In this document: positions 1-64,000 of the stretch, piece by piece
Numbering within the stretch: the stretch's first letter is position 1
How the letters are laid out: each line of letters begins with the position of its first letter
From: Vermamoeba vermiformis
Lineage: Eukaryota
Assembly (NCBI GenBank): GCA_045837725.1
Contig: JBEWZL010000205.1
Coordinates: 1-64,000 of the forward strand
Length of the DNA stretch: 64,000 nt
Direction: 5' to 3'
Notes under the pieces: generated by a model
Seen by the model: the letters and a program-made list of their open reading frames with translations, nothing else
Database searches by the model: none
What the model was told of the DNA's origin: nothing
Made by a program: the position numbers and the translations under genes

Positions 1-126
1 GCGTCCAGCAATAAATGTATGAATCAACATAACTAATCTTTTGCTATATCAATTAATTGCGTATTGAATAGCAACACAAAACTCCGGGATAACGGACGTT
101 TAATCGTTCCACATCTTCAGAACTTG

Positions 127-3100
127 ATGGAACAATTACTGTAAACTGCCGAATAAGTCGAAAAAATAAAGAAATTGAAACAGTTTGGTTTATTCGTTTA
201 ACATTCGATGAAATTTGACTGACACTAAATGCTCTTCGCTTCCATTCAAGTCATTTGATATTCCACACACTTTAAAACTTTTTGCAACGATGTCGGCTGG
301 GACACGATTCCACGCAGATACTATCCAGTTGACAACAAGTTGCTTGGTGGGGCTCTGAAACACTGTTTGGTTAGCTCTCCAGCGATCATGCATAGCCCTG
401 TAATGATGCTTGAATGACTTGTTAATTGACACGTCAAGAGGCTGGACAATTGGGGAACACGGGCAGGAGGTATCAAAACAATGTTGTGTGTTAGCAACTA
501 AGGGAAGCTTTGAGGTTTGAAATAGTTTATGTTCCTTCTCCAACTCCATCCCAAACTAGCAAGTTCACATTATTCCCATTACGAAGAAGATCTCACAACT
601 TTATCAAACCACAGCCGTGTCAAAGAGTGATCGTTCCAAGCGTTTTCTTGAAAGGCAATGTGTGCCACTTTAGGGGATACTACTACACCTTTGACGCAGG
701 CAGTAGTTTTACCTTTGAATATAATCATGGGTGGTAACTTGGTGCCGTCAGCCATAACAGCTAATATCACAGTGACGCGACTGCGTGATGCCCCAGATGT
801 TTTGACAACGACCGTCTTTGATCCTCGTTTTTGAACAACCTTTCGAGCAGGAACCTCATAGTAAATGGCTACTTCATCCATATTTCCAATGAAGTTGACT
901 GGAATGCAGTGGTTTTGACGATTGGTGTTGATTGATGTCCAGAATTTGTCCAGTTCCTCGGCGAGTGCCTCGCGTGTGTACAGTTTTGAGGTTGACACAG
1001 TTGGAGTGCGTAACGAAAGGTTGTGCCTGCGAAAGAAGCCGTGCAACCATTTATCAGATGCCGCAAAATTAGGGTGGATCAACTTTGCTTTGTCTTTGAC
1101 GTTTTGCGGTGTCACTGATAGTTTGCGGTCACGACGGGCTAATATCCATGAACACAATTGAATCTCTTCAGCCTCTGTCAACAGCGGTTTGCGTCCACCA
1201 CCATGTTGACGCAGCCTTCCAAATTGCAATGTTTTTTGTCGCCAAGAATACAAAGTTGATTTTGGAATTTTGAAAAGACGCCACACCTCAGCAACTCCGA
1301 GACGTTTAATTTGATCCAAAATGTAAATAAACTGGCGACGATTTCGCTTTAATGAATTATACGAGTTAAGTCGCCGCTTAACATTAAAGGGTTGGGAGGT
1401 AACTGGTCGCGGACGCACATCAGGCTTTGAAGCTTGTTTTACTTGAAGACGATGTTTTAAGAAGTCAAATTTATCTAAATTATAGTAAGATATATGTATT
1501 ATAAGTCTCTGCCCATCGTAAGTAAGCCAATGAATGAGCCACCAGGTGACCGGTAACAAATCCATTAACAGACCACAGATGAACAAAGAGCATCAGTAAT
1601 GCATACCTGAGAATGGAACAACTGGAAAATCACAGGAATTCACTTTAGCAAGTGTTTGCTTGTGTTGTACTGGAGACTGTTGCAGTTGAGGAGGCTGATC
1701 TAGTGCCTGAATGTCAGGATCTAGTTCTGTTAGTAATTGATCAAATTCGATGGGATTTTTTTTGTTTATAGTCAATTAGACTGTGCGCATTCCAAATATG
1801 CAAACAGAATTGAATTCTGTTGCATAGTAACCCGTCGAGACCCGCGACAAGACCCGCGAAAAATTTGGTTCCTTGCAATGCTATTCAGCTCAATGAACAC
1901 AGAATTTAAAGTGTCTTATATGTCGAAGTAGGTTATTTGAGGTGTAGAATTCGAATTTGATGTCAAAATAAGGTTCTGAGCTCATGCGATCCCAGGCGTG
2001 GATTTACGATTTGGATTAAAATTTTGTACTGACTTGTACTCCACTCAAAAATTCTATCTATTGAATAGATATATATAACAATATTTTACAATACCTCTTG
2101 TGATAGTTTTGGATGCTTTGGCTGCAGGTCAATTTTGCTGGCTAGATCTAACTTGTACCTCTGCTTGCTCATCTGCAAACCATTTCCTATGGCGACCCCT
2201 TCTTCTGTCACTCCTGCGCAATGACCCAGGCTTGAGTTGCTTATAATATCTCTCTACTGTGGTCATATTGGTTCGATTGGAATAAAATTAATAAAATTAT
2301 TCACCAATGGCCTTATTTTGGAAATTTTTGAATTCAGTCTCTTTGCTACCAGTTTTATTTGCCAGAATAGCACCAAATTTTTCGCGGGTCTTGTCGCGGG
2401 TCTCGACGGGTTACTATGCAACAGAATTCAATTCTGTTTGCATATTTGGAATGCGCACAGTCTAATTGACTATAAACAAAAAAAATCCCATCGAATTTGG
2501 TCAATTACTAACAGAATTGGATTTTACAGAATTCTGGTCACAGATGGTGAACTGCAGACTAACTTTGTTCACAACTCGACTCTAGCTGCCTGGGTTAGTC
2601 AAAATCTGAGTTCTGGTCGCCTACTGAAGCTTCCTGCAAGCAGTTGGGCATTTGTAAATGTTGACGAGTAAGTGCGAACTTATTTATTGCGGCGCCGCTA
2701 ACATTGATTAGGACAAAGACACTGTGCATTACAGACACAAGCAATATTCAATATTCAGAAAAAACACCTCATGTGAAGCCCCTATACCACATTGGCTTGG
2801 GTCCTAATGTTAGCGAGTTGCCAGCGCCGCCGCCGATCAAGTCAAAAAGCGACCAAATTGTCGACTCCACTGGCACATCAGATCAAGCACCAGACAACAA
2901 CATAGGACCCGATTCAAATGCAGAATTAATCACAAGTGATGTTCCAGCAGTAGACAACCAAAGTGAGAGTGCTGATGATGAAATTGATGACTTTGTAAGT
3001 TTTCGACTAATTGCCGAACGTTTAATAACTCATTCTGTAGTATCAAACCATGAAGCAAGACAATGATAAACTCTACTCTTTCTATTACGAGAAGCATCCG

Positions 3101-5405
3101 ATCCAGTATCCAAACAATTCGCGCGGTTACTCTGCATTGCTGGTTCGAAAGTCGAAAAAGCGAGTGCGGGTTGGATATGATTATGACACCAAAGATTATG
3201 GGGTTGTCAGTGTTATTGCAGTTCTCAAAGTGCGAAATGGAAAGGCTTCTTTATTAGTTTTGGATGCCGAGGACGAAGTCCAGCGCGTGTCACCATCTTC
3301 GGTCAAAAATGAAGTTGGACAATCCAGTGCAACGGTAGTCAAGTCATCAGAGAAAAGAGTACATCAGTATTTGGAGCAATCTGAAGATACAGAGCCAATT
3401 TATTCACCGCAAACACCTCGCCAAAGAACCATTGTCACGCGCACTTCCACTTCTGCGATCAACTCGAAGCAAACTCCCAATACTAACTCCATGCAACTTG
3501 TGATATCTCGAATTGAAGCACTTGAAAAGGAAGCCAGAGAGACCAAAGAGAGCATTCAGAAGCTGTCGAAACTACTGGAGGCACAATCTGCTAATTTGGC
3601 TAAAAATTCTAACTCTGCTCCTCAATATCCTATGTTTGTTCCCTACCCTCAACTTAAAGGGTATTTTGAACCAGCCCAGCAGTCTCCCAATAATGAAAAT
3701 CGAAAACGAACACACCACTCTCGCTCTCGCTCCCGCTCACCATCTCCCAAGTCTTCGCGTCACAAACGGCACCCTCGGCAACTGAAATACTACAGTGACT
3801 CCAGATCATCTTCATCATGCTCTAGATCTGCCTCAAACTCACCTGAGAGGAGTTTCGAAAAGCACTACAAGAGGCGAAGATCCAGATCTCCAGATCGCCG
3901 ACACCGATTGACTCACCAATCCCCACGCTCGCCCACTAGGTATGATTCATATGCACACAAGAGTTATAAGAAACAAAGATTTTATTAAATAATAAACACC
4001 ATTCCAAATTGCTTCAACTTGTTTTGCTTTACGACTTATTTGGCAGTTTACAGTAGAACATGTAAAATTCGTTGTAAGTAAGCGCAATATTTTTCAAACA
4101 GGTATATTAATTATAAAATTATAGGAATGCGATTTCTTACTCGATCTACCTCCAGAATTGACGGATTTAATTTTTTCCTATTTATCCGAGTCAAAATGGA
4201 GGTTTTGCATGCGATGCGTATGCAAGCGATTGATGAATTGGATCAATATAACAGATTTTAAATTTGGATTGATTTATGGTCGCCAGATGAGCGAGATCGC
4301 GGATTCGTTTTCAAAATACACGAAGCCGTTTGGATTTAACTTTGCATGTGCCTCTATTGACACGATAAGGACACATCAATACGAACCTATCTCGAAATTA
4401 TCAAGTTTAACGTCATTGAGGATTGGACATCAAGGTCTGACAGATGGTCGTGATCCAACGTTCATTTCAGCATTAACAAACTTGGAACAATTAGAAGTTC
4501 ATATGATATCCACAAAGACCCTTAATAGATTAGCAAAATTGAAGAGTATCACCGCTGCAGTATTTACATTGAAAGATTATTATTCAGACGAAGATTCTGG
4601 AGTGGCTCCGTTAAGCTTGCCTTCTTTGGAAACTGCAAATTTCAAAGTTATTCAAGCCGAAGATACTCTTCCTATATTAAGCGATTCATATCGACTCACG
4701 AGATTGACGATAGATCGGATCACAAAGTTACCGCCAAATTATTTCGCAGCGTTATCGAGCTTACGAGTGCTGAAAATTTACGCTTGCACATCGGCTGCAA
4801 ATGACGGACATTATTCAATGTTAGCTCATATTGATGCACCATTGCCTAATTTGGAATCCTTGCACACTAATACTGAAATCTCGTTTTTCGAAAATATGGT
4901 GCAAAACTTGACTTGTTTGTATCTCAGCTGCTATTCAACACAAAAGTCAAACATTAGCGATATAGAACAATTAACAAACTTGCAAAAGTTGACGCTATTT
5001 GGGCTTAATGAAGGCCATCAAAGTCTGGATCTGAGGCGATTGCAACAGCTGTCATCATTAGTATTATCAAGCGCAACAGTAACTTCGTATTCATATGATA
5101 CACTCCTTGACAATATTAACACTCACGCATTGCAACAATTAACGATTTCTTCAATGGAGCACAAACAATCTCTCAGCCTAATTTCCAAATTAAGTAACTT
5201 GACAGATTTGGACTTGTCGTTTCCTTACATAGGAGTCAATAATCCGACAGCTATCGATGATATTGAGCCAATATTGTTAGCTCTGAAGAATTTGACGAGA
5301 TTTCAGGTCTACGGCAACTGCACTCCTTTGATAGTCAACGATTTGGCCAAGTTGAAGACCTTCAAAAATTTAAACTTACTTGGCCCGGTAATAGACCGAA
5401 AGTAA
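127..5405 (+). CDS. F-box/LRR protein whose exon 1 is interrupted by the pogo element (main exon 4125-5405)
   Basis: The reconstructed empty site reads ATG GAA CAA TTA GAA CAT GTA AAA TTC GTT, then intron 4074-4124, then ECDFLLDLPPELTDLIFSYL (F-box) and LxxLxxLxL repeats. Confidence 0.8.
190..1775 (-). pseudogene. pogo-family transposase (CENP-B-type HTH + DDE_1), frameshifted near 460-620
   Basis: Motifs: IPKSTLYSW, GGGRKP, ASDKWLHGFFRRH, GNMDE, RVTVILAVMADGTKLPPMIIFKG, LLVWD (shifted frame), QPLDVSINKSFK, SFKVCGI. Probable intron ~1477-1607. The 5' end is approximate. Confidence 0.88.
1725..2516. repeat. internal 145-bp inverted repeat (1725-1869 and 2372-2516) flanking a ~500-bp spacer
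   Basis: The two copies are reverse complements with one mismatch seen (TTTGATCAA vs TTTGGTCAA). Confidence 0.95.
2500..3988 (+). CDS. transposon-borne protein of unknown function, with coiled coil and Arg/Ser-rich C-terminus
   Basis: ORFs 2237-2671, 2704-3066 and 3050-3988 appear joined by GTAAGT..AG introns at ~2668-2710 and ~2995-3040. Coiled coil ISRIEALEKEARETKESIQKLSKLLE; RSRSRSPSP tail. Start codon uncertain. Confidence 0.7.
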
Positions 5406-5489
5406 TGTAATGCCCATAGTGTCATAATAAAACATTTTTAACGGTAATAAAAACAAGGAATGAATTCGACCAGATCCAGCTCAACGGTT

Positions 5490-8400
5490 TTACTCGTCAT
5501 CAGCCTGATCATCACCGTTGCCAAGACCAGTGGGACGAGGTCGTCGTGTGGGAGGTCGTCGTCTCTTTTGAATTCTAGCGCGCTCCATGGTCGGATGAGA
5601 TAATTCAGGGGACTTAACTTCGGGCAAAGTGTTCAAGTTGGCTGGCGGCAAAGTCGTGTCAATGGTCACTGTTTCACGACGCGGTGCCGCTGCAGGAGCC
5701 TTCTTGGTCTTGGACGACGAGCTTGACTTCTTGTCTGGCTTCTTGTCGTCTTTTTTCTTGTCGTCGGGCTTTTTCTGTGTGAAGATGTTTAGCAAAAGGT
5801 TTCACAAACAATGAGAGTTTTTGTTGCACGGGATTATCTAGTTACCTTGTCTTCAGGCTTCGGTGAAGGGGTCGGATTAGCGGTCGGAGAAGGAGGTGCT
5901 TGGCCTTGTGGTGGCGGGGCATTCGATGGAGCACCTACGCGTGGTGGTGGGAATCCCATCTTTGGTGGCATCAAACCAGGCATGACAGCGATCTTCTTGA
6001 TGCCTCCTGGTGCAGGGCCAGCGCCAGTGGGTGAAGGACCAGGACCTCCAGGGCTAGACGGACCTGGGCCTCCGGGGTTGGGACCTGGGGCTGCACCTGG
6101 ACCTCCTGGAACTACACCACGTTAGTTCCACGACACAACAAGACTCTTGCAGTTTGACTTACCCTTGGGCGGCATCTTTCTCGGAGCGACCTTTGGCGGG
6201 ACTTTAGGAGGCACAGCAGGGCCGGAGCCAGTGTTAGCGGCAGGCTTGTTCTCGCCTTCAGTGTCAAAACTGCCCGAAGTATTGCCCGCAGCCTTGGCGA
6301 TGTTGGCCACCAAGTTCATGGCACCAACACCAGGAGCCCAGTTCGGTGTGGCTGCTGGTTTTTCTTCAATAGACACAGGTCTTGGCGACGGAACTGGCGG
6401 CTTTTCGTCTCTCGGTGTGGGTGTTGTTGGCTCCACGTGACTGGTCGTGGTTGAAGTAGTGTTGGACTCGGACGAGTCTTCGTCTTCAGTCACGGTTGAC
6501 TCGCGTTTGGAACCCGAGGTAATCTCGTCGATAATGTTCTCGAGCGAGTCCATTGTCTTCTCGAACAAGTAGTCCGCAGCAATATCAACGGCATCGCCGA
6601 AACATTCGTCGGATTTGTTACCAATCTCACCTCCTGCAGCACGCACGAGAATGTCTTCGAACATCTGCAAAGCATCGTGAGTAAATGTCATGAAATTTCA
6701 GGGCTATTCCTTACTTGGTTGTCAATTTCTTTGGAACCAAAGTTGATGTTCGTGCGCAAGCGCTTAATAGTGTCGTCATCAAGGGAGGGTTGTTTCTCTT
6801 TGACAATCTCAGCCAATTTGCTCTTCAAGTTTGAATAGTGATTGGCGACAATAGGCTCCACATCTAATCAACGATATTAAAAATTTCCTTATATAGTTAT
6901 GTTCTAGCCAACGTTGCAATAGTAAAATATGAATATATGAGGTTCTTAGTGGTCTAGCGATCAATAAGTCGTTGATGCAGTCCGTGGATTCCTCAACAAT
7001 ATTTTTCTTAGAAAATAGTTTCTAGACGTACCTTTCACCATGCTCTTCAATTTTTGAGTCAATTCAGTGCCCAATATTTCAAAGGCCTCGGCCTTGGCTG
7101 CGTGCAATGCAGCTACGACACTTTCGTAGTTGGATGCGTCTTTCATCATGACGAGGTCTTCGAGCTTGGCTTTGCCCGTTGCTTTAATCTTCATGACGTA
7201 CTTTTCGATTTCTTCACGTTGAGAAGCGCTCTGTGCGGGTATTTCCAAATTAGGAAATGCGAGGGGAAAAATTACACGTGACTTACGTAGAATTGGAATT
7301 GACTGCCGAGAGAAGCTTCAGTCTTTTGCGTGAATTTACTCTTCGGCAAGTGATTGCTAATAATAAGCTGTTCAATTTCGCCGATGACTTTTGTAATCTT
7401 TCGCTTTTCAGTCTCTTCTTTGGCTTGGTTCAACGCATTGTTCATGTCCAGAATAGGCAATGGAGCCTGTTTCAATGTATGATTTCTCTCCAAGCCGAGT
7501 CTATATACACATAGTTAGTATCTATATAGTTATAACATGTTGCTCAACCGAAAAAAACTCGTCGGATCTGACCGGGTCACGCGAGCAAAAAAAAACAATA
7601 TCTCGAAGCATTAACGCGCTAAGAAAGCAATTATCAGTGTATATTACCTGAAATTTCTGAAGCCTTGCAAAGTAGTGCCGTTCTCGTCCCAATGCAAAGT
7701 TGTCAACGTGGTGTTGGTCTGCAGGGCTTTAGACAAGGCCATAGCACCACGGTTACCGAGATTGTTGCCAGTAATGTCTAAGTTTAAGATGCTATCATTG
7801 GTACCAATAGCGTCGATGAGGGGAATCAAATCAGGGCCAGCCTGCAGAAAATAAAGTCAGATTTCCTTATTTGGTAAAGCACGATCCGATCCGTTTAGGT
7901 TAACACTAGCGTTATTAATAGTACTGGTAGTATGATCTCAGTATTACTTACGTGGAAGCCACGACCACCAGCAATATGTAAGCTATCAATAGGGCATTGA
8001 GAAGAGATCAAGCGAATGATGCTCTCGATGGCTTGAGATCTAGCCTTGGTGCCTTTCTCTTTGAAATTTCTGTTCAAAATCAGTGTCTTCAAGGCAGGCG
8101 CGTGACACAATCCTTCGGCCAAGACATTGATGCCCTAAATACCAAAGATTAGATACCGATATTACTCGGTCACAAAACGGATCTTACTTCATCTCCGAAA
8201 TCGTTCTCGCTCAAGTCTAAAGTGACTAAATTTGCAGACTCGGCGGCTAGAGCAATAAGAGCACGTGCTCCTTCAATGCCCAAGTCATTGTTAGCCAAAT
8301 TCAAGTCGAAATTTTGCAAGTAGACGTTGCTGAATAAAGTCCTAAAAATGACATTAGATATTGCCTTTTATGGTTATAAATATACTGCACGTACTTCATG

Positions 8401-10798
8401 AACTCGCGCAATCCATCGAGAGGTACTTTACAACCAGCCAAATTGAGCTTGTTCAAACCACCACCGGATGTGATCAGCTTTGTCAATGCACTCAAATCCT
8501 TCTTGACTGTATCCATTAAACATAGATTAGTTATTATGCCTGACATGCTTTATACGAAGATTTGGTATTAAAGAATCAAAATCGTAAAAAAAGATTTATC
8601 GATGCATCCAAAATGATAATTGAAAATTCGTCTTACCCATCTTGTTATCAGAAATATCCAATTCTTTCAATTCATAAGCGCAACCACGATGAATAGCACC
8701 GATCATAACGTCCAAAGAAGGACTAGTGTTCTTCATGTAGAATTTCGCCAACGGATTTGGATTCGCCAAGTACGAAATCATAGAGTTAGTACCGTCATTT
8801 TCTAATTTGTTGCCCGAGATATTCAGCGTAGTCAATGTGCTCGCCATGTGCACGTTCTTTTTCAGCGCATTGCCAAAGGCTTGCATGCCTTGTTTCTTGG
8901 CACCACAATCAGCAATGTTAATCGAACTCAAACCATGATCTAAAACGCATAATAATATTAGAGTACTGTATATAATACTAGGGTATTGAATGCATATTAA
9001 ATTAGGCTAATTTGAGATTTTTTCGGATTCGATCGAACTTACTCAAAGCAGCGATCCAAGAGCTGACTGAGGTTAGACCTTTATCGTCAAGCATATTATT
9101 GCTAAAGTCGATGGTAGTAATAGCAGTGCCCTTATTGGCTGTCAGGGCAGTAGCCAAATCGGTGAAATTGTCTTTGGTGCCGTTAACTCCGACCAAAGTC
9201 AAACTTTCAATCTTCTTGTTCTCTTTAAAGCAATCGACAATAGGCTGGAACTGATCCTTCTCTAATTTGTAACCTCTATAATATTATAAATTAGAATTGC
9301 AAATGGAATTGAAATCAGATCCCTAAAAAAATCTGAAAAAAATGCCAAAAAATTCAAATAAATACGAAACGGATATTTTATGGCTATATATACGTACCTA
9401 AGCACGAAATCAGTGAAGAAATTGTTTGTTTTGAGAGCCCAGCAAAGAGCACGGATGTCGCTCGTGGCCAACGGCAATTCGAACTCTTTCAAGTTAAACG
9501 TCTTGATTTTAGTAGCAGGGAACAAATTTTCAATATCCCATGCTATGTCTTGACGAGCAGGAGTCCCAAAGTAATCGCAGAAAGCCAAGTATGCATTAGC
9601 CAAATTTCCGCAAGGTCGATCTGATTACGAGAGTAAATTAAATTAGCAAATATTATAAAGCGATTTAATATGCATTAATAAGACGATCAATAGCAAATTT
9701 ACGCGATTTAAAGCGTATCTTAAACAAATCGAGTAAAATATCAATTTCGATTAGAAATTTCAAACGAGTAAGCTCGAAATTGAACGTGCTAATGGCTGTT
9801 CGATCGAGTAACTCATATATAATATAGATATTAATATAATATTGAATTATATTGAGAGAATCTTTTTTGTTGTAAACTTCGGCAATTCAAACTGCGGTCG
9901 TCTTTGCCTTGAATTTGATGGAATTTCGTGCAATAAAATCATATATGATACGCCGTTTCTTAATGTTGATATATTCTCGAGATTCGTACCTGCTGGATCA
10001 AGATCGCGAAGTCTGACAGATTGAAAAAAGCGGATTAGATTTTTTGCATTGCCCGCAGTATTAATTATAAAATTACCTTGATGATGGTGCTACATCCCAG
10101 GATATAGGAGTCTCTTCAGGAGTTCCATTCGGAAAACATGCGTGGATGTTGTTTCGGATGCAGGTAATAATCTCGTCCACTTTAGGTGATTTAATTGTGG
10201 CCGAAAATGATTTGCAATCGAATATAACCTATCAATGAATTTAATATTAATATAGTTGGTCTTTAATATTCATTTTCAACGGTCCTGAGACAATTGTGTC
10301 CCAATTCAGCAATTGATATTACGAGCGGATGCCGTAATTTTGGATGTTACGACATCGGATGCACGTGTATAATCATCATTTCATATTGTATTATTACCTC
10401 TGAATTATTTGGAGAGCGGATCTTGCCTAAGGCTAAAAAGTTTACATCACCGCCAGCCTAAATTAAAATTAAAATACAGTCAATGCTGTAATAAATAATA
10501 TAATCAATAATATATCGATTACTAACCTCAACTTTCTTCTTAGCGACCTTGAGTAAATATAATCTGTAATTTCCAATGCATAATATTTTTTTCTCGCTTC
10601 CTTTCTTTGCAACTACATCGACTAAGCCCATAAAGGAGAATTTATCGCCTTTTGAGTGCGCAAAAGCTTGAACCAGCTCTAGATTAATTATGAAAGTTAA
10701 AGAAATTATTGACGGATGACAAACTCGATCTAAAATAAGGAATTCGAGAGATTGATTAGGATACGTTGATCTTCTGATGAGAAAGTATCTTCAGCCAT
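5490..10798 (-). CDS. carmil: CARMIL (capping protein/Arp2/3/myosin-I linker), multi-exon
   Basis: Long RI-type LRR array (LNLDITGNNLGNRGAMALSKALQTNTTLTTLHWDEN), Pro-rich region and C-terminal CPI motif LSHPTMERARIQKRRRPP. Start MAEDTFSSEDQ at 10798. Confidence 0.9.
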
Positions 10799-11124
10799 GG
10801 TTTGGCGTGTTGTGCTTTACAGATCGAGTGCGTGTAAAAATAAAAAATATCGACCTGAAATTCCAATACGGTCAGTGCACAACAAAAATCAATTTTGACC
10901 GTTATTCTATTAAACCTTTTTATTTGTATTATATACAGCGGTCTAACCAGAAAGTTGACGTTAAACTTGCGGCGGATCAAGCCAACAAAATCGGAACGTC
11001 AACTCATTTCTTCAACACGTGGCTCGTTCTAAGAAGAGATATTCTTGTCCCATTCTCTGCTTCGTTAAAAAATTAATTTGACGAATAATTGTGGAAATAG
11101 AACAGGTCTAGCAATTTTTTGGGG

Positions 11125-14100
11125 ATGAGTAAGCCAGATCTCGAGCCGTTACCAATTAATTTCTAAATTAATAATTATTCTTTAATGCAATAGGCGCAGA
11201 GGATAAATTTTTGCACCCTTTATTAACAGCAGCTGCTGAGGGTAATGTTGAAAAAGTCAAAGAGTTGTTTGAAACAGACGCCGAGCTGGATGTGAACTAC
11301 AGAGACCCTGAAAACAATTACTCGGCATTTTTAATATGTAAGTTAATAATTATTACACGATTAAAATCTTTCTAGCGAACTTTTCTGATCGGATCTCAAT
11401 TTTACGACAGCTGTGTGGAAGAGAAACTCGCTTCCAATGCTTGAATTTTTAAAGTCAAAAGGCGCTGATTTACGAGCACGAAATAAGGTAATTATATGAC
11501 AATTATCAATCTGCAATTCTTTTTCAAATTCTACGGATTCTAATTGTGGCTGGATGTAGCGTGCTTTAATTGAGAACTGATTATTTTTGACTTGATTATC
11601 TTGATTGCAGTCAATATATTAATCCTTGCGTACAGTGGGGTGAAAGCGCACTTCACTTAGCATGTTATGGCGAAGAAATGGAGATCTTCAAGTGGCTCTT
11701 AGAAATGAAAGATGAGAACGGCGAATATGTCTATTCAGTCGAGCTCAAGACTGAGGATCAGCAAAAGACGCCTATTCACTATTGCTATTACCTCCCTAAG
11801 ATTGAATTATTGCTCGCCAGGTAAAAGATCTAACTTTCAAATATTTCTAAACGTTTAATTATTATTTAAATAGTTATTCAATACCATGATGATATTTATT
11901 AATATTTTATTGCATTTAGGGGTGCAGATATCAATAGTGTGTCAGTTAAGCACGAAACTCCGTTGCAATTACGATGCGACAATGGCGTCTCTCAATTAAA
12001 CTTGGTTAGGTAAAAAATTGTACATAATGTATGATTTTACATTAATATGTCGATAATAGATCAATGATCCAACGCGGAGCAGATCCAAATATTGAAGACA
12101 TGTACGGTCACACGCCGTTATTTTCAGCTGCTAGGAATAATGCCGTCGAATGCATGAAAATTCTCGTGGAGGTAAACTAATATCATATAATATTTAATTT
12201 ATGGACTTAGGTCAAGATAACTTCAAATTCTAATACTTTTCTTGATCTGCAGGAAGGCAATGCGAATGTTTCTCATACTGATAAAAAGGGTCGTAGTGCA
12301 GTAGACGAGGCAGATAGATATCATATGAACGATGCTGCGGTCTGGTTATGGTTGGCTGGCGCATCCACAAAAAATCTTAAAAGAGCTGAAAGTACGTGTT
12401 ACTACCACTTCAATGATCGATCTAATGCTTTGTATTCTAGAATTCAACCACTGTAGTTGGATTAGACCTTACGTAATCAATTCTCCAACGGCTAGACATT
12501 CAGCCAAATCATTTGTGTAAGCAGATCTGATCCATAATATTTCTTAGAATAATGCGTATTAATTGTTATTAGGTTTGATGACAAGATGTACGTGTTTGGA
12601 GGCCGAGGATATGCTAAAGGAATAATTAACGATTTGCCGGACGCTAAAAATACAAAATTAAATATGATTACTTTGCAAGACATTATGGTTTCAGATCTGA
12701 GTACGTAAACTTTGCAAAAAATACTTGCAAAGTATTCTAATACCTATTTTAGGTCAAATGGAGACCGGCATGATCATTCCAGCTGATGAAATTTCGTTCA
12801 AAACGACAAACAAATTGAACGAAAAGCGATGCGGTGCAGCTGCAAAAATTATCGGCGAAGATATGTTGACAGTAGAGGGAATTACTCCACCGAATGCTAC
12901 AGACGATGATAATGTCGCGTGCGTGCAAGCAGTTGAGCCGTTCACTCCTGAAGACAAATATGGTTATTTTGAAATAACCGTGTTGGAGACCTGCACTGAC
13001 GGACAGTACGTAACAATCACCTATAATATTACCAAATATAGTATTTAAGAATTCTTTGCATAGATTTATCGGTGTCGGTTTGGCCGAAGGAGATTACGAT
13101 CTAACTGATATGCCGGGCTGGTACGCTGGGTAGGAATTGAATTAATTAATTATATGTATTAATACTAATATGTAATGCTATTTTTAGATCATACGGCTAT
13201 CACTCTGACGATGGTCGTGCATTCCATGCATTTTCATCGCAAGGCATTCAATGGGGTCCTCAGTAAGTTTTCTAATGATTATTTCCTAATTTAGAAATAA
13301 TATTAATTAAAATCATTTATTTCCAGGTATGGCACTAAAGGCAACATCGTTGGCTGCGGAATTAATTTTGAGACTCGCGAAGTATTTTTTACGCTCAACG
13401 GAGAATTTTTAGGTAAATACCCAATGGCTTCTATTTAAGAATATTACTAAATAAGTTCATATCCATATTAGGCGTGGCTTATAAGGCTGTTCCATTGTCG
13501 TCCTATTACCCTTCAGTCGGTGTCGGCAGCAAACCTGGCGTTAAAGTTTCGTTCAATTTTGGCGCGCAACCGTTTAAATTCAACTTTGAAGTTCGTAAGT
13601 AGCATAAAATTAAGAAAATAATAATAATAGTACCAATATGGTCATAATAACAAATTTTTATTACTAGATTTATGTCGATCATCTGATTTTAAATTTTATA
13701 TTAATTATTGTACTTAATAGGTAAGATGAAGTTCGAGGATATTTCTGTCGTCAACGAACTGCCTAACACGTTCTACTTCGATCAAATTCTGCCGGTGAAT
13801 GTACCAGCCACTATCAACGAGCGACCGGCCATTGAACTGATTCAAGTGCTTGATACGAGCTCGTTGATGCAATGTTTTAGTTTAGGTAAGGGCATTCATT
13901 CCGTACATACCCCACTTAGCAAATAGATCAAAATTTTGAAAATGGATCTGAAAAATGCGAACTCTCGACTCGATTATTATAATGTTGTGTTTGGGTATTA
14001 TCATTAATCACGTTTATTTAGTCCGCTTTACGGATGACAACACCCATGAATGGCTTCACTCCAAAACAGCGCGCATTGGCGTGTGGAGAATCGACCGACC

Positions 14101-16280
14101 TGAATCGCAGAGCAAAAAAGCAGTAAGTAGACTGGAATATTACCATAAAAGGAAATCGACTCGAAAATAACTGCAATACTAACATTATTTCCTAGCCGCA
14201 AGTGCAGTACATCCGAGACAAGGAGCGAGATCTTATTTACGTGTTGTTCTATTGCGACAAATTCATTCATTTCTACATTATCTTGGAGTCATTTGAAACC
14301 GCGAGTTCAATCTCTGGTGTCATTGATTCTGAGAAAGTAGATGCCTTGAAACTACGCATTGAAGAATTGCTCAAAGAACAAACGCCTAAATCAACGGTAC
14401 GCAGAATACAATACTCTTCATTTTTAATATGCCGTTGATATTTCCTTATTTGGTTTGAACAATAGTAACATGTGATTCGTTATTTTTAGGCTACCGTGTG
14501 GAAGTTGTTAGACAACAAATTGTTGCTCATAGTTAACAACAATTACCTGGAAATTGATATTCGTAAGTACAATTATATTGGTTATTGATTATTAAAAGCG
14601 GATTAGCATGATCATTATTATTGAAACTAATTTTCGATGTTTCAGCGTCGTTCGAATTCACTGAACGCACCACGAGTGGAATTGCACCGTTCTTAGAGTT
14701 GCCAGTGACTACGCAAGTCAACGACTATTTGATCACATTTGGTGGTTGGGACGGCAAAGAAATGAACTCTGAACTGCACTTCTTTAATACCAGTACGTAC
14801 TCATTTATTGTAAACTATCCGCATCATTAATATTATTGATGTGGTATTATTTTCTTATATTTAAGTTAATTATCTGTGTTGTGTTCGTTATGACTAATTT
14901 TTTTGTTAATAGAAACCGCTACGTGGTCCATCCCTCAAATTAATCCGACTTTAATCGTACCCCGCGCACGAAATAATTATTGTGCGGGTGTATTTGAAGA
15001 TGGAAAAGTATTGACAAAGAACTACGAACTCGTTCAAAGGTACGCAGATCTAGATCTTGTGTAGACCAGAATAGAATAACGTACTTATTTTCCTTGAATA
15101 GCACCGCTCCTGCTGTAATATATTTTGGTGGATGGAATGGTCGAGGCGCTGTTGATGATTTGGAAATCTTATTTATTGGTAAGATCCGCGGCCTTATTTT
15201 GATTTAGCTTATTAACGATCGAATAGAGGCGAAGAACGAGTCAGATCCTCTTGAATATGCGCTTAACAATAAGGATCTATCTGATTTCATCATCAAGATT
15301 GCAGACAAAGTGATTTACGCCAACAAAATCATTTTGTACTGCAGATCCTCGTATTTCCGAGAATTATTCGAAAAAGACCTGAACCAAAGCGAAATTACTC
15401 TCGATGTGCCTTACGAGTTATTCTACCCATTGGTAAGCTTGGTTAATTTATTCAGCTTGTTCATAATTTTAAAAATCGGATTCCTTGTTCAGATCCGGTA
15501 CTGGCATACAAACCAACTCGATTTGGGATTATTACATGAAGACAAGTATCGTTTGTTTGTTAAGACAAGCGATAAATATAGTCCTGAACATAGCAGAAGA
15601 CTCGCCGAAGAAATCATTTCGTCCGTAGTTTCAGCACCCTCAACAATGGCTAGCGATATGGCTAGAGCATTAGGCGAGACTGAAACTGTGCAAAAGATGC
15701 GCAATATTGAATTTTTGGTCGAAGGTACCGTGGTTGCTGCTCACAAGGTAAGAGATCGATCCGTTACACAACAGTTAACTTTGTTCTTTCATTGTCTAAC
15801 AATAATGTTATTATGACAATAGGCGATTATTTGTGCCAGATCAGAGTTTTTCAGGCGAATGTTGCTCGGTAACTTAAAGGAATCAAAAATGAACCAGATC
15901 CCGATTGAAACTGAATTAGCTTCGTTCAAAATCATTCTAGGTACGACTTAATATTAAAATTATATGTATTATATGCTAATTCTATTGTTATAGAGTATTT
16001 ATGTAAGAATGAGGTTGATTTGGACGAAATTAGCGATCTGATCGTGGATGTGCTCGTCGCCGCATCGCAATTTGGCATCACGAAGCTGAAGAACGACTTA
16101 GAGTCAGTCATATGCTTCAATTTGAACGAAGAAAACGTTCTTTCTTTGTTCACATTAGCCGATCAGCATCACGCCGTCAAGTTGCGGGATACTTGTGTTC
16201 AGTATATTAAGCAACACGCAGCAGAACTTGAAAATCAGCCTGAATACGCTAAAATACTCGAAGAGATCAATAATAGTTAA
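11125..16280 (+). CDS. ankyrin-repeat / kelch / SPRY / tandem BTB-POZ protein, multi-exon
   Basis: Ankyrin (LLTAAAEGNVEKVKELF, GHTPLFSAARNNAVECMKILV), kelch (MYVFGG, LITFGGWDG, IYFGGWNG), SPRY (YFEITV, YGYHSDDG, GCGINF, FNFGAQPF) and BTB (IYANKIILYCRSSYF, AHKAIICARSEFF) motifs. Confidence 0.85.
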
Positions 16281-16406
16281 TTAATGTACAAAAAACAAGT
16301 TTCAATTTTCATGTTCTGGATCTGACCAAAGAATTAAAATTAAGGGCCTTGTACGCAAACTTTAATTAATTAATATTTACTACGATGCCCATATCAAGTC
16401 CATTGA

Positions 16407-18125
16407 TTAGGCAGTTGAATTCTTCATCAATCGCTCAAACAGATCTGCGTAGCAATCAGTGCAAGTCAACTGGCTCGTCATGTACCGAAGATGTTTTAAC
16501 GGCAATTTCTTCGAACAGCACTAAATATGGAAAGTCATGTGTTAGTCAGGCCTACTCGTTCATGAAAATGTGACACTCACGTGACCGCAAAAGATTTTTC
16601 CGCAGTTTCTGCAGTGGTGTCGTCGAAGTGTCACCGTGAATTCAGCTCCGCATCGCGTGCAGCTAAAATGCGTTAATTACTAAATCTGGCAATAAGGAAA
16701 ATTTTTGCAAAGCTTACTTTGGACAGTCCTTGTCAGGTACCCAAAGAGGTCGTACTGTTGGCAAGGGCGGGGGTTGATTGTTATTGTTGTTGCCGATGAT
16801 TGGCAATGTAAGAGGAGGATTATTGATAGTTTCTTCCACAAGGGTTTCAATTGGCTCTTCGTTTCTTCCAAACGCTAGATGCGACCATGGAACACCTTCC
16901 AATTCGGACAACGTCGAAGGGGAAATATGAACATCGCATATGGATAGTATTTGAAGGTTTTTCTGCTTAAATATGAACGCTGGAATAGTTTCTACGACGT
17001 TAAAATTCTCGAAGCTTAAATTGATTGACGTTAAGTTGGTCAATTTTGTTAATTCTCTGAACGCATTTCGTGAAAGAGGAAACTTCTTCTTGGTGTATTG
17101 CAAGTCGAGTACGCGCAGACTCGTCAAAGTGGATAGAGCGTTGAATTCAAGCTCGCCTTTGTTGTTACGCAGATCCGCTGGAAATTTCTCGCATTGCAGT
17201 CTAGTTAGCTTAGTACATTTCCAAATTTGGTTAAGAGCATAGCCATTGTAGTTTTCGAGATTAATTAAGTGCTGAGAGTCCAAGTTGAGCGGTTTTGGAA
17301 CGGATTTCCAATGCTTTGGAATAGGCTCCGCTGTTATCGATCGAAACTTCGGTAAAAGACTAACGGCTGCATTTAAAAGAGATTATTAGTTACTATTTAT
17401 TCAGCAGATTCGGATCTAAACTATTAATAGCCAAAATTGCTTAGGACAAGCCTCAATGTCGTAATAATATTGCTTAATATTAAGTTTAAAACTTCTTTGC
17501 ATGAATATTAAGATGTAACCAATATTTGGTCACGTTCAACTTACGCGGCAGGCCAGATGGGCTCACAATCAAATGAATTAAAGTCTTTGGCGGCAAAAGC
17601 TTTTCTAACTGTTGCCATTCATGTCTTTTGTTTAGCGGTGCTCTATTTAACGCTCTATCGCTGATAATATGAAGATCCGACAAACGTGTCAATTTTGACA
17701 GCTGCATCCGCCGATCGAGCAGGGATTTTGTGATTGATCCTGTAGACATTATATGACCAGAGTTAATAGGCTGCAATATTAACTCTGTTATAATGTTCTC
17801 GTTGAAGATGATAGGGATTCCTTCGAGTGAGCCATACGGTATAAATACGCGTTGCAATATTTTATCAAAATAAAATCTTCTATACTCCTTCGACGTAGAG
17901 GTGAGTCTAAAAAATAAATATTATTTAAAACGCACGACACAACGGCGATATCAGTTTGATCCGATCAGATGGTTATTGAAAAATCATTAATAACGTTGCT
18001 TACATTAACGTTTCATTCCAGTTTAATTTGTTAATTATTTCTTTGACCAGTTCAGTTGGTAATGCCGTGATCAGATCTTCGCCTGGCTTCGCGATCGCAG
18101 GCACGGCAAAAGCAGAAGCACTCAT
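16407..18125 (-). CDS. F-box + LRR + C-terminal FYVE zinc finger protein
   Basis: N-terminal [15 protein letters not shown] (F-box), LRRs, then spliced [41 protein letters not shown]...TCTDCY. Confidence 0.85.
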
Positions 18126-18278
18126 CTATACGTGATTATCTAATTATAACTTATAATAACAGTGCTATCCTTTTTGCGCACAAAATCCAAAGAGCTTTTC
18201 CGTTGTGCACAAGTGACAGGACCGCCTCGTCTGATCTTGCGCAATTCTTTCGAACTGATTTATTGGACTGATTAGCTG

Positions 18279-19771
18279 TTAGAACAACGCATAGAGAGCA
18301 ACAACTACAGCAGCACCAATGAACGAAGTCGCGGGTGCAGCGCTAGTTTTCTTGGAGGGCGTGTTGGAGCCAGGACTGCTTGAGCCAGCAGGGCACGTGA
18401 GAGTACCGTTGCAAGTGTAGGGCGTGGCGAGCTGTCTCTCGAAGCTCAACGAGACAGTGATCACGTTGCCCTGGCGCGAGGAGTCTGTGACATTAACAGT
18501 GACATTGGGTGCGGTGCTGCAGTCGTTGAGAGTGTAGGGCAGAGCAGGAAGAGCACTGAGATCAACGTTACAACTGTCGATATTGATGTTGGTGCACGTG
18601 GCCACGAAGGGCTTAGCAATGCACGAAGGAGTAGTGTAGAACCGACATTCAGGTACCGTGCTGGGTTGGCACGTAACAAAGGCAAAGTAGTTATTCACGA
18701 CCAAGGAAGTAGAAGCAAAGAGTCCATTGTCTTGAGTCGTGAAGTTGACCGTTCTTGTCCACGTGTTGTCTGGTTGTCGTTGCATCAACAGACCAGATCC
18801 ATATTTGGTACCTCCTCGCTTCTGCGAGTAGCCATCGTATGCAGCACCAACGAGGAAATTATCCTTATCGACAATAACACCGCTATCATAGCCAATGTAC
18901 GACATGGCAGAAAGCCCCAGATCCGCGTTAGTGAGCACTTGGTGCTTCCATTCTCCGTTCACTTTGGTGAAGGTCTCGAGAATACCTAAACCACCGGCAT
19001 AAGGAGTAACTGCGTGGCAGATGAAGACAGTGTCGACGCCATTGTGAAAGATGTACGTGGGGGCATTAGGCACGGTCAGGTTCGTCTCAAGGGACTCCGA
19101 GAAGCTCCAGTCCCCAGTGGTGCGAGTGTAGATCATGATGGTACCCGTCTCATTGACGGTGACCATGTAGTTATCGGTAGCATATATACCACCAGTGTTA
19201 TATGCAGGATAAGGAATGACGTTGCTACTGGCAGTCCAGACACCGGATTGAAGAGTGTAGGTGACGATCTGACTTGCAACTTGCGCAACAATAGTATCAT
19301 CGGAGAGCATCTTCAAGTAGTAAGTGGACCCCATTGTGTCGAAACTGGTGTTGACAATGTTGTTGGAAGCGTCCAGTTTCCAAAGGATCGTTCCGTTTCC
19401 TCTGAGCACTCCCCACCAGTTGCCGTTGGTAAAGACTTGGGACGTTCTAACATTGACCGACTCTCTTACCACTTCAGTGAAGCGGCCATTAGCGTCGACT
19501 TGCGCGATGACCGCAATGGTAGAGGAAGTGTTCGTCTGATCTTGCAACGAGAAGTAAATGACCTTATCACCGGATGCAGCGTAGGGGTCTCCGAAGATAT
19601 AGTTCCCGTAGAAAATAACGCCGTCTGCTTGTGTTGAAACATCGATGTGCTATTGCCGAAAATATTTTAAATCCAAATCCAACCGTTGAAATTGTTACTC
19701 ACCACAAGGGATGCAGCCGCCAAGGCGATAAATAAAAGAACAATGCAAATCACACTAATTTTGCGAGCCAT
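18279..19771 (-). CDS. secreted, probably GPI-anchored beta-rich surface protein
   Basis: Signal peptide MARKISVICIVLLFIALAAASLV, one intron, long Thr/Ser-rich ORF, Cys-rich segment, S/T/P stalk and hydrophobic C-terminus. Confidence 0.8.
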
Positions 19772-20236
19772 TCACAACCTTTGTTGTTGCACTGTTGAAC
19801 AAAGAATAAATAAAAAGCGCAAAAAAAAGATCATGCCAATAAGTGCCGGCGGAATCTCCCCTGACATTTCGCCAAAGACGCGGAAGCAAGCAAGCCAAAT
19901 TACGTTCTAACTTTCTCCGCGAGAAGGAGGACGCAAGCGTCGAACAGAGGCCTATCATTCTTACCTTTCCTGACCACTAACTGAATGCATTGGTAACTTC
20001 GAATTTTTGATGCATGTGATGTCTTTATAAGTACTTATAAGTGTATCGACATGAAGTATAGTCAGTTGATTCACCAGGCGAGTTGAAGTGCTTTTTTTTT
20101 TGGTTTTGAAACCGTTTTCAAACCCAAAATTTATGTTCTGCTCTTTTTTTGTCCTAAGTTGGTGCTCTATATCACACTTTGTTGTATAATAGCTTGTATA
20201 TACTTATTTGTTCAAGAGGACTAGATCGGATACGCG

Positions 20237-23222
20237 ATGGCAACCGCAACAGGAAAGAGATTTACGCCAGACCCAGAAAAGCAAATAGATGACGTATTAA
20301 ATGCATTTAATAAGGATATTAATGCACACCCTGAGAAATTTGTGCAAGAGGATCAAGATCTAGAAAAGAAGCTGACTAATATTACCAAAACGTTATTTGA
20401 CCTCGGTAAGTTATCCCAAATCTTCCTATGATGGTATATCATATGAATTAATTATTGGAAAGTAAATAGCAATTTTTTCTCATTTTTAACGACTAAATCC
20501 AAATCCGATCGCGATCTAAATCTGACATTTTGGCTCAGAATAAAGTCGCAATTGAATCTATTTTTTTGCAGCCTATATTAACATATTTTTTCTGCTTAGC
20601 TAAACAAAATGAACTTCCCAAGATGAAGAATCTGACAGGCCCGCTGAAAGCGCTGATCGTAGACGGTTTTGATTGCGAACAAATTTGGGAAGAACTTAAT
20701 ATGCAAAATGAACCATTATTGGACTTTATTGAGGCCAACCTCGATGCTTTGAGGGAAAATGACGACGATCTGGAATTGGATCTCGGTAACCTTCTTCCTG
20801 AGGTAAGTATTAGCTCGTTAAAAATACTATAAAATCAATATACATAATAATACTATCGCTTTAAATTTATTTGGAAATATTTAATAATTTTTTCAGATGG
20901 ATTCGGAGGATGAAGCTATGATGGATGCAGAAATGGACGGTATTGATGACAGTGAGAATATGGACGATGAAGATATGGATGGTGAATTCGATGATGACGA
21001 CGGAGAAGATGAAGATGACGATCTGCCAGACCTCGAACCTGTTGGATCGACGGGCAAAAATAACAAGAAGGACACTAAGGCCAGCAATAACAAGAGTGCA
21101 CAAAAGAAGGGCTCGGCAGTCGATGACGAGTTCTTTAAATTAGATGAGCTCGAGAAGTTTTTGGACGATGCCGATGTAAGTGCACATCCAAGGATCACGC
21201 GTGTTTGGATTAGGATTCTAACTATTAAATATAGGAACAAGGAGACAATTTCTTTGATGACGATGATGAAGATGAAGACAAGGATGAAGATGATGAAGAC
21301 GACGATGAAATGGCACGAGATCTGATGTACGGCGAGCGCGACGGATTCGGCGACTTCCAAGGAGGTAAGCGAGCATTAGTTATCACACTATTAGAAAATT
21401 CATATCAATACATACGTACCGCGGCTGCTTAATAAGGGTTGCTAACAATAAGAATAAATGAACTGACTTGTATTTTTATAGAAATGGACGACGAAGACAA
21501 AAAGCTCGAAGCTTTCTTTAAAAAGACCAAAAAGATGATTAAAAATGACGACGAGGACGAGGATGAAGACGAGGACGAGGACGAGGACGACGGAGAAGTG
21601 GATCCGGCTAAGATGAAGTACTCTGACTTCTTTGCTCCTCCCAAGTAAGTTCAGCTTCTTCTTACTCATTTAAGCGACATAAATATAATTAATCAATTTA
21701 ATCCTGGAAATAACTGGGCAAAAGCTGATAAAATTGATAAATTCGCGTACTGAGCTTTGGATTCGTTACAGGACTGGTGATGACGATGAAGATATGGAAG
21801 AAGAAGATATTGATGACGACGATGAGTTTGCATTCTTGTCTAATTATGAGAAAGAGCGTCAAAATATGAACAAGCAGATCAAGCAACTGGAGCAAGAAGT
21901 GATGGACGAAGAATCGGATGACGATGGCAACTTGAGTAAGCATTGCTATTTCGCGTCTAATATATTTACATTAACTCGTTTGTAGCCGAAGAACAACGTA
22001 AATCTCGCCACGAGATCCGACAAAAGCGACTCGAAGAAAAGATCCGAAAATTAGAAGAAGAGAACCTCGAAGGCCGAGGATGGCAATTGCTCGGTGAAAT
22101 TCAAGCCAACAAACGTCCAGTCAACAGTTTGTTAGAAGAGCCAATCGAGTTCCAACACGCGACTAAAGTTGCTCCTACAATCACCCAAGAAGTTACTACT
22201 AAAATCGAAGACCTTATTAGACAACGTATTATTGATGGTGCCTTTGACGACGTTATTAAGAGAGTCGAAAAGCCAAAGAGGTAAGCGGAAAAACAAATGA
22301 TGTAGATCGCGTCGGATGTGCTAAACTTTTGACCCTAGGGGCGATCACCGCGATACTTCTGTCGATCTTGATGCTACCAAGAGCAAGAAGGTGCGTAGTA
22401 GATATAATTATACGCATTTAGAGTCTTATCTAAGCATTACTACCAATTACAGAGTCTCAGCGAGTTGTACGAAGAAGATTACTTGAAACAGACTGCTGGC
22501 GTGGTAGAAGAGACTGAAATGACTAAAGAACACCAAGAAGTTGCGAAATTGTTCAGAAAAATATGTTTCAAGCTGGATGCGCTGGCGCACGCTCAATTCG
22601 CTCCTACAAAAGTTCGCGATGATATCGAGATCAAGAAAGTTAAGGATGTTGCTGCCATTCAAATGGAAGAAATCTTGCCTATGGCTGTTAGCGATGCTCA
22701 AAGATTGGCACCAGAGGTACGTTACTTTTTTTTGTTGCCAAACGAATCCGATCTAACCGGATCTGCCATTTTAGGAAATTTACGAAAAGGACAAGCTTAC
22801 GCTCAAGTCAGAGGCAGAGTTGGACTCAGAAGATAAGAAACGACTCCGCAGACGACGAAAGCATCACCACAAAGTGCGCGAGGAGACCAAAGAGAACGAG
22901 ATCAAGCGCAAAGAAAAATTGTCAGGCACTGCCAAAACTCAAGCCAGCGTAAAGGAAACGATGAAAACAATCAAGGAGGGCAAGGTACGGTTATTTATTA
23001 TATTACTTTGCATGATTTAACATTATTATTTAGAATATCGTTGCTGCTTCGCAAACGGATCGCACCAACTACTCGCAATCCGCACAAATGTTTTCAAAGC
23101 TTCAAAAAGAGGCCAGTCAAGACATGCAAGCCTTGAAGAAGCAAAAGATGGAGATGTACAACGCTGACATCGAGAAAAAGAAGAAAGCTGCGTCACAATC
23201 CAAGGCACTCAAGTTAATGTAA
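20237..23222 (+). CDS. MPP10: U3 snoRNP protein MPP10
   Basis: Motifs GFDCEQIWEEL, WQLLGEIQANKRPVNSLLEE, FDDVIKR, LDALAHAQFAP, MEEILPMAVSDAQRLAPEE, plus acidic tracts. Confidence 0.93.
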
Positions 23223-23324
23223 AAAAAATAATACTCTGCGAACAATTTTGGGCTAATAAAAGCTTAATTTATTTACAAAATCGTTAATAAATATTATCTA
23301 AAAAAAGAGCAACGTTGCTAGACC

Positions 23325-24438
23325 TCAGATCTTGTTCTGGTTCAAGAACTCGCGGATGTGCTTCGCCAACTCTTGAGGCTGATCTTCTTGAACGAGCGTG
23401 TATGAGTCCTTAATATAAACCAATTTGCTATTGGGGAACAGCTTGTGGAGTTGTTCCGCATCAGCTGGCGGGAACAACTTTTCTTCTGAAGCCCAAGCAA
23501 GGAGCACTGGTTTAGTAAATGAAGGGAAAGTCTTTGCTGCTTCAAGGGTGTACCTTCATAGCATAATGTGAGCATTAAATCAAGAGAAGAAAATGCTACA
23601 GTGTTGCACGTACTTGTTATGAAGATTTTTGCAGAGGCTGACAACGTCACGCTGCACGCCGACGTTAGTTAAGAATGGCTTTGTGTAGGCTTCGACGACT
23701 TTCTCATCAATCGGCTTTTTCGCGAGCCAGCCCAGATAGGCGGGTGATTTGCGCAGAGTTGGACTGCTGAAGATCTGCTTGATGGTCCAAGTGAAGCCTG
23801 GAAGTCGAGCAGCGATTCTGAAGGTCCAAAATATACCCGGTGGAAAGTTTTTGAGGGCGTCACAAGAGACCAGCACCACTCGCGAAGGGATCTCGGGCTT
23901 TTTCGAGATCAGGATCTGAGTCAGTGCTCCCGCAGTGTCATTAGCGATGAGAGTTGGTTTTTGTTTAAGGTTCAGGCTGTTGACAAATGATCCAAGCGTC
24001 AGCGCAATAGTTTCCGGGGTCAGATCCACCTTTCCGTGTGTTGGCTAAAAATAGAAATGAGCCAACTTTTTATTGAATTACCCTTAGTACGTACAATACT
24101 ATGAGAGCCAATTGGTAATTCTACTGCGATGCACTTGTACTTGTCAGAGAAAGAAGGAATAACATTTCGCCATGTGTCTGGATCCGTCGAATTAGTCATA
24201 GATCCGTATTACTGGTACTATTATTCATTATTATAGACCTTACCTGCGTTAACAAATGCACCATTGACGAAGACCAATGGCTCGCCGTCAGCGGGACCTA
24301 CTTCGCGATAGTTGATCGGACCCTGAATTGTAATGATGAGTACTGATCTCTAGTATTTTTTTTTAATATTTTCAATAAATAACGTACGAGTTCAGATTGA
24401 AATACTTTGGAAGCGCCTAAAGCTGGATGAGTAGACAT
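23325..24438 (-). CDS. alpha/beta-fold hydrolase (Asp nucleophile, ANDTAG)
   Basis: Exons encode GPINYREVGPADGEPLVFVNGAF, IANDTAGALTQ, VLVSCDALKNFPP, LLAWASEEKLF and SYTLVQEDQPQELA. Confidence 0.85.
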
Positions 24439-24623
24439 GCTGCTGAGAATGGGTTTGGCAATGTTCTTTATCATCAATCCACTATGTGGTTGCGGTAATA
24501 TTCGCTATAAGTTGCTGTTAGAGGACGAAATATTTTTAAACATGGTCGGTCAAATAGATCCTCCGAAATTTCGGTCTAATAGCCTATTTGGTGTTATGGT
24601 GTTTTTCAAAAATTCGTTTCAAT

Positions 24624-27605
24624 TTACTTCTGCACGTTATTATTATTATTGACATGCATTGTTTCCAAGAATTTTAACGCGTTATTTTCTTCTTTTTGTT
24701 TTCTTTTCGCATCCCACTTGAGGGTAGTAGCCATCAAGTCAATCTACAACGATCAAAAATTAATGGATGAAACTTCATTTATTATAGTTAGAGCTATTAA
24801 GCATATGACTTACCACTCGCGGCAGTGCTTTTCTCGCCGCATTGGTGTCCAAAAAGGCTAATCGTGTTCGTCGGGCTAACACATCCACAGCAGTGGCAGC
24901 GTATTCTAAGCATTAGATGTTAATATCAAATACTCTTATAGTTAATTTTAAGCTAACTTACCGTTAGTAGCGCAATACACGACTTCCGCTTCCAAAAAAG
25001 GAAAATCCGGCGCCAATCGTTGACCGTAACCTTGTTGCGCTAATTCACCGACTAAAGCAGCTCTGAAATAACAAGATTATTAGCATTATTATAGTAATAC
25101 ATCAATAGTGTATATTGTCATCGTACCTAGATCCGTACGAGTGCGCCAAATGTTCCGCAATGTCGTCATCGATGGGATGATGTTTCTTCTCCGCCTTATT
25201 GTAGCGATGATATTTGCGCTTCAATTCTTCTTGCACTTCAGCGCTATTGTAGCCTAGTGCGCCAATAAGTGGCACTTCATCAGTGAAACACTTGATCTGG
25301 ATGCACTCGTTAGATCTGGATCCGCTTGGCTCATCCAAAACAAAATTTCAAATAGCATAGCATTACTATATAGTAATATGCCCATAAAATCAATAATAGG
25401 TTGTTTTTCTTGCTTACTTTAGGTTTCTGCTTCATTTCTTCGCGATCTTCAATGCGATCCGTAATGTCCTGCGCCATTTTTCTGTAGGTCGTCCACTTGC
25501 CGCCGGTAATCGTCAACAAGCCGTTGTCACTGACCTCGACCACGTGATCACGTGATATCGCTTTGGTGTCTTGATTCTCTTTCACTTTCAACGGCTTGGC
25601 GAGGGGTCTGATGCCGCTCCACACCGACAGCACGTCATTGGGTGTGACAGGCTCGGCGAGAATTCGATTCAATTCTTCGAGAATAAAATCGACTTCTTGT
25701 TGTTGCGGCACTGGGTGGTCGAGTAATTCCGCTTCAGAGTCAGTTGTTCCGGCGAGCACGCGGTTCTCCCAGGGCAACAAGAACAATACTCTGCCGTCCT
25801 TAGTCTTCGGAATTAATACGCCCGCGTCTTTGGCTGCAAATTTCTGCGGGATCATGATGTGCGTGCCATTGCTCGGCTTGATCATTTTGTGCGCACTCGG
25901 GTCATTCATCAAACGAATGTGGTCTGCAAAGAAATGTATATATAAGATAATGCTATCATATTTGAATGAGTCTCAAATTTAAATAAATTTTTGAATTTTC
26001 AAAAACGGATCGGATCCCATCAAAATTTGTTTTAAATACTCTGATCGTAAGGAGTGCGATTCTATAGGTAATACGTACCAACATAAGGACCAGTAGCATT
26101 GACAATAATCTTTGCGTGAATGTCCCACACTTCACCGGTCAAATTATCCTTCACTTTCGCGCCGATCAATTTGTTGGGCTCAGTTTTATCCTATCAACTC
26201 CATATTAGGATAAATAGTATAAAAGTTATAAGGAATGAATAACAATTGCTCGTAAAAGTATCGTCAAGGAAACGAGATTCGGATCTTTTTGTTGGTTGGA
26301 TGCGAATCCACATACCTTTAGTAGTTCGACGACTTCAACATAATTAGCCAAGGAAGCGCCCTTTACAGCAGCGGTGGTGGCCAATGAGACATTCATTCTG
26401 CTGTCGTTCATTTGTCCGTCGTAATACAAAATGGTGCCTTTCAAATTCTCGCTCGCTAACTGCGGGAACTTTTCAAGCGACTTGGCCTTTGAGATTATAG
26501 CAGTACTACAGTATTAAATATTATATTAATATCCTTACTGATATTTTGCTATATAACAACGTACTTTCCGAGTTTTCCTTTGCCTGAAAGCAGATCGTAC
26601 ATTGCAAGACCAGTGTACATGTAGGGAATTTCGTACCATCTATTATAATATAGTACGTTAATACGAGTATTATATATGTCCATAATTATAGAGCGTACTT
26701 GTAGCATGGAGTTAATAGAGGAAGTTTTCGAGTCAGATGTGGAGCAATGTTCAAGAATGTAGTTCGTTCGTGCAGCGCTTCAAATACTAAATGCACTTGA
26801 CTATAGTCCAAGTTTTTAATAGCTGCTTCGAGGTAACCTATTCACAAACATCATGTAAACGACAAACTCAAACGAAACTGGATCTCGTGTTTAAAGTAAT
26901 CGATAAGGATTATACTATCATAAATAGTAGTAAGATAATATATTGATGAATTGGTATAGACTTACGAACACCTCCGTGAATGAGTTTAGTGGATCTACTC
27001 GAAGTACCAGATGCGAAATCTTCGCGCTCTATCAGTTGAAATAATATTTGTTAAAGATTGAAAATAATAATATTAATTTATTTACTGACCTACGAGTGCG
27101 ACATTAATGCCTCTAGTAGCGCAGTCCTAAAAATAATCGGATTTAGGTACCGCGTCACGCGATTAATAATCAAAATAATAAGGAGGATGTATAAATACTA
27201 TTATTTTCAAATTGAATTCGATCATAGACGAATAACGACTAGAAAATAATTGGCGGGCAGATCCAAAATAAAAAATTCATGAATAAATAGAATTAATCTG
27301 AAAAATACCGAATGCAATTCATTATGATAAATATTTTACTAATTAATTATACTCACCAATGCTATGCCTGTACCAGTCGCACCACCGCCAATTACCAAAA
27401 CGTCAAATAAAGTCTTGGATTTGAGCTTAGCAAGGTGTTCTTCACGCGATGGTATTGTAATTTGAGTATCTTTAATTCTTAATTGTCGATTTTTCTCCGG
27501 ATCCTCTTTATTTCCCGTCGCTGTCAAAAATACAGCTCCGCCGAGTGCCGCACTTACTGCAACGGATCCGGTTAATTTTTTCCAGTGCCTTGCTAAGCGA
27601 AACAT
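24624..27605 (-). CDS. GPD2: mitochondrial FAD-dependent glycerol-3-phosphate dehydrogenase
   Basis: Motifs DVLVIGGGATGTG, DFASGTSSRSTKLIHGG, YYDGQMNDSRMN, GTTD, WSGIRPL, GGKWTTYRKMA; transit-peptide-like N-terminus. Confidence 0.95.
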
Positions 27606-27764
27606 TGCACTTTGTATGCAAAATATATAAATATGCAATTACTGCCGCAAAACGAAAGTTTTCCGCTTTTTTATCAATTTTAGTTTTGGATCCTGAGCTC
27701 ACCAAAATCGATTGACAGCAATTAGCACCGATTTATATTAACATCCCTATCAACAGTTTATATA

Positions 27765-29053
27765 TTACAGATGGGAATGGTCCATTTTACACAAACAGCA
27801 GACTGAATTCTCCAAGAACCATTTGTCGATACATTGTGCGTGATAATGATGGCCGCACAACAATATGCGAATTAAATCGCCTTCTTTGTACTCGCACAAA
27901 CAGATAACGCAATCGACGTCCGCGCCTTCTTGCAAGAAATCTTGTTTGCTGTAGATCTTCGTCGGGATCGCCATAATTTGTCTCGTAGTAAGTCCTTTCT
28001 TAGCCGCTGTTATACGACCTGGTTGACCTCCCTATAATATTGCGTTAGTATCAATTTATAAGGTGCTAACAAGCAGTCTAAGCCATTTCTAAGGTCATTT
28101 CCAAAATAGGAAATAAAGGATCTTGTTCTCAGGGATCCAGAAGCCTTTAAATTTGTATAAATGTATTACCTGAGGGAACATTAACAACGGAGCACGTTCG
28201 TTAGGTCGCACGACGATGACTGCTGCGTTGTCAGGCTGGTTGATCTCGATCACCGCTCGATTTCGACGATAACGCGCGCAAACTCGGCAAACACCCGCGC
28301 AGAGCATTATAGCCACCCACATAATAAATAACAACACTTGCCAGTTATCTACAATGCAAGACAATAATTAACAAACTATTCGTAAAAACTGATCGGCAAT
28401 TCTTAATTTTGATTAAGGTTATGGCACGATCGTGCCTTAAATTATTCTAAATATCTATTATTGTACGCATTCGGTTCATAAATACTTACAAAAGTTGGAG
28501 TTTGAGTAACTTGGCGGTGGATTGTCGTATCTGAGTTCGCAAGTGCCATCAATTCCACATCGGTACAACGAGGACTATAATTAAATATTATTAGTGGTAT
28601 TGCTCGTACAAAAATTGGATGCTACTTACGTCGCAGCAGCTACCAGCCGAAGAATACGCAGATTGACAACAGATCGTGCCAGCTTGACAGCAATTTGCCC
28701 CGCAGCAAGTACCATTCCTATTGTACATACAATTGTTGCACGCTGATATTGACATTGGCGTCTTTCGTGGAGAGCCGTCTTCATCTTTTTCATTGGATTC
28801 TTCACAGAAACTCTGGCCATAAAAATATTAAATTATATTCAAAAGGAAATTATTGATAAATGGTAATTGAATGGATGTCAATTAGCACGCGTATAATAAA
28901 CTTTCGTGCTGATAGAACGAAATTAATAATTTTAAACTAAATTTGATTCTTGCTAATTAATAGCCCATTGAGTATTATTATCAATTAAATAATATTTACC
29001 ATACAAATGCAAGCTATGATGGCCAGTAAGACGATTAAATAGCGTGACTTCAT
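27765..29053 (-). CDS. transmembrane RING-H2 E3 ubiquitin ligase with Cys-rich ectodomain
   Basis: Signal peptide (MKSRYLIVLLAII), Cys-rich exon, TM helix, and CVICLCEY..LLCGHHYHAQCIDKWF..CCLC. Confidence 0.87.
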
Positions 29054-29664
29054 TTTGAGATCGCGTGCTTTCCGAAAAATAACTTAAATTCGCTTCACCT
29101 CATTCACTATTAATAGCAATAATATTTACAACTACAGAGGTGTAGTATACATATAAATGAATTATGAATGAATAAGCCGCATAAAACACGAAAAAAGCTG
29201 CTGGCTGAAAATTCGACAGACAACTCGTGCGAAAAAACGAAACATAAATATCTGTGTAATAATCAGTTTAGTATTTTAACTATATCTCCTCGCACAGCAC
29301 TTCAGTAGTTAGAATTATTTCGAAGATTGTACTTAGTAAGACTAGTGTGTTGGACTTGCGCTTCGAAGCTCATAATAACCCTACCTTCAGTCATGATAAT
29401 AATTTTACGCATATTATTATTATTGATCTCGTGGAAATTGTAGATGCCATCAGGAGAAAAAGTCTGGCTCATTCCTTACGGTATCAGGTGATTAGAACTG
29501 CTCTTAGACTACGATAGGTCTAGCTACTGCTCCTATCTATTATGTATTAAAACAAAATGAAACCGTTCGGAGTCTGATTATTCGACTGAAAAATACGGCA
29601 GAACTTTCAAACCTTAAACCTAAAAATAGTTGTTGCGCTCAATTGTACTGTTTGAATCACAACA

Positions 29665-30261
29665 ATGGCAACACAACTATCGTGTATATTATTTTGTTTA
29701 TTTGCTATAATCATTGGAGCAGTCCGTGCAGACTGGATACTAATGTCGGATTGCGCGGATGCGCAGTACCTTGGGTACCTTCGATCGTACAACGGCGATT
29801 GTGTCTTTGATATTACCAATACTACTGGCTCTTCATGGATTAAGTACAGCTGCAACGATGGATTAAACGCACAAAAATTCGTTTGTTCGGATTCTGGATG
29901 CAACAGTTGCGTTTCAGCTGGCCTCTATCCCCTGCGCCAATGTTCACCTAATCCTATTTATGGCTTTGTTATGTACCAATGCACGCGAGCTGAGCCCGAT
30001 TACTATACGCTAATGCACGGCGGGTACGCAATTAGTAAAACATACGTGAAACCAGATCAAAATACCCCCTTAGTGTCTTCGTACGCACTACCAACTAGCT
30101 ATTGTGGCAATGGCATGAACACCTACTGCTCGGAGCACAATCAAGTTATTTCGCACAGCGACTTCCCCAGAGACGGTTGTGCGGGCAAACCAGCGAAGAC
30201 AGACATACGTAACATTGGAATCTGGTACAATACTGCCATTTGGTACCCTTGCAAGCATTAG
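29665..30261 (+). CDS. small secreted Cys-rich protein, single exon
   Basis: 198-aa ORF with signal peptide, many Cys and downstream AATAAA. Confidence 0.75.
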   Translation: MATQLSCILFCLFAIIIGAVRADWILMSDCADAQYLGYLRSYNGDCVFDITNTTGSSWIKYSCNDGLNAQKFVCSDSGCNSCVSAGLYPLRQCSPNPIYGFVMYQCTRAEPDYYTLMHGGYAISKTYVKPDQNTPLVSSYALPTSYCGNGMNTYCSEHNQVISHSDFPRDGCAGKPAKTDIRNIGIWYNTAIWYPCKH

Positions 30262-30368
30262 ATCCGTCAGCCAGCCTGTAGAGTAGAATTTAATCAATAA
30301 AAAACAGAAAATATTGAGAATTGAAAGAAAAACCGCGTTACCGTAGATGCGATTAGCCTCATTTGACC

Positions 30369-32214
30369 ATGGAGCACAATACAAGCAAGTATATTTACAC
30401 GTTTAATTATTTGACACTGATTTAATTGTTTTACTCGCAGGTGAAATAGATTTGCTCACCGTTGCTCTTCCACGAGAATGTCTAGCGATTGTTATATCGT
30501 ATTTAGGCCTATTAGAACTCGCTAATTTATATGAAGCGTCAAAATTCTTTGCTACCTTGTTAGCATCGTCTACCGACTGGAAAAGATCCGTCGTGCAATT
30601 TTTTACTCAACGAGATCTCAATAATTTTCCAAATTATTCTCGTAATATCAATTGGCGCATCATGGTAATATTATCTATAATTATTATTGAATTATTCTTT
30701 TAATACTAAGCTCAAATTACAAGGCCAAACGCGTTGGCAGAATTACTGAGTGGCGAAAGTAAGAATCTCCATAATATTACTGACATTAGTCACATATTAC
30801 CGAATTTTTTGGAATTAATTTTGGAAACAGATCCCTGCGGTATGAAATTCGATCGGGATCGCCTTCAGACTCCACCGGTAGGTTACTTAATTTCGTATAG
30901 CAGTTATAAACGTATGTGTATATACTAATACTGCCGTAATCTTGTTAGAACAAGCATTAATTGAAAAACTGCCCCGAGTTTGTCAAGAATTACACGCGAC
31001 GTTGAATTTGGAGAAACCAAGGCAGTTAATTGCGCTATCGAATGAACATGTCGTGTTCGTAAGTACATATAGTATTTATAATCAAAAACTTAACGTACTC
31101 CTAGGGTGCAATTGAAAATTTTTTTAACTCAATGCTTTGAGATCCGCTGTTCACGTTATTCAAGACGCCCTCAGCTAATATTACTATAGATGGATTCTGC
31201 GAATGACCTCTCACCGTTAACGCTAGCACACGTCTATCGAATCCAACAAACTGGATGCGTGCTCGTAAAGTCAATCAGACGATGTACGGCCCATTATTGG
31301 CATAAAGACTTAAATATATTGGTTTTGTTGAAGCAAAAGGGGGTAAGTATTATGGTAGTTGCAGTGCCTCATATAATGCACTTGCATTCAATTTGGATCC
31401 GTTTGTAACGATTTCTTGTAGGTCGTTAAGCTTAATATGAGCGATGCTAGTCAAGAGTGTACGAGAGTATATGTTTTGCCATCGCTTTGGCGGAAAGGTA
31501 AGCAGATGAATTCTGACGCCCACGACGAAGATCCCTCCTCTCAAACTTTTATTCCCTAATTAGGACCGCATGGCTCAAGATCCGTAGTAAAACCAGTGAT
31601 TAACGACGTTAGAGAGGTCGATATAAATGGCGAGTTGAGCTTGATTGCTACAATTCAATCGGGAAACGTACTGGCATTCGTCAACCTGACTAGCAAACTA
31701 GTATTGAATGTTGTTCGTGATTCTAAAAGATCTCATTGGCTAAGCGGTTGTAAGTTACTTTTTTGCTGCGTCACTACCATTAGTCAATATCACGCACCTG
31801 CCGGCATTTTTGGATTCGGTCTTAACTTTTTTTTTGCAGCCAAAGTAGCGATATTGGTGAAATCCTCGCTGTCCGTCATCGATATTGCGCAAAAAGATAA
31901 AAATAAGCGAGTTTTAGTCGCTAATATTCAACATGCCACGCCGATCCTGGATTTCGTGCCAAACAAAACAGGCGAGATTTTGTTAGCGACATACAGCAAA
32001 AAGGCTTTAAAAATAAGAGTATGTTGATCAATTGCCAACAATGCATTAACTATTCTATTAGATCTGTTTGTGGCCACTCGGCGCACTGATTGACACCGGC
32101 ATCAGCTTCCCAGCTCCTGTTGTGCCTACTCTGGACCTGCAGTTGAAAGAAAATGAACAGGCTGTTATAATTAATAGGCAAATATACATTAAGTTATCCA
32201 AGCGGTTAGAGTAG
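30369..32214 (+). CDS. F-box protein, multi-exon, C-terminus uncharacterised
   Basis: DLLTVALPRECLAIVISYLGLLELANLYEASKFF (F-box-like) after a short first exon; several GT-AG introns. End approximate. Confidence 0.6.
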
Positions 32215-32324
32215 CGGCGACCCTACATCAAGCCAAACACTTAACTTTTTTGTTTAATCAATTCCAATGTAACTGGACTAAAGGTTTGAGCGGAGAAACA
32301 ATATTACGCAGTTTATCCCTTTTT

Positions 32325-33405
32325 TCAGTCATTATTAACCTCTCCTTCGCGTTCAACAATGTACAAGAATGTTTCTTCAGGTGGTTCTTCAGGACTAAAT
32401 AAAGCCCTTACATCCACTTCGCGTACGTTAAATTTGCTCGTCTTCGCGGCCTCCATAAATATATCTATTGTTTTCAAGTCACGCGCTTTGTAGCCGAGGA
32501 AAAACTTTCCATACGGCTTCAGTAACTGATCTACCGTATTTAACAGTAGAAGTGGTATTTCTAGATCTCGAGTGGATGGGTAGCTTGGAGTTATAATTTA
32601 ATACACATTAATATTTGCTAATCAAGTCTACTTACATTATGTCCGATCCGGTTATGAAATCGAATTTGCCGTACGTTTGAACTATCGCGCTAGCATCCGT
32701 TCCCCATTCGAGCGCTAAAACATCGGGCGGATCTGAAATATTGATTAGTATTTATATATTAATACGCCTTATTAGCAGTCTTACTTGGCAATTGATTCAA
32801 AATAACATTTTCTCGAATGAGATCGAGTACAGATTGGTCGCCGTCGGTCACAACGGTCTTTTTAGATACCTTAGATGCCAATATTCCGCACAAGCCTACG
32901 AAAATATTCAATTTGTAAATCAGTCTTCAACGCGGATGCAGCCGAAATGAGATCTATGATACTACGTACCAGTGCCAGCTCCAACTTCTAAAACAGTTTT
33001 ATCTGCAAATTTTTCTCTATTTTTAATCAAATACAAGCCCAGTACCATTGATGCCGGCCACACTTTATGACCCGTCACATCGGTTCCTTTGTCTAATAAA
33101 ACGTAATTCGAATTAAGGAATTTTAAAATGTATGATTTAACACTATATAAATATTTGTTACGTTAATCAACATTACGATCAGAGCTGGGTCTATTTAAAA
33201 ATAAATTTAAATTTGAAAAAGGATATTCCTCGCATTACTAAGAGATTTCTTATTGATACTCGCTCTCCTGCAAAATTAAATGTCTTCCTAACATATCTAG
33301 AATATTAAATATTATTAGATCGTCAAATCACCACAGAATCTTTTTTCAATCTGGATCTTGCCCTTTCTTATCCAGTAGTACGACGGATTCCTCTTCTTCG
33401 ATCAT
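32325..33405 (-). CDS. seven-beta-strand lysine methyltransferase (Methyltransf_16/METTL21-like)
   Basis: Motifs DVTGHKVWPASMVL, VLEVGAGTG, VTDGDQ, LEWG and FDFITGSD. Confidence 0.85.
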
Positions 33406-33698
33406 TTTCCAACAATTAATGTTGTTTCGTCTACTGCTCCTTCAATAGCTGTTGATTAAACAAAACTTAAATTTTTAGCCTTTTGTTCACCCATTAAAAA
33501 GCGCCACAATACGATAAGGCAAGCACAAAATATTTCCCATAATAAAGTCTTGCGAAAGGTTATGGTGCCGATGTAATTATTTAGGACCAAGAACAAACTA
33601 GGAAGGTCATTGCCGCTGGTTCAAACTCATTTAATAAATAATACACTGCAAGCTACTGTTATTAATAATACAACGTCAATTTTAATCACAATTCATTC

Positions 33699-34608
33699 TT
33701 ATTCGTTATTGTAATTAGTATTATTATTATTGTTGTTGTCCTCGTCGTGGTTGATTATAGACGAGGGAATCATTCGAGTTGAATTGCGTAAAGTGTCTAG
33801 CTTGCCATCTGCGACTAAGAATAGCATAATTATATTAGCCATTGATATATAATATACATTAGCAATTAGCACTTACAGAACTTGGCGACGCCCAAGAAGT
33901 TTTGCATATTTTCATCGGCAAAGATATTTGACACTGAAACTACTTTTTGCATGTATTTCTCTAGCTTTTTCCTCCTCGACTCTATGAAAGACTATAATTC
34001 AAATCATTAGAGAGGATATGAACTGAAATTCTCCTTCGATCGCAAGAAAAGATCCAGCCTTGAACGCCGAAAAAGATAAATTTTGCAAATTCTGCTTAAT
34101 AATAATCCGGCAATGATATTCTATACGCGATATAATGGTAGGTAATCATGAAAGATCTTTTCGGATCGAGACATTGAAATCTGAGTCGATATTTACCTTG
34201 TTCATTTTGCCAACTGCTTTTTTGCCTGGGAATCCAAATCCTTTGACCAGTGTGTGTGTTTTCAATAACTTGACAATATAATTAATTGGGTTAAAGTCAC
34301 GCAAATTAATTAGATGCGAAATTGAAAAATATAAAATTAATTGATTCCTGGATAGCCAATTAATGCTAATAAAATTTGTTAGCAATTGTATACATACCTG
34401 TCTATGAAGATTGAAGAATTCTCTGTACCTCCGTGCAATCACGATTTTTTCGGATGTTCCATCCTTCAGTTCTATAACTGCTTCAATATTATAGACCTTT
34501 TAAATAATATTAATACTAAAAATAAAATATTATTTTGATATTTACCGTGAAGTTCTTGGTTCCATTCTTGATATTCTGGAACGTTTTGATCACCACCGAA
34601 ACAGACAT
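33699..34608 (-). CDS. small PX-domain protein
   Basis: Spliced motifs TVYNIE, ARRYREFFNLHRQL, FPGKKAVG and FIESRRKKLEKYMQ. Confidence 0.85.
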
Positions 34609-34895
34609 AGTTTCTCGTCACTTAATTAAATTGATAAATTAAAGTACACTGCACTTGTTGTCCTCTATTTCGTTACCATCAAAATTGAAGCCCGAAATCA
34701 CAACGAAGATATGAAATGTTTGACAGCCGCAGATTTGCTTATTTGTTTGGGCATGTTGATGACCGGACGAGTAAGTATTTTAATATTTCGCAAGTTTATC
34801 AGGGAAATTAATGTACAATTGGTTTGCTGAATTTTATACATAGAAGAAATAAATTAAGATTTCTTCGCTGCAGCGCATCTGATCGATTTTCCGCT

Positions 34896-37800
34896 TTACG
34901 AGTGTTCACTACTTTGCATATTACTTCTACTAGGCGGTTCTTGATTTTGTTTCGCCTCGATCAGTCGTTGTTTCAGTGAACGGATCTTGTACTTCTTTTT
35001 GGCCAGGATGTTCTTCAACCGTTCAATTTGATCGTCTTTTTGTTTAATCGTTTCTAACAGCTCAATAACGCTAATGAACACAACATTAGTACAAAACTAT
35101 TAGCTTCAATGAGATTATTACCTCTTATTCTCCGCAGGGTCGTCAAAGTCTGTCGAGGTATTGGTCTGCTTGCTGACAGTCGTCACGGTGTTCGTCGTGT
35201 TGATCTGCAAGTTGAATTCCATGTCACTTTGCTTGTTGCGATTCTTGTACACTTCTTTCGTCTTAGGAATGAACACTACGGCTAGCGTGATCGCTATTGG
35301 CACGATGGTCGCCAAAGCTGGTCCTAAGAACACCGCTGTTGGATTTGGATCGCCCTCGGTGATGATCAACATGATTGGGATCAATATGAGACCACACACC
35401 GCGAATGTGAAGACAGCCACTGACAATGCCGTGAAATCTGGCATGGCAGGCTTGACGTTCCAAATCATGAAGCACAAGAACACGGTGAACAGCAGTAGTA
35501 AGCCCTGGTAACGATTAGCTACCCGACTACTTGTTTAAGTAAATATGTACCTTGTAGCCGAAGAGCGAATAGAAGATGATGTAGTTGAATTTGCACGACT
35601 GCACCGTTGCCGCGGGATTTGCAAGCGATGGGTACGACTCGACAGTACTATTCCCAACGAGACTGAACACGATCAATACACCCTGAATACGCTTGTTAGC
35701 GCCGTGGTGAGTAGCATTAAGCTGTGCTTACGATATCCACGCAAATGAAAGCTACTAAAATGAACAGTAGCCATCGATCACTGAGCTGCCTTCGCTTCAA
35801 TGTTTTGTTGCAGAAGATACGCCAGATGCGATACGTCTTCACAAACATTGAGCTACAAATCACGTTAGTATGTTATTAAACCACAGCTCTTATTAACGTA
35901 CCCTATGATCAATGCAAATCCCAAGCTGAGCAACCATACGCGCAAGTGACAGAACGCCTCAGTGAGTGGTCCAGCGAAGAAGTACACCGAGGCCAGGCAC
36001 AACACGAAGCCAACCAACATGATTATCAACAGCATCGGGCTTGCAATTCTGAACTCCTGTAACGAGCAAGGTTAGAACTCACGCACTCAGGATAATGGGG
36101 TACACGTACCTGTTTGTCCTTGAGCACACCGACTACCACGATAAAGCCAATCGAGATAACGGCCAGCAAGATAGCAATGGCAAAGAACACGTAGAACAGC
36201 ACATCAGATACAATGTGCGCACCAGGCAAGCAATACACATTGAGCGTGATTATCGCTGCCGGTGATGTCAGCTCTTTGTCACTGACGTTGAAGGTAAACA
36301 CATCGAGGCCCATGCCACACGTGTCCTTTGGCGGCGTGTACCTAACGCGACCTTTGCTATTGGTCAACAGGCCAGGCGCGGTCATCTCATCGATATTGTT
36401 GTCTTTTTCATCCACTTGAGTCAGCCAGCCATTGGCGGGTAATGTGTTGATCAAATACGTCACTGTGTCTCCATCAATGTCCTCGTGCGTCAATTGAACC
36501 ACAACGGAAAAGCTTTCATTCAACGACACATTCTGAGCCAGTGCTAAGGGCATATTGTTTCGTGGGGTAATGATGACTGGTGAAAAGTGTTAATAAGGAC
36601 CGCTACGGTAGCGGGTTGCTTCGACTTACTTGTCCTGTTCACGGCCAATGACTCGCGATTGCGATCGAACGGGCAATCGATGGATTTGTACTGGAAAGTA
36701 TCGCCGTCTGTAGTGTACACGTGTGGATAAGGAACGTACAGCACGTAGCCTTCATCGTTAGTCAACACTCCTCGTCGAGGGTCAACACTGCCGATCAATT
36801 TCACACCAGCAATCTGAGCAGGACCAGGAGAGGTGCACGCATTCAACGTCATCCGAATGCGATTTGTAGGGAACAAAGGCTCGCAGATCGAAGGCGCCCA
36901 TATCGTGACTGAAGGAGCTTGAACTGTAGCTTGTCCTTGCCACAGCGTCTACAGAAATAATTAGCTCTCGTCCTAGCACTGGTTAGTTACTTACACTCCA
37001 TAAGCCACTGTCCAAGTTGAATGCTGAGAGCGAGGTGACCATTCCAGGATTCAAGTTCTCGCACACTTCGATGGAATACACGAAGACAGCCGTCTCGTAC
37101 TCCAAATCAATCCAGTCATCCGCAGTCTGATTGACACAAGGCCACTCAGGCGCCCACGAGTTGACGTTGTCACCGTATGGAGGGTTGGGCGAGTCGTACC
37201 AGCTGGGTCTTCCAATCAACTTAAAAGGACTATAACTCGAGTTCAAGTATTCACCATTGAACGAACTAAAGTTCAATACATTGGAGACCCATTGCTCGAT
37301 TGGATATCGCACGTCCCACGACAAGTACGGGTCACTAATTGGTTTGTCGAACAAGAACGTGCCATCCTCAGCTACTTGATACAATACTCCTTTCTAAACA
37401 CGAAGTTAGCTCATGGATAACAAACGAAGAATATCGTACCTGTGGCAAGGTTGTAATGACACGAGCAACTGACGAGAACAGTAGGGAACTAGCATCTAAG
37501 CGTAACAAGACCGGCTCGTCCTCGCGGGTAGTGTAAATGTTAAACGCAGGTCCATCTGAAACTACGTATGATGGCTGAAAGGCTGCAAAGCCACCTCCAA
37601 GAACGAACGCGTTTGTCATTGGATCGACAAGTGCGGTAGAATTCGTCGTCGTATTGAATGTCGCAAACATAGATCTTTTCACGGCACCCATCGTAACGTT
37701 TGTCGAATTTGAACTCCACAAAGTACGTATGCCTTGCTTCGTGACATCGGGTGTAGTCTCTCCGACGCCATTGTTGAAGTCCCAATAAGCAACCAACAGT

Positions 37801-40652
37801 GGATTCTAAAATGTGTTGGCAGGTGCGTCAATACTTCGTTACATATTGTACTTACATCCTCTGCAGTTCGCGAGCGCATTGAAGTTGCCACTTGGACAGG
37901 AACTTGCCATATTCTGACTTCATCCATTCGACCAGCAAAGTAGTTGTTGTACGTTTGATTTGCAGACCATCCAGCACCAAGAATCAGTTGCTTCGGTAAA
38001 AACAATAGACTTCCGAGGCTTTTAGTTGCCAATATCGAGCCGTTAGAATAGAGGGCAACTTCCGATGATATCGTCGCTGCTACGTGCGTCCAGTAGGTCG
38101 TTTGCATGTTTGGAATGACTTCGCAGAGTGTGTTCACCCCGAGTGTCAAGTTTGTCATGGACATGCACAAGCGGAACGTCGAGTTGTTGTAGCTTAGATA
38201 CAGCCTCAAGCACTCACTGCCATTGTCGCATACTCCGGCAATGACCGTCTATTCAGCATTAGACGGGACACACATATGGCCGTTTGTAGAAAGACGTACC
38301 TGCTGTGGATTTGTACTCGCTACCCGAATCCACGCGCTGACCGTACCAAGTGCAGTGATTTGAGTCAAGTTTGGCTTTGTGGCGGCGTAGTTGTTAATTC
38401 CATTGAACTCCAATGCCCACAGTCCACTGCCAGCTAGTGGTCGCTGGTCTGACAGCTCAACTGTAATGTAGACTTGCGACGAAGTGCCGCTCCAAGTGCT
38501 AGAGCCACGCAGTGCACACGAGAACGACAATGAATCCTGGAAGTTCCGTAAGTTTGATACAGGTGTGTAAGCCACCGAATTAATGGGACTGTTGACCAAA
38601 GTGTTCGGTGCCACTATTGGCAATGACTTGTTGATCTCTGTCGCATTAGGCAGCTAATTATTCGTGTTAGTAATCCAACACTGCTTATCTAAGACAGCAT
38701 AACTTACGTGATAGATAGCTCCACTCGTCGGCAAAGCTGTAATAACGGGCTGAAGATCATTGCCGTTGATGTCATAACAAATGAGATTGATAATTGTATC
38801 CGCTTGTTGATAAGCTTTCGCAGTCAGGGCTACGGACGAAGCAGGCTGATTAGCAACGATAACAATCGTGCCACTCGCCGAACCTAAGAATGTCAGAACA
38901 AATTCACAACCTTCCATAGCATTGTACGTACCGTAGTCTGTCATCACCAAGTAGTCGAAAGAATCATACTTGGCGTCCGGAAATATCAGCTGCACGGGGT
39001 CGAAGTATAATGCACTTGACATGATTGGCCCAACAGTTGGTATATAAATTCTGTTTCCTCCAATGTACTGGTAAATGTTGTTGCTGGGCATGCGAGTGAT
39101 GGTTATGTTAACACCAGGACCCATGAACTCGTCCAAATAAATGTAAGGCAGGAAGATATCCCGACCGCTATCAACGTCCACATAGAATACCGCGGACGTA
39201 TCCTCGATGACCACTGGTGCTGTTGAAGGTCCGATGACCGGTGACATCGTAGCTGACGCGTTCAAAGTGTATGTCTCGAATAAATCCCAGTGCCCAAATG
39301 AACCAGTGTTGAGGGAAAAGGCATCAAGTAGTTGATTAGTCGACGTACGATTTGAATCGAAATCGTAATAGGATATCAGTCCCGTTGAGTTCCAGGACGG
39401 TATTGGATAGTGCATCCACTCGCGTATTTCCGCGCCTGTTACACGGGATTGGTCAGTACTCGTGTGATTTTCAATAATTAGGACGTAAAGTAAATCATAG
39501 TACGGCTTACAACGATAGGAAATGCGGATTTTAAACAGTATTCAAAGTTCGGAAAATTAAATTTGCCTAAACAAGGTGTGATATCACATACGTGTTCTGA
39601 GGGTGCCCCACACGCGTAACTCATCGATCATGCCTTGAAACGAGTACTGTGCATCAAATCCACGGCCAGGATTGGTCTGCGCATGGTAACACTGTTAAGA
39701 CTGCACATCGCTTTAGTATAAAAATGAGTTCATACCTGTAACTGACCGAGGATTAACGTGCCGCCGCTCTCGAACAGATTCCCTTTCGAGGACTCAAAGA
39801 ACGCTGTGGCCCACAGTTCTCCATCAATGTAAAACTGAAAAATGCCTGATAGCCCTGACCATACAAGTGCGTAGTGATGCCATGAATGCACGTCACTAAG
39901 AGTTTTTTATGGTTAAAAAAAGTCTATCAGAAGAATCAAGTCTCAACACGGCGAAACGTCAGATGGGATCGCGGATCAATGGTGAATCACGCGACTTGCC
40001 AAATTTGTCTGTCTAATGCAAGATTTTACTTACCTGAGGCCGGGCAGTCCTTGGTTGACCGTTCCGATGCTTCCAGGATTGGCAAATAAAAAATCTTGAC
40101 CCATCCAGCGGATTCCTTGTTTACCAAGCCATGCAAACCTGAAATAAAGCAAAAAATATGTTTAATACGTGATTCATTTCGTGTAGCACTTTGCTGAACA
40201 CCAAATAAACGTGATTAATGTTTCGGCTAGATTAAGATCAGTTTTAAGAAATTACATTAAATGCCGATAAATTCAATATAACAATTAATTTTATTCGATA
40301 AAATTGTTACCGATGCTTTGAGCATCAAGAAAACGATAATAGGAGTTTCACGTAATTATTAAAAATTGCTAATTAAATCAAAAATTTGGTATAAAACATA
40401 CCTCAAACCCATGCCAGGTGTTGCATATGATATTGGTGTAAATAAGGGGCTGAATGAGCGTGATTTTAGCCAAAACTCGATCGTGAGCAAGGATGTATTT
40501 GAGGTTTGAAAATTCTCGAACGCAATATAATCACCTGGTCGATAAAAGACCAGACTTCCTCCTGCTCCTCCAACACCTAATTCTTCAGTTTGAGCGAGGC
40601 AAATTACGCCATATAATAATAATAAAAAGATCACAGATCGAGCCGCACGCAT
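34896..40652 (-). CDS. class C (GABA-B-like) 7TM receptor with large LamG/pentraxin and Ig-like ectodomain
   Basis: Signal peptide; LamG motifs (LILGQ..FQGMIDELRVW, WTHVAAT..FAGRMDEVRIW); Big/cadherin-like repeats (D.DGD.VTY.I..LP..G.L); 7TM CHLRVWLLSLGFALIIGSMFVKTYRIWRIF..FIPK; C-terminal coiled coil. Confidence 0.85.
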
Positions 40653-40902
40653 TACGATCTATTGTCTATCTCCTTAGGGTCATTGTAATATAAATAATAA
40701 GAAATATATAAAGTTCGTGCTATACAGTCGCACGAGTGAGTTAAAAATGACCTTCCAAAATTGAACAATTAACAAATAACGGATAAATTTTCGTGGTGGT
40801 TTTCGAACACGGGCTTTCAACGATCATTGATCTTGCCCACCAAATCTTTTTGGCATGCATATGAGTAATTAAAAGAAGCGGGTTTATGTTTGTAGATCTG
40901 GT

Positions 40903-43612
40903 TTACAAGACGGAAAACGGTTGCAAGCTAAATCCAACCCAAGATCCGCTCTCGTTGAGGGAATAGACAGAAGATTGAACTTTTACCGACAACGGAGACT
41001 TGATTTCGAGGGCAGTCACGGTCACAGAAGTGCTAGTGAATTGAATTTGCAACGTGGCATCGCGGAAGTGCACGCCGCGCATGGTCATTGCAGTGGTGTT
41101 CGGCGGCAAAGTGGGGTTGACATATAGCTCATTTTCTAAGATGCGAATGCCACCCCAGCCGAACAGAATGGACTGCAAGAAGCCTCCTGCACCTGTGATG
41201 AAATTGACCGCCCCACCTTGTGGAGTCTCAGTCCACACGCCAAAAGGAGCCTAAGCTGATTAGCACTTGGCAATGGAAAATTAGGGGGACGCTTACTTGA
41301 TAGTTGGCGTAGGCTCGGGGAAATACTTCCACAGCCTTGTTGTATTGACCAAGCTCAAGTCTCGAAATAACTTCCATGGAGTAGGTCATGGCTGGCCCAT
41401 TCTCGTCCGTGCGTTGTGAGTAGTAATCGAGGTCATTGAGTCGTACTTGCTTGCTCATTGGGAAATTCAAGGGGAAGCCAAGCAATATGACGTCAGCCTA
41501 GCAAGCCACCAATCAACATCGATTACAACAGGAAGTACTCGATAACTTACTTGCTTAATCTTTTGACCTTTGTAGCCGTCAAACTCAAGATGAACTTGGT
41601 TCACATTGTCGAAAGGAATCTTGATTTTGTTGCTGATGTCAATCCACTTCTGAGGTACCTCATCACCGACCATTTTCGCAACCTTGACGGCAAAATCTAA
41701 GGACATCTTTGCCACGACGTTGGTATAGACTGCACTTGGTTAGTACGTGAGAGTTCTACAGGTTAATTGCTTACCGCTGTTATTTCCAAAAGCATACTCA
41801 TCGGGAGGAATGACGTCGTTAATGACATAGACTCCATTCTCGAGCTGAGCTTTACTGGCCCAGAACTTAGCAATGCCACGAACAACCGGGTACGCGGTGT
41901 TCAATAGCCAGTTGGTGTCTTGGGTGAGCTCCCAGTATTGTCTAATGGCGAATGAAATGTCACCACTGATGTGTTGCTCGTACTCTCCAGTTGGAGCATC
42001 AGAAGGACACGTTTCTTGGCCGGTGAACGCAGATTCCCAAGGGAACATCGTACCTTCGAAGCCTTGATTGTAGCTTAGTGCCTTAATCATAGCGCCGTCT
42101 TGGTGGTTGATGCGATACTGCAACAAATTGTCTCGAGCGATTTCAGGGAAAAGAACTAATAGACCTGGATACATCCACGTCTCGGTGTCCCAGAAAGTGT
42201 GGCCGCTGAAGAAAGGTCATTAATTTGTAAGTTAGCGACGCAACGTACTTGTAAGAGTTTGATGCCAATCCACCAGGGGAGAGAGACCAAGGAACGTCTT
42301 GACGAGCACTGCTCAAAAGATAGTACAGCGTACTATTTACAACCTACAGGCTGTCAGAGAAACGGCGCGCAGAAATGGCACTTACTTGTCCCAGGGGAAG
42401 ATTGCCAGCGAACTCGATTCTTGACTCCCAGAGCCGAGCCCATTCTTGCACGTGACGAGGTTTGAGGTCGGCGAGCGATTGTTTGGCGTTGTAATGCTCA
42501 ATTGTGGCGTCGCTTAGAGGGTCTGTTGAGTCCAGGCTGGTCTTGATGGCTGTGATGTAGGCGAATGTAGTCCGCTGACTTGCCATGACAGGAAGCACGT
42601 TAGGAATTACGCTCGACACTACAGCTACGGTAACGCTGTGCAAAATTAAGCTTCGGTATCCATTGTATGTTGACTTACAGTTCGGATGTTGGATATTCAG
42701 CCTCAACCGTTTTGCCTAACTGCCGCAGGATAGTGGTGTCGTTGCGCCAGTAAGATTGCGTGGCGAGATTGATATCAGCACTTGCTTTCCCTGATGTACC
42801 AAAATAAATACGGTAATACACAATACACAACGACGTACCTGCGTTAAGATTTAGAGCCAATTTCACGTTTCGTTGTTCTTGCGAATTGTCAACGTAAATT
42901 TCGTGGACAAATAGTGACTTGTCTGCACGTGATGCGTACCATCGTTGTTCGATAAGGGTAGCATATCCCGGCAGTGTGAGTCTGATATAAACAAAATGTG
43001 AGCTGGACGACATTTTGGTGCAAACAAGTTACCTTCTATAATAAATTGCTTCTTTTAAGTCCAACGCCGCGCAAGTAAAGTTTCCGTTAGCAACAGTAAC
43101 TGAGTTGGTTGCTGGAATGCGAGCGCGGTGGGACGGACCCTTTGACACGTGTCAGATGCACCGCTTGAAAATAGTTAAATCGATCATACCGCAACATTTA
43201 CTCCCGAAAATACTCCAGCTACGTATATGGCGTCGCTTCCAATGACTGACGATAAATAGCCATTTCCCACTAAAAAATCAGATCAGAATCTAGAATGTTC
43301 GAAAGGTACCAACAGCAATAATCAGAAAAAAATTAATTCGATTTAAATTAATGTTTGGGGCACTTAAAAGCTTCAAAAAAGATCAAAAGGTTTTTTGGTG
43401 GTTGGTAGATTTGCGACTCGTTCATTTTTTAATTCTGCTAGAGTAATCATACCTGTTGCCATTAAATACTGATTCGGTTCTGCTGTTGCAAAAAGCATAT
43501 TTCCTTGATCTATTTTAGCTCTCCATTCTTGTGGGATCGCTTGATCAGCGCACATAGCCTCTAGTAAAAAAATAACTAACAAAATGAGGCCAACTTTAGC
43601 TTTGCCCAGCAT
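40903..43612 (-). CDS. glycoside hydrolase family 65 (PGGHG/acid trehalase-like), secreted
   Basis: Motifs GHTFWDTETWMYP, GTMFPWESAFTG, EQHISGDI, VIPPDEY, KIKQADV, GPAMT and NFITGAGGFLQ. Confidence 0.92.
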
Positions 43613-43728
43613 TGAATTGTGGTGATTTGCTTGCTTGCTGTTAAAAAATCTTCGTTTGTGTGATCTGCGGCCACGTGTTCAGAAAAATCACGGAGAGACC
43701 TGACAGAAAAAAATGTTTATTGTGCATC

Positions 43729-45612
43729 TTATTCGTGTTTCACCTTTGTAAAGCCGATGGCGAACCGGTCATTTCTTCCCTTCCGCTTCCACAGGTTATC
43801 GAAGAAAGACTGCGTGTCCGCATCTACGTGTTGATCTGCGTTCGCTAACTCCTCCACAAGTTTTTCACCAGCAAGTGTTTCAATCATTGTTTTGAACTCT
43901 CCGTGCAGTACTTGATCGTCGGTTAGTACGACAAAGCTGCCTTTGTTTACCAAAGCCTTTTGAACCTTCTTCATTAAGGTGGAGTTGACGAAGCTCGTGT
44001 TCTCGACGTCGTCGTAGCTGGCAGGTGGATCTGGGAAGTTGATAAAGACTTTGTCAATAGAGTCGCTCGGGAGTGCGTCTAAGACGCGGTGAACATCTCC
44101 GCAGATCACAGTGATGTTTTTTTCGAGTGACGGTACGGCTAACTTTCTCTTCAGCCATATTTCAAATGAGCGCTCGAATCGCTTTTCAATGGCAACCCAG
44201 TGATAGGAGGAGTCTTCTGATGCTTTCTTTGCCAGCCAGTGTCCTGAGCCTGGTCCGATCTGAATCGTTCAAGTGAGTCTTTTGCGCTTAACGAACACAA
44301 GCTATCTAGTTACCTCGACGGCCAATTTTGATTTCTTAGCAAACTTTTTTAGCTCTTTTTTCAATCGAGAGGCCAAATCGTCTCCGTTATCTTCCTCAAC
44401 GATAAACACTCGCGGATCACTTCTGAAAGCCGCAACTTCGAGCTCATCCTCGTCAACTTCGAGCTCCATTTTATCGCCATCTACTGTCTTCAAGTATTGC
44501 ACAATTTGATCTTTGTCGCGAATATTTTCGACGCTCATTTTGTCGTCTGGCATGCGTGTCTTCAGCTGCTCCAAGATTTTTTCAGCATCATTCTTGCGCT
44601 TGGTTATCGCACAAACGCTTGCTAGCAGTATATATAACATCGGCTCGATTTTGTAATTGGCGGTGGGATCTTCGTCTTCGTCATCTTTTTGTTTCTTTTT
44701 GTTATCCGGCTTTTCGGCGGAGCGATCTTCGTAAGTCTGCTCGGGGTATTGCTTCAGCAAGCGGTTGAAATAGCGCAGCGCACGATCCACTTTCAGCTCT
44801 TGGGCGTACAGCTTGCATAAAATTGCTTGCGCGATCGGGTCGTGTTTCAACCCTTGTTTTTTCATCTTCTTGAATATTTTCTTCGCGCTAGCCAAATTTC
44901 CAGATCTAACACACGCTCTCAAGATAGTGTTATATGTACGACGATTCGGAACAATGCTGCTCTCCTCCATTTCTTCCACCAATTTAACTGCTTTCGCAAG
45001 ATCCGAGTTCGAATATCCCTGAATGTAATTGGTAAGTATTATTGTTTTTGCAGTTTTTTTAAGTCCATACCTTAATCAAAATCGTGTAAATAATCTCATT
45101 TAATTGGACTTTTTGTGCCTTCATTTCGTCGAAGTATTCTTGTGCCTTTCTCATCGCGCCGTTTCTGACGCACGCGTTAAGAATTGCCGAGTAAGTAAAC
45201 AAGTTAGGCGTAAGACTCTATATGAATAGGTTAGTTGGTTGACACGTTAATCGAAGCTTTGATCCTTTTACCTGCGATTTTAGTTGATCAAATAATTGAA
45301 TGGCACTGTGCAAATTCCTACGCTTAGCACATTCGTTGATGATAGAGTTGTAGTATTTGACATTCTTGCGGATTTTAGCGTTTTCCACGATCTGATCGTG
45401 ATCCAGATTCGATCAATAAATTTAAAATTATTTAGATAATGTTGCAAAATATTTACCTTATTAAATCGATTGGTAGCCTTGTTCTTGCTCTTTTTCTTTT
45501 TTTTCTTCTTCACGATCGGATTTGTTTTTGGGTCGTTGTTGGAAGCACCAGATAACTCGGGAAATTTATCTGCTTCTTGGATAACCTTTTTGATCTTAGC
45601 GTTTCGTTCCAT
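43729..45612 (-). CDS. PPR protein with C-terminal TrmB-like tRNA (guanine-N7) methyltransferase domain (PPR-TGM)
   Basis: PPR motifs (PNLFTYSAILNACVR, PNRRTYNTILRACVR) followed by VEIGPGSG, AIEKRFER, INFPDP and VLTD. Confidence 0.85.
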
Positions 45613-46148
45613 TTGTGCAATTACGTTCGAAAACAAAGAAAATGATTGATGATTTTATTTTACTTCGCCTTGTTAACGAATTACCATACACCACCAATGC
45701 CCTGGTACTGCAATATTGTTAATAATAGCGAATGTATACCAAATCCTAGCCTCGGTGAACCACCAACGATTTTAATAAAACGGTTGATCGAGATGAGGTA
45801 AGATAGAGTATTGAAACTTTTCAACATTTAAAAATGCACTTAATAAATTAAATAATTATTATTATGAGTCTAAAAATTAAAATATTATTATTGAAAAGAA
45901 ACTATCAGGATGACCAGAATGAGTTCTTGCTTAGTCGCCTCTTCAAAGCGGAAACAGCCATCTTGGCGATATTAACGGCGATAGGTACGGCATATGGTAA
46001 TATAGAATAAGTAAATTATAATTAGTGACCTCAAGCTTTGCGGCAAGGACGTTAATTGCGAGTTTCGCCCTCTTGTTGCCAAGCGCGTTAAAAACTGCCC
46101 GCTGCGCAACAGTTCTGCCCGTAGACGGCATCGAGTCCTTGATCCTAC

Positions 46149-46326
46149 TGTTACCGCCAGTTACAACGACACAAAGACCGAGAACTCGCCGACCAAGACC
46201 CCCTCCCTAGCCGTACCCCGTGCAACTCCTGGGTTAGGGTCCCCTGGTTAGGGGTTAGGGGTTAGTGTGGGGCTGGGGGTAGGTGTTGGTGCGTTCTCGG
46301 GGCGTGTTTTGTAACTGGCGGTAACA
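46149..46326. mobile_element. 178-bp non-autonomous TIR element (TG..CA ends, 5-bp TSD) with TTAGGG-like repeats
   Basis: TGTTACCGCCAGTTACAA (46149-46166) and its perfect reverse complement (46309-46326). CCTAC flanks both ends (46144-46148, 46327-46331). Confidence 0.85.
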
Positions 46327-46809
46327 CCTACACCGAACCATAAGTACGGATGAGTGTTATCGCCTGTATCAACAGAAGCTGAGATTCGCGCGAATGCTGC
46401 ATATTAGGGTACGTTATAAGCCACTTACATAAAAAATGCCCGCTACTTAATTACATAAGTATACTACCTGACCACGTGCTGGATCGATCGCATTTCAAAG
46501 ACTTTAACTTCCGAAATCTTGTCTGCCGTAGTATCAACCGACTAAACAATTATTATTAATAATTATGACGCCGCTAAAATTAACTTTCGAAGTGCACAAC
46601 AGTGTACCAACACGCAAGTCTTTGAAATGCTCGATCCAAGATACCGATTGTGACTTTGGTATACGGGTTAAATTTAATTGAAAATACTTTTAGATTTGGT
46701 TAGAGTAATTTTATTTGAACGTTGTAAATTGCCTAAAAATAGTAAGTATTAAAGATTGCTTTTTCGAAACAAACCATTATTTACCGTTTGACTTTACAAA
46801 GCCAGAGCG

Positions 46810-49357
46810 ATGAAACTGCTATTACTCGCGACTATTGCCTTACTGGCTTACCAAGCGCAAGCTGGTGCGTTTAAAAAGGATTCTATCATACTCTTGGGAA
46901 CTGAGGGATCCACTACCTCTCAGACATCTACCGTCGTATTGAAAGAGTACCGATATGATGGACTTCTCCTTCAAACAATTACTCTGGGTGGGTAAGTTAT
47001 CAATCCATCCGTTAACAAAGACTTAGTGATTTATTCCGATTCCAACGATACTCTTGATTTCCTCTCCGCATAATACTTAAATTATATATACAGTGTTAAT
47101 TGCCACCCTTTTGTAATTTGCATGCAATTATTAAATTGATTTAAAATTAAAAAGATTTTGTTTCTAAATCCGTCTTTTTTTAGGTACGTTTATTCAAAAC
47201 AAAACGTGCACAAAATTATGCTCGACTACGCGGGTAGTATGTTAGCTATTGGTGTCTTAGAAGGTGCTCCTGGCCTTGCCTCCACATCTGGAATGCCGCG
47301 AGTTGCATTGACCATGAACGCGAACGGCGCAATTGTGGATCGCACCAAGATCACCGATTTCAGCAATCAAGATGCCAACTTTTACTTCGCAGTGCATAAT
47401 GGACAAGATATATGGCTTGGATATGACGGCACAGTTGGATACACGACTCGTGGGGCGACATCATTGATTACTCCTAGCGTCTCCTCGAGAACCAACATTC
47501 AATACGTACAAATAGTCGGTAACACGTTCTTTACTTGCAAGGCGCAATCTGGCTTCGCCTTCTGGTCCATGCCCTCACCTCCGAAAGTTTACAGCGCCGA
47601 CTATCCTTACGGGTCCTCCGTTCCTTACACTGCAGTTACAGCTTTCTCTTCCACCATTTGGTACGGTGCAGGGGCAGGAAAAGTGGCAAAGATGGAGGCA
47701 AGTGCAAACGGTTTTACCGATATTTATGCAACTGGCGTTGATACTTTCTCTTCGCGTTCGGTCATCGCGAGGCAATTTGGCATCGTGGTCTATGTCTTCG
47801 TACTGACGACTGATGGTTGGATCTATCGCTACACTGATAGCGGCAGCGGATTTACTGAGAGAAGAGATATTATTTCTGGTGATGGTACTGCATCCGCGTA
47901 TCTCGCTTTCTCACCAAATCCGAGCTGCGATGACTCTGGCAAGAACCAAGACGAGACTGACATCGACTGCGGCGGCGCATTGTGCAATAAATGCGATGAT
48001 GGCAAGATCTGCGCGGTGAATGCTGATTGCTATAGCGACTACTGCAATCCTAACCAGAGATGCTGTACGTATCAAGAGAATGTACGGCTAATGCATAGTT
48101 ATTAACAATCTTGCATCTAACAGCTACTCCGAGTTGCTCTGACGGCTTCAAAAACCAAGTAGAGACTGATGTAGATTGTGGCGGTGGCACGTGTTCCAAG
48201 TGCGCCAATGCCAAGACTTGCAGCGCTCACACCGACTGTACAAGTGGCTTCTGTAATCCCAATACAAATAAGTGTGGTACGTACAAAGGAAATCGAAATT
48301 ATCACCTTCCTAATATGTCTCGTAGCCGCGCCAAGCTGCTCCGATACGTTCAAGAACGGAGACGAAACTGATACTGACTGTGGAGGCTCTTGCTCCAAGT
48401 GCAGCATTGGCAATACTTGCTCAATCAATGGTGACTGTGCGAGTAATAAATGCTCCGGCAACAAGTGCGGTAAGTTATAACTGACTCCAGTGTCCGACAT
48501 CAAGCTGATTGTACTTGTAGTGATCAGTTGTTCTGATGGAGTGAAGAATCAAGACGAGACTGACATTGATTGTGGCGGTGCGACGTGCTCGGCATGCGTT
48601 AATGGCAAGAGCTGCTTGCTTGGAAGTGACTGTACGAGCGAGTACTGCAATCCCGACAACAAATGCTGTAAGTACACTCAATGATACGACCCAAGCATGG
48701 TACTAACACTTGCTTCAGCGACTCCTTCGTGCTCGGACGGCTATTTGAACCAAGACGAGACGGACATTGATTGTGGTGGTTCCTGCAGCGACTGCGCGGT
48801 AGGACAAAATTGTTTATATGACACCGATTGCTTGAGCAAAAACTGCACAGACACCAAGTGCCGTACGTAATATTCTGCTATTGCCAAGAAATATCCTAAC
48901 TTCAAAATTCTTAGAATACAGTTGTGTTGATGGCGTACTAAACCAAGATGAATCCGATATCGATTGTGGTGGCAGTTGTGCAACTAAGTGCGCCCTCAAC
49001 CAAGTTTGCCATAGAGACAGCGATTGTCAAAGTGGGTTCTGTCCCAACGCATCGTGCAGTATGTGATATGACTTTATTTTGAGAATCAAATTCACTAATG
49101 ATTCATTAGTGAGCCCACCTGTTGCAGGTCCTGTTGCACCACCTGACAACTCACCAGTGCCCTCGCCAATAGCCTCTCCTTTTGCTGATTCCACTCCTGA
49201 TGATGGCTCTGCTCCTCAGATTGATGCTCCTCAATTTGGCAATCTACCAGTTGCAGTCCCCAAAACAAACACTCCAAGTCAAAGCATTGTGTCTGGTGCT
49301 TTCACTCTCAACAGTATGAGTTTCATGCTGATTGTGGTATTTGTATGCTATTTGTAA
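46810..49357 (+). CDS. secreted/GPI-anchored protein with six Cys-rich C.DG.KNQDETDIDCGG repeats
   Basis: Signal peptide, beta-rich N-domain, six repeats mostly one per exon, Pro/Ser stalk and hydrophobic tail. Confidence 0.85.
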
Positions 49358-49649
49358 AAGAGAGGACTAGGTCAAATAAATACATATTGATTGCTAATTG
49401 CACACTGCTCCAAGGCAAAAGTAGCCAAAATTCTGACAAATTGCCCAAGCTTAAATAAATTTTTAGTGGTGTCAGTTTTTGTGCAAAATTTTTGGCCAAA
49501 TGCAAAAGTGCATGAATGAGACTTTTTTGCAATCTCATTCATCTGATTTCATCACAAAGAAAAAAAGACACCTTGAGCATTCTCAATCACAGCTAACATA
49601 CTAACTTTAGTTTTCAAATCATCAATTTCACTTTTTCATTTGGCACTAG

Positions 49650-50550
49650 GTGAGTTGCTTTTTTGTCTGTGAGAGCAATCTGAGCTTGCAAACTATCAGT
49701 AGTGTTTGGTTATCTGTACTCTCCAGCCAGGTATTTTTAGGTGGCAAATGAGTGTTTGTCATTCAATGTGGAAAAGGGCTTGGCCATATGGTGAGGTCCC
49801 CAAGTCTCATGTTTGAGAAAGTACCACTATGGGAAAACTAGGGTGCATTAAAAATGAGAGTATGTACTTTGGTATTGATGTTTGTGCACAATTCCACTTG
49901 TTTTCATCAAAGATCAAGCACAAGTATCATGGTATGGCCCTGCACACACAAGTTAATGTGGAAATTGGGTATGTGTCAACAATTTTAATTTGTTACTAAT
50001 ATGAAAACAATACAGCACCATTGACCAGAAGTGGTGTATTTATGCCTGTTTCCCACAATTCAAGTACACTAGCAAGCAGAGTAGCCAATTAATTTATGCA
50101 TTTTATTGAGATGTGTTTACGTCCAAAAATTAGCTGTTCATTTTTTTTACGATGCCACCCATCCACCACAAGTGATGGTATTATATTTTATTGTTCCCCT
50201 TGTAATAGTGCCAGTAATTAGGGTGATATTCATGGAGCTGAGCTACTGGAATGGCATCCACTCGTAAGTATTATTATTTAAACATTTAATACATAATTAA
50301 TGCTATAATTATTACAATTTTATTTGCAATTAAAAATAATATCTCAATAATTTTTGTTCAGGATCGACAATTACCAACAGCCAGAATTTTTAGAGGTTGA
50401 GTACATTGATGAAGAAAACAATAAGTAAGTGATCTCCTCACTATCCTCACTGCTGTCCTAGCTTTCATACTCATAGTTGTCATTTTCATATCTGTCAGCT
50501 TCTTTTAGGGGCAGATTCCCTGGCGAACGAAGTGAGCCAATGGGGGGTTT
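49650..50550 (+). CDS. possible small multi-exon gene or pseudogene of unknown function
   Basis: A series of GT..AG introns bound short open exons (IKHKYHGMALHTQVNVEIG, TIDQKWCIYACFPQF, VIFMELSYWNGIHS, IDNYQQPEFLEVEYIDEENN). No complete frame was reconstructed. Confidence 0.35.
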
Positions 50551-50936
50551 AGGGGGGCTTGCCCCCCTAATAATGATAAGAATCACCATATTATATGGCT
50601 GTACATGCATATTAATATGAAATAAAGCAGTAAAATTGCCGAAAATGGCCGAAAATGCCTGCAAAATGATCTTAAGGGGCGTTAGGGGCGCGAATGCGGC
50701 CCCTTTAATTATGGGGGGTTTAGGGGGGCTTGCCCCCCTAATAAGAAACATAATACTCCAGGCTAATACTTGTACGCACTATTGCTGGCAAAGCCTGTAA
50801 AATACTACATGAGACTAGCACAGATAGCCACAAAGTTAAAAGGCAGGGCCAAGAATTTGGCCTGCCTTTGTTTCAAAGTAGTGGAGCAATAAGCATGCTT
50901 AATAGTTCCAGGCAGGGCCAAGAATTTGGCCTGCCT
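50540..50936. repeat. two pairs of duplicated hairpin motifs
   Basis: ATGGGGGGTTTAGGGGGGCTTGCCCCCCTAATAA at 50540 and 50711; AGGCAGGGCCAAGAATTTGGCCTGCCT at 50841 and 50910. Confidence 0.9.
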
Positions 50937-51046
50937 GCAGTCAAAAAACGAGCAAATAAAGTAAAATGATAGTTTATTTATCTATAAAGACTGTATAAGA
51001 CTGTATATAGTAAAAAGATGAAGAATAAAGCAGGAAAATTTAGTTA

Positions 51047-53725
51047 TTACTGCTTTTTTGGCTTTTTGTTGGCCTTGTTCTTGCCAGATCTCTTTCTTTT
51101 CTTGGGACTAGCTCGAACAATAGCTTCAAGCTCAGTATAAATCTTGACTTCATACTGATCAACCAAGTCTAAGAACTGCTTCAAGCTGGTGATTCTCTCC
51201 CAAGTTGGATCTCTAGTTTCCCATTGCACTTGATAGTAGAGGTGGCCGTTTTTGTACATTTTGCCTGAAATAGACTGGGCTCTGTACTTGTCTGAGTAGA
51301 TGACTTCTTCTTCAGACATTGACTGCAAGTCTTCAAGGACTTCATCTGCAGAGTCAAGTTGCGATCCATCGTCATGGGAACCAATGGCATTTCTTGCATG
51401 AGCAGCAGCTGCATTGGATTGTTCAGTGGCTAGGTAATCTTCATTGAAGCGATTGATGAGAGTGTTAGCCTGGTTATTGACGTCAGCATCATTGTAGTAG
51501 CGCATCAAAGTGCCGACATCGTGGTTTTGAACATTGGCCAACATTTGAAGAAACTGTTGCTGAGAGCCAAGTCCAGCCATGTATTCGTCCAAGTAGGCCA
51601 AAGTGACAAGCAAGTGTCTCCAACGCAAAGAAGTCATGTGAGTGCCAGGAATAATCTTTGCACAGCACTTGGCTACAGCTCTGGTCATAGCAGAAGGATC
51701 TTGTGGGTTGCCATTTTGAAAGCCAAGCCAAAGAGCCAAAGGATCTTCATCAGTTTGAACCAAAAATGGTCTAACTTTCTCGAGAAAGAATTTGAAGAAT
51801 GGATTGCAGTCAGCAGGGAAAGGAATCTTCTTGACAAACTTTCTGAGCTTCTTTTCCTTGAAGTCTGGGCTAATGATGTAGCATTTCTTCTTGTTGCTGA
51901 ATTTGAAGTTGTCTCTGGTCATGTGAATGATCAGCTCTTGACGCTGGCCTCCAATTTTGAAGTGACAGAGCATTTGAATCCAAGACTGAATGTTGTAGCA
52001 GATGCGATGAGTGTCAGTGGCAGAAGCCAAGCCAATGGTGTCGTCCCAAGCTTGAATAGATTTGTTCAACTTGATGAAAGTTGTTGCATGAACTTCCTTT
52101 AACTGCTGAGCAGTGATAGCTTTGCCATCAGCAAGGAGTTGATCAAAACAGGGTCTATCTATTTGGCTGACTTGTTGCTGCTGTTTCATCAGTCTTCGAA
52201 AGTGACCAGCCTGTTGAGCAACAATCCAAAGTTCTCCTCCGAAAGGACGCAGGCACTCGACTTCTGCCAGCAACCACTCGCATACTTTTTGAGTGTACTT
52301 GGCTTTGTTGTTGGCAGTGTTGGGAGAGCCGGCACGGAAGCGACAGTACTAGTGGAAAGCGCGCATTCTCTTGGAGGACAAGAAGCAAAGCCACCCAGGA
52401 CAAGAGCCTTCATATTCCATGCAAAAGGTCCACAAGTTCTTCAAGTAAGTGGCAACACCAGTAACAACAGAGTAGAACTTGTTGTAGTTAATTTGGCGGT
52501 TTCTTGCCAAATTTACTGTTTCTCTCTTATGCTTTTGCTTGTAGTCATGCAGGACATTCCAAAAAAAGGAGAGAAGGAAGGGAAAATCAGCTTCAAATTG
52601 TTTGTGCTGCGCTTTGGTGAGCCATGCAAATCCTTTGCCTTCAAGCTCTGCAGGCCAGTCAAAAGTTGTGTATTCTGTAGGCCATCTCCCTTCTTTGAGC
52701 TTGCGTGTAGCATTTTGGGGATAAGAAGCTTTTGCCCAGTTAGGTCTTTGATCCACATTATTTGTTTTAAGAGACGAGGCTTGGAATTGAAGGTCTTGAA
52801 CAATCCCATAGTCATTCCCTTCATAGGTGTCTTCTAGGTCAATGCCAAGCTGAGACAAAGTAACCTCAGAGAAGTCAACAGGTTTGAAAGCAGGCTCCAG
52901 GTTGTTGCCATCTTTGTCTTTAAGGAAAAACCCAATTTGATGCAGGTAAGACTCCTTTTGTTTCATTGTCATGCCGCTGTCTTCATCTTCTTGTTTGTCT
53001 TGGTCTTCCTCTTCTTGTTCACCATCACTGGCATTGTCGGTGAGGTCAACTACTGTATGCTTGGTTCTTTCAGCTTCACTGTCCAAGTCCAAGTTACTTT
53101 GCATGCCAACAGCATTATCGTCTTCTTCATAGCTTTGTTCGTTAAAGTTGAGCGCTTGGCGAGTCAAGTACTCCTGGAATTCACTTTCATGCTCTCTGTC
53201 TATTGCTGGATCAAACAGATCAAAGCTAGTGAGGAACAAAGTAAGCAACTGAATGCAATACTAATTAGATTATCCTTTTACCTTTGATTACGGCTGCTTC
53301 CCTCCTCAATAATCTGGGTTTGATCGTTGTCGATCTCTTGTGCTTCGCCATTCAAAGCTTCTGTCAGCCTACATAAAGAATAAGGGCATTGTAAAGGGCT
53401 TTTCAAAGACGTACTGATTGCTGGACACAGCCACTGCAAGTTGAGCTCGATCCGACCTCAAAAAAGCTTTTGTAGGCTTGAAACTGCTGCGTTGTTTGAC
53501 CTCCAAGCTAACCGTGCAGCTCTGCAAAAGTTCTTCTAACAGGGGATTATTCTTTGCAAGAGCATAAGCAATTGACGACTGCACGCTTTGACCATTAGGA
53601 ACCACAATGTAAATCGTCGAATTGCGAGCGTTAAAGTAGACGTCGCACTCGTGGCCTTTTGTCTGCTCAAATGCCTGCTGTATTGAAGTTAAAAAAGGCA
53701 CTGTAACCTGAGACGTGGCGTTCAT
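51047..53725 (-). CDS. tyrosine recombinase with C-terminal chromodomain; two introns and one in-frame TAG at 52349-52351
   Basis: Catalytic-order motifs GGQRQE (R), KEKK (K), TSLRWRH (HxxR-like), LANVQNH (H) and LMRYYN (Y). C-terminal YRAQSISGKMYKNGHLYYQVQWETRDPTWERITSL fits the chromodomain pattern; basic NLS-like tail. Confidence 0.85.
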
Positions 53726-54596
53726 GTTGGAAGTGGATTGAAAATAAAAAAACAAAAGAAACGAACAAAATTCGACGCATAAAGTTAATAAAAAGAATAA
53801 ACGTGATAAAACGGCAAAAAGAAAATCAACGAGCAAAACGCACCTTTCCACGAAGCCTAGAGGTATATCCCCTTGCTATATCACGTTTATACTTGCGTGC
53901 AAGTCTTACCGTATTAGGGTAAAATTAGGCCCCCGATGTGCACTAGGGAATCCCCCAGGAGTGATCTCATTCATCCCGTTGCCGGGAGGGCTTACCCATC
54001 TTATGCATTCTAAGTCACTTTATTGGCTCCCCAGCATCAGAGATGAAACTATTACGGGACGTACAGCCTCATCTAGCCATGTGAAAGCCCTTTAAAAGAG
54101 CTTTTGATCAAGGCCCATCTCCATGTTCAAAGTTGCGTATTCACTGAGTATAGAGGGACTGAAAGGGTTAGGGTTAGGGCTTATGCTTCGCTTTTCAGGC
54201 CCCTGGATCTCTGACGAAATTTCACCGAAATTTCCGGGAGTTGTTCCATGCAGCGAGGGCCGAAGGCCCGAGCGCATTGCACCAAGTCCCATTACATTTG
54301 GTGATAGTGATGCAGAGATACAGGGGCTCGAAGTAGCTGCGGCGCCAGCGTCGTAATGCCGCAATGCCGCAGGCAAATCACCGTTCCTGACACTTTTCGG
54401 TTAATTCTAGCTCTGAGTCACGGACACTCACAGACCTCTCCTTTGCAGGGTAGTCTAGTCTATATTTTAGATGATTTATCATATAAAATTTATTAATATT
54501 GCTGAAAGTTCGAATTTTTCAAAAAATTATATACCCTATAGGGGTAGGGGTGGGTAGGTGGGGGGTTGCGTATTCTATTTTCATTCACATCAGCAT

Positions 54597-54808
54597 CAAA
54601 CAGGATGCACGATTATCGTGCACGCATGCGCATCAGACAGAGCGTACGATTATCGTGCACACATGCGTGCCAGACAGGGCGTACGATTATCGTGCACGCA
54701 TGCGCATCAGACAGAGCGTACGATTATCGTGCACGCATGCGTACCAGACAGGGCGTACGATTATCGTGCACACATGCACATCAGACAGGGCGTACGATTA
54801 TCGTGCAC
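54597..54808. repeat. six 37-bp tandem units, each with palindrome GYACGAT-T-ATCGTGC
   Basis: GATTATC recurs at 54611, 54648 and onward with 37-bp spacing. Unit: CAGACAGRGCGTACGATTATCGTGCACRCATGCGCAT. Confidence 0.95.
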
Positions 54809-54810
54809 AG

Positions 54811-55765
54811 GAGTGGGCACCTAGAATTCCATGAGTGGGCACCTGGGATTCCGGGCACCTAGAATTCCGGGCACTTAGAATTCTGGGCACCTGGGATTCC
54901 GGGCACCTAGGATTCTGTGACTGGGCACCTAGGATTCCGTGGGCACCTAGAATTCCGCGCACATGACTGGGCACCTAGGATTCCGTGGGCACCTAGGATT
55001 CCGGGCACCTAGAATTCTGTGAGTGGGCACCTGGGATTCCAGGCACCTAGAATTCCGTGAGTGGGCACCTGGGATTCCGGGCACCTAGGATTCCACGCAC
55101 ATGAGTGGGCACCTAGGATTCCGTGGGCACCTAAATTTCCGTGAGTGGGCACCTAGGATTCCGTGAGTGGGCACCTGGGATTCTGGGCACCTAGGATTCC
55201 GTGAGTGGGCACCTGGGATTCCGGGCACCTAGAATTCCGTGAGTGGGCACCTGGAATTCCATGAGTGGGCACCTGGGATTCCGGGCACCTAGAATTCCGT
55301 GAGTGGGCACCTAGGATTCCGTGAGTGGGCACCTGGGATTCCGGGCACCTAGGATTCCGTGAGTGGGCACCTGGGATTCCGGGCACCTAGGATTCCGCGT
55401 ACATGAGTGGGCACCTAGGATTCCGGGCACCTAGAATTCCGTGACTGGGCACCTAGGATTCCGTGACTGGGCACCTAGGATTCCGTGAGTGGGCACCTGG
55501 GATTCTGGGCACCTAGAATTCCGTGAGTGGGCACCTGGGATTCTGGGCACCTAGAATTCCGTGAGTGGGCACCTGGGATTCCGGGCACCTAGAATTCCGT
55601 GAGTGGGCACCTGGGATTCCGGGCACCTAGAATTCCGCGCACCTAGAATTCCGGGCACCTAGAATTCCGTGACTGGGCACCTAGGATTCCGGGCACCTAG
55701 GATTCCGTGAGTGGGCACCTGGGATTCCGGGCACCTAGAATTCCAGGCACATGACTGCACACCTA
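54811..55765. repeat. GC-rich minisatellite: 16-bp core GGGCACCTRGRATTCC with optional GTGAGT (16/22-bp units, often 38-bp dimers)
   Basis: Directly visible array of about 950 bp, roughly 50 core copies. Confidence 0.95.
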
Positions 55766-56043
55766 AATTCAAACAGCCCTGCTGACTAAACTTTATGTGC
55801 CCACTAAATTCCTACATTTGTGTCACTCCCTGAACTTGCTTTTAAAACTCCTTTGCAAAAAATGGCTACCAAACATTAGTATCTAATTTTTAACATGAAA
55901 AAGTAGTGTAACTGAAATACCACTTAGGACACTGCTTTCCCTACCATGCTATCCTTGGACAATGTATGAGTGTGTCTGATATGATCAGACACACTAAGAA
56001 TTGAACTTGGATAGCTACAAAGTCATTACATTGTCCTGAAACT

Positions 56044-57608
56044 TTATTTATTTTTAGAGCCTAAGCGTACAGATGGGAATGAATTGTTCTTCATTTGCTG
56101 AACAAAACCCATGTCCTTATTCATTACAGTTTGTCGTTTTGCGTGAATAGCTGCAGCTTGAGACATCACAAATAGATCTGTGAGGAAATATTCAGAGGAC
56201 AATTGTAGAGCTTCAAGAGCAACTGCTTGCCAGCGAACACCTTCTAAGTCACTATCACGGGTTAGATCTTCAGTTACTTCACGGACAAGGCGCTGGAAAC
56301 CTCGACGTGACATCAGAAGTGTGGTGCTGTTTTGATAAAATTTGATTTCAGCCATGCCTATTAAAAATTATTAATAATGAACTAGTATAAATTTACTGAA
56401 CTTACGTCTACTTGCAAGGCTTTGATTCACGTTCTTCTTAGCCTTGAACACCTTGGGCTGCAAATGTTTTAATTACACACGTGTTTATGAAATTAGTTTA
56501 AATGATGATATAACTTACTCTTTTCGTTGGACGAGAGTTTGAATCTGCACCTGATGCCTTTCGTTTCTGTCCTCTCTGTAAGATAAGACTGTGAGATTAC
56601 TTATCAATTTACTAACAATATTACCTTCGGTTCATTCTCATTCTTATCGTCAACTACTCGTTTTCTCTTCTTTGCCTTCTTGTTGGCGACGGTTTTGTTT
56701 GTTGCACCTCTCTGCAATAATGTTAGGTCATACTATTAATTAAATTACTTACCTTTGTCATGTACTCCTCTTCATCGACCTTGCCGACACTCTTTCTTTT
56801 CTTGTTTGGCTGTTTGGCAGGGGCTTGTTGCTTGGCAGTGTCCGCTTGTTTGCCACTCTCCGATCCTGATTGTCGTAGTTTGGCATTGCCGTCTTTGTTG
56901 CCTTCATCAGCAGCAACATTGGTGTCTTCAGCCTCACTGTCGCGTTTCTCGCCACCCCCTTCTTCTTCTTCAGCCTCACCATCGTCATTGTTACCGCGTT
57001 CTTTTTCGTGCTCGCTGTGTTCGCCTTCTTCTGGCGCTGCACCTTCAACGTTTTGGTTGTTTTGGGCTAATTCCTAAATAAAAATTAGCTATTGTTTGCT
57101 CATAGCCAATAAAACTGTACTGCATTAGCGTCGGTGATCTCAACAACTTCCTCGATCTCACCAGCCAAACGTGCTGATCGTCTGGGTGAATTACCAACAC
57201 CATCATCTTGGGTCGCACGAGCTTTGTGGCGAGCTTTAGCTCCAGGCCTATTTCGTCTTTTACCGGTCCTGATTGAAGTACATTATTAAACGTGTTTTAA
57301 TTATTAATTTCATCGAAAAAAAGCATCTTGGAAATTTGCCCCGTAAATAAAGATTAATGATTAAAATTACTTACTTTTGGCCTGATTTATTTGAAGATTT
57401 TTTTTTCGATTTATTCTTATTAGTAGACTGGGAATTAGACCTAATTATGCCGTTAATAATATTTAATTTTGACGATAAATATTTTATTCATAATTGTACA
57501 CTACGTACTTATTTCCAGAGGCCACCCGACCAGATCTGTTAACTATTGTAAATATCTAATAAACAAACTTATTATATGAGCTTACATTTCGTGTGGGGAA
57601 CGAGGCAT
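56044..57608 (-). CDS. divergent histone H3 variant, CenH3/CENP-A-like, ~360 aa, 9 exons
   Basis: Histone fold AEIKFYQNSTTLLMSRRGFQRLVREV..RWQAVALEALQ..AIHAKRQTVMNKDM. Eight GT-AG introns join an open frame from MPRSPHEI at 57608. Confidence 0.88.
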
Positions 57609-57707
57609 GTGGTGTTTGATTTGGGTACGATAGATTTTTGTTTCGATTTTAACGGTAACCAAAAAACCTTCGGCCACTAGCAAAAAGCAACAGATAGACC
57701 AACAGCA

Positions 57708-58672
57708 ATGTTAAATTTAAGGTACGTATTAAATCGCAAATAATTTTTTTTTGCCTCTTGGCGCAGATCAAATAATAATAATTCTTTATTTATTTTTAAA
57801 ATAATTAAAATACTTCGTAGGCTAGTAGCAAAAGATTTCTTAGTTGCCGCTAGCAAGGAACAACTATTTGCATCGGTTCTTGGAGTGCACCAAGTAACCG
57901 GAATTGCTGTACCAACGATTAAAAAATATGCCTTGGAAAAAAATATTGGTAAGCCATTGAATATCAATTACTATTCCATTTCTGATATGACATTAGGACG
58001 AAAATTATTACCGGGAGAGATCCCGCCTGAAATTGCATCCAAGATGCATAAATTAAAGGTTGAAGGGTATTGGTTTGATGTCGCCGACATCAATTCCCTT
58101 CTACGGATAATCAGCACCAAGACCAGCAACAAAGAACAACTCAAGACAATAAGGTAAGGATTAAAATTTTAACGACCAATTAAACTCACCAAAATTTTAT
58201 AGGGAAGGACTCAAATCAACAACCTTGAACAAAATTATAATGGTCGCTTGGGATGGCTCGAATTTTAAGGTACGTGATTTTTAAAATTAAAATAATTATT
58301 TAATTAACCAATTTTGAGTTGCTTTGGAGAGAATCAACTGACGAGGTTTCTGCCGATGAGAGTGATCCAACACTCTTATCGACTGCAGACGCTGAATTTT
58401 TAGCGAGTGAGGAACTGCTCGCCAAGGGTTGGAAAGCAATACCCAACCGAGCAGAACACATCGCAAAAATTTATAATATTGATATCTCACAAATTGAGAC
58501 GCCAGTGAAAGAAGCGGAAACAATTCCTATTTTGGACAACTTACACAATTTTTACACGAACGCTGCGGCAACAAGTGCATCGGACGAGGATCTATCTGGC
58601 GAGGAATTTGAAGACCTAGACTCATCAGAAGAGAGCCAATCAAAAGAAAGTAGCTCGGAGGATTTTGTTTAA
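57708..58672 (+). CDS. uncharacterised protein with acidic C-terminus, head-to-head with the H3 variant
   Basis: Exons MLNLR | LVAKDFLVAASKEQLF..QLKTIR | EGLKSTTLNKIIMVAWDGSNFK | LLWRESTDE..SSEDFV splice in frame. The last acceptor is uncertain. Confidence 0.65.
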
Positions 58673-58685
58673 CGTTAATAAATAT

Positions 58686-60213
58686 TTATTTAAAAATATT
58701 ATCAATTTTCTTTTCTAAAAAATACAACTTTCTTGCTCGGCCTCCAGCTCGACGTGCTCCTCTCTGTGCAGAAGAACGCCCCGATGTACCTTTGGGCTGG
58801 TGGTTTGACGGCTCGATCTCTGGCAATGGCAGGCTTAGGAGGCTGGCCTTCGTACGGTCTCGAAGTCTAATGCTCTGCGTTGTCATTAGACATTATTAGA
58901 TATAATTATATTATTATTTATATCTCGATTAGACATTATTATTTTATTTTAAACTTACCTCTTTTTGCGGCGATCCTAGCGTGATCTTTTTATCCGCCTC
59001 ACCCCACCACATGTACGGTCCAACACCAAGACCATGAGCCCCAAAGCCTGTCGTCTGCGTTGATTCTTTGTGCCAACTTGCTGGCATCTCGGATAATTCC
59101 TCTTCTTTAAGATCGGGCACAAAAATCGTTGCCTGAGACTTCGTTATTTTCATTTCTCGTGCACCGGCCTTCGTCAGCCCTGCTGTCAATCGCGCTACCG
59201 GCACTCGATGCTCTGGGTCCAAATTAACAGAGCTCGCTCGGTAGACTTTGATGAAAATGGCCCTGAACGAGAGCCATTCCCGCTCATCAAACTCGGTTGG
59301 CGGCACGTATGGTCTATTGGCCATATAGCCAATCATGAAGTCGAAGTACGCTTGAACCAAGGCAACGAACTGCTGCAAGTAACCGCGCACTATCATTGCG
59401 TCATAGAAATTTGCCCAAGGCCGAATGCCTAATTATGTAGTTAATAAATTGGCTATTATCCGTTAGTAGCCAGTATTTACCTGTATATTTGTACCACCAA
59501 AAGCAAATTTCGTTTGAAGAATACGCACCGACACCGTTGAACATCGATTGGTTCAATAAACAGTCGATGATCGTTGCCCTCTAGTAAAATATTAGTATTA
59601 GTCGTACTGATTTGTTATTGTACTAACCTTGAAATATTTTTGGTAGGCATCATCGTTTAACAGCGCCAGCAAGTGTTCGTGCAAGTCGCCGGCAAGTACA
59701 TCCGGGCCCCTGGCTGGATCCATCGCTAAACTTGCATCAGGATGCCATTTGAATGACACCTGATTTTGTTTGGTGTGGCAATCTAATATATAGATTGCCG
59801 CACCATTGTCGGCATTTAGCGCTATGTTTCGCCGATAGTCTAATGGGCTCGTGTCGCGATCTGATATCGCACCAACGTGAAATGCTGCGCCGGTGCCCAT
59901 GCCAAAGGTCATCGCGTAATTATTAAAAATTAACGCAATTTCCTTGCCTCGTGATACTACCTACGTAAATAATAATTAATTATAACCTAATTTTAAATCA
60001 AAACTTACATCCGTAACCGTCAGCGGTAGGCACGCGCGCATTGCCTCGATCTCCGCGCTGTACTTGTTGTGAGGCACGCGCTTCTCCACTTCTACAATCC
60101 TTAAGCCAATTGCTATAAATAAAGATTAATACAGATTAAATTTTATTTTATTTGGAATTACCTTTTTCTTTGAGGTGCCTTGCGAAGCCCTCGATCTCTG
60201 TTTTTTCGGGCAT
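58686..60213 (-). CDS. Fpg/Nei-family DNA glycosylase/AP lyase (NEIL1-like)
   Basis: Spliced protein begins MPEKTEIE (Pro2-Glu3), then SRGKEI, FGMGTG, RGPDVL, H2TH IIDCLLNQSMFNGVGAYSSNEI, KVYR and a basic tail. Confidence 0.85.
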
Positions 60214-60274
60214 ACTATTAAACGGTAATCGATTAATTAACAATTAATAAATTACTTATTCAATTCGTTTAACG

Positions 60275-60703
60275 AAGCCAATCCGGATCATTTTGGCGAG
60301 TGCAACAACAGCTGCTGCCAGACACCAGCTTGATTTACGTCATAACGCCGCGGTTCATCTGGAACCAGCCGCGCTTGATTTCATCAAGCTGTGTGCGGCA
60401 TCAAGCTGCATTGAAGCCGGATTAACCGTTGCTTCGATTGAGTCAGATGCGGTTCAACGGGAACCAGCAAAACGACAAAACCATCGCCAAAGCTGAGGTC
60501 ACTCTTAATAGATTTTTGGAATTGGCTTCGCAAATAACAAAGCCAATCCGGATCATTTTGGCGAGTGCAACAACAGCTGCTGCCAGACACCAGCTTGATT
60601 TACGTCATAACGCCGCGGTTCATCTGGAACCAGCCGCGCTTGATTTCATCATGCTGTGTGCGGCATCAAGCTGCATCGAAGCCAGATTAACCGTTGCTTC
60701 GAT
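60275..60703. repeat. 164-bp direct duplication (60275-60438 / 60540-60703)
   Basis: Three mismatches seen; offset 265 bp. Confidence 0.92.
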
Positions 60704-61246
60704 CGGATCAAGTGTGCGGTTTAACGTAAACCAGCGCCACAGTAATCCATGCATGCCCTTGATGACCTCGCAGCGTAGTGTCGTATTTGATTACGAGTAA
60801 ATTCCTAGTCAAGCCAGCACATCTCGAAAGTAATTTAAAAATTATACTAAAAAAATTTAAAATATTATTAAACGATAATATTTGTTTTTGTTGCTTACGT
60901 TTTATTTTTCTTGATGCCAAGCTCAGACAAACTTCATTGGACTGAGATCGGGGTCCCGAAACCTTATGACAGGGCCGATCGACTATTTAAAAAACAGAAG
61001 TAGTAGTTAGAGGCTTTATTCTCGATATTGTTAGTACTTACCTGCGCGTGGTGTGTTGATATTGCGGTTTAAACAGTTAAATGACGTGTTTCGAAATTTA
61101 CCAAAAAAAGTTAGCCAAAAAAATTTGGGCCAAAAAAAGTTAGCCAAAAAATTCGTCCCAAAAAAAATTGCGGAAACCAATTTTGCGCGTTTGTCTTCTA
61201 TCCGCACAGATGCGCAGCAACACAACTCAGCTAAAGGTCGTAATAG

Positions 61247-61888
61247 GTAAGTGTTCTTTATTGTTTTATTATTTATATTGTATTAATTTCTTTAGCTATC
61301 TTTACTAATTAATTTTCGTAGATTTTAATGCGCGCATCGGCTTAACCACGAGCAAAACCGCGTCAAGCCCCCACGCGCTTGGATGACCGCAGTGATGGTA
61401 AGTGTTATTTAATTCTCGCGTGAGAATACTAATTAATTTTATTTGTATTAGATTTTACAACGCATTGAAATTACCTGTGAGCGAGTCCGTGAAAAGCCCT
61501 CCGCGCTTTAATGATGAACAGTAACGCAGTATTGATGGTAAGTTAATTATTTAATCTAGCGCGAGAATACTAATTAATTTTGTTTGTATTAGATTTTACA
61601 ACGCGCATTGAAATTACCTGTGAGCGATTCGTGAAGAGCCCTTCGTGCTTTGATGAATGAACAGTAACGCAGTATTGATGGTAAGTATAATTATTTAATT
61701 CTCGCGTGAGAATACTAATTAATTTTGTTTGTATTAGATTTTACAACGCGCATTGAAATTACCTGTGAGCGAGTCCGTGAAAAGCCCTCCCGCGCTTTAA
61801 TGAATAAACAGTAACGCAGTATTGATGGTAAGTTAATTATTTAGTTAATTAGTTAAGCTCGCGCTAGAATACTAATTAATTTTTACAG
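61247..61888 (+). repeat. tandemly repeated intron+exon units (~140-150 bp), apparently non-coding
   Basis: GTAAGT donors at 61247, 61398, 61538, 61681 and 61828; ACTAAT branch-like sites and TAG/CAG acceptors; similar exons of about 76-90 nt containing stop codons. Confidence 0.75.
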
Positions 61889-61929
61889 ATTTTAGTACTA
61901 AAATGCGCATCGGGTTAGACTTGGCACAA

Positions 61930-63260
61930 GCAAGCCCGCACCGAGCTCTCTTTTGGCTCATCCTCTGCACTTCTTGTGCAGCATATGTGAACTATTCATG
62001 ATGGCTACTCGCGTCTTGTTTCGCTAGAACTGCGATTTCCGTGCTCTAGATTTGGTCACTGGCGCATCCGTACCGAGCCTTCCCTGCCTTGGCTCACCCT
62101 CTGCGCTTCTTCACAAGGGTCTGCGGTGTATCGACGAACTATTCACGGTGACTACACGCGACCTGGGTCGTTGGAGACAGTGCAACACGATCTCCCGCGC
62201 ATCGGATTTCTCGCTAGCGAATCCGCACCGAGCCCTCCCTGCCTTGGCTCACCCTCTGTGCTTCATCATAAGGGTGTGCGGTGTGTCGACGAACTATTCA
62301 TGGTGACTACACGCGTCCTGAGTTGTTGGAGACAGCGCAACACGATCTCCCGCGCAGCAGATTTGGCAGTAGCGAATCCGTACCGAGCCTTCCCTTGCCT
62401 TGGCTCACCTCTGCGCTTCTTCACAAGGGTCTGCAGTGTGTCGACGAACTATTCATGGTGACTACACGCGTCCTGAGTTGTTGGAGACTGTGCAACACGA
62501 TCTCCCGCACAGCAGATTTGGCAGTAGCGAATCCGTACCGAACCTTCCCTTGCCTTGGCTCACCCTCTGTGCTTCATCACATGGGTGTGCAGTGTGTCGA
62601 CGAACTATTCATGGTGACCACACGTGTCCTGAGTTGTTGGAGACTGTGCAACACGATCTCCCACGCATCGGATTTGGCAGTGGCGAATCCGTACCGAGCC
62701 TTCCCTTGCCTTGGCTCACCCTCTGTGCTTCATCACAAGGGTGTGCGGTGTGTCGACGAACTATTCATGGTGACTACACGCGTCCTGAGTTGTTGGAGAC
62801 AGCGCAACACGATCTCCCGCGCAGCAGATTTGGCAGTAGCGAATCCGTACCGAACCTTCCCTGCCTTGGCTCACCCCCTGCTCTTCTTCGCAGGGTCTGC
62901 AGCGTGTTTACGAACTATTCGCGAAGGCTGTATGCGTTTTGGGGTCGCCGAAGTTCGAAGTAATGCGATCTCCTGTGGTTGGATTTAATCTCGAGCTAAT
63001 CTGCACTGCGCTCTCTTCTGTCTTGGCTCACCCTCTGCTTTAATGCCCGGCATCTGTACGTTCGTGGTGGTTAGGTGCGCGTTGCATCGCTGGGGACGAA
63101 GCAACACGATCTCCCACGCAGCAGATTTGTCACGAGCGAATCTGCACCGAGCCCTCCTTTGTCTTTGGCTTACCCTCCGCACTTCGTCGCAGGGTCTGCA
63201 GCGCCTTTACGAATTATTCATGGTAGACACACTGGATACTCGCAACACAATCGAGCACAT
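61930..63260. repeat. tandem array of 155/156-bp units (about 9 copies, degenerate at edges)
   Basis: TTGGCTCACC recurs at 62089, 62244, 62400, 62555, 62711, 62866 and 63023. Confidence 0.95.
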
Positions 63261-63635
63261 CTCGGATGTAATGCGCAACGAGGCTCGCACTGAGTTCCAG
63301 ATGCGTTACACGATTGCCGCAGGTCACTTCAAAGCCTGCAGCATCTTCATGAGCTATTCGTGATAGTTACAACATGGATGTTGAGACAAATGCAACGTGT
63401 GTAGTTCAGGATCTTGTTAATGTTGTTAATAAAATGTAAAATAAATGTATTAGTTTATTTGTTAGCTACTGGCTAGTAAGAGCTAGCAATTTAATAAAAG
63501 TCCGTTAGGATTTAGATTTTCAGGCCACATTTTTTGGGTCACATTTTTTGGGTCACATTTTCCTGGCAATTTTTATTGTTTGCCTTGAACCTTATCCAAT
63601 TTTGATTTCTAGTCGTTACAGAACTCTTCAAAGGT

Positions 63636-64000
63636 ATGTCTTTATTACAAAAATTAGAGGCAAATCTAGACAAAATTCTAAAAGAAAATGTCTCGTCGGG
63701 AGACTTCAAATTGCCCAATTTTAAGCAAAATTTGAATTTCTTTTTAGATTACATTACCAAAAAATTTCCCTGTTTTGCCGATCAACCCCAGAAAGAAATA
63801 TCTGGGTTGATTAAGGGCAAAATTGCTGCTATTAACCCAACAGGATTTGTATCTGATGGTCAATTGCCAACTCCAAATGCAAAGCGTATCTGGGTAACGG
63901 CCTTTTATTCTCATCTCTTGCTTGGTAAATCTTTTTCTTCACAGGAAAGTGTCCAAGATTGGGTAGCAGAAACATGGCCGGATCTCCAAGTACCTGTCCA
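63636..64000 (+). CDS. 5' part of an unknown ORF running off the window
   Basis: MSLLQKLEANLDKILKENV..WVAETWPDLQVPV is open for about 121 codons to the window end. Confidence 0.55.
   Translation, partial: MSLLQKLEANLDKILKENVSSGDFKLPNFKQNLNFFLDYITKKFPCFADQPQKEISGLIKGKIAAINPTGFVSDGQLPTPNAKRIWVTAFYSHLLLGKSFSSQESVQDWVAETWPDLQVPV

Follow-up and report, generated by a model that had tools for sequence, protein, structure and literature searches.

Centromeric histones of the CenH3 (CENP-A) type are usually encoded by one gene per genome, which keeps a stable host locus, and their tails, which typically lack ARKS motifs, evolve fast. The described proteins that stand closest to the histone reported here are Cse4 of budding yeasts (PDB entries 2yfw and 6uph) and Cnp1 of fission yeast (9lrv); they are its best-scoring solved structures, with a fold identity of about 45-50%. 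In excerpts of PMC7598501 and PMC4359364, both of which cite Malik and Henikoff 2003, the diagnostic features of a CenH3 are an extended loop 1 and the absence of three H3 residues, namely a glutamine, a phenylalanine and a threonine. Excerpted sources also indicate that CenH3 paralogs arise repeatedly, as in Drosophila Cid, mosquito Cid, Caenorhabditis hcp-3 and Chlamydomonas CENH3.1/.2, and, as far as those excerpts go, the extra copies are ordinary gene duplicates.

The gene discussed here lies on the minus strand (57608->56044) of the window, by which is meant the whole 64-kb stretch of DNA analysed, and its exons are listed with the neighbouring features in Table 1. It is probably the host genome's own CenH3/CENP-A-type gene, in a free-living protist lineage without a close named relative. 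This reading is preferred because of the histone fold, the residue marks, the profile of best matches, the host-like architecture of the gene and the existence of relatives that have in common with it both a block directly preceding the fold and, apparently, the position of an intron. We take the tandem arrays and the recombinase-like ORF found close by to be neighbours, and not parts of the histone gene's function.

Table 1. Exons of the histone gene and features around it, in positions of the window
Feature	Position	Strand	Basis
Exon 1, 23 nt, start codon	57586..57608	-	Sole upstream ATG splicing in frame; GTAAGC donor; provisional
Exon 2, 27 nt	57509..57535	-	CAG acceptor (57536-57538), GTACGT donor, in frame; provisional
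Exon 3, 66 nt, start of the basic S/K/N-rich tail	57375..57440	-	TAG acceptor, GTAAGT donor, in frame; provisional
Exon 4, 148 nt, basic part of the tail	57121..57268	-	Open frame between stops; in-frame splicing
Exon 5, 321 nt, acidic mid-tail, then K-rich stretch	56753..57073	-	Frame, charge profile, alignment to P0154
Exon 6, 87 nt, basic stretch with NLS-like K/R cluster	56625..56711	-	In-frame splicing, charge profile
Exon 7, 57 nt, start of the 28-aa block in common with P0154	56519..56575	-	Block E 0.003; intron 7 next
Exon 8, 52 nt, linker to the histone fold	56406..56457	-	In-frame splicing, alignment to P0154
Exon 9, entire H3-type histone fold and stop codon	56044..56357	-	Pfam Histone, PDB matches, landmarks
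Divergent neighbour gene, 5 exons, 239 aa, acidic C-terminus	57708..58672	+	Splice model
Recombinase-like neighbour, two long ORFs (303 + 433 aa), one frame, one TAG between	51047..53260	-	Putative identity
Two adjoining short-unit arrays (37 nt; 16/22/38 nt)	54593..55745		End 298 bp from the histone stop codon
Upstream arrays: 265-nt pair, 145 nt x 3, 155 nt x 6-7	60270..63219		Repeat analysis

The gene model was built from the minus-strand reading of 55980-57720 together with a stop-to-stop frame listing. It joins nine exons by eight GT..AG introns into a CDS of 1095 nt (364 codons plus the stop) with no internal stop, which reproduces the nine exons splicing in frame that an earlier, sequence-only reading of this DNA had proposed. 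The introns, from the first to the eighth, measure 50, 68, 106, 47, 41, 49, 61 and 48 nt (range 41-106 nt). Exons 4-9 are long frames with stops outside each exon at both ends, and the splices are required because these stops close each frame beyond its exon. Exons 5-9 are also backed by homology, through the Pfam Histone match and the alignment to the environmental protein P0154; the part of the tail encoded by exon 5 has no Pfam match. Exons 1-3 (23, 27 and 66 nt) are provisional, and their basis is the splice signals and the need for a start codon.

Given that the gene sits in a repeat-rich stretch, it might be thought of as a decaying or silent copy, a pseudogene whose frame is still open. 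However, the frame is intact over all nine exons, the eight GT..AG introns are intact as well, and the protein keeps 20 of the 20 columns that are invariant in its family, so that this is the least probable of the explanations considered here. Over 55800-58200 (2.4 kb, two genes), 0, 1 and 0 reads came from three raw-read RNA runs that carry the same species label, counts to be read with the proviso that the presence of the organism in these runs is not established. Among other runs, the water-metagenome run X3 contains four contig pieces of 55981-58200 with 0-1 differences, which shows presence only, and further water, soil, biofilm and bioreactor runs share small word fractions with the same stretch.

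Exon 9 encodes alpha-N, alpha-1, a long loop 1, alpha-2 and alpha-3, followed by a tail of about 14 aa and the stop. Its translation (56355 to 56047, 103 aa) matches the Pfam Histone family (PF00125) with an E value of 2.5e-19 and 70.2 bits, the cut-off being 26.4. When the fold was searched against the sequences of PDB chains, 176 matched at E<=0.001, and the best 60 of these 176 are all H3 or CenH3. Rows 1-8 of this search are Cse4 or Cnp1, led by 2yfw_A (5.6e-19, 71.2 bits), and the first plain H3 appears at row 12 (5.7e-15, 58.4 bits). The alpha-N, alpha-1, alpha-2 and alpha-3 helices are also seen in a monomer AlphaFold model computed with seven sequences, which is of low confidence (pLDDT 60.4).

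Landmark residues were numbered on H3 in an alignment of 143 folds, consisting of 141 single-fold hits, the window fold and a canonical H3 slice. Loop 1, taken between H3 positions 74 and 85, has 15 residues against 10 in canonical H3; the H3 phenylalanine F84 is replaced by W and the threonine T107 by S, and the glutamine Q68 is retained. The histone therefore displays three of the four marks named in the excerpted diagnosis (loop 1 +5, W84 and S107), and the fourth, the loss of Q68, is absent. The sequence-only reading had given the same account of loop 1 and of these three positions, all of which the alignment reproduced, and its description of the protein as CenH3-like is borne out by the residue marks and by Cse4 and Cnp1 as the best matches among solved structures. 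It had also counted Q68 as an H3 trait, an argument that proved weak, since this residue is lost in 4 of the 6 closest relatives and kept in 34 of the 67 long-loop, non-F84 rows of the hit set (the window's own row counted). The retained glutamine would thus be no strong counter-sign to a CenH3 identity.

One alternative explanation is that the protein is a divergent, non-centromeric H3 variant, acting for example in heterochromatin, at telomeres or at a particular stage, which resembles CenH3 through the fast evolution of both. The kept Q68 would suit such a variant, as would the moderate margin of the CenH3 scores over that of plain H3 (71 vs 58 bits). Moreover, W84 is found in 9 and a loop 1 of more than 10 residues in 20 of the 30 hits with an ARTK tail, so that these marks, taken singly, are not confined to CenH3. 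Against this stands the combination of a loop 1 longer by five residues, W84, S107 and an unalignable tail, which in the excerpts of PMC7598501 and PMC4359364 is what defines a CenH3, together with the fact that the eight best PDB rows are all CenH3s. Two further points, both taken from the relatives of the histone, bear on this alternative and are given with the tree below.

The tail in front of the fold is 261 aa long and contains 61 K+R and 42 D+E. Its charges are laid out in three zones, residues 1-60 being basic, about 75-145 acidic and 160-260 basic again, with three K/R clusters. The motifs ARTK, ARKS, TKQ and KSAP are absent from all 364 aa, so both the long acidic/basic tail and the missing ARTK/ARKS motifs of the sequence-only reading stand. 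From the same absence that reading had derived a second possibility, an H3 variant which could resist silencing for want of the K9/K27 contexts. No positive evidence was obtained for it, and a tail without ARKS is typical of CenH3.

The histone was used as the query of an HMMER pass over 1.84 billion representative proteins, in which 5859 proteins passed E<=0.001 and 317 of them also E<=1e-10, with a maximum identity of 53%. Canonical histones, mis-fused in tandem, occupy the top rows, and the closest single-fold matches are unnamed proteins on short contigs that come from NCBI, Logan, JGI and ENA. The closest relatives are six unnamed environmental genes that are 44-53% identical to the window histone, or 41-48% over the seven-member alignment. 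In this family alignment, alpha-2 carries an M-[A/S]-Q motif, additional residues follow alpha-3, and the 20 columns mentioned above are invariant. Word-based searches gave no match to the histone among longer proteins and 3 weak matches out of 9 candidates among proteins of near length. Locus scans of metagenome contigs with the family alignment and with the single protein yielded 101 and 342 pattern matches, respectively, and a scan of viral contigs with the histone family yielded 48; in each case 0 were confirmed.

A tree of the folds was computed from 140 rows and 95 columns (LG+G4, quick search), leaving out multi-fold fusions, fragments of <70 aa and five duplicate rows. It places the window histone in one clade, with an SH-aLRT of 97, together with P0015, P0016, P0019/P0154, P0157/P0023, P0029, P0158/P0033 and P0125; the clade comprises 9 tree rows, counting one duplicate and P0125. 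W84 occurs in every member and position 107 is occupied in all of them by a small residue other than T. At position 68 the members have Q, G, C, S or A, and because this position varies within the clade, the Q68 of the window histone is not a constrained H3 trait. Beyond the clade most of the tree is unresolved (89 of the 136 inner branches are open), which is common in CenH3 trees, and the clade is not grouped with the named CenH3s in it (Cse4, P0075; Rhodotorula Cse4, P0034). The label CenH3 is consequently based on marks and scores and not on phylogeny. For the non-centromeric variant, this missing grouping is a point in favour, and the free variation at position 68, which betrays no constraint of the H3 type, is a point against; on the whole of the evidence we regard such a variant as unlikely.

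Further support for the reading as a host gene comes from a comparison with P0154, a protein of 287 aa with an acidic/basic tail of its own. A block of 28 aa directly before the fold is common to the two proteins, with 50% identity and an E value of 0.003 after correction for composition, and only 1 of 500 shuffles reached its score. Elsewhere in the tail, the similarity to P0154 is not significant once composition is corrected for. An identity of 36% over 240 aa between the two proteins was also considered as tail homology and rejected, as the value is composition-uncorrected and carried mostly by the fold. P0155, which comes from another contig, tracks P0154 up to the residue aligned with the end of exon 7 in the window and then diverges, and P0156 resumes downstream. 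We infer that the position of intron 7 may be conserved in this relative and that P0154 may represent its spliced transcript, a pattern with which these three proteins fit.

All ten TRF rows of the 64-kb window, with scores of 334-1402, fall in 54.6-62.9 kb, on both sides of the histone gene. The 37-nt array occupies 54593-54808 and the adjoining 16/22/38-nt array 54815-55745; the latter contains 45 matches of a 17-nt core, against 0 expected. The other arrays lie 2.7-5.6 kb upstream of the gene, with the 265-nt pair at 60270-60710 and the 145-nt and 155-nt arrays at 61393-63219. Each array measures about 0.2-1.2 kb and occurs only once in the window. Scanning 50-64 kb for Rfam families and tRNAs gave no match, which means that the arrays are not clusters of small-RNA genes of a kind that Rfam contains. 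As all the tandem rows of the window flank the histone gene, and the recombinase-like ORF is 2.8 kb away, this neighbourhood is unusual. The interval from the recombinase-like ORFs to the 37-nt array also contains a telomere-like run of two and a half TTAGGG units (54165-54180) and a G-rich stretch (54540-54575), which may be there by chance.

The recombinase-like ORF is on the same strand as the histone gene, 2.8 kb past its 3' end, and the in-frame TAG that splits its frame (52349-52351) has no obvious intron around it. Read by eye, the 433-aa part shows an R...K...H/R...H...Y-like spacing and a chromodomain-like C-terminus, and profile comparison finds the last ~50 residues weakly chromodomain-like (PDB E 0.046-0.57; Pfam Chromo E 0.16). 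A language-model (Atlas) search gave a lead to tyrosine recombinases at 0.89, which is under the 0.9 line of the tool. The motif spacing, the chromodomain-like end and this lead are what the ORF has in common with the Crypton-type tyrosine-recombinase elements, from which 51047-53260 differs in having no Phage_integrase match, an in-frame TAG and no element ends that could be found. The Pfam Phage_integrase profile gave no match even at E 5, and PHROGs, tblastn against phage records and the viral-contig scan were likewise all without a match; the AlphaFold model (pLDDT 34.3) is unusable. The identity of these ORFs as a recombinase is putative. The picture of a histone gene among satellites and beside a recombinase, as it was drawn by the sequence-only reading, is therefore right in part: the tandem arrays are real, whereas profile and fold tools did not confirm the recombinase.

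Other repeats were noted in the window. The only dispersed one is a 52-bp inverted pair (137-188 and 4004-4055, 83% identical), within which lies a pogo/Tc5-type transposase frame on the minus strand (579-1592; HTH_Tnp_Tc5, E 2.6e-11; DDE_1, E 6.2e-07). The segment 137-4055, which also holds an S/R-rich ORF at 3041-3988, may be a DNA transposon of 3.9 kb. Two perfect copies of a 34-nt motif made of G/C runs (50540-50573 and 50711-50744) are found 171 bp apart, just past the 3' end of the recombinase-like ORF. Finally, a gene at 47140-49009, whose first 321 aa have no Pfam match, is internally repetitive, with a unit of 394 nt that falls into halves of about 197 nt and encodes a Cys-rich module with a conserved D-x-D-C-G-G.

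On its 5' side the histone gene faces a divergently transcribed neighbour, and the 99 bp between the two ATGs form a common divergent promoter region; the exons of this neighbour have no Pfam or PHROG match. Beyond it, at 58944-59960 on the minus strand, there are two orphan ORFs of 162 and 120 aa. The longer one gave weak language-model (Atlas) leads, at 0.87-0.88, to viral hypothetical proteins and to a Pox_D5 cluster. A viral identity of the Pox_D5 type was not borne out for it, since searches of PHROGs, viral contigs and phage records were all without a match.

The window as a whole is gene-dense; besides the pogo/Tc5-type transposase already described, it encodes, among others, a PPR protein, a TrmB-type methyltransferase and, at 24.8-27.1 kb, a G3PDH of the mitochondrial type. 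The G3PDH gene (24793-27035) appears as at least 8 homology blocks separated by gaps of 61-152 nt, from which it follows that short and frequent introns are the style of the host, a style that the histone gene has in common with it. One G3PDH exon is 91% identical to a single unnamed JGI metagenome protein, and its best named matches, from oomycetes and other protists, reach 51-55%. With named matches at just this level, the organism has no close named relative in the protein collection searched.

These observations bear on the most far-reaching claim of the sequence-only reading, an element-borne CenH3 paralog with a possible neocentromere or drive role. The histone gene would then be an extra CenH3 paralog on a mobile island made up of the recombinase-like gene, the arrays and the orphan ORFs, and could seed CenH3 chromatin on arrays of its own. 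Such an island is brought to mind by the arrays, all of which flank the gene, by the position and strand of the recombinase-like ORF with its chromodomain-like end, and by the weak viral leads of the orphan ORFs. However, no inverted repeats were found in 48-64 kb, and the self-comparison of the 64-kb window found no dispersed repeats near the gene, so nothing marks it as the cargo of an element. In addition, no profile, fold or tblastn test bore out the recombinase identity, and the reading frame of that neighbour carries an in-frame TAG; the viral lead is unsupported, and the histone family was not found in viral contigs. The intron density of the histone gene is host-like, unlike the long uninterrupted ORFs of the recombinase-like neighbour, and its relatives apparently share an intron position. 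A literature search, covering titles and abstracts, brought up no description of a CenH3 gene on a Crypton or another element.

With no bracketing repeats, host-like introns and relatives that have the intron position in common, the claim of an element-borne paralog has gained no positive support, and we consider an extra copy on a mobile island to be quite improbable. A little more improbable still is the fuller version, according to which a second, island-borne CenH3 copy would travel with a chromodomain-bearing recombinase gene and its own arrays as a neocentromere or drive cassette. If an island-borne gene were present after all, a mobile unit would bring along a centromeric histone together with repeats as its substrate, and might be able to nucleate CenH3 chromatin.

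For a host CenH3, which is the preferred reading, the biology of the family suggests how the parts of the protein might work. The histone fold would pair with H4 and replace H3 in centromeric nucleosomes, and the loading chaperone would recognise the protein through loop 1 and alpha-2, which correspond to the CENP-A targeting domain. The tail, which is long, basic-acidic-basic in its charges and equipped with K/R clusters, could serve in nuclear import and in the recruitment of the kinetochore. If the reading is true, the gene encodes the centromere histone of a protist lineage without a close named relative and would offer a handle for mapping the centromeres of the organism. Together with its environmental relatives it would also define a small, previously unnamed clade of CenH3s marked by their very long tail and by an extension at the C-terminus. 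A gene of this kind is useful and yet expected, because nearly every eukaryote has one; only the element-borne reading would be a surprise.

Compared with canonical H3 and H3.3, the window histone has the same fold, at about 45% identity, and keeps the FQRLVRE stretch of alpha-1 and the AIHAKR stretch of alpha-2. It differs from them by the lack of ARTK and ARKS, by the five additional residues of loop 1 and by changes at position 84 and at positions 105-110. With the environmental clade it shares W84, the small residue at 107, the M-[A/S]-Q motif in alpha-2 and the long loop 1, and most members of that clade have a longer, K-rich C-terminal extension than the window histone. Cse4 and Cnp1 differ from it in several respects, as the window histone keeps Q68, has about 14 residues after alpha-3 and does not group with Cse4 in the tree. 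Its loop 1 is 2-3 residues longer than that of Cse4, as judged from the alignment gaps, and its tail of 261 aa compares with about 130 aa in Cse4, as judged from the match coordinates. What the window histone has in common with Cse4 and Cnp1 is an extended loop 1, a W in place of F84, a replaced T107 and a long tail that is not alignable to that of H3.

What the first reader, a model, noticed from the sequence alone, without database searches (positions are those of the whole stretch)
58686..60213. Intron-split Fpg/Nei (NEIL1-like) DNA glycosylase in the accessory block
Seen: the ORF track shows only fragments, but splicing gives MPE at the N-terminus, RGK, GM, GPD and an H2TH motif in which the usual GNY reads GAY; no C4 zinc finger is evident. 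Known: Pro2, Glu3 and the Lys are the Fpg/Nei catalytic residues, and NEIL1 and mimivirus Nei1 are zincless. Inference: a divergent glycosylase as element cargo might remove modified bases, nick DNA or have altered specificity.
Basis: partly seen in the sequence, partly recalled or inferred. Interest (0 to 1): 0.75.

Follow-up and report, generated by a model that had tools for sequence, protein, structure and literature searches.

The report
Very divergent zincless Fpg/Nei glycosylase gene
This is a real six-exon gene for a very unusual relative of the Fpg/Nei DNA-repair glycosylases, one that standard domain models miss, and it sits among ordinary chromosomal genes with no sign of being mobile-element cargo.

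Summary
On the minus strand, 60213..58686 splices through five short AT-rich GT-AG introns into one 415-aa frame. It starts Met-Pro-Glu and carries Lys58, an FGMGTG motif, an RGPD motif and an H2TH-like motif with Ala in place of the usual Asn. There is no Cys after residue 189.

Homology to Fpg/Nei is real but remote.
- Pfam finds nothing in 0 of 5 exon translations. Equal-sized pieces of canonical members hit in 6 of 6.
- A home-made Fpg/Nei profile scores the spliced protein at 20-26 bits; the best of 4000 shuffles scores 4.7.
- hhalign gives 95.6-96.6% probability over residues 1-203.
- Foldseek on an AlphaFold model of exon 3 returns only MutM/Fpg chains in its top 25.
- Exon 4 alone finds only NEIL1 in the PDB, weakly.

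Only 11 relatives exist among 1.84 billion representative proteins, and they share intron positions. The C-terminal half is unassigned. Nothing in the window marks the gene as element cargo: it is single copy, has host-like composition, and lies 1.6-2.3 kb from an H3-like (probably CenH3) histone gene. Verdict: a new, strongly derived branch of a known enzyme superfamily, with activity unproven.

The parts
60162..60213 (-). Exon 1: ATG plus 17 codons and 1 base. Encodes Met-Pro-Glu...Glu6, the predicted catalytic N-terminus.
   Evidence: First ATG after an in-frame TAA at 60246-60244. GT donor at 60161. Adds 11.7 bits to the Fpg-profile score.
60113..60161 (-). Intron 1, 49 nt, GT..AG, 14% GC
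60009..60112 (-). Exon 2, residues 18-52: first strands of the N-terminal domain
   Evidence: In frame with exons 1 and 3. Aligned to Fpg residues about 18-51 by HMM and hhalign. No relative covers it.
59961..60008 (-). Intron 2, 48 nt, GT..AG, 17% GC
59628..59960 (-). Exon 3, residues 53-163: Lys58 (SRGKE), FGMGTG, the family-invariant C113/N118/Q119 loop, RGPD, Y161-F162
   Evidence: 11 relatives. Invariant columns. AlphaFold pLDDT 72.4. Foldseek top 25 of 25 are MutM/Fpg.
59581..59627 (-). Intron 3, 47 nt, GT..AG. Same position in relatives.
   Evidence: Most relatives' ORFs run on past the Y-F-(K/E/N) motif into non-homologous read-through, usually starting with Val, and P0004 carries an 18-aa insertion exactly here.
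59481..59580 (-). Exon 4, residues 164-197: H2TH-like motif with Ala182 in place of Asn
   Evidence: phmmer against the PDB: 10 of 10 hits are NEIL1 residues 160/161-183/184, E 1.5. Aligned to the Fpg H2TH by hhalign. Pfam H2TH not hit.
59429..59480 (-). Intron 4, 52 nt, GT..AG, 29% GC
   Evidence: P0004 has a 17-aa insertion close to this position.
58959..59428 (-). Exon 5, residues 197-353: end of the H2TH region, then a conserved C-terminal module of unknown fold (FRAIF..YR; LGVG..WWG; SP.K)
   Evidence: P0016 is 52% identical over 90% of the query. Aligned with P0004. No Pfam, NCBIfam or PDB match.
58875..58958 (-). Intron 5, 84 nt, GT..AG. Same position in P0004 and P0016.
   Evidence: Both relatives read through with Val after SP.K(E/K).
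58686..58874 (-). Exon 6, residues 354-415 plus TAA: basic tail (15 K+R in the 63 residues 353-415). The least certain part of the model.
   Evidence: Open frame and AG acceptor. Composition. No relative covers it. If intron 5 were retained the protein would end 5 residues after exon 5.

Best explanation
A single-copy chromosomal gene of a eukaryote with short AT-rich introns (fungus-like gene structure) encodes a 415-aa, zincless, very divergent member of the Fpg/Nei (H2TH) DNA-glycosylase superfamily.

Shown here:
- The six-exon frame.
- Significant profile and profile-profile similarity of residues 1-203 to Fpg/Nei.
- A predicted N-terminal beta-sandwich piece that matches MutM/Fpg structures.
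- Pro2, Glu3 and Lys58 aligned with the catalytic Pro, Glu and Lys of E. coli Fpg.
- A small family (11 relatives) that shares intron positions.

Inferred mechanism: after removal of Met1, the Pro2 amine attacks C1' of an everted damaged nucleotide, with Glu3 as the acid. This forms a Schiff base and then beta (or beta,delta) elimination, so the protein would be a bifunctional glycosylase/AP lyase like NEIL1, Nei and Fpg.

The canonical DNA-probing loop (Arg-x-Phe in Fpg) is replaced by a family-invariant Cys...Asn-Gln loop. The H2TH Asn is Ala or Glu. The C-terminal half is a family-specific module. Substrate range and DNA grip therefore probably differ from known members. I see no evidence that the gene is cargo of a mobile element.
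For: - Gene model.
- Own Fpg/Nei HMM built from 79 sequences: 20.3 bits, E 2.3e-7 over 17 targets, collinear over residues 1-190 against profile positions 1-179. The best of 4000 shuffles scores 4.7 bits.
- Broader profile with 3 phage Fpg proteins added: 25.8 bits.
- hhalign of the family profile against the Fpg alignment: 95.6% probability, E 1.1e-8, 185 columns. Against the broader set: 96.6%, E 5.6e-10. Against Nei plus phage sequences only: 95.5%. Reversed control: 0.7%.
- AlphaFold model of exon 3 with 12 sequences: pLDDT 72.4. Foldseek against the PDB: the top 25 of 25 hits are MutM/Fpg, best E 6.9e-3, TM 0.42-0.49 normalised to the query.
- The low-confidence P0004 model also returns MutM as its top 8 of 8.
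- Exon 4 (33 aa) against the PDB: 10 of 10 hits are the NEIL1 H2TH.
- Language-model neighbours of P0004 include NEIL1, giant-virus H2TH and phage Nei clusters; 8 of the 10 best named hits share one family or clan.
- Lys58 is invariant in 5 of 5 sequences that cover it. C113, N118, Q119, G137, P138, Y161 and F162 are invariant in 12 of 12.
- Host context.
Against: - No curated model recognises the protein. Pfam hits 0 of 5 exon translations at E<=1. Five relatives, including the 344-aa P0004, give nothing better than PF01149 at E 0.25 for P0005. NCBIfam and PHROGs give nothing.
- Same-sized fragments of E. coli Nei, MutM and a phage Fpg hit Pfam in 6 of 6 cases, so fragmentation is not the excuse.
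- phmmer of exon 3 against 1.84 billion representatives found no canonical Fpg/Nei.
- Sequence searches of the PDB with exon 3, P0004 and alignments A1 and A3 found none.
- No Foldseek E-value reached 0.001.
- The C-terminal half alone gives 0.24% hhalign probability, so a zincless finger is not shown.
- The void-filling residues and the H2TH Asn are not conserved.
- Pro2 and Glu3 are seen only in this one sequence, because no relative's first exons could be retrieved.
- No transcript or activity data exist.
Confidence: 0.6

Rival explanations
1. A neofunctionalised, non-catalytic derivative. The Fpg/Nei scaffold is kept as a DNA, lesion or chromatin binder, and base excision is lost.
For: The canonical intercalating loop, the H2TH Asn and any finger Arg are not conserved. 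A large family-specific C-terminal module and a basic tail have been added. Sequence divergence is extreme.
Against: Pro2, Glu3, Glu6 and Lys58 are all retained in the window protein and aligned with the Fpg catalytic positions. Lys58 is invariant in 5 of 5 sequences. Inactive derivatives usually lose these residues first (general knowledge, not tested here).
Confidence: 0.2
2. It is simply the host's ordinary Fpg/Nei orthologue (NEIL1-type or plant/fungal-Fpg-type) that has evolved fast, doing standard oxidised-base repair.
For: Single copy in the window, host-like composition, conserved introns, core genes nearby. The H2TH piece is most like NEIL1.
Against: Canonical members, including distant phage ones, pass Pfam thresholds even as fragments: 6 of 6 hit. 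This protein does not. Only 11 relatives turned up in 1.84 billion representatives, and none is an annotated full-length Fpg/Nei. Whether the genome also has a canonical paralogue could not be checked.
Confidence: 0.1
3. Cargo of a mobile element, for example one moved by the long recombinase-like, chromodomain-ended frame at 51047-53260.
For: That frame lies 5.4 kb away and ends in a chromodomain-like stretch: 5 of 5 PDB hits are chromodomains with best E 0.046, and Pfam Chromo gives E 0.16. The gene is surrounded by tandem arrays. The family is patchy and rare.
Against: No inverted or long direct repeats bracket the gene. An H3-like histone gene and another gene lie between it and that frame. 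There is one copy in the window. GC3 is host-like. The recombinase reading rests only on my reading of motifs; Pfam, NCBIfam and PHROGs gave no integrase hit.
Confidence: 0.07
4. Chance resemblance or a dead gene.
For: No curated model hits it. No expression data exist.
Against: Six exons stay open through five canonical introns. The score is far above 4000 shuffles. Relatives at 34-54% identity keep the motifs and the intron positions.
Confidence: 0.03

Closest known systems
Human NEIL1 (endonuclease VIII-like 1; PDB 5ITQ, 6LWA and others)
   Same: Eukaryotic and zincless, with a Met-Pro-Glu start and the Lys near residue 54-58. The H2TH piece is the only thing in the PDB that exon 4 finds: 10 of 10 hits, NEIL1 residues 160/161-183/184 against window residues 167-190. 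A NEIL1 cluster is the best named neighbour by language-model features, score 0.91. Both have a long basic tail after the core (the NEIL1 tail is recalled, not tested).
   Different: No Pfam Fapy_DNA_glyco, H2TH or Neil1-DNA_bind hit. G-N-Y is G-A-Y here. The DNA-probing loop is a Cys...Asn-Gln motif. The C-terminal 200 residues are unrelated by sequence.
Bacterial Fpg/MutM and E. coli Nei
   Same: Collinear over residues 1-203 (hhalign 95.5-96.6%). Pro2, Glu3, Glu6 and Lys58 align with Fpg P2, E3, E6 and K57. The exon-3 model superposes on the MutM N-terminal sandwich.
   Different: No C4 zinc finger. The Arg-x-Phe loop and the H2TH Asn are absent. About 145 extra residues. Identity is only 18-21% in the hhalign alignments.
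Plant/fungal Fpg clade (e.g. Arabidopsis FPG, PDB 3TWL/3TWK/3TWM)
   Same: Eukaryotic and zincless (PMC3188539, passages read). Arabidopsis FPG appears among the Foldseek hits at ranks 23, 29 and 46.
   Different: These are recognised by standard models and are said to be the only Fpg/Nei type in fungi (PMC13451438, passage read).
Giant-virus and phage Fpg/Nei
   Same: Catovirus and Tupanvirus Fpg are the top 2 BFVD Foldseek hits. Viral clusters appear among the language-model neighbours.
   Different: E is 0.12-0.13, weaker than for cellular MutM. The three phage proteins fetched pass Pfam. The gene has host-type introns and composition, so nothing points to a viral origin.

Membership tests
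Fpg/Nei (H2TH) glycosylase superfamily | N-terminal Pro (after Met removal) as nucleophile, with an adjacent catalytic Glu | tested here: met
   Met-Pro-Glu at 60213-60205. It is the first ATG after an in-frame stop and is aligned to Fpg M1-P2-E3. It depends on the exon-1 model, and no relative covers it.
Fpg/Nei (H2TH) glycosylase superfamily | Conserved Lys at about position 52-57 on the strand after the first hairpin | tested here: met
   K58 aligned to Fpg K57. Invariant in 5 of 5 family sequences that cover it.
Fpg/Nei (H2TH) glycosylase superfamily | N-terminal beta-sandwich domain | tested here: met
   AlphaFold model of exon 3, pLDDT 72.4, six strands. Foldseek against the PDB: top 25 of 25 hits are MutM/Fpg, best E 6.9e-3, TM normalised to the query 0.42-0.49. 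Only part of the domain was modelled, and no E-value reached 0.001.
Fpg/Nei (H2TH) glycosylase superfamily | Helix-two-turn-helix motif with the G-N-(I/Y) turn | tested here: inconclusive
   Aligned to the Fpg H2TH by HMM and hhalign and to the NEIL1 H2TH by phmmer at E 1.5. However, Pfam H2TH does not hit the 33-aa exon, while 3 of 3 control fragments of the same size do. The Asn is Ala here and Glu in P0004.
Fpg/Nei (H2TH) glycosylase superfamily | C-terminal beta-ribbon zinc finger or structurally equivalent zincless finger | tested here: inconclusive
   A zinc finger is excluded: there is no Cys after residue 189. A low-stringency hhalign lays the Y-R and T-K...F-V-P-D-L stretches over the finger but with zero confidence, and the C-terminal half alone scores 0.24%. 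The P0004 model shows strands there at pLDDT below 60.
Fpg/Nei (H2TH) glycosylase superfamily | Passes the curated Pfam models PF01149 and PF06831 | tested here: not met
   0 of 5 exon translations hit. 0 of 5 relatives reach threshold; the best is PF01149 at E 0.25 and 12.4 bits against a cut-off of 25.5. The joined full-length protein could not be handed to the Pfam tool.
Fpg/Nei (H2TH) glycosylase superfamily | Glycosylase / AP-lyase activity with a Schiff-base intermediate | not testable with these tools
   Needs recombinant protein and substrate assays.
NEIL1 clade | Neil1-DNA_bind domain (PF09292) after the H2TH | tested here: not met
   No hit with exon 5 at E<=1 or with P0004 at E<=10.
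NEIL1 clade | Placement inside the clade in a phylogeny with full-length sequences | not tested
Mobile-element cargo gene | Lies between element termini, or travels with a transposase or recombinase, in several copies | tested here: not met
   No bracketing repeats and one copy in the window. Genome-wide copy number is not testable here.

The most novel reading that the evidence does not exclude
This gene is the first full-length view of an unrecognised eukaryotic branch of the Fpg/Nei superfamily. That branch may reach into large sets of unnamed Basidiomycota proteins. It keeps the Pro-Glu-Lys chemistry but has rebuilt the base-probing loop (invariant Cys...Asn-Gln), the H2TH turn and the whole C-terminal half. 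On this reading it works on something other than classical oxidised bases, for instance enzymatically modified bases of the host epigenome or of invading DNA.
Probability: 0.15. Interest if true: 0.7.

Novelty: new variant of a known kind. Interest (0 to 1): 0.42.

Why it matters
Fpg/Nei enzymes are treated as a well-charted family of nine clades (PMC3188539, passages read). A 2026 review states that fungi have only Fpg-like members and no NEIL homologues (PMC13451438, passage read).

This gene shows that eukaryotic genomes with fungus-like gene structure hold a further branch. That branch is invisible to Pfam and NCBIfam and is present in public protein sets only as exon-sized fragments. It keeps the catalytic N-terminus but changes the parts that touch DNA.

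If the protein is active, it would widen the known sequence space of the H2TH glycosylases. It would also offer a natural experiment on which parts of the lesion-recognition apparatus are dispensable. If its substrate turned out to be a modified base and not a damaged one, it would connect this superfamily to epigenetic or defence functions. In practice, annotation pipelines are missing this family.

Tried and rejected
- **Pfam on single exons**, and NCBIfam and PHROGs on exons and P0004: nothing.
- **Word-index homologue searches.** Exon 5 'longer', exon 3 'longer' and exon 5 'near' gave none, none and one hit, P0016.
- **phmmer or hmmsearch of the PDB** with exon 3, P0004, A1 and A3: no Fpg/Nei.
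- **Language-model search with exon 5:** uninformative, recognition 1553.
- **MAFFT alignments A2 and A5** misplaced the C-terminal fragments and were not used. A4 was used for the P0004 fold, which came out at mean pLDDT 47.8, too low to interpret beyond the N-terminal part.
- **hhalign of the C-terminal half alone:** 0.24%.
- **Four of the 15 phmmer hits (P0011-P0014)** were set aside as long repeat proteins. Three were checked and are Ig-like, fascin and Bsp-repeat proteins. P0011 was not checked.
- **Tyrosine-recombinase reading of 51047-53260:** no support from Pfam, NCBIfam or PHROGs. Only the chromodomain-like end has weak support.
- **RNA genes:** no tRNA and no Rfam family in the window.
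- **Literature:** four searches found no paper describing this family. The library holds only open-access papers and preprints.
The organisms and contigs of the relatives, and therefore their first exons, stayed unchecked.
  - The joined 415-aa protein could not be given to Pfam, the PDB search, AlphaFold or the big sequence libraries, so all full-length tests were done inside scripts against profiles I built.
  - The identity of the source organism was not determined.
Full report
**What is there.**
The minus strand between 60213 and 58686 holds six exons: 60213..60162, 60112..60009, 59960..59628, 59580..59481, 59428..58959 and 58874..58686. Together they make a 1248-nt frame of 415 codons plus TAA.

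All five introns begin GT and end AG. They are 47-84 nt long and 14-29% GC, against 49% GC for the coding sequence. The ATG at 60213 is the first after an in-frame TAA at 60246-60244.

The protein starts Met-Pro-Glu, with Glu6. It has Arg56-Gly57-Lys58, Phe71-Gly-Met-Gly-Thr-Gly76 and Arg136-Gly-Pro-Asp139. Its helix-two-turn-helix-like stretch (residues 171-190) has the turn Gly181-Ala182-Tyr183.

Cysteines occur only at positions 45, 113, 170 and 189, so a C4 zinc finger is impossible. The last 63 residues are basic, with 15 Lys+Arg. Exon 6 is the least secure part of the model, because no relative covers it.

**Curated models and ordinary searches do not recognise it.**
- Pfam found nothing in any of the 5 exon translations long enough to scan, at E<=1. 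The 17-residue exon 1 is too short for the tool.
- phmmer of exon 3 (111 aa) against 1.84 billion representative proteins gave 15 hits at E<=0.001. Eleven are true relatives: P0001-P0010 and P0015. Four are long repeat proteins. Three of those were checked and are unrelated; P0011 was not checked. No canonical Fpg/Nei protein was among the 15.
- Pfam on five relatives gave only PF01149 at E 0.25 for P0005, though in the correct register, profile positions 54-114.
- NCBIfam and PHROGs gave nothing.
- Sequence searches of the PDB with exon 3, P0004 and two family alignments found no Fpg/Nei chain.
- Fragmentation is not the reason. Pieces of E. coli Nei, E. coli MutM and an actinophage Fpg, cut to the same sizes and positions as exons 3 and 4, hit Pfam in 6 of 6 cases at E<=0.001. 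The full proteins, plus two more phage Fpg proteins, hit strongly.

**Targeted tests do show homology.**
I built a profile from E. coli MutM and Nei and 77 proteobacterial MutM genes (79 sequences in all after dropping incomplete ones).
- The spliced protein scores 20.3 bits (E 2.3e-7 for 17 targets) in one collinear alignment of residues 1-190 to profile positions 1-179.
- Of 4000 shuffles, 2000 of which kept the MPE start, the best scored 4.7 bits.
- Without exon 1 the score falls to 8.6 bits. Without exons 1 and 2 it falls to 6.2 bits.
- A less redundant profile with three phage Fpg proteins added gives 25.8 bits.
- hhalign of the family alignment against the Fpg alignment gives 95.6% probability, E 1.1e-8, 185 columns, residues 1-203 against Fpg 1-186.
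- Against the broader set hhalign gives 96.6% and E 5.6e-10. Against Nei plus three phage proteins alone it gives 95.5%. The reversed family alignment gives 0.7%.
- In these alignments Pro2, Glu3, Glu6 and Lys58 fall on Fpg Pro2, Glu3, Glu6 and Lys57.

**Structure and language-model evidence agree, at modest strength.**
- AlphaFold on exon 3 with 12 sequences gave mean pLDDT 72.4 and six strands.
- Foldseek of that model against the PDB returned MutM/Fpg for the top 25 of 25 hits, best E 6.9e-3, query-normalised TM 0.42-0.49. Nei, Arabidopsis FPG and NEIL3 came further down.
- The 344-aa relative P0004 folded poorly, mean pLDDT 47.8, yet its top 8 of 8 Foldseek hits were also MutM, at E 0.06-0.17.
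- Against viral models the top two hits were giant-virus Fpg proteins at E 0.12-0.13, which is no closer than cellular ones.
- No Foldseek E-value reached 0.001.
- Exon 4 alone (33 aa) finds only NEIL1 in the PDB: 10 of 10 hits, E 1.5, NEIL1 residues 160/161-183/184.
- By protein-language-model features, the nearest clusters to P0004 are three unnamed Basidiomycota sets. The best scores 0.94, shares 177 of 256 features, and has 186 members with a 408-aa representative.
- After those come a NEIL1 cluster (0.91), a giant-virus H2TH cluster and phage Nei clusters. Eight of the ten best named hits share a family or clan. These are leads, not alignments.

**Where it departs from the known family.**
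- The loop that carries the intercalating Arg-x-Phe in Fpg is replaced here by Asp-Cys-His-x-x-Gln-Asn-Gln. Cys113, Asn118 and Gln119 are invariant in 12 of 12 sequences.
- The H2TH Asn is Ala here and Glu in P0004.
- Residues 204-353 form a module conserved in the three sequences that cover it. Its landmarks are Phe-Arg-Ala-Ile-Phe...Tyr-Arg, Leu-Gly-Val-Gly...Trp-Trp-Gly and Ser-Pro-x-Lys. It matches nothing in Pfam or the PDB.
- On its own this module gives 0.24% hhalign probability against the Fpg C-terminus.
- A low-stringency alignment lays it collinearly over the zinc-finger region, with non-Cys residues at all four Cys positions, but with no statistical support. 'Zincless' is therefore shown. 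'Zincless finger' is not.

**The family and its inheritance.**
- The relatives are 34-54% identical to the window protein and fall into about three subgroups.
- All but one are exon-sized ORFs. Most run past the Tyr-Phe-(Lys/Glu/Asn) end of exon 3 into non-homologous read-through, usually starting with Val, which is what reading on into a GT donor gives.
- P0004 carries an 18-residue insertion exactly at intron 3 and a 17-residue insertion close to intron 4. P0004 and P0016 both read through at intron 5.
- Shared intron positions point to vertical descent within a eukaryotic lineage.
- No annotated full-length member was found.
- The organisms of the relatives could not be looked up.

**Context: no sign of an element.**
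- The window is ordinary eukaryotic chromosome. It holds Mpp10, a FAD oxidoreductase, a RING protein, a class-C GPCR piece, a GH65 hydrolase, a TRM8-type methyltransferase, a PPR protein, F-box/LRR and BTB proteins, and pogo/Tc5 transposase remnants at the far end.
- About 1.6-2.3 kb from the glycosylase gene's 3' end lies an H3-like histone-fold gene, probably CenH3 (Pfam Histone 1.8e-19). A convergent gene of unknown function ends 14 bp from the glycosylase stop codon.
- No inverted repeat or long direct repeat brackets the gene. Only tandem arrays are nearby.
- tblastn of the spliced protein finds no second copy in the window, and E. coli MutM and Nei find nothing else.
- GC3 is 0.52, within the 0.39-0.57 range of housekeeping exons in the window.
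- The only element-like feature nearby is the long frame at 51047-53260. It is 5.4 kb away and separated from the gene by minisatellites and the histone gene.

**Comparison with what is known.**
The Fpg/Nei family is described as nine clades. The plant/fungal and metazoan NEIL1 clades are zincless (PMC3188539, passages read). The family is defined by the H2TH motif, a zinc or zincless finger, and an N-terminal beta-sandwich with a catalytic N-terminal amine and an acidic residue (PMC8307549, passage read). A 2026 review states that fungi have only Fpg-like members and lack NEIL homologues (PMC13451438, passage read).

Four literature searches turned up no description of a family like this one. 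A 2025 preprint on antiviral glycosylases was seen only in a search listing.

I file the gene as a member of the superfamily at the level of homology. It is not a member of NEIL1 or of any other described clade.

**Verdict.**
- The glycosylase interpretation is supported at the level of fold and catalytic residues.
- The 'cargo' interpretation is not supported.
- Activity and substrate are inferred, not shown.

Noticed in passing
window 51047-53260 (-): One 736-codon frame interrupted by a single stop. It ends in a chromodomain-like stretch: 5 of 5 PDB hits are chromodomains with best E 0.046, and Pfam Chromo gives E 0.16. By eye, the part before that has tyrosine-recombinase-like motifs, which would suggest a Crypton-like element. 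No profile library supported that reading.
   Followed up: partly
window 56044-56367 (-), possibly with 56723-57073 (-): Histone-fold ORF (Pfam Histone 1.8e-19). Its sequence reads like a divergent H3, probably the centromeric H3 variant. A charged ORF upstream could be its N-terminal tail exon.
   Followed up: partly
window 54551-55777: Dense GC-rich minisatellite block: 37-nt units, then interleaved 16/22/38-nt units (19-20 copies per family). It raises local GC to 52%.
   Followed up: no
window 60270-60710, 61393-61843, 62048-62920: Three tandem arrays directly upstream of the glycosylase gene: 265 nt x2 (96% identical), 145 nt x3.1, and 155 nt x5.6. The 145-nt unit contains a GTAAGT-like site, so it may be a gene with repeated exon-intron units.
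   Followed up: no
window 47140-48615: ORFs with a Cys-rich coding repeat. Three copies of a 72-nt unit are 67-78% identical. No Pfam match.
   Followed up: no
window 190-1592 (-) and 1719-1869 / 2372-2522: Pogo/Tc5-type transposase remnants (HTH_Tnp_Tc5 and DDE_1, split over two frames). Beside them lies a 151-nt inverted repeat, 98% complementary, with arms 502 nt apart.
   Followed up: no
window 36026-39541 (-): A run of ORFs with bacterial-type Ig (Big_9), cadherin-like and Laminin_G_3 domains. This is an unusual domain set for a gene in a genome with fungus-like introns.
   Followed up: no
P0004 (relative): By language-model features, the nearest clusters are large unnamed Basidiomycota protein sets (186, 77 and 64 members; representatives of 408-607 aa; no Pfam domain). 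These may be the wider home of this family. They were not reached by phmmer with exon 3 and could not be fetched.
   Followed up: no
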